From: an uncultured Methanosarcinales archaeon
GTDB lineage: Archaea > Nanobdellota > Nanobdellia > Woesearchaeales > CAZPJY01
Direction: 5' to 3'
Length of the DNA: 34,671 nucleotides
Assembly: GCA_964587045.1 (NCBI GenBank)
Contig: CAZPJY010000021.1
Location: forward strand, 1 to 34,671
How positions within the stretch are numbered: the first letter of the stretch is position 1; the number at the start of each line of letters is the position of its first letter. The position numbers and the translations under genes are program-made. This document shows, piece after piece, positions 1 to 34,671 of this stretch. A model generated the notes under the pieces. The model saw only the letters and a program-made list of their open reading frames with translations. It ran no database searches and was not told the DNA's origin.

Positions 1-54
1 GAGAGCACTACGCTGAAGACGTAGGTGTCCTGGGTTCAAATCCCAGTCGTCCCA
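1..54 (+). tRNA. tRNA-Phe(GAA), 5' end cut off by the window edge
   Basis: Anticodon stem CTACG(8-12)/CGTAG(20-24) with loop CTGAAGA (anticodon GAA). Variable loop GTGTC. T-stem CTGGG/CCCAG with loop TTCAAAT. Acceptor 3' strand TCGTCCC plus discriminator A54. No encoded CCA and no intron in the anticodon loop. Confidence 0.95.
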
Positions 55-455
55 TCCTTCTCATCATAAATGATAGCCTTTTCACCATTGGATAAACCCC
101 GAATTACCCTGACCACCCCAACACCGTTCATATAGCAATCTGATATAGTTCTTGCTACCTCCCATGCCCTGTGCCATTTGTCAGGTTCGTATATTCTAAA
201 TATTGCTTTGTCAAAGTCGGGATCAAAAGTAACCGAAAGAATTCTATCTTCGATTGAAGGGCAGTCTGAATCGCAACCTTTTCTATCATAAACTGTGATT
301 GAATAGTCAAAGGCCTCCTGGGCAGCCTTGATGATGACAATGTAAGGGAATCCGGATTCATCAGAATAGTAATCACGCCCTGGGTGTTTTAAAGCTAGCT
401 GCTCATACAGGCCTTGGATAATCTCATGAATATCGACCACTCGCGGTACCATCAT
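36..455 (-). CDS. hypothetical protein (139 aa)
   Basis: ORF coupled to the upstream methyltransferase through an ATGA overlap at 452-455. Protein-like composition and visibly AT-richer than its neighbours. No recognisable motif. Confidence 0.7.
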   Translation of the reverse strand: MMVPRVVDIHEIIQGLYEQLALKHPGRDYYSDESGFPYIVIIKAAQEAFDYSITVYDRKGCDSDCPSIEDRILSVTFDPDFDKAIFRIYEPDKWHRAWEVARTISDCYMNGVGVVRVIRGLSNGEKAIIYDEKDGTTGI

Positions 456-1042
456 TCATCACCTATATATCCCACCCAGACGAAGTTCTTGGAAAACAGT
501 TTGACGTGGTTCGTGTAAAATCCTGCCTCCCTAGCATTTGAGATGCACTCGCTGATACCCTGTTTGGTATGCAGGTAATAGGCTTCAACTTCGCCCAGTC
601 TCCGCAGCTCTTTCTTCTCCTCGTCGCCTGAGAAAGCCTCGAGGAACTCCTGGAGGCTTGCGCCCTCTAAGTTGTAATCGAAGACGATTAGGGGAGAGAA
701 GGGTGTAAGGACTTCCCGAACCTTGCGGAAAAGCCCAAGGTTGTCCTTGTCATGGTGGAGTGACCAAAGCATTGTGGCCGCTCCGAATTCCCCTTGCGGG
801 AACACGCTTGTGTAGGTAATATCCCCCTCGAAGGAGAGCAGTGAGTGCAGCTCCTTAGCGGTCGATAGCACTGACCCGTCCTCCTCAAACGCAGTCACTG
901 GCATGCCGGAATATGCCACTATGTACCTCGAAAGTGTGCCATTGCCGCATCCGATGTCAAGAAGCGACGCGTCTCTCCTGAGGTATACGCGTATCACTTC
1001 GTGAAGCTCGTCCAGTGTGGAACTGATATATTCCAAGTCCAT
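452..1042 (-). CDS. class I SAM-dependent methyltransferase
   Basis: Motif I LLDIGCGNG, acidic residue after the second strand (AFEED), and later SLHH and LIVFD motifs. Confidence 0.9.
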   Translation of the reverse strand: MDLEYISSTLDELHEVIRVYLRRDASLLDIGCGNGTLSRYIVAYSGMPVTAFEEDGSVLSTAKELHSLLSFEGDITYTSVFPQGEFGAATMLWSLHHDKDNLGLFRKVREVLTPFSPLIVFDYNLEGASLQEFLEAFSGDEEKKELRRLGEVEAYYLHTKQGISECISNAREAGFYTNHVKLFSKNFVWVGYIGDE

Positions 1043-1078
1043 AACCAGCTGGGAGAAAAAGATTATTTAAAAAGATAA

Positions 1079-3286
1079 CTAAGCGATGTTGCCTATGGAG
1101 CCCATAATCTGGCCTGCAATCAGGTTGAAGATGAGCATTACGATGGCAGAAACAACGGAGTAGAGCACCACGCTCTTTATCAGGTTGGTCCCTATGGCAT
1201 ACTTTTCGCCCAGCTTGTCAGAGCCGTTCTCTATGCCGTTGGTGAGAACTGACAGTATCCAGATGATCTGCACGACGTAGATGCCGACGATTACCTGGAA
1301 GTAATAGGCTGGGATGCCGTCGCCGAACATCTCCATGATCCCTCCGCCTCCGAGAGCGGCCGAGCCGGATTGCGCTGCCGATTCGGTCATCGCCCTCATC
1401 TGCTGGGAAAGCCTCCCAAGGATGGTCGTTATCATGCTGGTTATGCCCACCACGATTCCAGATATGACAGGTGTGAGGAAGGATATCTGAGATTTCATGG
1501 AGGAGATGATGTCGCTTAGGAGGTCCTTGAGCCGCTCATCGACCGAGTGCATCTGCTTTATGTACTGCGAGACGTTTATCAGCGCCTGGCTGGCCACTAG
1601 CGGGCCCTTCTTTGAGCTCTCGACGAGAACCTTCATAGAGCTTTCGATCAGGTTGGACGGGTAGTATATCAGGGCGCCGACTCGCGTGTCGAAAATGGCC
1701 TGGTGCACGCCCATCCCGAGCTTCCGTATGTTGGTGCTGACCGTCCGGAAGAAGTTGCCTGACACAGTGCCTTCCATCATGTCGGCTACCTTGTCAAACG
1801 CTATCTCCGCAGGGAAGCCGTCACCCAGCCTGTTGCCAAGCTGGAACAGGGCTGAAGCGAACTCGGTCTCGAGCCGTTTCGCTTTCTCGCGGATTTTTAT
1901 CACGTTCTTGCTCTGTAACTTCGCCTTGAGGCCCAGCATCAGACCAAGCCCAAGGGGCACAGCCAGGCTGACAATCGCCGCGCCTAGTCCGTAAGGCCCG
2001 ATTAGGAGGTCAGGGTCTGTCTTGCTCTCCCTGTATTCCAGGAAGCAGAATTGCTTGCCACAGCTGTTTGTGGCGTCCTTTAGCCCGAAGCCGAAATCAG
2101 GCATGCCGAGATTGAACATCACTACAGGCATGATTCCGAATAGGAAGACGAGCCCTCCGACCAAGATGGCGATTATCAGTGGAGAGATTCTCAGCTCAGC
2201 ACCCCCCAAGTTGATTATCAGATTCCTATACTTCCTCAGCTCGGGGTTCTCCTCTGATATGTCCGTGTCCCCATAGCCAGTCGGACGAGAGGCCAGCACG
2301 ACTTTGCCCAGATAGAACACGCCTATGGGCAGCATTACGTTGTAGAGGGCCGCGATATGGTACCACTTCACTCCTTCCATGAAGCTCACGACCAGCGGCA
2401 GGACGACCAAGCCCAGGATGGGCAGGATGATGCCAAGCATGTGGAGCATGGTAATAGGGCTCTTGAGGTTTTGGGCGAAGTGGAGCATCTTTTCGTAGGT
2501 CTCCTCCAGTATGACTGAGAGCGCCTTGTCGAGGGCGTTGAGCCTCCTGTCTTCTGCAGACTCGTACAGCGACCCCTCTATCAGGTGCATGGCCTCGATG
2601 AACTCCAGGTTCCATTTCCTCCAGGACTCGAGGTAGTAGTCCAGGGACTCCTTCACCGACTCATACTTCTGGGTCTCGACATCCCACAAGACCTTCTTGA
2701 GGTCGAGGGAGAGAGGGGGTGACAGGTGCTCCGCAGCGAAGTCAATCGCGTTCTCGAGATTGGAAGTGTGCCTCATGTAGGTCACAACGTAGAAGACGCA
2801 GAGGACCATCTGGTTGCTTGCTTTCATCCTCCAGCTGTTGGCCATGAATCCGGGAATCTTCCCCAGAGGCACCATGAGTATGAGCCCGGAGAACATGAAG
2901 AACATCACGAAGAACATGCTCGGCTGAGCGAGGAAGAGAACTGGTATCAGGTATCCTATCACGCCTCCCACGAGCATGAGGACGATCGGAAGCAGAATCG
3001 ATAGGCTCAGAACCCCTCCGGGCGTAACCTCCAGATGGCAAATATTGATGTTCTCCTGGACGAGTTTAGCCTTGGCCGGGTCCGGTTTGATTTTGAGGAC
3101 CTTCTCGGCAAGGTTGCAGGACTTCTCGTACAAGGAGTGATGGAAGGTTACGTAGTCCCGCTTGAAATCATTGTATTCCCTGGAGCTAATCGGGTTGATG
3201 TCGCTCCTCTCAGGATCCAGCTCGTTCTCAAGCTTGGACTTGTACTTGGTAAGAATATCCTTTATCTCATCATCTTCGGAGCCCAT
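1079..3286 (-). CDS. TadB/TadC (T2SS F-family) multi-pass membrane platform protein, two fused F-like domains
   Basis: Directly downstream of the secretion ATPase. ATG at 3286 sits 2 nt after the ATPase stop, so it is preferred over the track start at 3343. Two soluble helical domains (NLENAIDFAAEHL..PLSLDLKK and EFASALFQLGNRLGDG.P.E.AF) are each followed by TM bundles. Confidence 0.85.
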   Translation of the reverse strand: MGSEDDEIKDILTKYKSKLENELDPERSDINPISSREYNDFKRDYVTFHHSLYEKSCNLAEKVLKIKPDPAKAKLVQENINICHLEVTPGGVLSLSILLPIVLMLVGGVIGYLIPVLFLAQPSMFFVMFFMFSGLILMVPLGKIPGFMANSWRMKASNQMVLCVFYVVTYMRHTSNLENAIDFAAEHLSPPLSLDLKKVLWDVETQKYESVKESLDYYLESWRKWNLEFIEAMHLIEGSLYESAEDRRLNALDKALSVILEETYEKMLHFAQNLKSPITMLHMLGIILPILGLVVLPLVVSFMEGVKWYHIAALYNVMLPIGVFYLGKVVLASRPTGYGDTDISEENPELRKYRNLIINLGGAELRISPLIIAILVGGLVFLFGIMPVVMFNLGMPDFGFGLKDATNSCGKQFCFLEYRESKTDPDLLIGPYGLGAAIVSLAVPLGLGLMLGLKAKLQSKNVIKIREKAKRLETEFASALFQLGNRLGDGFPAEIAFDKVADMMEGTVSGNFFRTVSTNIRKLGMGVHQAIFDTRVGALIYYPSNLIESSMKVLVESSKKGPLVASQALINVSQYIKQMHSVDERLKDLLSDIISSMKSQISFLTPVISGIVVGITSMITTILGRLSQQMRAMTESAAQSGSAALGGGGIMEMFGDGIPAYYFQVIVGIYVVQIIWILSVLTNGIENGSDKLGEKYAIGTNLIKSVVLYSVVSAIVMLIFNLIAGQIMGSIGNIA

Positions 3287-3288
3287 TT

Positions 3289-5574
3289 TCAAACCGTTTT
3301 TTGCTGGCGCTTCTTGCCCTCCCGCTTGAGCCACTCGTTCCACTGGAAGAATATCTCCTTAGAGTCGAGACTGCCCTTCTCGGCCTGCACTTTCTCGCTA
3401 ATTTTGTGGAACTTGTCGTTGGCAAAGATAACGAACTCGGCCTCAAGCATGTCTGGATCCTTTAGCTCCTTCGAGATCTCCACCAACCTCTCCTTGATGT
3501 TGGCGCGAAGCATGATATTATCCCACACCGCATCCCAGTTGCCAGCCCACTCCTTGACCCCCGATGCTATCATCTTGAGTATGTCAGAGTCACCGTTCAT
3601 CAGGTCGTCTGTGGTTTCCAGCTGGTCTGACTCGGGATTGTATTTCATGAGGTCCACGAATCCGCCCTCGACCATCGGGTCCTCCTCCCAGTTCTTCCTG
3701 ACCTCAGTGATCTGGATGACCCTCCTAAACTTGTGCAGGCCGTCGGCCGAGCGCACCGGATTTGCGATTATCACAATGTCAGTCGCCTTAAACGATGTCT
3801 TGGGCACGCCGATATCGTTGACTACGCGGTCGAACACGCCGTAGGGCGAGTCTCCGTGGATAGTCCCGGCCACAACGTTGGCCGCTGCCCCGACACGCAT
3901 CGCCTCATACAAGGCCGTGGCCTCAGTGCTCCTGACCTCGCCGACAATGAGTGCTGAGTCGCCCAGGCGCAGGGTGCTCCTTATGCCGTCGGACGCGCTC
4001 ATCTCGGAGGAAGAGACTGAGAGCGCACTTGCCACTTTCATGGGCTGGATGTTGAAACCGAGCTTCCTCATGGACCCGGTGGGCAGCTCGAGCGTGTCCT
4101 CGACGGTTATTATGCGGTAACGCCTCATTATCTCGACGAGCAGGGATGACAGGAGTGAGCTCTTACCCGAGCCTCTGGTCCCAGCTATGAGAATGGCTCT
4201 CGTGCCGTCTATCAGGAAGCTGATCAGGCCCGCCGCCAGGGGGTTGAGCATGCCATTCTTTATGAAGAGGGGCAGTGTCCAAGGATTATCCCTGTGCCTC
4301 CTGAAAGAGAAGGCGAGGCCGGTCGGATCGAGAGGCTTGGCGATGGTAGAGACACGCGCTGTCGCACCTGGGATTGAGAGGTCCGTATCGAGCAGGGGGT
4401 TGGCCTCGTCAAGGGGCCTTCCTGATATCATCCTCAATTTAGAGGCCCAGGATTCCGCCTCGCTCGGGGTCGGTATGATATTGGTCAGGCAGTCGCCGTA
4501 CACACCATGCACGATGAAGATTGGGATCTGGCCCATCGGTGAGTTGATCGATACGTCCTGGATATTCTCATCCTGCAGCAGGACCTCGACCAGTCCGAAG
4601 CCGACGGTGTAGCGCACCAGGATCGCCGCGAGGGTGTCGAGCTGCTTGTCATCCATGGTGATGCCCTTGTGGATGGCGATTTCCTCGAGCAGGTCGTGGC
4701 CCACGTTCTCAAAGATTTGCCGCATGCGCTCAGGATTGACGAATTCCGATTTCTTGGGCTTGTGCTCTGCCATTATCTTCCTCGCCGAGTCGAGCACCTC
4801 GTACTCCTCCTCGGTCAGCCTGAACTCTGGGGGCATAATGTGATAGAGGTACATTACATTGTCGGGCATCTCAAAGATTGTTACCTCAGTCTCGTTTACC
4901 CTGTAATTGTCCAGCTCCTCCGCATCCTGGGGGAAGTTGGCCATCAATTTGGTAAACATGAAATCCGGCTTGATGAAGGGGGAGAATATCTTCCTGTAGA
5001 CCGCCCTGTCACTTATCTTGTAGCCTGGCAGGTAGGGTTGGGCTATGGTGATGAGTCTCGTCTTCTCCAGGAGATCTATAAGCTCTGAGACCATGTTTAT
5101 GAATTTCTGCTCCGACTCGGTCTGCTTTTCGTCGATTGACTTTTGCAGGGATATCCTAGCTCTCCTTATAACGCGCTTGAGCTCGACGTAAGCACCGATA
5201 GGATCGCTCTTGAGCAGATTGGCTATTATGTTTTGTATCTCCACGTAACGCTGGTCCTTGGTCCTGGACTGGCCGTCGATCCCGAAGGCCTTGTATCCAA
5301 AGGAGTCCTTCCTCTTTGCGATGTGGTTGTAGAGCCGTGCTAGCTCCGAGAGCATCCTAGTCTGCGGGTAGTCGTACTCATAGTCGCGCTTCTGCGTTAA
5401 CACGACTTTGGTAGCATCCGTGACCTCCCCCAGCTTGTCGATGACCTTGGCCATTACCGCTGGTTCGTCCTCGATAGAAGGATAATGGGTGCTAGCATCC
5501 ATGTTGAACCGGAGGGTTGTGTCCTCACCCTCGCGGACGACCTCATAGTCCTCTGCGCCCTTGTTGAATAGCAT
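3289..5574 (-). CDS. type IV pilus / type II-IV secretion ATPase (VirB11/CpaF/ArlI superfamily) with long N-terminal extension
   Basis: Walker A GTRGSGKS, Asp box TVEDTLEL, Walker B LIVGEVR and His box GTIHG. Start ATG 5574 is preceded by the SD-like GAGGT. Confidence 0.93.
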   Translation of the reverse strand: MLFNKGAEDYEVVREGEDTTLRFNMDASTHYPSIEDEPAVMAKVIDKLGEVTDATKVVLTQKRDYEYDYPQTRMLSELARLYNHIAKRKDSFGYKAFGIDGQSRTKDQRYVEIQNIIANLLKSDPIGAYVELKRVIRRARISLQKSIDEKQTESEQKFINMVSELIDLLEKTRLITIAQPYLPGYKISDRAVYRKIFSPFIKPDFMFTKLMANFPQDAEELDNYRVNETEVTIFEMPDNVMYLYHIMPPEFRLTEEEYEVLDSARKIMAEHKPKKSEFVNPERMRQIFENVGHDLLEEIAIHKGITMDDKQLDTLAAILVRYTVGFGLVEVLLQDENIQDVSINSPMGQIPIFIVHGVYGDCLTNIIPTPSEAESWASKLRMISGRPLDEANPLLDTDLSIPGATARVSTIAKPLDPTGLAFSFRRHRDNPWTLPLFIKNGMLNPLAAGLISFLIDGTRAILIAGTRGSGKSSLLSSLLVEIMRRYRIITVEDTLELPTGSMRKLGFNIQPMKVASALSVSSSEMSASDGIRSTLRLGDSALIVGEVRSTEATALYEAMRVGAAANVVAGTIHGDSPYGVFDRVVNDIGVPKTSFKATDIVIIANPVRSADGLHKFRRVIQITEVRKNWEEDPMVEGGFVDLMKYNPESDQLETTDDLMNGDSDILKMIASGVKEWAGNWDAVWDNIMLRANIKERLVEISKELKDPDMLEAEFVIFANDKFHKISEKVQAEKGSLDSKEIFFQWNEWLKREGKKRQQKTV

Positions 5575-5644
5575 AACCTCTTCTCCCCGCAAGTTTAATA
5601 TAGGAACACTCTCTAATTATGAAGCTAGGTATATAAATATTGTG

Positions 5645-6076
5645 ATGGATATGGACGAGGACACCTCCCCCCCGGTTGCCCCTGTAAAGAGGATGCACAG
5701 TCACGTGTCTCCTGAGGTAGCAGAGCTCTCAACGCAGATAAATGCGGTAGGGACAAGGATCAGGATCATTGAGGAGAGGTATCTCAACCTCAGGAAGAAG
5801 ACCCAGGTGACTGACGCAAACATGCTCGAGGTCCACAAGCGCATGGAGCATGAGATCAAGGCTATAAACAACGACCTCCTTGAGATGAGGAGGGAGATTG
5901 ACGACCTCAGGGACAAGATGAAGGTGATGGTCCACGAGGTCATGGACAGCGCAAGGAAAGAGGATCTTGATGTGGTCAAGAAGTACCTGGACCTGTGGGA
6001 ACCGGTGAAATTCGTCACAACAGAGGATGTTGAGAAAATCGCGCAAAGAATACGCGACGAAAGCTTTAATAACTAG
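5645..6076 (+). CDS. coiled-coil hypothetical protein
   Basis: Likely start ATG 5645 or 5651. Long heptad-like helical run ending KKYLDLWEPVKFVT. Divergent from the ATPase. Confidence 0.8.
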   Translation: MDMDEDTSPPVAPVKRMHSHVSPEVAELSTQINAVGTRIRIIEERYLNLRKKTQVTDANMLEVHKRMEHEIKAINNDLLEMRREIDDLRDKMKVMVHEVMDSARKEDLDVVKKYLDLWEPVKFVTTEDVEKIAQRIRDESFNN

Positions 6077-6094
6077 GCACAGACAAGAATAACC

Positions 6095-6673
6095 ATGAGC
6101 CCTGCACCAGCACCTTTCCTGACCAACCTGCCGATCGGGCAGGTGAAAGCTATGATTGACCAGGGGCTATCCCAGAACCAGATAATCGAGAACCTGCAAA
6201 GGGACGGGTTCTCATCACAGCAGATCCTAGATTCGATTCATCAAATTCAACTCAAAGGAGGTGTGGATGCAATCAATCAACCGCCACCCATGCAACAACC
6301 TTACCAAGGAACCCAGCAACCTGCTCCTGCTTCGATGCCAGCCGAAATGGCGCCGGCAAACGAAGAGCTGATTGAGGCCATCATCGATGAGAAGTGGAAC
6401 GACCTCATGAAGGACATCAATAGGATCATAGAATGGAAGAACAAGACTGACGCCAAGATAGCGGCCATCGAGCAGATGTTCTCTGATCTCAAAGACAACT
6501 TCGACAAACTTCACACCGCAGTCATATCGAAAGTGGGAGAGTATGACAAGAATATCCTAGAGGTCGGAAATGAGATTAAGGCGCTCGAGAAGGTGTTCTC
6601 AAAAGTCATCCCGACTCTGACCGACAATGTCAACGAGCTCTCGCGCATAACCAATGCGATGAAGAAAGGCTAG
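6095..6673 (+). CDS. hypothetical protein: small N-terminal helical domain, Q/P-rich linker, C-terminal coiled coil
   Basis: N-terminal QGLSQNQIIENLQRDGFSSQQI, linker QPPPMQQPYQGTQQPAPA, then a helical region from EELIEAIIDEKW to the end. Confidence 0.85.
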   Translation: MSPAPAPFLTNLPIGQVKAMIDQGLSQNQIIENLQRDGFSSQQILDSIHQIQLKGGVDAINQPPPMQQPYQGTQQPAPASMPAEMAPANEELIEAIIDEKWNDLMKDINRIIEWKNKTDAKIAAIEQMFSDLKDNFDKLHTAVISKVGEYDKNILEVGNEIKALEKVFSKVIPTLTDNVNELSRITNAMKKG

Positions 6674-7248
6674 GGACCTGATGGAGCTCTGGTTAGGAAG
6701 TATATCGCAAAAGTCGCGACGAAGAACATAAGGATTAGACCTAGCACTACAGGATGAGTCAGGGTGTTGCTGAGGTTGTCCCCAAAATTGCTAGACGCCG
6801 TTGAGGTGGATCCTTCTGAGGTCGTAGTGGTCGTAGTTCCACTATCCCTTTTCTCAAGCAGCCCCTGGCCAAAGGTCACGCTTCCTGCAGCGATTATGAT
6901 GATTATCATCACCGCCACCAGCCAATAAACTATCTCGTTGTGGCTAGTGAGGACCCCTCTGAAGTCCTCGTCTCCCGCGTTGAATATCCTAAATGCCATC
7001 AGGACAAGGACAATCACCAGGAAGAGAACCACAAACCAGGGGACCATGAACCTCACCATGCCCAGCACCGTCGGTGAGAAGAGCACGATCACTGCTATGG
7101 AGAACCCGATTATGGCGGCCAAGCCCCGCCTGCCTTCGCCAAGAGCGTTGGTTTTATCCAGCAATCCGTAGACAATGACAAAAATGAGAATGAAGATAAA
7201 AATTGAAGAAAAATGTTCAAATATGCCAACATCCAAAAATGTTGCCAT
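6670..7248 (-). CDS. 5-TM membrane protein, paralog 3
   Basis: Five hydrophobic segments. N-terminal motif FIFILIFVIVYGLLDKTNALG is shared with the next two genes. S/T-rich loop between TM4 and TM5. Confidence 0.9.
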   Translation of the reverse strand: MATFLDVGIFEHFSSIFIFILIFVIVYGLLDKTNALGEGRRGLAAIIGFSIAVIVLFSPTVLGMVRFMVPWFVVLFLVIVLVLMAFRIFNAGDEDFRGVLTSHNEIVYWLVAVMIIIIIAAGSVTFGQGLLEKRDSGTTTTTTSEGSTSTASSNFGDNLSNTLTHPVVLGLILMFFVATFAIYFLTRAPSGP

Positions 7249-7257
7249 TATCCATCA

Positions 7258-7884
7258 TTAATCCTTGAGGGCTTTGCCGACATTATCCCAGGATTTCTTT
7301 ACTACGTTGCCACCTGCTTTCTTCGGCTTATCCTCTTTGGTTATGAACCACACTATGATGCCGAATACAAGGATCATGATGACAAGCGCTTGCGTATCGG
7401 GATCGTCAAGCCACCAAAGCCAACAGTTGTTGGTAATGTCGCCCGGACAGAAGGACCAGCCTCCTGCGCTCCTGTAGCCCCACCACCCGGCTGCAGCACC
7501 AAAGATGATGATTATGATGACCACCGAGAGTATAATGACCCAGGTCGCCAGCGACGTGCCCGCAATCTTCACGCTCGCTCCGAACGTTCCGATTAGGAGC
7601 AGGACCATCAATATCGCAACCACAACGATGGAAACGTTGGGAATCGCCGTGTTGATGATCTCAACGATATCCGCGTTGGGCGGGTATGAGCCAGTTATAT
7701 GAGGTACCACCACAAGGAGCGCTATAACCAGAGCGACGCCGATGTTATAGTTCTTCTTGCCTTCTCCGATTATCTTCGTCTTCTGGAGGATTGCGAAGAT
7801 TATCGTAAAGATCAAGATGAAGGGCAGCAGAATATCGGTTAACCCCCAACTGTCCCATGTTCGAATCACATCATACAGCGTCAT
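7258..7884 (-). CDS. 5-TM membrane protein, paralog 2
   Basis: Motif LLPFILIFTIIFAILQKTKIIG..KNYN. Five TM segments. Strong SD AGGAGGT at 7898-7892. Confidence 0.92.
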   Translation of the reverse strand: MTLYDVIRTWDSWGLTDILLPFILIFTIIFAILQKTKIIGEGKKNYNIGVALVIALLVVVPHITGSYPPNADIVEIINTAIPNVSIVVVAILMVLLLIGTFGASVKIAGTSLATWVIILSVVIIIIIFGAAAGWWGYRSAGGWSFCPGDITNNCWLWWLDDPDTQALVIMILVFGIIVWFITKEDKPKKAGGNVVKKSWDNVGKALKD

Positions 7885-7929
7885 TTTGGATACCTCCTTT
7901 GGATATGTTCCATTTCTTGTTGTTAGTCC

Positions 7930-7945
7930 TATATAAATCTTTTTG
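7930..7945 (-). promoter_or_regulatory. archaeal BRE/TATA promoter for the 7884 gene
   Basis: Minus strand reads CAAAAAGA-TTTATATA about 45 nt upstream of the ATG, leaving room for a 5' UTR containing the SD. Confidence 0.7.
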
Positions 7946-7955
7946 TTTTATGGTC

Positions 7956-8510
7956 TTATTTGTCCTCGTGCTTATCCCCCTGCGGCTTAGGGGACCTGGT
8001 AACCCATACCATGTACACGATAATTATGACTATGAGGATAATCGATAGCACAGCCGTGCTGTCCCAGTGAAGGACCAGGTAGTCCCACCACTCTGAAAGC
8101 CAGCCGATGGCGTTTAGCCAGATTAGAATAATACCTATTAGAACAGCGATCATGAACCCGATACGCCACTTGCCCTCAAGGATGACTTCCTCCTTCTCGC
8201 TGTAGAAAGTCCCGATGAGGAGCAGAAAGGAGAATATCAGCAGGAGCACAAGCACCATGTCGGCCATGGCCTTGTTAATCGTCTCTACCAGCTTGGTCGA
8301 GGCGACCACCAAAAAGCCGATGACAAATGCTATCATGGAGTTGAGGTTCTTCTTGGTCACGATCATGTCGCCTACCTTGTCGGTCCCGAGCACCTTCGTC
8401 TTCTCAAGAATCGCAAAGACTATCGTGAACACGAGTAGGAAAGGTAGAACGACATCATAGACGCCTATCTTGTCGAAGAAGACTATAATGTCCCTGAACG
8501 CGGATGCCAT
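7956..8510 (-). CDS. 5-TM membrane protein, paralog 1
   Basis: Motif VLPFLLVFTIVFAILEKTKVLG...KNLN. Five TM segments. Confidence 0.92.
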   Translation of the reverse strand: MASAFRDIIVFFDKIGVYDVVLPFLLVFTIVFAILEKTKVLGTDKVGDMIVTKKNLNSMIAFVIGFLVVASTKLVETINKAMADMVLVLLLIFSFLLLIGTFYSEKEEVILEGKWRIGFMIAVLIGIILIWLNAIGWLSEWWDYLVLHWDSTAVLSIILIVIIIVYMVWVTRSPKPQGDKHEDK

Positions 8511-8534
8511 TCAGTCGAATACTGGCTTCTAAGG

Positions 8535-8549
8535 TATATAAATGTTACG
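8535..8549 (-). promoter_or_regulatory. BRE/TATA promoter for the 8510 gene (probably leaderless)
   Basis: Minus strand CGTAACA-TTTATATA ending about 25 nt before ATG 8510. Confidence 0.65.
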
Positions 8550-8604
8550 ATTCACGTGAAGGCAAAATCTTTTAAATGCAGCGGCTTTCACTGACTGAGG
8601 GGGT

Positions 8605-9183
8605 ATGATGGAAAAGGCTAACAAGGAAGATTTCTCAAAGCTGAGAAAGCAGATTGACGAGGCAGAACAGCAAAGGGAGGGGCTCATAAGAGATTCCAGG
8701 GACATCCTGACTCTCTCTAAGCAGATGATATTCCAGGTCCACCGAAAGGATATGAATGCGGCATCAGAGTCCAGAAAGGCGTTGGAGAGCTCCTACAAGG
8801 CCTTCGTGGCCAAGTACGACAATCAGGACAGCGGTTCTTACCGGGTAGCGGTTCAGGAGTACGTCGAGGCAGCCGCACTCTACTCCTTCGTAAAGGAAGG
8901 CAAGCTGCCAACATCTGACGAGCTGCACGCAAACGTAGAGGGCTACCTCCTAGGGGTCTGCGACCTCTCAGGCGAGCTCGTGAGGCTCGCGGTGAATTCA
9001 GCCATAAGAGAGGAGTACAGCACTGTCAAGAAGGTCAGGGAGTTCCTAGGCAGCCTGTACGAGCAGCTGCTCGGGCTTTCCCTGCGCAGGGGGGACCTCC
9101 GCAAGAAGTTCGACAGCGTCAAGTGGGACCTGAACCGGATCGACGAGCTGGTCCTCAACCTGAAGATGAGGGATTCCATTTGA
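8605..9183 (+). CDS. translin/TRAX (C3PO) family protein
   Basis: All-helical protein with QEYVEA and YLLGVCDLSGELVR, matching the TRAX-type ExxE and DxxGE catalytic motifs. Confidence 0.88.
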   Translation: MMEKANKEDFSKLRKQIDEAEQQREGLIRDSRDILTLSKQMIFQVHRKDMNAASESRKALESSYKAFVAKYDNQDSGSYRVAVQEYVEAAALYSFVKEGKLPTSDELHANVEGYLLGVCDLSGELVRLAVNSAIREEYSTVKKVREFLGSLYEQLLGLSLRRGDLRKKFDSVKWDLNRIDELVLNLKMRDSI

Positions 9184-9404
9184 ATGAGGATATCAAGAAG
9201 CAGGCCAAGGAGATTATGGATGAGTTCATGGCTGCCATGGAGCGCGCTGGCGTAAAGCCTGACAAAGCCGCTGGCCTGGAGAGGGAAGCCCAGGTCAGGA
9301 CAGGGCTCGAGCCTTGCCAGGATAAGGAGTTTCCAGAGCTCATGCTCAAAAACGCACCCAAGGTCAAAGACCATTCCGTTGTCGCCGAGAGGAAGAATTG
9401 GTAA
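9180..9404 (+). CDS. gatC: Asp-tRNA(Asn)/Glu-tRNA(Gln) amidotransferase subunit C
   Basis: About 74 aa, immediately before gatA, with the C-terminal MLKNAPKVKDH pattern typical of GatC. Probable TTG start overlapping the translin stop (TTGA). Confidence 0.75.
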   Translation: MNEDIKKQAKEIMDEFMAAMERAGVKPDKAAGLEREAQVRTGLEPCQDKEFPELMLKNAPKVKDHSVVAERKNW

Positions 9405-9406
9405 GC

Positions 9407-10663
9407 ATGGACCAAATCCAAAAATACCTGCAGCGAATCGAGGAGAGCGACTCGAACTCTTTCCTCTATGTGAATCCCAACGCTGAGAAGGAAGCCAAAA
9501 ACGCGGACGGCAAGCTGGCAGGTATGGCATTTGCCATCAAGTCAAACATCAACGTCAAAGGACTCCCAGTGACCTGCGCATCAAAAGTGCTCGGAGGGAA
9601 GAGGCCATACATAGGCACTTTCGACGCCGACGTCATATCCAGAATCAGGGCCGAAGGAGGGGTCATCCTGGGCATGACCAACATGGACGAGTTCGCATGC
9701 GGCAGCTCAGGCGAGAGCAGCGCCTTTGGCCCGTCAAAGAACCCAGCAGCAAGAGAGCATATACCTGGGGGGAGCTCGAGCGGGAGCGCAGCCGCCGTTG
9801 CAGAAGGCCTTTGCGACGCCGCGCTCGGATCAGACACTGGGGGCAGCATCAGGAATCCTGCCTCGCACTGCGGGGTGGTCGGAATCAAGCCCAGGTACGG
9901 GCGCGTCTCCAGGCACGGACTGATAGACCTGTCCATGTCGCTGGACCAGATAGGCCCTTTCAGCCGCGATGTGGAGACAGCGGCCCGCGTGCTTGAGGTA
10001 ATAGCGGGCCCGAGCCCGAACGATCCTACCACCATCAAAAGCCCGGTCGGAAACCTCACCATACCAAAAAGAGGTAGAATCAAGTTCGGGATATCAGGCG
10101 AGCTCGACGCCTTATGCCATGATCCTAGGATCATGAAAGTCATCCATGGCAAGCTGGAAGGCCTCTCGCCGGTCGATGTGAGTCTGGACGGGGTGGATCT
10201 CGCAGTCCAGGCGTACTACCCCCTGGTTTATGTCGAGTTCTTCAGCGGGACGAGGAGGTTCGACGGAAGGAAGTATGGCGAGGTGATAGAGGAGGTCGCC
10301 GGTCCAGAGGTGCTGCGGAGAATCATGGGAGGGAGGGAGATATCGAAGGCGGAATTCAAAGGGAGGTACTACAGGATGGCCCTCGCGGTCAAGAAGAGCA
10401 TTGCGGAATCGTTTTCAAGGGCCTTCAGGAAGACCGATGTGATAGTATCCGCAGTCACCCCTATCCTTCCTCACAGGTTGGGTGAGGAGATATCTGACCC
10501 GAGGGTCATGTACGCCTATGACGCCCTGACCGTACCCGTCAACCTGGCGGGCTGCTGCGCCGGGGTAATCCCTGCCGGCAAGGTTGGGGGCGTTCCGGTG
10601 GGCATGCAGGTTATAGCGCCTGACGAGGAGACCCTGTTTTCCGCATTGGAGATGATTTCATGA
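9407..10663 (+). CDS. gatA: Asp-tRNA(Asn)/Glu-tRNA(Gln) amidotransferase subunit A
   Basis: Amidase signature: catalytic Lys (AIKSN), TNMDEFACGSS, PGGSSSGSAAAVA and GSDTGGSIRNPA. GatA-specific RFDGRKYG and EVLRRIMGG. Confidence 0.93.
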   Translation: MDQIQKYLQRIEESDSNSFLYVNPNAEKEAKNADGKLAGMAFAIKSNINVKGLPVTCASKVLGGKRPYIGTFDADVISRIRAEGGVILGMTNMDEFACGSSGESSAFGPSKNPAAREHIPGGSSSGSAAAVAEGLCDAALGSDTGGSIRNPASHCGVVGIKPRYGRVSRHGLIDLSMSLDQIGPFSRDVETAARVLEVIAGPSPNDPTTIKSPVGNLTIPKRGRIKFGISGELDALCHDPRIMKVIHGKLEGLSPVDVSLDGVDLAVQAYYPLVYVEFFSGTRRFDGRKYGEVIEEVAGPEVLRRIMGGREISKAEFKGRYYRMALAVKKSIAESFSRAFRKTDVIVSAVTPILPHRLGEEISDPRVMYAYDALTVPVNLAGCCAGVIPAGKVGGVPVGMQVIAPDEETLFSALEMIS

Positions 10664-10837
10664 CCGGACACTCACATATTTTCATCATCCTGATTGTGAG
10701 GACTTTGGGCCAGCGGCTGCGGAGGCCCAATACAGGATTACTCAGAGTTACAAGATAACCTAAATGTTTCAGTGCTATCATAACCAGAATCAATGATTCA
10801 GGAGAATTCAACAGAACCAACAAAAGAGGTGGAAAAC

Positions 10838-11464
10838 ATGCTTGATTTAGGAGAAGTGAAATTAGAGTGGCTCGGACACGCGAGCTTCAAGATACAGGGA
10901 GATAAGAACATCTACATCGACCCCTATAACGTCGATGAGCCTGAGGCAGCTGACATCATCCTGATCACACACAGCCACTATGACCACTGCAGCATCGAGG
11001 ACCTGAGGGACCTCTCAAATGAGAGCACAGTCATAGTCGCGCCTCCCGACTGCCAGAGCAAGCTAAAAGACATAAAGAAGAGTGAGGTCATACTTGTGGC
11101 GCCGAGCAAGAAGTTCCAGATCGGCGACATCGAGATCGAGACCGTGCCCGCCTACAATCTCGACAAGCAGTTCCATCCCAAAGCCAACAACTGGGTGGGC
11201 TACATTGTGACTGTCGCAGGGAAGAGGTTCTACCACGCCGGCGACACTGACGCGGTGCCTGAGATGGCCGAACTAAAGGACATCGACGTTGCCATGCTTC
11301 CGGTCGGCGGGACGTACACCATGACCGCAGAGGAGGCTGCCAAAGCCTGCAACGCCTTCAAGCCCAAGATTGCAGTGCCAATGCATTGGGGCTCTATAGT
11401 CGGAGGGAAGAGCGATGCTGAGCGCTTCAAGGAGCTCTGCGAGGCAGAAGTCAGGATTCTCTGA
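10838..11464 (+). CDS. MBL-fold metallo-hydrolase
   Basis: WLGHASF, IDPY, THSHYDH, YHAGDT, LPVGG.YTM and PMHWG motifs. SD GAGGTG before ATG 10838. Confidence 0.92.
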   Translation: MLDLGEVKLEWLGHASFKIQGDKNIYIDPYNVDEPEAADIILITHSHYDHCSIEDLRDLSNESTVIVAPPDCQSKLKDIKKSEVILVAPSKKFQIGDIEIETVPAYNLDKQFHPKANNWVGYIVTVAGKRFYHAGDTDAVPEMAELKDIDVAMLPVGGTYTMTAEEAAKACNAFKPKIAVPMHWGSIVGGKSDAERFKELCEAEVRIL

Positions 11465-11495
11465 CGCAATCTTTTTATAACGAGTATGAAATCCT

Positions 11496-13262
11496 ATGAT
11501 TAAAATGAAGACCAGCCTTAGAACTCATACGTGCGGTGAGCTAACCGCCAAGGATGTGGGAACCACGGTCTCGCTTTGCGGCTGGGTCCAGTCGAGGAGG
11601 GACCATGGGGGAGTTATTTTCATCGACCTGCGGGACCGATACGGTCTGACCCAGATAGTCTTTGATCCCCGCAATGACGATAACGCCCACTCCGCTGCCG
11701 AGGACATCAGACGGGAGTTCGTCCTGCGGGCTCATGGCAAGGTCAGGAACCGCGCTGAAGGCATGGTCAACCCCAAGATGGCCACAGGGGAGATCGAGGT
11801 CATCACCGACGCGGTGGAGGTCCTGTCCAAGAGCGAGATGCCCCCTTTCGAGATAGAAGACAACATCGACTGCAGCGATGACGTCCGGCTGAAATACAGG
11901 TACCTGGACCTCAGAAGGCCGCAGATGCGGCATAACATGATTGCGAGGCACAAGATTGCCAAGCTCGTCCGCGACTACTTCGACGGGGAGGGGTTCATCG
12001 AGATCGAGACCCCGATGATAGCCAAGTCGACCCCTGAGGGAGCTAGGGACTACCTTGTTCCCAGCAGGAAGTATGCTGGGCAGTTCTACGCCCTGCCCCA
12101 GAGCCCCCAGATATTCAAGCAGCTCTGCATGGTGGCTGGTTTTGACCGCTACTGCCAGATCGTCCGGTGCTTCCGGGACGAGGACCTCAGGGCGGACAGG
12201 CAGCCTGAGTTCACCCAGATTGACATCGAGATGAGCTTCATCCAGCGCGAAGACCTGTTCAAGGTCATCGAGGGCATGATGAAGAAGCTCATCAAGGAGA
12301 CAAAAGGCATTGACATCAAGGTCCCAATCAGGAGAATCGCGTACGATGAGGCGATGGCGCTTTACGGGTCTGACAAGCCCGACCTGAGGTTCGGCCTCCC
12401 ACTGGCAGACGTCACCGGGACTGCCCACAAGTCCGATTACAACATCTTCAAGAACGCAGAGCTCGTCAAATGCCTGAAGGTGTCACATTCATTCTCCAGA
12501 AACGAGATTGACGAGTTCACAACGCTCGTCAGCAGGTACGGCGCAAAAGGCCTCTCATGGACGCGCGTCAAAGGCGGAAAATTCGAGAGCGGCGCCGCCA
12601 AGTTCCTGGCCGGCAAGACTGAAGCTGCGCTGATCAAGGAGCTCGGCGCAAAGGACGGCGAGACGCTAATGTTCGTTGCCGGACCTGAAAAAGTGGTCAA
12701 CGACAGCCTCGCGAATCTGCGCCTGAAGGTTGGTAGTATGCTGGGACAGATTGATGACACCAAGATTGAGCTTGCATGGATAGTCGACTTCCCCTTGATG
12801 GAGTGGAGCGACGAGGAGCAGAGGTGGGTGTCGATGCATCATCCGTTCACCAGGCCTCTGAAGGAGGATGAGCACCTGCTTGACAAGAGCCCGGAGAAGG
12901 CTAGGAGCAACGGCTACGACTTAGTAATGAACGGCAACGAGATTGCCGGTGGCTCCATAAGGATCAACGAGCCAGAGCTTCAAGCCAAGATATTCAAGGC
13001 TTTGGGACTGTCGAAGGAGCAGGCAGAGGAGAAGTTCGGCTTCCTCATGGGCGCTTTCAGGTACGGGGCCCCCCCACACGGGGGGATCGCGTTCGGACTG
13101 GACAGGCTGGTCGCCCTGCTTACCGGAAACGACTCCATCAGGGAGGTCATAGCGTTCCCGAAGAACAAGAACGCGCAGGACCTGATGATGGGATCTCCCA
13201 ATTCTGTCGACGACAAGCAGCTGCGCGAGCTGCACATCAAGCTTGATATGCCAAAGAAATGA
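11496..13262 (+). CDS. aspS: aspartate--tRNA ligase, bacterial type with insertion (GAD) domain, likely non-discriminating
   Basis: 588 aa. RTHTCGEL, RDHGGVIFIDLRDRYG, STPEGARDYLVPSR, YALPQSPQ, CFRDEDLRADRQPEFTQ, GGSIRI and APPHGGIAFGLDR motifs. Confidence 0.97.
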   Translation: MIKMKTSLRTHTCGELTAKDVGTTVSLCGWVQSRRDHGGVIFIDLRDRYGLTQIVFDPRNDDNAHSAAEDIRREFVLRAHGKVRNRAEGMVNPKMATGEIEVITDAVEVLSKSEMPPFEIEDNIDCSDDVRLKYRYLDLRRPQMRHNMIARHKIAKLVRDYFDGEGFIEIETPMIAKSTPEGARDYLVPSRKYAGQFYALPQSPQIFKQLCMVAGFDRYCQIVRCFRDEDLRADRQPEFTQIDIEMSFIQREDLFKVIEGMMKKLIKETKGIDIKVPIRRIAYDEAMALYGSDKPDLRFGLPLADVTGTAHKSDYNIFKNAELVKCLKVSHSFSRNEIDEFTTLVSRYGAKGLSWTRVKGGKFESGAAKFLAGKTEAALIKELGAKDGETLMFVAGPEKVVNDSLANLRLKVGSMLGQIDDTKIELAWIVDFPLMEWSDEEQRWVSMHHPFTRPLKEDEHLLDKSPEKARSNGYDLVMNGNEIAGGSIRINEPELQAKIFKALGLSKEQAEEKFGFLMGAFRYGAPPHGGIAFGLDRLVALLTGNDSIREVIAFPKNKNAQDLMMGSPNSVDDKQLRELHIKLDMPKK

Positions 13263-13349
13263 TTTTTTCTTACCTTTAGCGTAATAGGTCCGGGAATGCA
13301 ATTTGAAGAAAGAGAAACATTTTTTTAATCCACCACCAATAATAAGTGC

Positions 13350-14525
13350 ATGGAATATTCAATCTACCCGCTCAAGGATCCTGACAAACCAATAAAGGTA
13401 CCATCAAATCCTTTTTGGGATGTGTTCAAACGTTTCGGTCGTGACGAGTTCATCTCGATGCTGATCAATGTCGCAGGCACGGCAGCCGCTGAGACACTGA
13501 TGAGGGGTTCTCTTGGCAGGACGCTTGGAAAGACCGCAAGGGATTGGATCCTGGCCTGGACTGGGCCGGTAGTAGAGAAGTTGGGCTTCTTCCCCGGCCA
13601 TATGAAGGATGCCCACGACGTGTACAAGAGGACACCCGAGAAGGAACGCAAGAAGATTGGCTACTATTTCAAGCGTACCTTCAAGGGAGGCATGACCAGC
13701 CTTATAGAAGACATTCTGGTCCACGATCCCATATACGCTGTCCTGATGCTACTGGGCCTGCATGTCTACACTGAGACCCCTGCCTGGATACTATCAACCA
13801 CCAGCTTCATTCTCGCGGTGCTTGCGGTTTCCGGGCTCGAAGTCGGCATCCATGAAGCAAGGTACTGGAGCCTCAAGAGCAGGTTGTACAAGATGGGTTT
13901 CGGCAAGGAATCCTATTATGAATCACGCTTCCTGATCAGGGCAAACCGAAATCCGGACAAGGTAGTAAATAGGGTCGTCAAGGAATTCGGCCTCCCAAAA
14001 CCTCAGGCCATCGAGTATTTCGACAAGTATTTTAACAACAGCATGAGCAGCTACTCCAACAGGACTCCAAAACTTCGTCTGAGAAAGAGGAGCCTTCCAG
14101 ACGGCGGATGGTCCCAGAGCGCTCAGATCACCTTCACCCGAGCGACTGAGATGAGCCAGGAAAAGCATGACCAGTTCAGATATTTCCCGGTTAGGAAGGA
14201 CAAACTGTATTTCATGCTCGATCAAAAGATGCCTAGTGAACTAAAAGAAATCAGAGACCCACAAGTCAAGAGATTCTTGGAGAGGACCCTAAAGGGTGAA
14301 GAGAGCAAGGAAGTGCATTTCACAAGGCTGGTCTCATATGCGCCCAGCGCATTCCTAATATCAGCAGACAGGATCCAAGGCAACAGGCCCTTCTTCGTGG
14401 TCGAGATAAAGACCTATCGGAACATCAGGCTCCTAAAAGAGGTGATGCGCTTTGTCATGCGAGAATTCCCTGTGGTGCAGACCACACACGGCAAGCTCGA
14501 TCTCACGCTCTTCCAAAGGAACTGA
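13350..14525 (+). CDS. membrane protein with C-terminal CYTH/triphosphate-tunnel-like domain
   Basis: Two to three hydrophobic segments in the N-terminal half. The C-terminal half has YESRF..., DKYF, KLRLRKR, FTR, SADR and VVEIK in CYTH-like order. Confidence 0.55.
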   Translation: MEYSIYPLKDPDKPIKVPSNPFWDVFKRFGRDEFISMLINVAGTAAAETLMRGSLGRTLGKTARDWILAWTGPVVEKLGFFPGHMKDAHDVYKRTPEKERKKIGYYFKRTFKGGMTSLIEDILVHDPIYAVLMLLGLHVYTETPAWILSTTSFILAVLAVSGLEVGIHEARYWSLKSRLYKMGFGKESYYESRFLIRANRNPDKVVNRVVKEFGLPKPQAIEYFDKYFNNSMSSYSNRTPKLRLRKRSLPDGGWSQSAQITFTRATEMSQEKHDQFRYFPVRKDKLYFMLDQKMPSELKEIRDPQVKRFLERTLKGEESKEVHFTRLVSYAPSAFLISADRIQGNRPFFVVEIKTYRNIRLLKEVMRFVMREFPVVQTTHGKLDLTLFQRN

Positions 14526-14567
14526 CATGTAGTAATCTTTAAATTAAACCTGTTCTATCAGTCCATC

Positions 14568-15329
14568 ATGAGTCTAACAGAGAACCAGGAAATCTTTCTT
14601 TCCGGTTATGTGAAACCGGTTCTCGAGCATTTCAGCAGGACCGAACTGATGGTCCGAGCGGAAAAACAAGTTCCAAGGATTTTCGTCAACAGGGAAGAAG
14701 GATTCAATATCGAGAGTGTGTTGGAGTCCCTGCCTGATGAAGAACGGGGTGTCCTTTCGCAAAAGTTTGACAAGGGCTGCAGCTTCTACTCCCCCATCGT
14801 CAATGTGGTATACATTCACAATTTGAGGAAATCAGACATCGCAGAGGAGGCCACGCATTTCTGCCATAACCTGAACGCGCCGAACGACTTCTCCAACCTG
14901 TCGAGGAAGGGTGATTGCTTATGGGCAGTCATAATGTACGAGGCCTTGGGATTCTACGGCTCAAAGGTGATCCAACCCTGGAGGCGGCCTATTAAGATCG
15001 AATCGCTTGATGAAAAGGACCCTTATCAGAAAAGCCTGATTGACGGCTATTACAATCAAATTGAGTTCATGAGCGCGGTGGTTTATACAACTCCTGAGAA
15101 TGACGTGCCTGACGATGTGATGCCCCTGTTTTTCCAAAACGAGAGCCTGATGCAACCCTACAGGGATCTGGCGCATATCATGGGTTACGAGCTGGGCCAG
15201 ACCTTCTTCAAGCGCAAGAGGAGGGATCTCGCGCTGCGTATCTTCAACAATCCTTTGAAGGAGAACCTCTTCATAACCTACCTTAACATCCTTGAGAACC
15301 TCAACGGCGTCGACGAGACAAGAGTATAG
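14568..15329 (+). CDS. hypothetical protein, possible zincin-like peptidase (EExxH variant)
   Basis: FYSP..NVVYI strand followed by AEEATHF and a downstream YEALGFYGSK helix. Confidence 0.55.
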   Translation: MSLTENQEIFLSGYVKPVLEHFSRTELMVRAEKQVPRIFVNREEGFNIESVLESLPDEERGVLSQKFDKGCSFYSPIVNVVYIHNLRKSDIAEEATHFCHNLNAPNDFSNLSRKGDCLWAVIMYEALGFYGSKVIQPWRRPIKIESLDEKDPYQKSLIDGYYNQIEFMSAVVYTTPENDVPDDVMPLFFQNESLMQPYRDLAHIMGYELGQTFFKRKRRDLALRIFNNPLKENLFITYLNILENLNGVDETRV

Positions 15330-16971
15330 CGGCCGCTGCCCCAGTGATTCCACCCAGCAGGAATATCAGGACTCCGCGTTCGAAATATCCCATCATGAGC
15401 TTCGGCCTTGGGGGGAAGTACTCATCGAGGTTGGAGAACTCAAGCGCGTATTCTGCAAATAGGAGAGAAAGGTAGGGCTGGTCCTCCCTGAGTGATTTCG
15501 AGTACTCGTAGTAAGAATAGCCGATTATGGGGAAAGGCTTCTTTGCAATCTGCCTTCCTATGCTCCTTTCCACAACCTCGAGTTTTGCATCGAGCAGGTC
15601 GGATAGGTCCGCCTCATCGAGCTGCATGAGTGAGAGCATGATGTCAGACTCGGCCTTTGCCTTGCTGGCCTCGAAAACGCACAGCCCGTATTCCCCCAAC
15701 TGGGAAAGCTCAACGGCATGGGTCAATGACTCTTCAATAGATTCCGGATGGATCCCCAGGAACATGTTCAGGTACTGGTACCTTTCCTCGGCCTCCCGGG
15801 TCTTCTGGTAGCATGTATCCTCCTGGACTGTCAGGTCGACCAGCTTGTCGTCATCGTTGTAAAAGAAGTCCCCCCAATAGAGGGCAGAGTAGTACCTCTC
15901 TATTCCCTGAGCCAGGGACGTCCTCTCTCCGGGCCCATCGCCTTCCTCCTTTGCTATGTATGCATTATCGAGCTGTTTCGTCGCCTCAGACAGGCGCGAC
16001 CTGACAATTATGTCCGTTTGGAAGTCTGTAAGCGTGTCCGGAGAGTAGTTGCCAATCCTTGAATCGAAGTCTGCTATCTTGTCAGTAAGCCAGGACATCA
16101 GCTGGTCAGCGTAGCTGTCGGATATGTTCATCAGCAGCACTTTCCTGGCATCGAGGTTTGCTGTAAAACAGAAGCTCGCCTTCGTATAGTAAAGGCCGTC
16201 GGTTTCATCTGCGCGCTGGGAATAGTTGCGTGCCTTCTGAGCCTCGTAGCTCTCATCACCCCCTATCTCCTCCAAGAGACTCTTTGTCCTGCTGCACATC
16301 TTGGATGCTATCTCACCCATTATGCGCTCGTAGCCGGGATCTATCTTGATCTCTCCTTTCTCAGGCTCAAAACCGTATAGGTCATAGAGGACCTCTCCTA
16401 TGTCGTCGACCTCCTTCACCTTGATACTTATGGTTTCGTTACCGGCATTTATCGCCTTGTAAATGTCAGATTTTAGGAACTCTCCAGCAGGCACGTATAT
16501 GGTTGAGAAGTTCAGCTCGTCTGCCTTGCGGATCTTGGCGTCGATTCCGCCGACTGGTCCTATCACACCCCCCGAGTTGATTGTGCCTGTGATCACAACA
16601 TCAAGGGGAAGCTCCCAGCCCTTCAGCGAGGCAATTGTCAGGAGAGCGATTGCAGCGCCTGCCGACGGCCCGCCTATGATGGACGACTGGCTCCTTAGAG
16701 TGTATATGAAATCCTTGTCCGTGCAGTCCTCATCTATATACGTGCATGCCACGTCACGCGCAAGTCTTGTGGATATCTGCGTGTCGAACTTGGAAAGGGG
16801 GTAAGTGTCTATGTACACTCTCCCCATGCCCGGTATGACATCGAGGGTCACGTCCGCAGGACTCCCGACGAACTCGCCGTTCTCCTCAGTGACAGCTATC
16901 AGCATCATGTGGTAAGCCGATGCCGTCGGCAGGACAAGTACAAGCATGATCATCAGGGCTGCGAGTCGCAT
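15301..16971 (-). CDS. membrane-anchored Lon-like (S16) serine protease, archaeal COG1750 type
   Basis: N-terminal signal peptide, GGPSAG (catalytic Ser), TGTI..GG.IGPVGGIDAK (catalytic Lys), long helical region, C-terminal TM followed by RRRR. No AAA domain. Confidence 0.9.
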   Translation of the reverse strand: MRLAALMIMLVLVLPTASAYHMMLIAVTEENGEFVGSPADVTLDVIPGMGRVYIDTYPLSKFDTQISTRLARDVACTYIDEDCTDKDFIYTLRSQSSIIGGPSAGAAIALLTIASLKGWELPLDVVITGTINSGGVIGPVGGIDAKIRKADELNFSTIYVPAGEFLKSDIYKAINAGNETISIKVKEVDDIGEVLYDLYGFEPEKGEIKIDPGYERIMGEIASKMCSRTKSLLEEIGGDESYEAQKARNYSQRADETDGLYYTKASFCFTANLDARKVLLMNISDSYADQLMSWLTDKIADFDSRIGNYSPDTLTDFQTDIIVRSRLSEATKQLDNAYIAKEEGDGPGERTSLAQGIERYYSALYWGDFFYNDDDKLVDLTVQEDTCYQKTREAEERYQYLNMFLGIHPESIEESLTHAVELSQLGEYGLCVFEASKAKAESDIMLSLMQLDEADLSDLLDAKLEVVERSIGRQIAKKPFPIIGYSYYEYSKSLREDQPYLSLLFAEYALEFSNLDEYFPPRPKLMMGYFERGVLIFLLGGITGAAAAILLSRRRR

Positions 16972-17002
16972 CGGGTCCGAGAAACATCAAAGTTATATAA
17001 AG

Positions 17003-17302
17003 CTATACGCCTGCTCTGCGGAGGATTTTATGAAGGTCGCTCCTGCACTTTTCACGTATCTTCTCCTGGAAGTGAGCAAGCTCCAACCCTTCCTGCTTGG
17101 AGAGCTTCCCCTGCCTGTGCCTGATCCTGAATTCAGACTCGTAGTTGTCGAGCTTTATCTGGGCCGTGCCGATCTCAGCGACCGCAACTAGAAGCAGTTT
17201 CTTTTCAGAAAGTTTTTTCTTGTACTTATAGACTTCCCTTGTGAACTTCTCCAGCTTTAGGTCGCTGATTTCAAACTTTTTGTCGTCAATCCTTACTATC
17301 AT
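17003..17302 (-). CDS. small basic hypothetical protein
   Basis: Fills the intergenic space. ATG 17302 lies a leaderless distance from a TTAAATAA box near 17324-17331. An alternative start exists at 17320. Confidence 0.65.
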   Translation of the reverse strand: MIVRIDDKKFEISDLKLEKFTREVYKYKKKLSEKKLLLVAVAEIGTAQIKLDNYESEFRIRHRQGKLSKQEGLELAHFQEKIREKCRSDLHKILRRAGV

Positions 17303-17379
17303 AAGGATACTGTTATGCATGGGTTATTTAAGCTTTCTCTCCCAAAAGTATTTATAGGAATCTCGCAAACATTGTTGGT

Positions 17380-17598
17380 ATGGATGTCGATTCTGAGCTC
17401 AAGAAGCTAGGGGAAGAGGAGGAGAAGCTGGCCAAGTGGGTCAACTACTTCATCAAGCGCTTCAAGGCGATTGAAGATGAGAACGCCCAGCTCAAAAAAG
17501 ATGTCGCCGAGCTGAAGAAGAAGAACGAGATTCTGGGAAGGAGCGTCCTTACCCTTTTTGAGAAGAAGAAAAATCCTCCTTTAAGGGACCGTCATTGA
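17380..17598 (+). CDS. small coiled-coil hypothetical protein
   Basis: Heptad pattern IEDENAQLKKDVAELKKKNEIL. Upstream CAAAAG-TATTTATA box. Converges on topA and overlaps it by 50 nt. Confidence 0.7.
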   Translation: MDVDSELKKLGEEEEKLAKWVNYFIKRFKAIEDENAQLKKDVAELKKKNEILGRSVLTLFEKKKNPPLRDRH

Positions 17599-19792
17599 GC
17601 TTTTCTGTATACCTGCATTTGGGGAAGTTGGAGCACCCGTAGAACTGGCCGTACACAGAGGTCCTGATGACCAGCTTGCTCTTGCACTTCGGGCATTCCT
17701 TTTCGACGACACCGTTCTTGACCTCATCCACTTCCTTCTTGACTTCCTCATCCTTGACCCCCTTGCCGGGGCAGTCGGGGTTGATGCAGACCTCCTGGGT
17801 CCTCCTGCCGCGCGAGATTAGCACGGTCGGGAAACCGCAGTGCTTGCATTCTTTCTTGGATGCCTTGAGGGTGCCAGTGTTGGGAACGTTGTATATCGCT
17901 TTGCAGTCGGGATAGCGGTCGCAGGCGACGAAGCGGGACTTTACCTTGCGGGATGATTTCACTCTCAAAGTGCCTTGCTTGCAGACAGGGCAGGGCCCTA
18001 TCCTTGACGCCTCTTCCCTTGCTGCCTGGTCAGCCTCCTTCAGACGCTCGCCTATCTGTTTTTCCTGCTCCTTGAATTTCTTGAGTATCTTGTTCAGGGT
18101 TTCGGTTGCCTCGGTCAGAATCTCCTCAGGGGTTGCCTTCGACTGCTCTATGGCTGCCATCTGATCCTCGAAGTGCTGTGTCAGCTCCTCATCGACGATC
18201 TCAGGACTGAACTGCTGGAGAGTGTCAAAAATTTTCAGGCCGAACTGGTTGACCTGGATTGATGACCCAGAGACGTAGCCCCTCTGGTACAGCGCCTCTA
18301 TGATAGCCGCCCTCGTCGCCTTGGTGCCAAGGTTCCTTTTCTCGAGCTCCCTGATGAGCGAGGCTTCGGTGAACCTCTTGGGAGGCTGTGTCTCCTTGTC
18401 AATTACCTGCACATCCTTGACATCATACGGATCGCCTTCGGCTGCCGAGGGGAGCTCGACCTCCTCCAGCTTCACGTAGGGCTTGTAGTACTCGAACCAG
18501 CCTTCCTCAATGGTTCTCGTTCCCTTGGCTATGAAGTTCTCGCCGTTGACGCCGATGAGAAGTTGGACCGTCTCCCTCACCGCGGGGGTCCCGAAAGTTG
18601 AGAGGAACCTCCTGACTATAAGGTCGTAAATCTTATGCTCATATGGATTGAGGTGTTTTGGAACCAGGCCGGTTGGGTATATCGCAGGATGGGCAGGGTC
18701 TGTCTTCTTTCCGTTGTTGGGCTTGAGCTCGGCGGATGTGAGCAGCTTCCCGGCATGTTCCCTGTAGGTCTCCTGGCTCTTGAGAGCCTCGATGAGCTTT
18801 CTGTAACCCAGCTTTTCAGGGAGCTGCTGGGAGGATGTCCTAGGATAGGATATGAGCCCTTCTGTGTAGAGGGACTGGGCCGTTGACAGGGCATCCTTTG
18901 GGGATATCCCGAAGACCTTGTGGGCCTCCACCTGCAAAGTAGTCAGGTCGAATGGGAACGGCGGTGACTTGTTTGACTGGGTCGCCTTAATCGATGAGAT
19001 GCTTCCGTTGTTGCCCTCGACCTTGGTTTTAATCTCTTCTGCCCTTGACTTGTCGAAGATGTCGCCCTCCTCGTGGGTAGCCTCCAGCTCGCTTCCCTTG
19101 AGGAGGCCTGCTAGCCTTACCACCCAATACGGCACGGGTTTGAAGGCCATGATCTCCCTCTCGCGCTCCACCAGTATGCGCAAGGCCGGTCCCTGCACCC
19201 TGCCTGAGGAGAGCACCTTGAACCCCCCTCTCGATTTGTATGACTGCATGAGGGCTCTTGAGAGATTAATCCCATAGAACCAGTCCAGCCTGTGTCTCGT
19301 GTCGCCGGCTTTTGCCTGCCCCCAATCAAGATGGTCTGACGCGTTGTCAAAAGCCTCTACCAGGTCAGGCGCGGTTAGTGTTGAGAACTTCATCCTGTGG
19401 GCGTCACCGCGTTCGCAGGCGTACCTTACGCAGTTGAGCCCGATTACCTCGCCCTCAATGTCGTAGTCTGTTGCGATGGTAACTGTTTCTGCTCCCTTGC
19501 TGAGCAGCTTAATCGTGTCTATGTAGGGCTTGGTGTGCTTAGAATCCTTGCTGACGAGGTATGCGGGTTTCCATATTATCTCGAAGACTGGGTACGAATA
19601 TCCTTTCTTCTTCTTCTCGTCCAAAGAGTACACATGTCCGACAGCGCAGGCGACCACAATCTCCCTTCCCTTGTGTTTGAGCTGGTAATAAGGGATTTTC
19701 TTATTTAGTTTCTTGATCGGTTTGTCGTCGGCAAGAGCTTCAGCGATGCGCGCCGCGGTCTTCGGTTTTTCTGTTATAATCAGCTCATACAT
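17549..19792 (-). CDS. topA: DNA topoisomerase IA with three C-terminal Zn ribbons
   Basis: TOPRIM ITEKP and ATDYDIEGE, SSGRVQ, active-site ISYPRT, GTKATRA, and three Cys4 ribbons. Confidence 0.97.
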   Translation of the reverse strand: MYELIITEKPKTAARIAEALADDKPIKKLNKKIPYYQLKHKGREIVVACAVGHVYSLDEKKKKGYSYPVFEIIWKPAYLVSKDSKHTKPYIDTIKLLSKGAETVTIATDYDIEGEVIGLNCVRYACERGDAHRMKFSTLTAPDLVEAFDNASDHLDWGQAKAGDTRHRLDWFYGINLSRALMQSYKSRGGFKVLSSGRVQGPALRILVEREREIMAFKPVPYWVVRLAGLLKGSELEATHEEGDIFDKSRAEEIKTKVEGNNGSISSIKATQSNKSPPFPFDLTTLQVEAHKVFGISPKDALSTAQSLYTEGLISYPRTSSQQLPEKLGYRKLIEALKSQETYREHAGKLLTSAELKPNNGKKTDPAHPAIYPTGLVPKHLNPYEHKIYDLIVRRFLSTFGTPAVRETVQLLIGVNGENFIAKGTRTIEEGWFEYYKPYVKLEEVELPSAAEGDPYDVKDVQVIDKETQPPKRFTEASLIRELEKRNLGTKATRAAIIEALYQRGYVSGSSIQVNQFGLKIFDTLQQFSPEIVDEELTQHFEDQMAAIEQSKATPEEILTEATETLNKILKKFKEQEKQIGERLKEADQAAREEASRIGPCPVCKQGTLRVKSSRKVKSRFVACDRYPDCKAIYNVPNTGTLKASKKECKHCGFPTVLISRGRRTQEVCINPDCPGKGVKDEEVKKEVDEVKNGVVEKECPKCKSKLVIRTSVYGQFYGCSNFPKCRYTEKLNDGPLKEDFSSSQKG

Positions 19793-19829
19793 GCGAGCAA
19801 GGGTTTAGCTGACCCTATAAAAAACTTTG

Positions 19830-20516
19830 CTAGTCCATGCGTCGCTTCGAGAATGTGTACAATCTAGCAGGCCTATGCGCTCCTTCCATCTTGGTCTCAT
19901 TGGTCTCGACGACAAGGCCTATTGATTTCATCTTCTTCCTGAAGTTGCGTTTGTCAAGCTTCTTGTTGAGTATTATCTCGTAGACCTTCTGCAGCTCCGT
20001 CAAGGTGAACATGTCCGGAAGCAGCTGGAAAGCGATTGTCGTGTATTCGACCTTGTTCCTTATCCTTTCGAGCGCATATGAGATTATCTTCTCGTGATCG
20101 AATGCCATCTTCTTGGGGAGGCTGTATGCAGAATGCCATTTGGTCTCATCAATGGATTTCTGTACCTTGAAGCGGGCCTCATCTGCGAGAGCGTAGTAGG
20201 CCACAGTGATAATCCTTCCCCTGATATCCCTTTTGGGGTCCCCAAAAGTGTACAGCTGCTCTAGATAGACATCCATTACCCCGGTCTCTTCTTTGAGCTT
20301 CCGGAGGGCTGAGGCGTCGAGGGATTCCTCCATCTTTATGAATCCCCCTGGGATCGCCCAGTAGTCAATGAATGGGTAACCCTTTCGCTTGATTAGCAGA
20401 ACCTTCAGATCATCATCCCTGATTGTAAAGACTATGATGTCGACAGTGACTTGAGGACGCTTGAATCGCTTGTCTTCCTCCTTCCACTCCTTGGCATCCT
20501 TTATGACCTTGTCCAT
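19830..20516 (-). CDS. nrtR: NrtR-family Nudix/winged-helix transcriptional regulator
   Basis: Nudix box GGFIKMEESLDASALRKLKEETG, LEQLYTFGDPKRD and AFDH. C-terminal wHTH FTLTELQKVYE...DKRNFRKK...HRPARLY. Confidence 0.88.
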   Translation of the reverse strand: MDKVIKDAKEWKEEDKRFKRPQVTVDIIVFTIRDDDLKVLLIKRKGYPFIDYWAIPGGFIKMEESLDASALRKLKEETGVMDVYLEQLYTFGDPKRDIRGRIITVAYYALADEARFKVQKSIDETKWHSAYSLPKKMAFDHEKIISYALERIRNKVEYTTIAFQLLPDMFTLTELQKVYEIILNKKLDKRNFRKKMKSIGLVVETNETKMEGAHRPARLYTFSKRRMD

Positions 20517-20524
20517 CCGAATTA

Positions 20525-20539
20525 GTGTTGAATTTACAC
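20525..20539. promoter_or_regulatory. candidate NrtR operator GTGT-N7-ACAC
   Basis: GTGTTGAATTTACAC lies between the nrtR TATA (TTTATATC, 20548-20541 on the minus strand) and ATG 20516. It matches the GT-N7-AC core described for NrtR sites. Confidence 0.65.
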
Positions 20540-20575
20540 AGATATAAAGCTTTTGGGAAATTTAGATAAATTTTA

Positions 20576-20613
20576 ACTACTATAGAGTGATGAATAATCG
20601 AAAGATTTATATA
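20576..20613 (+). promoter_or_regulatory. BRE/TATA promoter with upstream ACTAC motif
   Basis: ACTAC-N18-CGAAAGATTTATATA upstream of the orphan operon. SD GGTGA at 20641-20645. Confidence 0.7.
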
Positions 20614-20649
20614 GTCTGGTTCCGACACTATCATAAATCAGGTGAAAAA

Positions 20650-21069
20650 ATGAATAAACAAAAATATCAAAAACTAATCTATCTGCGGATTCTGAAAAAA
20701 ATAGATGATAATAATATCAGGCGTGATGTGTGGAAGAAGCGTGTCCAAAGGTATAGCAAGGGCTCAGAAGCCGAAGTTGATAGGGAGATTGTCGCGTATT
20801 CCAGTGACATAGTATTCCTAAAAGAAAAACCAAAAGACATCAAGCGGCCGGATATAGGAATCCTGATGGATTACTACAATAAGATAAAACCTGTATATTC
20901 AGAGTTAGAGGATGCCATCGAAAACTCAAAAGAAAATTACGATGACAAGGGCAAAATTAGAAAGTTCTTCTTCGAGGTCGAATTTTTCTATTCCCAGAGA
21001 AAATTGCTTGCTAGGGCTATTGATCTCAAGAACAAAACAATTGACGCGCTCATAGAAAAGACCCGGTGA
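20650..21069 (+). CDS. hypothetical protein (basic, helical)
   Basis: ATG 20650 follows the GGTGA SD. AT-rich coding sequence and first gene of a tight three-gene run. Confidence 0.75.
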   Translation: MNKQKYQKLIYLRILKKIDDNNIRRDVWKKRVQRYSKGSEAEVDREIVAYSSDIVFLKEKPKDIKRPDIGILMDYYNKIKPVYSELEDAIENSKENYDDKGKIRKFFFEVEFFYSQRKLLARAIDLKNKTIDALIEKTR

Positions 21070-21076
21070 AGCCAAA

Positions 21077-21952
21077 ATGCTAAAACAAGACCCAATTATT
21101 ACTTATGACGTCTGGTTCGGTCGCAACATCGGCGAAGCCGGCGAAGAGAAGGTGAAAGACCTCTATGCCAAACGAAATGTTCTGGGCAACCCAGCAGTCA
21201 TCAACTCGATCCTTACTGCTAAGGAGGATGGATTCGAATGCTTGATCGACAAGGTCATCCTCGAAGTGCTTGACGCGGATTTCGAGTACGCAGATTATAA
21301 GGTAACCGTCTACGGCCAGAAAGGGGACGGCAATCTAATTCACCTAGACGAGTTCCCAGTCCTTCACAAGGAGTTAGAAAGCTTCAGGAGGGAAAGTAGC
21401 GCAAGCAACCCAAGAGAATTCCCATACAAGGAGGCTTGGCTGCAGCTCTGGTTCGAAAATGACGAGCATGCGAAGCCATTCATTGAGATGTTCAAACTCA
21501 AGATGGAGGACAGAGACTTTGTTGCAAACATCCCGATCCAGGAGAGGTCTATCATGAGATACCTCGTCCAGAACGGCTTTGAGGAGTCGACCTTTCACAA
21601 AGCTATGATCGCTGATCATCTGACTGACATGTTCGAAGGGCAGTTCAACCTCCAAAAGGAAGGGGCTTGCCTGAGGATGCTTAAAACAGCGGTCGAAAAT
21701 TACAGCGACGCGGCCAAGTGCGTCAGCGAACAGCTCTGCAAGATAACCTACATGTCGGAGGATGACAATGCTCCCAAAGGGCTCCTCGAGGACCTCCAGA
21801 CTTACGTATCAAAAATGAATGTCATCCAACGAGGAGCAAACAATCTCCTTGCGGGAATCGACAAGCTGATTGAAGATTACAATAAGACGGTAGAAAGCTA
21901 CAACGAGACCGGAAAGGACATCAACGGTCTCAATCCGGAAGCTTATAACTAA
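21077..21952 (+). CDS. hypothetical protein with C-terminal coiled coil
   Basis: 291-aa ORF with a GGTGA SD overlapping the upstream stop. Acidic, with a helical C-terminus. Confidence 0.85.
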   Translation: MLKQDPIITYDVWFGRNIGEAGEEKVKDLYAKRNVLGNPAVINSILTAKEDGFECLIDKVILEVLDADFEYADYKVTVYGQKGDGNLIHLDEFPVLHKELESFRRESSASNPREFPYKEAWLQLWFENDEHAKPFIEMFKLKMEDRDFVANIPIQERSIMRYLVQNGFEESTFHKAMIADHLTDMFEGQFNLQKEGACLRMLKTAVENYSDAAKCVSEQLCKITYMSEDDNAPKGLLEDLQTYVSKMNVIQRGANNLLAGIDKLIEDYNKTVESYNETGKDINGLNPEAYN

Positions 21953-21953
21953 A

Positions 21954-23000
21954 ATGGCAGAAGCAACCGATCCACACAACCTATGGCAGGAGCTCGTGCC
22001 TTTCATCAAGAGACCTGAAGAGCTCAGTGCCAGATATGACCCGGTGAAAAATTCGCAGTATTCACTAGAGAAAGGAGACTATATCATGTCGGCCCATCAC
22101 CTCGCAAATTCACTGGATCGGAGCGGATGGACCGAAGAGAACCGGAAGCTAGCCGACCAGCTGGAATCCAAGCTGACTGAGGAACTGGCCAATTCATACT
22201 CTCATGAAACAGGTGTGTATAATCTCCAGCAAGCCCTTGACAATTTGGAGGCCCTCTTCTCAATACAGAGGTTCAACCGAGAGGCGGTGGCGATCGGAAA
22301 TGATCTGCAGAACTATCAGAAATCAAGGGAAAAACAGTACATAGCCCGCGCTAAGATTCTCAAACTCGATATAGAGTCGGACATCCCCCTGCTCCTGTCA
22401 GACGAGGAAAGAAGGCTCGCCAGGAAGGTTTATGACAAGGAAAGCAAGACCTGGAACATCAGACTGCTTTCTTTCCACAAGAAGATAGTGATGCCTTATG
22501 ATTTCAAGAGCCTCGCAGAGGCTGCCATCACTTATCTGCGCTGGCTAGACCCAAGGGATCTCCGCTTTCCCAAGGAGGACTTCTACTTCGTTCTGCACGA
22601 GAAGGTCAAGACCATTGCGGACCTAATCGACCAGATGGGCGGCATCGCCGGATATGGGGGCATCGACCTGGAATCCCGGACCTATGAAGGCGTTTTCGAA
22701 AACAGCAGCAGGAGGGGTTCTCCGAAAAATTTCTACGATGAGCTCGCTGAAGCTGCCACAGAAGCTGACAAAGTGATGGGTTTTGTCAAGAGCCTCTCGA
22801 ACACAGGCCCTGAGACACTCCTTGACCCTAAAGAGATTTCAAGCATGGAAGACTTCAAAGAGACCGTGGAACTCCTGGACGAAGAGGATAGGGCTAAAGT
22901 GATGTCGGGGAAGAATCTGGAAAAGTCTCTCGTCAATTTCTTCAAGAGCCGAGCCGAGCAAATTGTCCGAGAAAGGGAAAACGCACGACGTGGCTACTGA
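21954..23000 (+). CDS. hypothetical protein (largely helical)
   Basis: 348-aa ORF starting 1 nt after the upstream stop. No recognisable motif. Confidence 0.85.
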   Translation: MAEATDPHNLWQELVPFIKRPEELSARYDPVKNSQYSLEKGDYIMSAHHLANSLDRSGWTEENRKLADQLESKLTEELANSYSHETGVYNLQQALDNLEALFSIQRFNREAVAIGNDLQNYQKSREKQYIARAKILKLDIESDIPLLLSDEERRLARKVYDKESKTWNIRLLSFHKKIVMPYDFKSLAEAAITYLRWLDPRDLRFPKEDFYFVLHEKVKTIADLIDQMGGIAGYGGIDLESRTYEGVFENSSRRGSPKNFYDELAEAATEADKVMGFVKSLSNTGPETLLDPKEISSMEDFKETVELLDEEDRAKVMSGKNLEKSLVNFFKSRAEQIVRERENARRGY

Positions 23001-23046
23001 AGAGTTGTTATAAAATCTTATTATTGGCCTTGTAGGTAAGTAGCTC

Positions 23047-24237
23047 ATGCCCCATTCAATGTTCATGCTCGAAAGGCACCACCCTTTCAAGGTAGGGGAA
23101 TTTGCTCTGGTCGTAATCACAGCGTCATTCGCAGTCGCCTATGTCGATACTATATGGGCGCTGTTCATCAATAGCTTCGTTAACTCTGACGCTATGGTAA
23201 GCTTTGTATCGAGCATCCTAAAGGCAGCAATGCTTCTAATGTACTTCTACTTCATCCCACTTTTCCAGAAGAACCAGGCAAGCAAGCTCTACGTCACGTC
23301 GCTTGCGATGCTTGGATTCTCGTATTTCATGTTCATGGTCACTGATGACATATATCATTTCATGACGATAGCCCTCATCATGATGGCCGGATGGGTGCTG
23401 CGGGTAGGAAGCCGCGGAATCGTGCTTCGCGATTTATCGACCAAGAAGAACATCCCGAAGAATGAAGGCTTGATTTTCACAACCCTCAACATCGCTTGGA
23501 TGGTCGGGCCTCTCGTAGCTGGCTTCCTGAGCGACAGATACGGCTTCAATGCCGTGTTCTTCGTCTCATTCCTCTTCATTGTTATAGCAATCTTGATGTG
23601 GTGGGCGATGCGGGTCAACATCAAGGATCCGCCAAGCAAGACAGTGGACAAGGATATCAGGAAGAACATGCACGATTTCCTATCCAACAAGAAGCTTTTC
23701 AAGATATTCACTATCAACCTTTCGCTGGGGGCGGAGATGAGCATAACTTATATTTTTGTTCCGCTTTATATCATATCATCAGGCTATTCGGTTTTGTGGG
23801 TTGGCTTATACCTCTTCGCAACTAAGATTCCTCTTATAATGTTCGAATATTTTATTGGAAAACAAGAGGAAACTTCCGGCGTCAAGAAATATCTCCGTTA
23901 TGGCCTGATTATCATGAGCGTCATGAGTTTTTTAGCTTTCCTTTCAACGATATTCCTAAACAACGTCGTGCTAACCCTCTCCCTCCTCGTGGTTGCTAGG
24001 ATCGGGTTCGCTTTTGTTGAGCCCACTGCTGATTCTTATTTCTTCAGGGTCACTACAAGGAGCGAAGAACAGAAGTTCTATGGGCCGTTTAGGACGTCTA
24101 TACCGCTTGGAGGGATCATCCTCCAGCTCGTAGCGAGCGTTGTCCTCTTGGTGCTGCCCATAACCTATGTGTTCCTTATATTCCCTTTAATGATTCTTCC
24201 CCTTCTGAAGGTGACCAAATCTCTTAGAAGGGTATGA
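23047..24237 (+). CDS. MFS transporter
   Basis: 396 aa with about 12 hydrophobic segments in a 6+6 arrangement and GPLVAGFLSDRYG. Confidence 0.9.
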   Translation: MPHSMFMLERHHPFKVGEFALVVITASFAVAYVDTIWALFINSFVNSDAMVSFVSSILKAAMLLMYFYFIPLFQKNQASKLYVTSLAMLGFSYFMFMVTDDIYHFMTIALIMMAGWVLRVGSRGIVLRDLSTKKNIPKNEGLIFTTLNIAWMVGPLVAGFLSDRYGFNAVFFVSFLFIVIAILMWWAMRVNIKDPPSKTVDKDIRKNMHDFLSNKKLFKIFTINLSLGAEMSITYIFVPLYIISSGYSVLWVGLYLFATKIPLIMFEYFIGKQEETSGVKKYLRYGLIIMSVMSFLAFLSTIFLNNVVLTLSLLVVARIGFAFVEPTADSYFFRVTTRSEEQKFYGPFRTSIPLGGIILQLVASVVLLVLPITYVFLIFPLMILPLLKVTKSLRRV

Positions 24238-24243
24238 GTTAAA

Positions 24244-24288
24244 CCCTGGCAAGGACTCCTCGCACGAGGCAAGAAGTCCTTGCTGGGG
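24244..24288. other. GC-rich hairpin (terminator-like, or part of a small RNA)
   Basis: CCCTGGCAAGGACT...AGTCCTTGCTGGGG. As minus-strand RNA, GCAAGGACUUCUUGC/GCGAGGAGUCCUUGC forms 15 contiguous pairs, two of them G-U. Confidence 0.7.
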
Positions 24289-24358
24289 AAAAAGAGGTGA
24301 TCATAATCACTGTTAGAGAGTTATCCCTGTTTATAATTATCAAGTAGAAACAAACTAA

Positions 24359-24397
24359 TATTTATACTTTTCGTTTTTATTAGCATTATTAAGTAGT
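24359..24397 (-). promoter_or_regulatory. leftward BRE/TATA promoter with upstream ACTAC motif
   Basis: Minus strand ACTAC-N19-CGAAAAG-TATAAATA, with no track ORF downstream of it. Confidence 0.55.
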
Positions 24398-24466
24398 AAC
24401 AAAAAATGTAATTTCATTACTTATCCTCGATGAATTCTTGGGATGCAAAATTGACAATAATTTTTT

Positions 24467-24504
24467 ACTACCAATTAGTGGTTAAAAAACGAAAGATTTA
24501 TATA
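24467..24504 (+). promoter_or_regulatory. BRE/TATA promoter with upstream ACTAC motif
   Basis: ACTAC-N18-CGAAAGATTTATATA ending 22 nt before ATG 24527 (leaderless spacing). Confidence 0.72.
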
Positions 24505-24526
24505 CTGTCACTACCAACAATCTCTT

Positions 24527-25930
24527 ATGAAACATAGGAAAAGGCATACCTATAAGTTTCCAACCCGTTTTGAGGCGTTCAAGGACAACTGTAAGAAATT
24601 CATCAAAAGACTTACCTACGGGACCGTGATATCACTTCCATTCGTTGCCGCGTACTTCACAGGGAACATGGTAAAAGAGCATACCTCAGATTACCTATTG
24701 GCTACAAAGTACCAAGTCAGGATGCTGGAAAAATACCAAAAAGACCCCGGAAAATCAACGAAGCTTGATAGCCTTGAGACGGATTTAGAAAGAAGGGTCA
24801 AATTAATCGAAAACACAAATCCATTCAACCTTTTCAGCATTGACACCCAGTTCGGCGAAGCCAAGGCAATATGGGAAGGAATCAACAATGACACAGGACA
24901 ATATCTCAAGACCTCAGCTCGGGAAATCGATGTAGGGTTAGCCTATGATATTCACGCCACGACCATAGGGCCGGGCATCAATAACGCAAATCACAGATTG
25001 AAGGACCTCGGCATCAAGCTGACAATAAAAGAATATCAAGATATCCATCCCACATCGAATTTCTTTAAAGACGACTACTCATACGGTGTCAGGGGAGCCT
25101 TCGAAAATGAACATGAATTGTACGTAGTCTCATCGTGGGACCTGTATGATAAAAAGAAAAAAATACTCGGCGTGATAGGACCTCATGGAACAGTAGGGGT
25201 GTATAACACAGAAATGTCATTTGATTCTCTCGGAGCCCTTATCACAGAACAGGTGATGAGACGCTTAGAGCTCACACCAGAAGACACCGTTTTATTTACC
25301 ATTCCTAACAGGAGTGTTGACTCAAAGGTTGAACTTATAACCTCAAGAATCGGAATGCCACTTAGGTACTCCAGAACCAACACCGCAGAGGATGACTCCA
25401 CACTTTGCGTTTCCGCGTTCGTATGCCTTGACGAGGTCGAAAAAGCTTATGCAAACACAGTATTAACAGAGGCTGCCAAGATCCTCGAAGATAAGTTCAA
25501 GATCTACATCGATTTTAAGAAGAGCGTCGAGGTCAAGCTGGAGAGCGATATCTCGCTAACATCCTTCGGAAACAACCTGGACATGATGCTCAAAGACTCT
25601 GCCTACCACCACATAATTCTCACTTCACAGGATTGGGGGATAGTGAAAGGGTCTTCAATCTGCTCCAAGAAGGACTCTGTTGAAAAGAGCATGGCCGGAT
25701 TATCAGATTTCAAAACCCACAATGTGCTCATAGAAGTGCAGCCGAACCTTGAAGAGACAGTCCTTGTTATCCTCCATGAGTTGCTGCACACTTACGGTGC
25801 GCGCCACATTTTCGTTGACGGCTGTCTGATGTATCCCATCTCACAAAACCCCCCTCTTAGAATAATGCCCTTGACCTATTACACTGTCTTGAGGAACAAG
25901 GGTGAAATATTGCGGGAAAATCTTTATTAA
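24527..25930 (+). CDS. membrane-anchored metzincin-type zinc metalloprotease
   Basis: Basic N-terminus and one TM. C-terminal HELLHTYGARH (HExxHxxGxxH) and Met-turn CLMYP. Confidence 0.85.
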   Translation: MKHRKRHTYKFPTRFEAFKDNCKKFIKRLTYGTVISLPFVAAYFTGNMVKEHTSDYLLATKYQVRMLEKYQKDPGKSTKLDSLETDLERRVKLIENTNPFNLFSIDTQFGEAKAIWEGINNDTGQYLKTSAREIDVGLAYDIHATTIGPGINNANHRLKDLGIKLTIKEYQDIHPTSNFFKDDYSYGVRGAFENEHELYVVSSWDLYDKKKKILGVIGPHGTVGVYNTEMSFDSLGALITEQVMRRLELTPEDTVLFTIPNRSVDSKVELITSRIGMPLRYSRTNTAEDDSTLCVSAFVCLDEVEKAYANTVLTEAAKILEDKFKIYIDFKKSVEVKLESDISLTSFGNNLDMMLKDSAYHHIILTSQDWGIVKGSSICSKKDSVEKSMAGLSDFKTHNVLIEVQPNLEETVLVILHELLHTYGARHIFVDGCLMYPISQNPPLRIMPLTYYTVLRNKGEILRENLY

Positions 25931-25952
25931 TGATGTTCCATTCTTGTTCTTC

Positions 25953-26495
25953 ATGAGATGTGCATGCGGGAGCAAGGCGACTGTTTTTCCCAAGTACACC
26001 CGGCTTACATATTGCGGCAGATGCTTTTCCAAGCTGCTAGAAAAAAGAGTTAAGAGGGAAATCAGGAAAAGGGGAACCTTCAGCCGCGAGGACATAATCA
26101 CTGTCGAAGATGACGGATCAGCAGTAGGCCAAGCATGCCTCCACCTGCTCAGGCAGATACTAAAGGATGTCGGCTGTAGGATAACCGAAGGAGACAACGG
26201 GAAGATATTCATCCCAGCCTGGCCTGCAGATAGCGAGGCCGCCTTCCTTATATCCAAGATGGCAGGCATAAGCTGCAATAGGCCAAAAGGCATCCATCTC
26301 ATGACCCAGATCCTAATCAGCGACTGTGAGGCCTACTGCAAAATCCATAGGATTAAATACCATAATAAACGTAATTCCTGCGGGGAGACAGGGTCTCTTC
26401 TGTCACACATCTCAAATGAGTATCCCCAAACAATATTTTCGATTGTGAGAAGCAAAACTAAACTGGAAAATTGGTACGCACAGAACACATACTGA
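25953..26495 (+). CDS. short degenerate TtuA/Ncs6-like protein
   Basis: N-terminal Zn finger MRCACG...YCGRCF..LEKRVKREIRK as in TtuA/Ncs6. The PP-loop position reads EDDGSAVG instead of SGGKDS. Confidence 0.6.
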   Translation: MRCACGSKATVFPKYTRLTYCGRCFSKLLEKRVKREIRKRGTFSREDIITVEDDGSAVGQACLHLLRQILKDVGCRITEGDNGKIFIPAWPADSEAAFLISKMAGISCNRPKGIHLMTQILISDCEAYCKIHRIKYHNKRNSCGETGSLLSHISNEYPQTIFSIVRSKTKLENWYAQNTY

Positions 26496-26962
26496 TGATT
26501 GTAGGAATACTGATTGGCCTGGGACTAGTGCTTGCGCTCGTAACGCTGGTCAACACCACAATAGATGAGAAAATGGGCGTCGAAGGCGCAAACGAAAGCC
26601 TCTACAAGGCCGACTCCCCATGGAACTACAGGATAGACAAGCTATCGTTCTACCAAGACACAATCATGGATATCCAAGGCACATCCTGGAATGAGCTATG
26701 CCCAACGGCCGAAGAGGACACAATAATTATCACCTTAGCTGTCAGCGTCAAGGACGCACCGAACCAGTGCCAGTTCTTCGTTGACCAGTTCCTGGCCAAG
26801 AGGATCACAGACCTGACACCGCCATGCTATCCTAATTGCGGTGTGGACGAGATGTTTAACACCATGGAGCTGGGCAGGGGCAGCGTCAAGCAGGAACACC
26901 TGATCCGCATATGCTGTGATGATCTCTGTTCTGAGAAGCTTCTGAGGAATCCATGCGGATAG
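26471..26962 (+). CDS. membrane-anchored exported Cys-rich protein
   Basis: N-terminal TM (ILMIVGILIGLGLVLALVTLV) and 8 Cys in the soluble part. Confidence 0.8.
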   Translation: MVRTEHILMIVGILIGLGLVLALVTLVNTTIDEKMGVEGANESLYKADSPWNYRIDKLSFYQDTIMDIQGTSWNELCPTAEEDTIIITLAVSVKDAPNQCQFFVDQFLAKRITDLTPPCYPNCGVDEMFNTMELGRGSVKQEHLIRICCDDLCSEKLLRNPCG

Positions 26963-27016
26963 GTTCCGGCAGGAATTGGATAAGAGTTAAAACTGCGCGT
27001 CCGCGGGATGTGACAA

Positions 27017-27949
27017 ATGAAGGTCGCCTCCCTGGTTTTAATCGTCCTACTCACCGCGTCTTTTTCCTATATGACCTTCGGCAACTACAAACCCTACAGG
27101 GAGCCGCCCAGTGAGGACGGTGTCGAGGTCTCCGTCTATTTCTGCCCTGATTGCCTCGGTCCCATGTTGCAGGAGATTGAGGCAGCCGAACGTGCCGATT
27201 GCGCACTCTTCGAGCTGGACAACGAGATAGGGCAAGCGCTGAACAGGACAGATTACAGGATAGTTGTGGAAAAGGGGCAGTACAAGGACCTGGGAATGGT
27301 GATAAGGAATGACACCAACCCAGCCTACATGCACAACAAGTACTGCATCCTCGACAACAGTACTGTGATAACCGGCTCGACCAACCCGACATGGAGGGGT
27401 TTGCATGAAAACCACAACAACATGCTGATCATAAGGTCGAAGGTGATTGCGCAAAGCTACGCAGAGGAGTTCGGCGAGCTTTGGAATGGGGAGGGAGACA
27501 GCGAGAACACCAAGTTCATAATTGACGGCATGGTTTGGTACCTGATGTTCTGCCCAAAAGATGCCTGCCACGACCTTCTGGTCCAGCTGATATCAGCAGC
27601 AAAGAGAAGAGTGCTTTTCATGGCCTTCTCATTTACCGACAAAGAGGTGGCAGCTGCGCTGCTCGAGGCAAAGGGCAGAGGCTTACAGGTTAGGGGAGTG
27701 GTTGAGGGGAGGTGGGCAGGCGCGAGCTATTCCGCGGTCCCGCTGGTAAACGACACGTTCAGTGTCCTCGAGCTCAAAGACAAGGGCTTCATGCACCACA
27801 AGGTATTCATCGTGGATGACGTTGTCGTGACCGGGTCCGCCAACCCAACATGGAGCGGCTTCTATTCCAATGATGAGAACATGATTGTCATCAACCGCAG
27901 CGAGGTTGCAGAGATGTACGCGCATGAGTTCGAACGCCTCACCAAATGA
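27017..27949 (+). CDS. phospholipase D / nuclease family protein with two HKD motifs, exported
   Basis: HNKYCILD...GSTN and HHKVFIVD...GSAN, plus an N-terminal signal or anchor. Confidence 0.92.
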   Translation: MKVASLVLIVLLTASFSYMTFGNYKPYREPPSEDGVEVSVYFCPDCLGPMLQEIEAAERADCALFELDNEIGQALNRTDYRIVVEKGQYKDLGMVIRNDTNPAYMHNKYCILDNSTVITGSTNPTWRGLHENHNNMLIIRSKVIAQSYAEEFGELWNGEGDSENTKFIIDGMVWYLMFCPKDACHDLLVQLISAAKRRVLFMAFSFTDKEVAAALLEAKGRGLQVRGVVEGRWAGASYSAVPLVNDTFSVLELKDKGFMHHKVFIVDDVVVTGSANPTWSGFYSNDENMIVINRSEVAEMYAHEFERLTK

Positions 27950-27979
27950 TATTTATACCACCTCCATACACACTATTCC

Positions 27980-29503
27980 ATGTGCGGTATTCTAGGGGTA
28001 ATCACACCGAACGATGAGGTGTTCAAGCAACTTTACGTAGGACTGCTCGCCCTGCAGCACCGCGGACAGGATGCTGCCGGAATGGTGACATGGGATGGTA
28101 AGCGCTTCTACGACCACAAGAACACCGGACTGGTAGAATACGCCTTCAAGGGAAAGACCCCAAAAGACCTGCCCGGTCATCAGGGTATAGGCCACGTAAG
28201 ATACGTCACCCACGGTGAGGGATTCGCAAGGGACGCCCAGCCCTTCCTGCTACAAGCCCCATACGGAATAGCGATGGCGCACAACGGCAACGTCACCAAC
28301 TACGGCCAGCTTGAAAAGGAGCTGCGCATAGCGCCAGGATGCGATCTGGAGACGATCCTTCACATATTCAACAACGAGCTTATAAAGCGGGACTTCAAGA
28401 GGCGAGTTAAGGCCGATCCCAACATAACGCTGATGGACCTGCTGGACTCCCCAGACGAGCTGCTGGACATCGAGGAGCTGACCGATGATGACATTTTCAA
28501 GGCCACAGGAAACCTCATGAAAAGGGTGCAGGGCGCATATTCGGTGATTGCAAGCATCGCGGGCAAGGGCCTTCTGGCCTTCCGCGACCCTTATGGCATA
28601 AGGCCACTCATCTGGGGAAAGAAAGAGTCTACTGAAGCCATAAGCCACGCCTTCGCCTCGGAATCCAGGGCGTTTGACACCTTGGGCTATGATGTCTTGA
28701 GGGATTTGAAGCCGGGGGAAGCGGTTCTGGTCAAGGAGAACGGCAACTCCCTCCACCGCCAGGTGGCCCAATCGAAGGGCCTGCACACCTGCATCTTCGA
28801 ATACATCTACTTCGCGCTCGCAGACTCGGTGATTGATGGCCAGAGCGTCTCCCAAGCCAGGCATGAGATGGGAGTTAACCTGGCGGACCGGGTCAAGGAG
28901 GCTGGCATCATGCCTGATGTGGTAATCGACACACCGAACACGTCCACCCACGCTGCCAGGGCCACAGCGAAATACTTCGGCATGATCCCTTACAGGCAGG
29001 GATTCATCAAGAACAACTATGTAATCAGGACATTCATCATGGCCCAGCAGTGGCTCAGGGAATTCATGGTGGACATCAAGCTCAATGTGGACAAGGCTGT
29101 GGTATTTAAGAAGAAAATCCTCGACATTGACGACTGCATCGTGAGGGGCACGACCGGCAAGAAGCTGGTAAGCAAGCTCCGTCAAGCAGAGGCAACGGAG
29201 GTCTACCTGGGCTCGTCCGCACCCCCTATCAAACACACCTGTCCGTATGGCATTGACATGTCCACCGAAGGCGAACTGATCGCAGCCAAGAAGAGCATCC
29301 CCGAAATCCAGGAGGAACTGGGAGCAGACGCTTTGATATACCAGAATCTTGAAGACTTGGGAAAATGTGTGCCAAGACTGGACACCTTCTGCGACGCATG
29401 CTTCTCAGGGACCTATCCAACCGGCATCTCTGCTGAGGATTTGGCCAAGATTAGCGGTGACAGGAGGGCTGTGAAGAGCATATCCGCCCAACAAAAGTTT
29501 TAA
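27980..29503 (+). CDS. purF: amidophosphoribosyltransferase
   Basis: N-terminal MCGI, LQHRGQD, GHVRY, AHNGN, RDPYGIRPL, CIFEYIYF, DDCIVRGTT, CPYGIDM and CDACF (Fe-S Cys set). Confidence 0.93.
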   Translation: MCGILGVITPNDEVFKQLYVGLLALQHRGQDAAGMVTWDGKRFYDHKNTGLVEYAFKGKTPKDLPGHQGIGHVRYVTHGEGFARDAQPFLLQAPYGIAMAHNGNVTNYGQLEKELRIAPGCDLETILHIFNNELIKRDFKRRVKADPNITLMDLLDSPDELLDIEELTDDDIFKATGNLMKRVQGAYSVIASIAGKGLLAFRDPYGIRPLIWGKKESTEAISHAFASESRAFDTLGYDVLRDLKPGEAVLVKENGNSLHRQVAQSKGLHTCIFEYIYFALADSVIDGQSVSQARHEMGVNLADRVKEAGIMPDVVIDTPNTSTHAARATAKYFGMIPYRQGFIKNNYVIRTFIMAQQWLREFMVDIKLNVDKAVVFKKKILDIDDCIVRGTTGKKLVSKLRQAEATEVYLGSSAPPIKHTCPYGIDMSTEGELIAAKKSIPEIQEELGADALIYQNLEDLGKCVPRLDTFCDACFSGTYPTGISAEDLAKISGDRRAVKSISAQQKF

Positions 29504-29551
29504 ATAATGCACTTAGTTCTCCCGAAATATCAATTAGAGGAGGGAAACCCA

Positions 29552-29959
29552 ATGACAATAGTGTCCATCAACTTCACAAAGCTCAACGCGAAGCGAATCA
29601 AGCCTTTAAAAGGCCAGATTAAGATTCAGAACAACATCAATCTCAAGGATGTCAAGCCTTCGGAGATAGGAACCGGGAAGGGCAAGAAGGATGCGCTCAA
29701 TATTACCTTCTCGTTTAAATCCAATTACGAGCCAAAGCTGGGCTCTATCGAGATCGAAGGGAACCTGGTGTACGTAGGTGCAGAGAAGGAAGTCAAGAGC
29801 GCAGTGACCGCTTGGGGCAAGGACAAGAAGGTCCCGCCAGAGATCGCGCAGGAGGCCCTCAACAACGCGCTTTCGAGGTGCACCCTGCAGGCCCTGGTTA
29901 TGTCCAGGGATATAGGGCTGCCCCCACCAATCCAGCTCCCAACAGTGAAAAGCAAGTAG
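29552..29959 (+). CDS. conserved archaeal protein with probable SecB-like fold
   Basis: Beta-strand pattern, then a helix and the terminal [14 protein letters not shown], which resembles the SecB C-terminal GxPP..LP element. SD GAGGAGG before ATG 29552. Confidence 0.6.
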
Positions 29960-29966
29960 GATTCTC

Positions 29967-32243
29967 ATGGAAGACCTAACCCTCAAGGTTGCTGAAGCCA
30001 TACAGGATGATGTGAATAAGGGCATTGTTAGGATAGACTCCAATCAGATGCATTCAATAGGCCTGAGGCCAGGGGACTTCGTCGAGATCGAAGGCGAAAG
30101 GAAGACCGTGGCCATCGTCGACAGGAGCTACCCCGGCGACATAGGCCTCAGCATCATAAGGATGGACGGAATCATCCGCCGCAACGCAAAGACCAGCATC
30201 TCAGAGTTCGTAAAAGTCAGGAAGGCAGAGATCAAGGAGGCCAAGAAGGTCTCAATCGCCCCGGCAAGGAAAGGCATCATCGTCAAGGCCGACCCGATGA
30301 TATTCAAGCAGGGCCTGCTGGGCCGCGCAGTCTACAAGGGAGACATCGTCATCCTGGGCGGCACCTTCTCAAGGAAGAATGCCATGAGCGGCAACCCGCT
30401 TTTCGACGACATATTCTCGATGCTGGGGGAGACAGGGATAGGTTTCGGCCTTGGGGACCTGAAGTTCATCGTCACAAATACCGACCCAAAAACCGGCGCC
30501 CTGGTAATAACCGAACGCACCCAGGTCGAATTCAATCCAGAGGCCACTGAGGTCAAGGAAGAGAAGATGCCTGAGGTCACCTATGAGGACATAGGTGGGC
30601 TTTCCGATGAGACCAGGAAGGTCAGGGAGATGGTGGAACTGCCGCTCAAATACCCGGAGCTCTTCGAACGCCTGGGGATTGAACCCCCAAAGGGTGTCCT
30701 TCTGCACGGGCCGCCAGGGACAGGCAAGACCCTGCTCGCCAAGGCTGTCGCAGGCGAGACCAACTCAAACTTCACGGTTATAAACGGCCCTGAGATCATG
30801 AGCAAATTCTACGGCCAAAGCGAAGAGAACCTCAGGAAAATCTTCGAAGAGGCCGAGAAGAACTCGCCAAGCATCATATTCATAGATGAAATAGACGCAA
30901 TCGCTCCCAAACGTGAGGAGTCGAAAGGCGAGGTCGAGAGACGCGTCGTCGCTCAGCTTCTCGCGTTGATGGACGGTTTGAAATCCAGGGGTAAAGTCGT
31001 TGTCATCGCAGCGACCAACGTGCCAAACATCATCGACCCTGCACTGAGGAGGCCGGGAAGGTTCGACCGTGAGCTCGAGATAGGGGTGCCATCGATCGAC
31101 GGCAGGCTGGACATCCTCAAGATCCACACCCGCAACATGCCCCTGCACAGCAACGTCAAGCTGGACCGGATTGCGCAGATAACCCACGGCTTCGTCGGAG
31201 CCGACCTCTCAGCACTGGCCAAGGAAGCGGCGATGACTCTGCTCAGACGCATCCTGCCCCAGCTCAAGCTCAAAGACGAGGAGCCAATACCAAAGGACGT
31301 CCTCGAGAAGCTCAAGATAACTATGAAGGACTTCAAGCAGGCCCTCAGAACAGTCCGCCCGAGCGCGATGCGCGAGGTGCTAATCGAGGTGCCAGACGTA
31401 AAATGGGATGATATCGGAGGCATGAAAGACGTCAAGCAGGAGCTGATTGAAGCTGTCGAGTGGCCTCTCAAGCACCCTGAGGCCTTCAGGCGCATGGGCG
31501 TCAGCCCGCCTAAGGGTATCATGCTCTATGGCGCTCCAGGAACAGGCAAGACTATGCTTGCCAAGGCTGTGGCCAATGAGAGCGAGGCCAACTTCATACT
31601 CGTGAAAGGTCCAGAGCTCCTCTCGAAATGGGTGGGTGAAAGCGAAAAGGCCGTAAGAGAGGTCTTCAAGAAGGCGAGGCAGGCAGCCCCGACCATCATA
31701 TTCTTCGACGAGCTGGACTCCCTCGCTCCGAGGAGGGGCGTAAGCCAGGACAGCAACGTCACCGAGCGGGTCGTCAACCAGCTACTGACCGAGATCGACG
31801 GCCTGGAGAACCTAAACGATATAGTGATCATCGCAGCGACCAACAGGCCCGACATGATTGATACCGCCTTGCTGCGCCCCGGGCGTTTCGACAGGATAAT
31901 CCTAACTCCCGTACCTGACCTGGCAGGCAGGAAGAAGATCTTCGAGGTCCACACCAAAAACATGCCCCTCACCAAGGACGTCGACATCGACGAGCTGGCC
32001 AAGACCACCCAGCACCTGGTAGGAGCCGACATCGAGTCCGTATGCAGGGAAGCTGCCATACTGACTCTTAGGAAGGACATGAAGGCAACACAGGTTTCCA
32101 TGAAGCATTTCAAGGAAGCGCTGAACCAGGTCCGGCCGTCCGCACCCCCCGAAGTCGAGAAGATCTACAAGGAAGTGGAATCTACCTTCCGCTCAGCTAG
32201 GGGGAAGGAGATGATCGACCAGCGTCCCAGCTACATGGGCTAG
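29967..32243 (+). CDS. cdc48: CDC48/VCP family AAA+ ATPase
   Basis: N domain plus two AAA modules: [26 protein letters not shown] and [26 protein letters not shown]. Confidence 0.97.
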
Positions 32244-32650
32244 AAGCTGGTGACAATATCCATCTTGGCTGTATTCTTTTTGAGAACTGAGTTGTAGAGG
32301 CTCTCGAACCTCGCAGCAGAGAACCGAACTCTCTTAACGCTATCGCAAATCAGGCTTGAGGTGAGATTCGGGCCTCCATACTGCTCTGATTGTTCGAGCA
32401 CCTTGCCAGCAAGGGTCTCGGAGACGTCAAGTAATAGGGCTGTGAGGTCATCTGGTGAGGGCGACCTCCCAGCGTCGTAGGCCGCAACATGCCATTGCCC
32501 GGTCTTCGGCTCAAGATCCTTCTTCTTGACTATGTAGGCGAACGTGTGGGCCGGCTCGCCAACCCTTATGATCGCATCGATGTGCTGCTTTATTCGGGCA
32601 TTTTCAGTCCATACCTTGTACATGCCACTGATCCTGAGGTATCTTGCCAT
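32240..32650 (-). CDS. hypothetical protein
   Basis: ATG 32650 lies 2 nt after the upstream stop. Converges on cdc48 with a shared CTAG. Confidence 0.7.
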
Positions 32651-32652
32651 CG

Positions 32653-33075
32653 TCAAAGCCTGCTTAGCCAATCTATGATCTTTTTCTGCTGGTGGATCAT
32701 CTGGTTGTAGTATCCAGTAATCGCATGCGCTCCGGTGTAAAGCTCGAGAAAGATCTCCTCATCCCACCACAAGGCCTTTGGAGGTTCTGACAGGATGAAA
32801 TGTGATTTCCCTTGTTTCACATGGAATTTTCCTCCACCCTCAAGGGATTTTTCCAGGAGGGCGCCGAGGTCGTCATCGTGGATGCGAACCATTGCCACCT
32901 CACCGACGTCACGCTCATCCTTCTTTATCACTTTCGCGACAAATCGGAGGCCTTCTCCCTTGTGTGCCGGGCTGACAACTGCAGTTATCTGCTGCTTTTC
33001 CTCGATGGGCTCGCTCTCTGCGCCCACGCCCATGAAGGATGTATAGGTTCCGGTTATCTTGTAGTATTCTACCAT
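32653..33075 (-). CDS. hypothetical protein
   Basis: 140-aa ORF with a TTAAATA box about 25 nt upstream on the minus strand. Confidence 0.72.
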   Translation of the reverse strand: MVEYYKITGTYTSFMGVGAESEPIEEKQQITAVVSPAHKGEGLRFVAKVIKKDERDVGEVAMVRIHDDDLGALLEKSLEGGGKFHVKQGKSHFILSEPPKALWWDEEIFLELYTGAHAITGYYNQMIHQQKKIIDWLSRL

Positions 33076-33103
33076 CGCGTTCGGGGAGGAAAGGGTGGAA
33101 TAT

Positions 33104-33913
33104 TTAAGGCTTGCTGCGGACGAGCTGGGTAGAGAATGTCTTTGGGTTCACAAGCAGCCCGTCCTTTGCCGCAACGCAAGGGACGCCTGTCTCCTTGCTT
33201 ATCCGCCTTGCCGTTATCAGGGGGTCGCTCTTCAGCATCTTGATCCCGAAATGCGTGATGATCGCAAGCTTGGGCTTGACTTGGCTGACGAGCTCTATCG
33301 CGTCGAGAACGTTGAGGTTGCCGGGCTCTTTCACTTCCTCAGTGTTCTTCACATTCAATATGAGGACCTTAACACCCCTAAACTTCTTGGCCAGCTCTGG
33401 GAACAGACCTGTGTCAGAAGTGTAAGCTACCGAAATATCCTTGGTCTTGAATATGAAACCGACGCCGTGAGGGTCATCATGCATGGTGGGAGTGGCGACG
33501 ATCTCAACCTCGTTGATGCCGACCCGCTGGCCCTGCTCGATGGCCATGCTCTTCTCGAAATGGCCTTTGTAATAGTTGTTAAGGAAAGGGTCGAAGGTCT
33601 CAGATCCATTATAGGCCGTCTTATTGGCGACGAGCACACCCCTCTTGTCCAGACCGCCGTAGGTCATCGCTGACACGACAGCGTTGACTCCTCCCGTGTG
33701 GTTTAGATGGTTGTGGGAGATGAAAAGGGCTATTGTAGCACGCAGATCAACATTGTATCTGGCTGCCTGCACGACGGCACCGGGTCCTGGGTCAATGACG
33801 AACTGATTCCCCTCAAGAGTCAGGACAATCCCGCCTGACGCTAGAAGCTGCTTTCCGACGACCAAAGTGTCGCCTCCTGATCCGAGGAACAAGATTTCCG
33901 CGTTCTTTGGCAT
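33104..33913 (-). CDS. MBL-fold metallo-hydrolase
   Basis: FLGSGG, IDPGPG, SHNHLNH, TMHDD, YTSDT and ITHFG motifs. SD GGGGGTG before ATG 33913 (alternative start 33934). Confidence 0.88.
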   Translation of the reverse strand: MPKNAEILFLGSGGDTLVVGKQLLASGGIVLTLEGNQFVIDPGPGAVVQAARYNVDLRATIALFISHNHLNHTGGVNAVVSAMTYGGLDKRGVLVANKTAYNGSETFDPFLNNYYKGHFEKSMAIEQGQRVGINEVEIVATPTMHDDPHGVGFIFKTKDISVAYTSDTGLFPELAKKFRGVKVLILNVKNTEEVKEPGNLNVLDAIELVSQVKPKLAIITHFGIKMLKSDPLITARRISKETGVPCVAAKDGLLVNPKTFSTQLVRSKP

Positions 33914-33952
33914 TTGAGCACCCCCTGAGAGCATGTCAATTCCGGCTTGTAT

Positions 33953-34579
33953 TTAAAGTTTATCCTCTGCGAGCCCCTTGATTACGAGGGAGGGCATCTG
34001 CTTGAGGGTTTCCACAAGCTCCATATTGCCAACCAGTTCAGCTATCTTGCCGTTTATCTTGGCATCAGCCCCTTTCGGGAGCTGGAGCAATCTGTAAATC
34101 CCGGATCTCGACTCGTCATTCGGCTTCCTTGACAGGTATGCCTTGATCCCTTGGTGCCATAGCCTGATATGCTCATCGTCTATCCCCAAGAGCTCCTCAT
34201 CATTGAGGATGGTATCGAACATTGAGCATACCTCTTTCCAGTCATGCACCTCATCATAAAATAGCATATCCTCAATGAACTTGATCGCGACTATCGAGAG
34301 CCTGTCTACCGCAGCCCTTCTGTACGACTCATGTTCAAGGAGGACTTTTTTCCTCACCCTGTCAATCAGGGAATGGAACATGTATCCTGAAAGGAAGGAT
34401 TCGGCTTCCCTGACCTCGCTGAAACCATGGACCGGGTGGGTCTCATCCCTTGTGACTGAGCCCAGATACCTGACATCCGGCAGGCTCGTGCCGATTATGA
34501 ACCTCTTGCGGTCTTTGCCTTTCAGAAGTTTTTCCATAGCCATCTCGGCAATCAGAATGTGAGTGATCGGCGTCGCCAT
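33953..34579 (-). CDS. zinc-dependent phospholipase C-like / metal-dependent hydrolase
   Basis: MATPITH, GTSLPD, ETH and GYMFHSLID follow the Zn-dependent PLC-like pattern. Confidence 0.7.
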   Translation of the reverse strand: MATPITHILIAEMAMEKLLKGKDRKRFIIGTSLPDVRYLGSVTRDETHPVHGFSEVREAESFLSGYMFHSLIDRVRKKVLLEHESYRRAAVDRLSIVAIKFIEDMLFYDEVHDWKEVCSMFDTILNDEELLGIDDEHIRLWHQGIKAYLSRKPNDESRSGIYRLLQLPKGADAKINGKIAELVGNMELVETLKQMPSLVIKGLAEDKL

Positions 34580-34632
34580 AAAGACGAGAAAAAGGACTGT
34601 TGTATTTGAATCTAACGAAACCTTTTTAACTG

Positions 34633-34671
34633 CTCCCGGCTTCACCCTACCCGGACAGGCTAGACCGGGAG
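34633..34671. repeat. GC-rich inverted repeat/hairpin at the window edge
   Basis: CTCCCGG (34633-34639) and CCGGGAG (34665-34671) enclose a second short stem. Confidence 0.5.

Follow-up and report, generated by a model that had tools for sequence, protein, structure and literature searches.

A conserved secretion-ATPase and TadC locus of DPANN archaea as a candidate motor for a host-contact pilus

In type IV filament (T4F) biology, a class III peptidase cuts off the short basic leader of prepilins, and a hexameric ATPase powers the platform, lifting subunits from the membrane. Hamm et al. 2024 (PMC11291902) described, in the text available, type IV pilus-like loci of cluster-2 DPANN archaea with coiled-coil proteins (CCPs), CpaF and TadC, and reported that CCPs of such loci are made in Ca. 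Nha. antarcticus. Subclade 4F, as Makarova, Koonin and Albers (2016, PMC4858521) describe it, has a long ATPase whose Cys-rich N-domain is variable and occurs in Methanocella as well as in nanoarchaea, and in the sections at hand Sivabalasarma and Albers (2026, PMC13705601) present Nanobdellati pilins as scattered and most systems as unassignable. The Nanobdella aerobiophila attachment organelle is described as a cone, a portal and a 7-nm tube entering the host, with its molecular identity stated to be open (Gaisin et al. 2024, PMC11104419). M23, SLT and related murein hydrolases are enriched in Nanoarchaeota and Woesearchaeota (PMC12352652, PMC9723730, PMC8204110) and were read as signs of attack on bacteria by Strock et al. 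2025, Vigneron et al. 2022 and Castelle et al. 2021; the word 'pili' occurs 0 times in the main texts of PMC12352652, PMC9723730 and PMC8204110.

A filament motor and five neighbouring genes

The window, the whole 34,671-nucleotide stretch of DNA analysed here, comes from a genome we call G000, with its contigs given C-numbers. Seven intact, uninterrupted ORFs lie side by side at 1079..8510, as an initial annotation of this DNA had claimed, and they include two components that T4F systems require, a VirB11-type secretion ATPase with intact motifs and an adjoining TadC/ArlJ-type platform. The VirB11/PilB-family ATPase (3289..5574, minus strand; ORF opening at TTG 5592, probable start ATG 5574) has PDB matches and matches Pfam T2SSE above cut-off over residues 412-611; its score reaches the cut-off of no named NCBIfam ATPase family. 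Across 35 orthologues there is no variation in the residues of the Walker A, Asp box, Walker B and His box motifs. Because residue 32 of A. fulgidus GspE aligns with residue 228 of the window ATPase, the latter has ~195 extra N-terminal residues, close to the roughly 200 first estimated. An archaellum identity was considered and rejected, since the ArlI family score was 124 bits against a cut-off of 550 and the archaellin-flanked ATPase of G000 is a different one, on C10.

The N-domain profile, which did not reach Methanocella on its first pass (E 5.6) and needed one iteration through Cys-rich intermediates, then gave E 3e-15 with P0180 of Methanocella, where reversed controls reached E 0.06 at best. 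The window copy has 0 cysteines in this domain compared to up to 8 in relatives, and some members of the phylum retain them. By profile comparison, the N-terminal ~195 aa are a cysteine-free form of the subclade-4F-type Cys-rich N-domain. In a tree built from 122 of 132 sequences, selected by core coverage and containing no curated 4A-4J or halobacterial references, the ATPase grouped with a Methanocella ATPase on a long stem (support 0.979) and branched apart from the four other ATPases of G000. The tree suggests that it belongs to a long-branch, subclade-4F-type clade that includes Methanocella, lying either within 4F or sister to it, and the clade's range also takes in Thermoplasmata, Methanomassiliicoccales and Methanocellaceae. 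Three of the other four G000 ATPases have local archaellins or pilins of their own (C10, C36 and C42), and the class III candidate search found none beside the fourth, on C25.

The platform gene (1079..3286, minus strand; ORF opening at GTG 3343) probably starts at ATG 3286, immediately after the ATPase stop, and encodes 735 aa with nine hydrophobic, predicted transmembrane (TM) segments. The window copy has no match above cut-off in Pfam or NCBIfam; T2SSF matches 7 of 29 platform orthologues (best E 1e-10). The platform proposed in the initial annotation stands; its description as a fused double TadB/C holds only weakly, as its halves align in register with E 0.085, which is not significant.

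Upstream of the ATPase, a 70-bp divergent intergenic region (5575..5644) contains, by direct reading, TATATAAAT at 5630-5638 and TTTAATATA at 5595-5603, which we take to be TATA-like elements from the archaeal consensus. A scan with sigma-70 models, which do not cover archaeal promoters, was at chance level. The region is possibly a shared promoter region of both transcription units. Beyond it are the genes for two soluble, predicted coiled-coil proteins, CC1 (5645..6076, plus strand, 143 aa) and CC2 (6095..6673, plus strand, 192 aa). Alignment of 26 CC1 orthologues revealed a conserved C-terminal motif, Y-x-x-L-W-x-P-x-x-F-V-T, and CC2 orthologues share a small conserved N-terminal domain, a Pro/Gln-rich linker and a predicted coiled coil of ~100 aa. 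Neither protein has a Pfam or NCBIfam match above cut-off, and the ESM Atlas gave a single lead for CC2, scoring under 0.9. The two divergently encoded genes reported earlier are thus both present, and their coiled-coil nature is suggested by weak matches to coiled-coil families. CC1 and CC2 align in a suggestive register without significant homology (Prob 1.6%).

The last three genes, all on the minus strand, encode M1 (6670..7248, the most divergent), M2 (7258..7884) and M3 (7956..8510, the best conserved). Each has five hydrophobic segments by hydropathy, pairwise identities are 22-33%, and profile cross-matches at E 7e-15 and 4e-13 bear out the earlier description of three paralogous 5-TM proteins. 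No member has a match above cut-off in Pfam or NCBIfam, and ESM Atlas matches to M3 are confined to unnamed Nanobdellota/Woesearchaeota clusters. For a predicted M3 model (17 sequences, pLDDT 75, pTM 0.41), Foldseek gave nothing at E<=0.001 and the best VIA Z was 5.9; this outcome is uninformative and lends no backing to an MscL or channel identity of M3. An extra copy of M2, 68% identical, lies on C33, and a distant one on C28.

The seven-gene cluster is strongly conserved, with the same order in most DPANN archaea examined. An ATPase orthologue with 55-68% identity was found in 39 of 40 relatives drawn from 40 families and in 45/47 genomes of other orders; the two without one are devoid of CC2 as well, and one of the two has M3 at a contig end. 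Eight relatives have just one secretion-ATPase match, and in every case it is this ATPase. The closest named homologues are from Woesearchaeota, in agreement with the DPANN origin first assigned. CC2 occurs in 199/201 genomes of the phylum, mainly as one match each, and in one Nanohalarchaeota and one Aenigmatarchaeota genome; it was not found in one genome each of Micrarchaeota, Iainarchaeota and Methanocellaceae.

Among loci with enough flank to be assessed, the canonical arrangement of CC1, CC2 and at least two 5-TM genes upstream of the ATPase was found in 17/22 from the window's own order and 27/31 from other orders, which upholds the neighbourhood conservation that the initial annotation had proposed as a check. 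In 24/27 and 30/33 of the loci that could be assessed, CC1 is the divergent neighbour of the ATPase, and TadC lies downstream of the ATPase in 24/29 and 29/31. Loci whose titles name Nanohalarchaeota, Pacearchaeota and Parvarchaeum show a matching arrangement, as does one titled Aenigmatarchaeota, with no TadC in its flank. The accessory block is absent from or rearranged beside the ATPase in the remaining 5/22 and 4/31 loci, and in one genome (G089) all cluster genes are scattered. Loci of Micrarchaeota, Iainarchaeota, Hadarchaea, Thermoplasmata and Methanocellaceae have a same-clade ATPase and TadC and no detectable CC or M genes, so the motor can in principle do without them.

Pilin-like subunits and murein-hydrolase domains

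The window contains none of the 38 class III prepilin candidates in the genome and no A24 prepilin peptidase, as the initial annotation had stated. That absence is local: the only peptidase match in G000 (PF01478, above cut-off) lies at C13:24546-24890, and an operon of about 18 genes, most with class III-type N-termini under a motif-plus-hydropathy rule, lies at C1:70331-82710. An orthologous operon follows TadC in 21/27 loci from other orders compared to 1/24 from the window's own order. G000 orthologues match at E 5e-23, 1e-19, 1e-10 and 4e-13, and the C1 operon is collinear over about 10 genes with the one behind TadC in locus L092. The class III signal-peptide subunits that T4F systems require are thus encoded in trans in G000 and in cis in other orders, and the 'pilin-less' label is contradicted. 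In locus L193, an A24 peptidase lies within the same gene run as the pilin operon. A marker gene for the operon was found in 67 of 80 genomes searched and not in 13; the set had been planned as 94 genomes, of which 14, for the most part duplicates within a genus or family, were omitted. The pilin-like proteins have no structural or Pfam pilin match, and the marker profile has 0 PDB matches.

Several operon proteins carry predicted wall-cutting domains. M23 or SLT matches lie on the same strand within 12 kb downstream of the marker in 19 of 109 cases, in 15/67 genomes, against 0.59 expected under uniform placement, a figure that overstates the contrast because related genomes are not independent samples and genes for surface proteins tend to lie together. 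In 71 and 55 larger operon proteins (one Pfam scan round covered 71 of 111 proteins of at least 300 aa), the hydrolase matches comprised M23, SLT, Amidase_2, Amidase_3 (weak), GH25, M15_4 and C39_2; most operon proteins have no recognised domain. Since 14 of the 40 operons obtained had been picked for an M23/SLT match, we note that 3/25 unselected operons had a hydrolase among the large proteins scanned, and that two Nanohalarchaeota loci and one Parvarchaeum locus, with their few large operon proteins, yielded none, a sample too small for conclusions on a host-specific payload. A class III-type leader was present on 15/17 hydrolase carriers checked. At six loci (L076, L077, L091, L094, L075/L244 and L086/L245), a hydrolase-bearing gene stands directly behind TadC of the ATPase cluster. 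The G000 operon has an M23 domain as well as amidase-3-like and glucosaminidase-like matches (E 0.005 and 0.008) that miss the Pfam cut-off. This pattern suggests that hydrolase domains are interchangeable among operon subunits, and that in some lineages the product is a wall-breaching contact pilus.

Function of the machine and competing explanations

The window genes very probably encode a T4F machine with pilins supplied in trans. We also think it likely, from the conserved gene order, that CC1, CC2 and M1-M3 are physically part of this machine. The initial proposal of one machine made of seven genes holds in that the genes travel together and fails as regards a pilin-less one. Our best overall explanation, held with reasonable confidence, is that a motor half and five likely accessory subunits assemble the C1 pilin-like proteins into a host-contact pilus. 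Since pilin-like genes exist on another contig and some have predicted wall-cutting domains, such a pilus is likelier than a pilin-less channel. Near-universal retention in highly reduced cells (CC2, above), and retention as the sole secretion ATPase, make the machine a strong candidate for host attachment; we favour host contact as its main role with similar, moderate confidence.

Operon proteins of 50 aa and of 80-130 aa would be the major (Flp-like) subunits of this host-contact pilus, and those of 160-340 aa a minor-pilin or tip complex. CC1 and CC2 may dock as a cytoplasmic scaffold onto the N-domain of the ATPase. M1-M3 may surround TadC as a membrane collar or stator, or may position the machine where contact is made. 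In the minor subunits, variable slots could bear a host-adapted payload, which in G000 and many relatives would be murein hydrolases opening the bacterial wall at the point of contact.

Other explanations were weighed against this one. CC1, CC2 and M1-M3 might be a separate essential module, for example in membrane shaping, polarity or division, that shares no more than a divergent promoter with an ordinary 4F-type pilus motor whose pilins are encoded in trans. Consistent with such a module, same-clade ATPase and TadC genes occur without the five genes outside cluster-2 DPANN, the five-gene block is a different transcription unit from the motor, the retention of CC2 resembles that of a housekeeping gene, and G000 has stand-alone extra M, CC1-like and CC2-like paralogues. 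We nevertheless consider it unlikely, because the cluster has one order in Nanobdellota, Nanohalarchaeota and Aenigmatarchaeota alike amid differing flanking genes, because CC1 tends to remain with the ATPase in broken clusters (L051, L062), and because a cytoplasmic coiled-coil gene is also described in halobacterial 4F loci (Makarova 2016, PMC4858521). The initial annotation's own reading, a pilin-less ATPase/TadC machine with the 5-TM proteins as a conduit for host attachment or macromolecule transfer, is very improbable given the pilin-like operon and peptidase of G000 and the operon's position beside TadC in other orders, even though the window has no class III gene, pilin linkage is lost in 23/24 own-order loci, and Makarova 2016 (PMC4858521), as far as its text was available, reports both a nanoarchaeal 4F ATPase without findable cognate pilins and a subclade, 4D, that has no pilins and whose ATPase has a 4-5 TM partner.

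A short piston or retractile pilus for DNA or nutrient uptake (competence- or bindosome-like), with hydrolases freeing material from dead bacteria, also seems improbable. Behind the pilin operon of L223, L225, L227 and L238 comes an RPA-type ssDNA-binding gene, and a gene that we take to be SSB-like from its motif lies near TadC in 14 loci; the latter is, however, on the opposite strand amid housekeeping genes, and no nuclease, DNA-channel or substrate-binding domain appeared among the Pfam matches of 126 proteins. Class III substrate-binding subunits have been proposed for archaeal T4F (PMC13705601, in the part available), in keeping with uptake. Extending the host-contact pilus further, we tentatively raise a bolder idea that is itself doubtful, namely that the cluster would be the core host-invasion machine of cluster-2 DPANN, with a 4F-derived motor, a coiled-coil scaffold, a 5-TM collar and a swappable wall-cutting pilus tip, building the Nanobdella organelle tube and drilling living bacteria with murein-hydrolase tips. 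If this were true, Woesearchaeota and related orders with such tips would be parasites of bacteria, and the domain of the host could be read from one operon.

Comparison with known systems

The core of this locus is already published: coiled coils, ATPase and TadC most likely correspond to Locus 2 of Hamm et al. 2024 (PMC11291902), matched here by its described gene content. Both have coiled-coil genes (there NAR1_03220 and NAR1_01690) beside a CpaF-type ATPase and TadC, and share a range of Nanohaloarchaeota, Woesearchaeota, Pacearchaeota and Nanoarchaeota, along with Aenigmarchaeota; the available text proposes a host-interaction role and names no PilA or FlaF for Locus 2. Our analysis goes beyond that text in the 5-TM paralogues, the ATPase clade and N-domain, the downstream class III operon, the hydrolase payload and the near-universal retention. 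We found no publication that connects the motor with the three 5-TM proteins or with pilins bearing hydrolases within a search whose scope excluded subscription papers and the supplements of PMC11291902 and PMC13705601.

The closest described filament systems are those of subclade 4F, characterised by pilins arCOG02981/arCOG10216 and coiled-coil arCOG07564. As described in the accessible text of PMC4858521, they share with the window a long ATPase with a homologous N-domain, a long TadC partner and, in halobacterial 4F, a cytoplasmic coiled-coil gene. They differ in that the window ATPase has lost the cysteines, that the loci here have a pair of coiled-coil genes and 5-TM paralogues numbering two to four, rarely five, and that a lineage-specific class III operon exists where PMC4858521 found no cognate pilins. 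The initial annotation had said that its proposal would fall if the ATPase belonged to a characterised adhesion-pilus clade with pilins encoded elsewhere; half of this applies, since the pilins are indeed elsewhere but no characterised adhesion pilus belongs to the clade. Subclade 4D comprises two components, an ATPase and a 4-5 TM protein, never with pilins or secreted proteins in the locus, and an identity with it was rejected given the full-length TadC here and the cis pilin-like genes of relatives.

Unlike the archaeal peptidoglycan hydrolases of PMC12352652, PMC9723730 and PMC8204110, as those sources present them, the domains found here form fusions with class III pilin-like carriers within the operon of a conserved motor, and such subunits predict that many Woesearchaeota-type archaea contact bacteria. 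Together, these genes provide a parts list of about 25 for a putative host-contact machine. The organelle described for Nanobdella aerobiophila (PMC11104419) and YN1 (PMC11420986) is a conserved host-contact structure in the same phylum, and the window machine is at most a candidate for its source.

The gene cluster and its conservation

Contig C21, which constitutes the window, belongs to a 1.6 Mb genome whose nearest named homologues are Woesearchaeota. All seven ORFs at 1079..8510 proved intact, and the three 5-TM proteins (M1, M2 and M3) are paralogues, as initially annotated. Each of the three forms a separate orthologous line, indicating that the triplication is old. The ATPase matched Pfam T2SSE, fell under every named NCBIfam cut-off, and showed no variation in catalytic motifs among orthologues; its N-terminal extra, first put at roughly 200 residues, amounts to about 195 ahead of the portion aligning to A. 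fulgidus GspE. The platform, with nine hydrophobic segments and T2SSF matches in 7/29 orthologues, is TadC-type as proposed, but the suggested fused double TadB/C structure is tentative, the internal duplication not being statistically significant.

Elsewhere in the genome are two stand-alone M2 paralogues (C33:12170-12889, 68% identical, and C28:6383-6943, distant), a stand-alone paralogue of the coiled-coil protein CC1 (C3:32331-32702), and a paralogue of the coiled-coil half of its partner CC2 (C1:94645-94995). Two CC2 homologues (P0036, P0051) have a precomputed match to PF28422. Within the window, a Translin-family gene (8605-9183) adjoins the cluster and was not conserved as a neighbor in the loci examined. 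The region 9398-13262 encodes a GatA-like member of the Amidase family and also an aspartyl-tRNA synthetase; because the synthetase has a GAD insert domain, which is typical of bacterial AspRS, it is possibly a bacterial-type enzyme within an archaeon. Of three further genes, the one at 15301-16971 (556 aa) has a Lon_C-like domain and no ATPase match, the one at 19830-20516 encodes a NUDIX and winged-helix regulator of the mainly bacterial NrtR type, and the 467-aa product of 24527-25930 weakly matches a reprolysin-like metallopeptidase.

ATPase orthologues, either full-length at 55-68% identity or contig-cut pieces, occurred in 39/40 relatives (one per family), the exception being a genome 89% complete, and in 45/47 genomes from other orders. 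A CC2 profile matched 199/201 genomes sampled across the phylum, mostly once per genome, and the two without a match were the same two without the ATPase. Where the upstream flank extended to 7 kb or more, CC1 and CC2 together with two or more M genes stood in canonical orientation at 17/22 own-order and 27/31 other-order loci. TadC lay downstream of the ATPase at 24/29 and 29/31 loci, respectively.

A survey of 80 named loci also found the arrangement in Pacearchaeota and Parvarchaeum, in Nanohalarchaeota with two M genes, and in Aenigmatarchaeota with one M gene and no TadC match within the flank. At loci assigned by title to Micrarchaeota, Iainarchaeota, Hadarchaea, Thermoplasmata, Methanomassiliicoccales and Methanocellaceae only the ATPase and TadC were seen, with flanks short in several, and whole-genome searches of one genome each of Micrarchaeota, Iainarchaeota and Methanocellaceae returned no CC2 match. 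This distribution suggests that cluster-2 DPANN added the five accessory genes (CC1, CC2 and M1-M3) to an older motor. Records titled 'Methanosarcinales' (L166, L199, L201, L203) carry Woesearchaeota-type cluster genes with very high scores and are probably mis-titled or mis-binned. ATPase orthologues at loci L091-L096 from other orders contain intein-like insertions at three separate sites, one interrupting Walker A, one within the Asp box and one immediately past Walker B, and L096 has two of them; they end in His-Asn ahead of Thr, which we take to be an intein end motif.

Clade of the ATPase

An exhaustive profile search with name look-ups placed Altiarchaeota and Methanocella among the nearest relatives of the ATPase outside the phylum. 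A core-domain tree of 122 sequences recovered it with them in a long-stemmed clade (support 0.979), apart from the other four ATPases of the genome. The N-extension is homologous to the Cys-rich N-domain of these relatives (E 3e-15 after one iteration; best reversed-sequence match E 0.06). Makarova 2016 (PMC4858521) lists a clade-4 ATPase for N. equitans and describes subclade 4F of the archaeal T4P ATPases by an N-domain that is Cys-rich and variable, by loci in Methanocella, and by nanoarchaeal members whose pilins could not be identified. Judged by this homology and the matching 4F features, the N-extension is not a new domain. Unlike the Cys-rich domain of 4F, the window copy has no cysteines, although as many as eight persist in some relatives. 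The proposed phylogeny yielded a clade from a tree without curated T4P subclade references, and the ATPase may be 4F-type, within or beside 4F.

Some genomes also encode shorter ATPases (about 580-680 aa; L103-L108) from this wider clade; most are paired with a separate TadC, and they are spread over at least two branches. At Iainarchaeota-type loci (L137, L147, L149, L152, L157, L163, L168, L172) a motor of the clade has class III genes of its own following it; close by is a gene with 4-5 TM segments, presumably archaeosortase-like by motif and often adjoining a very large surface protein.

The pilin-like operon and its hydrolases

As annotated, the window holds no class III prepilin, but the machine is very probably not pilin-less. 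Other orders have, after TadC and in the same direction, a run of genes for single-TM proteins with basic-Gly leaders; one gene of this run, used as a marker, lay within 6 kb of TadC at 21/27 other-order loci versus 1/24 own-order loci, and was present in 67/80 genomes. Profile searches found the orthologues in the source genome at C1:70331-82710 (L118:4332-16711; E 5e-23 to 1e-10), an operon of ~18 genes, mostly class III, collinear with the one behind TadC of L092. Because of this orthology and linkage, and since three of the other four secretion ATPases in the genome have their own adjoining archaellins or pilins, we assigned the C1 operon to the window motor as its putative cognate. An A24 peptidase is also encoded in the genome, and at L193 one stands in a single run with motor and pilins. 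Upstream of the C1 operon is a 1350-aa Ig/TSP3 surface protein.

Last in the C1 operon are genes for a class III protein that has a domain resembling amidase-3 (E 0.005), an M23 peptidase (E 9e-25) whose class III-type leader lies across an assembly gap (Ns in the gene start), and a glucosaminidase-like protein (E 0.008). M23 occurred in 31/80 genomes and SLT in 35/80. Of the 109 M23/SLT matches in the 67 genomes with the marker, 19 (in 15 genomes) stood on the same strand up to 12 kb downstream of it, versus 0.59 expected under uniform placement, a contrast inflated by relatedness of the genomes and clustering of surface genes. Pfam scans of 71 + 55 larger operon proteins found M23, SLT, Amidase_2, weak Amidase_3, GH25, M15_4 and C39_2, along with a few adhesin-type or housekeeping domains, the majority having no match. 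A hydrolase gene stood immediately behind TadC of the ATPase cluster at six loci, and 15/17 hydrolase carriers checked had a class III-type leader. A hydrolase was seen in only 3/25 operons taken without preselection, which means that the payload either is optional or often goes unrecognised.

Function and published systems

Type IV filaments form by leader cleavage followed by assembly on the ATPase and platform. The parts of such a machine are present, linked and retained, and on the best reading it probably serves host contact. In it the small subunits would be the pilins of a pilus, CC1 and CC2 would serve as scaffold, M1-M3 would form a collar, and tip enzymes would open the wall. That the accessory five instead form an independent module is unlikely. 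An uptake pilus or piston is less likely still; consistent with it is an RPA-type OB-fold gene directly 3' of the pilin operon in several genomes (L223, L225, L227, L238 and others). A pilin-less channel, to which the cognate operon is opposed, seems very improbable.

The cluster is real and highly conserved, and our literature search returned no paper with the 5-TM trio, cognate pilin-like operon or hydrolase-bearing pilins. Term searches of the accessible text of PMC6393860 and PMC9258230 gave nothing on the seven-gene locus, and the main texts of PMC12352652, PMC9723730 and PMC8204110, which describe murein hydrolases from these archaea, do not mention pili. FlaJ/TadC homologues vary in Nanoarchaeota (PMC6142677), and excerpts of Sivabalasarma and Albers 2026 (PMC13705601) describe adjacent ATPase and platform genes with scattered pilins in Nanobdellati. 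In the excerpted text of Hamm 2024 (PMC11291902), conserved loci of coiled-coil protein (CCP), CpaF and TadC span the same lineages as the window cluster, with CCPs seen by proteomics. Sharing these three components, the window cluster is most likely Locus 2 of that study, matched by description rather than by sequence.
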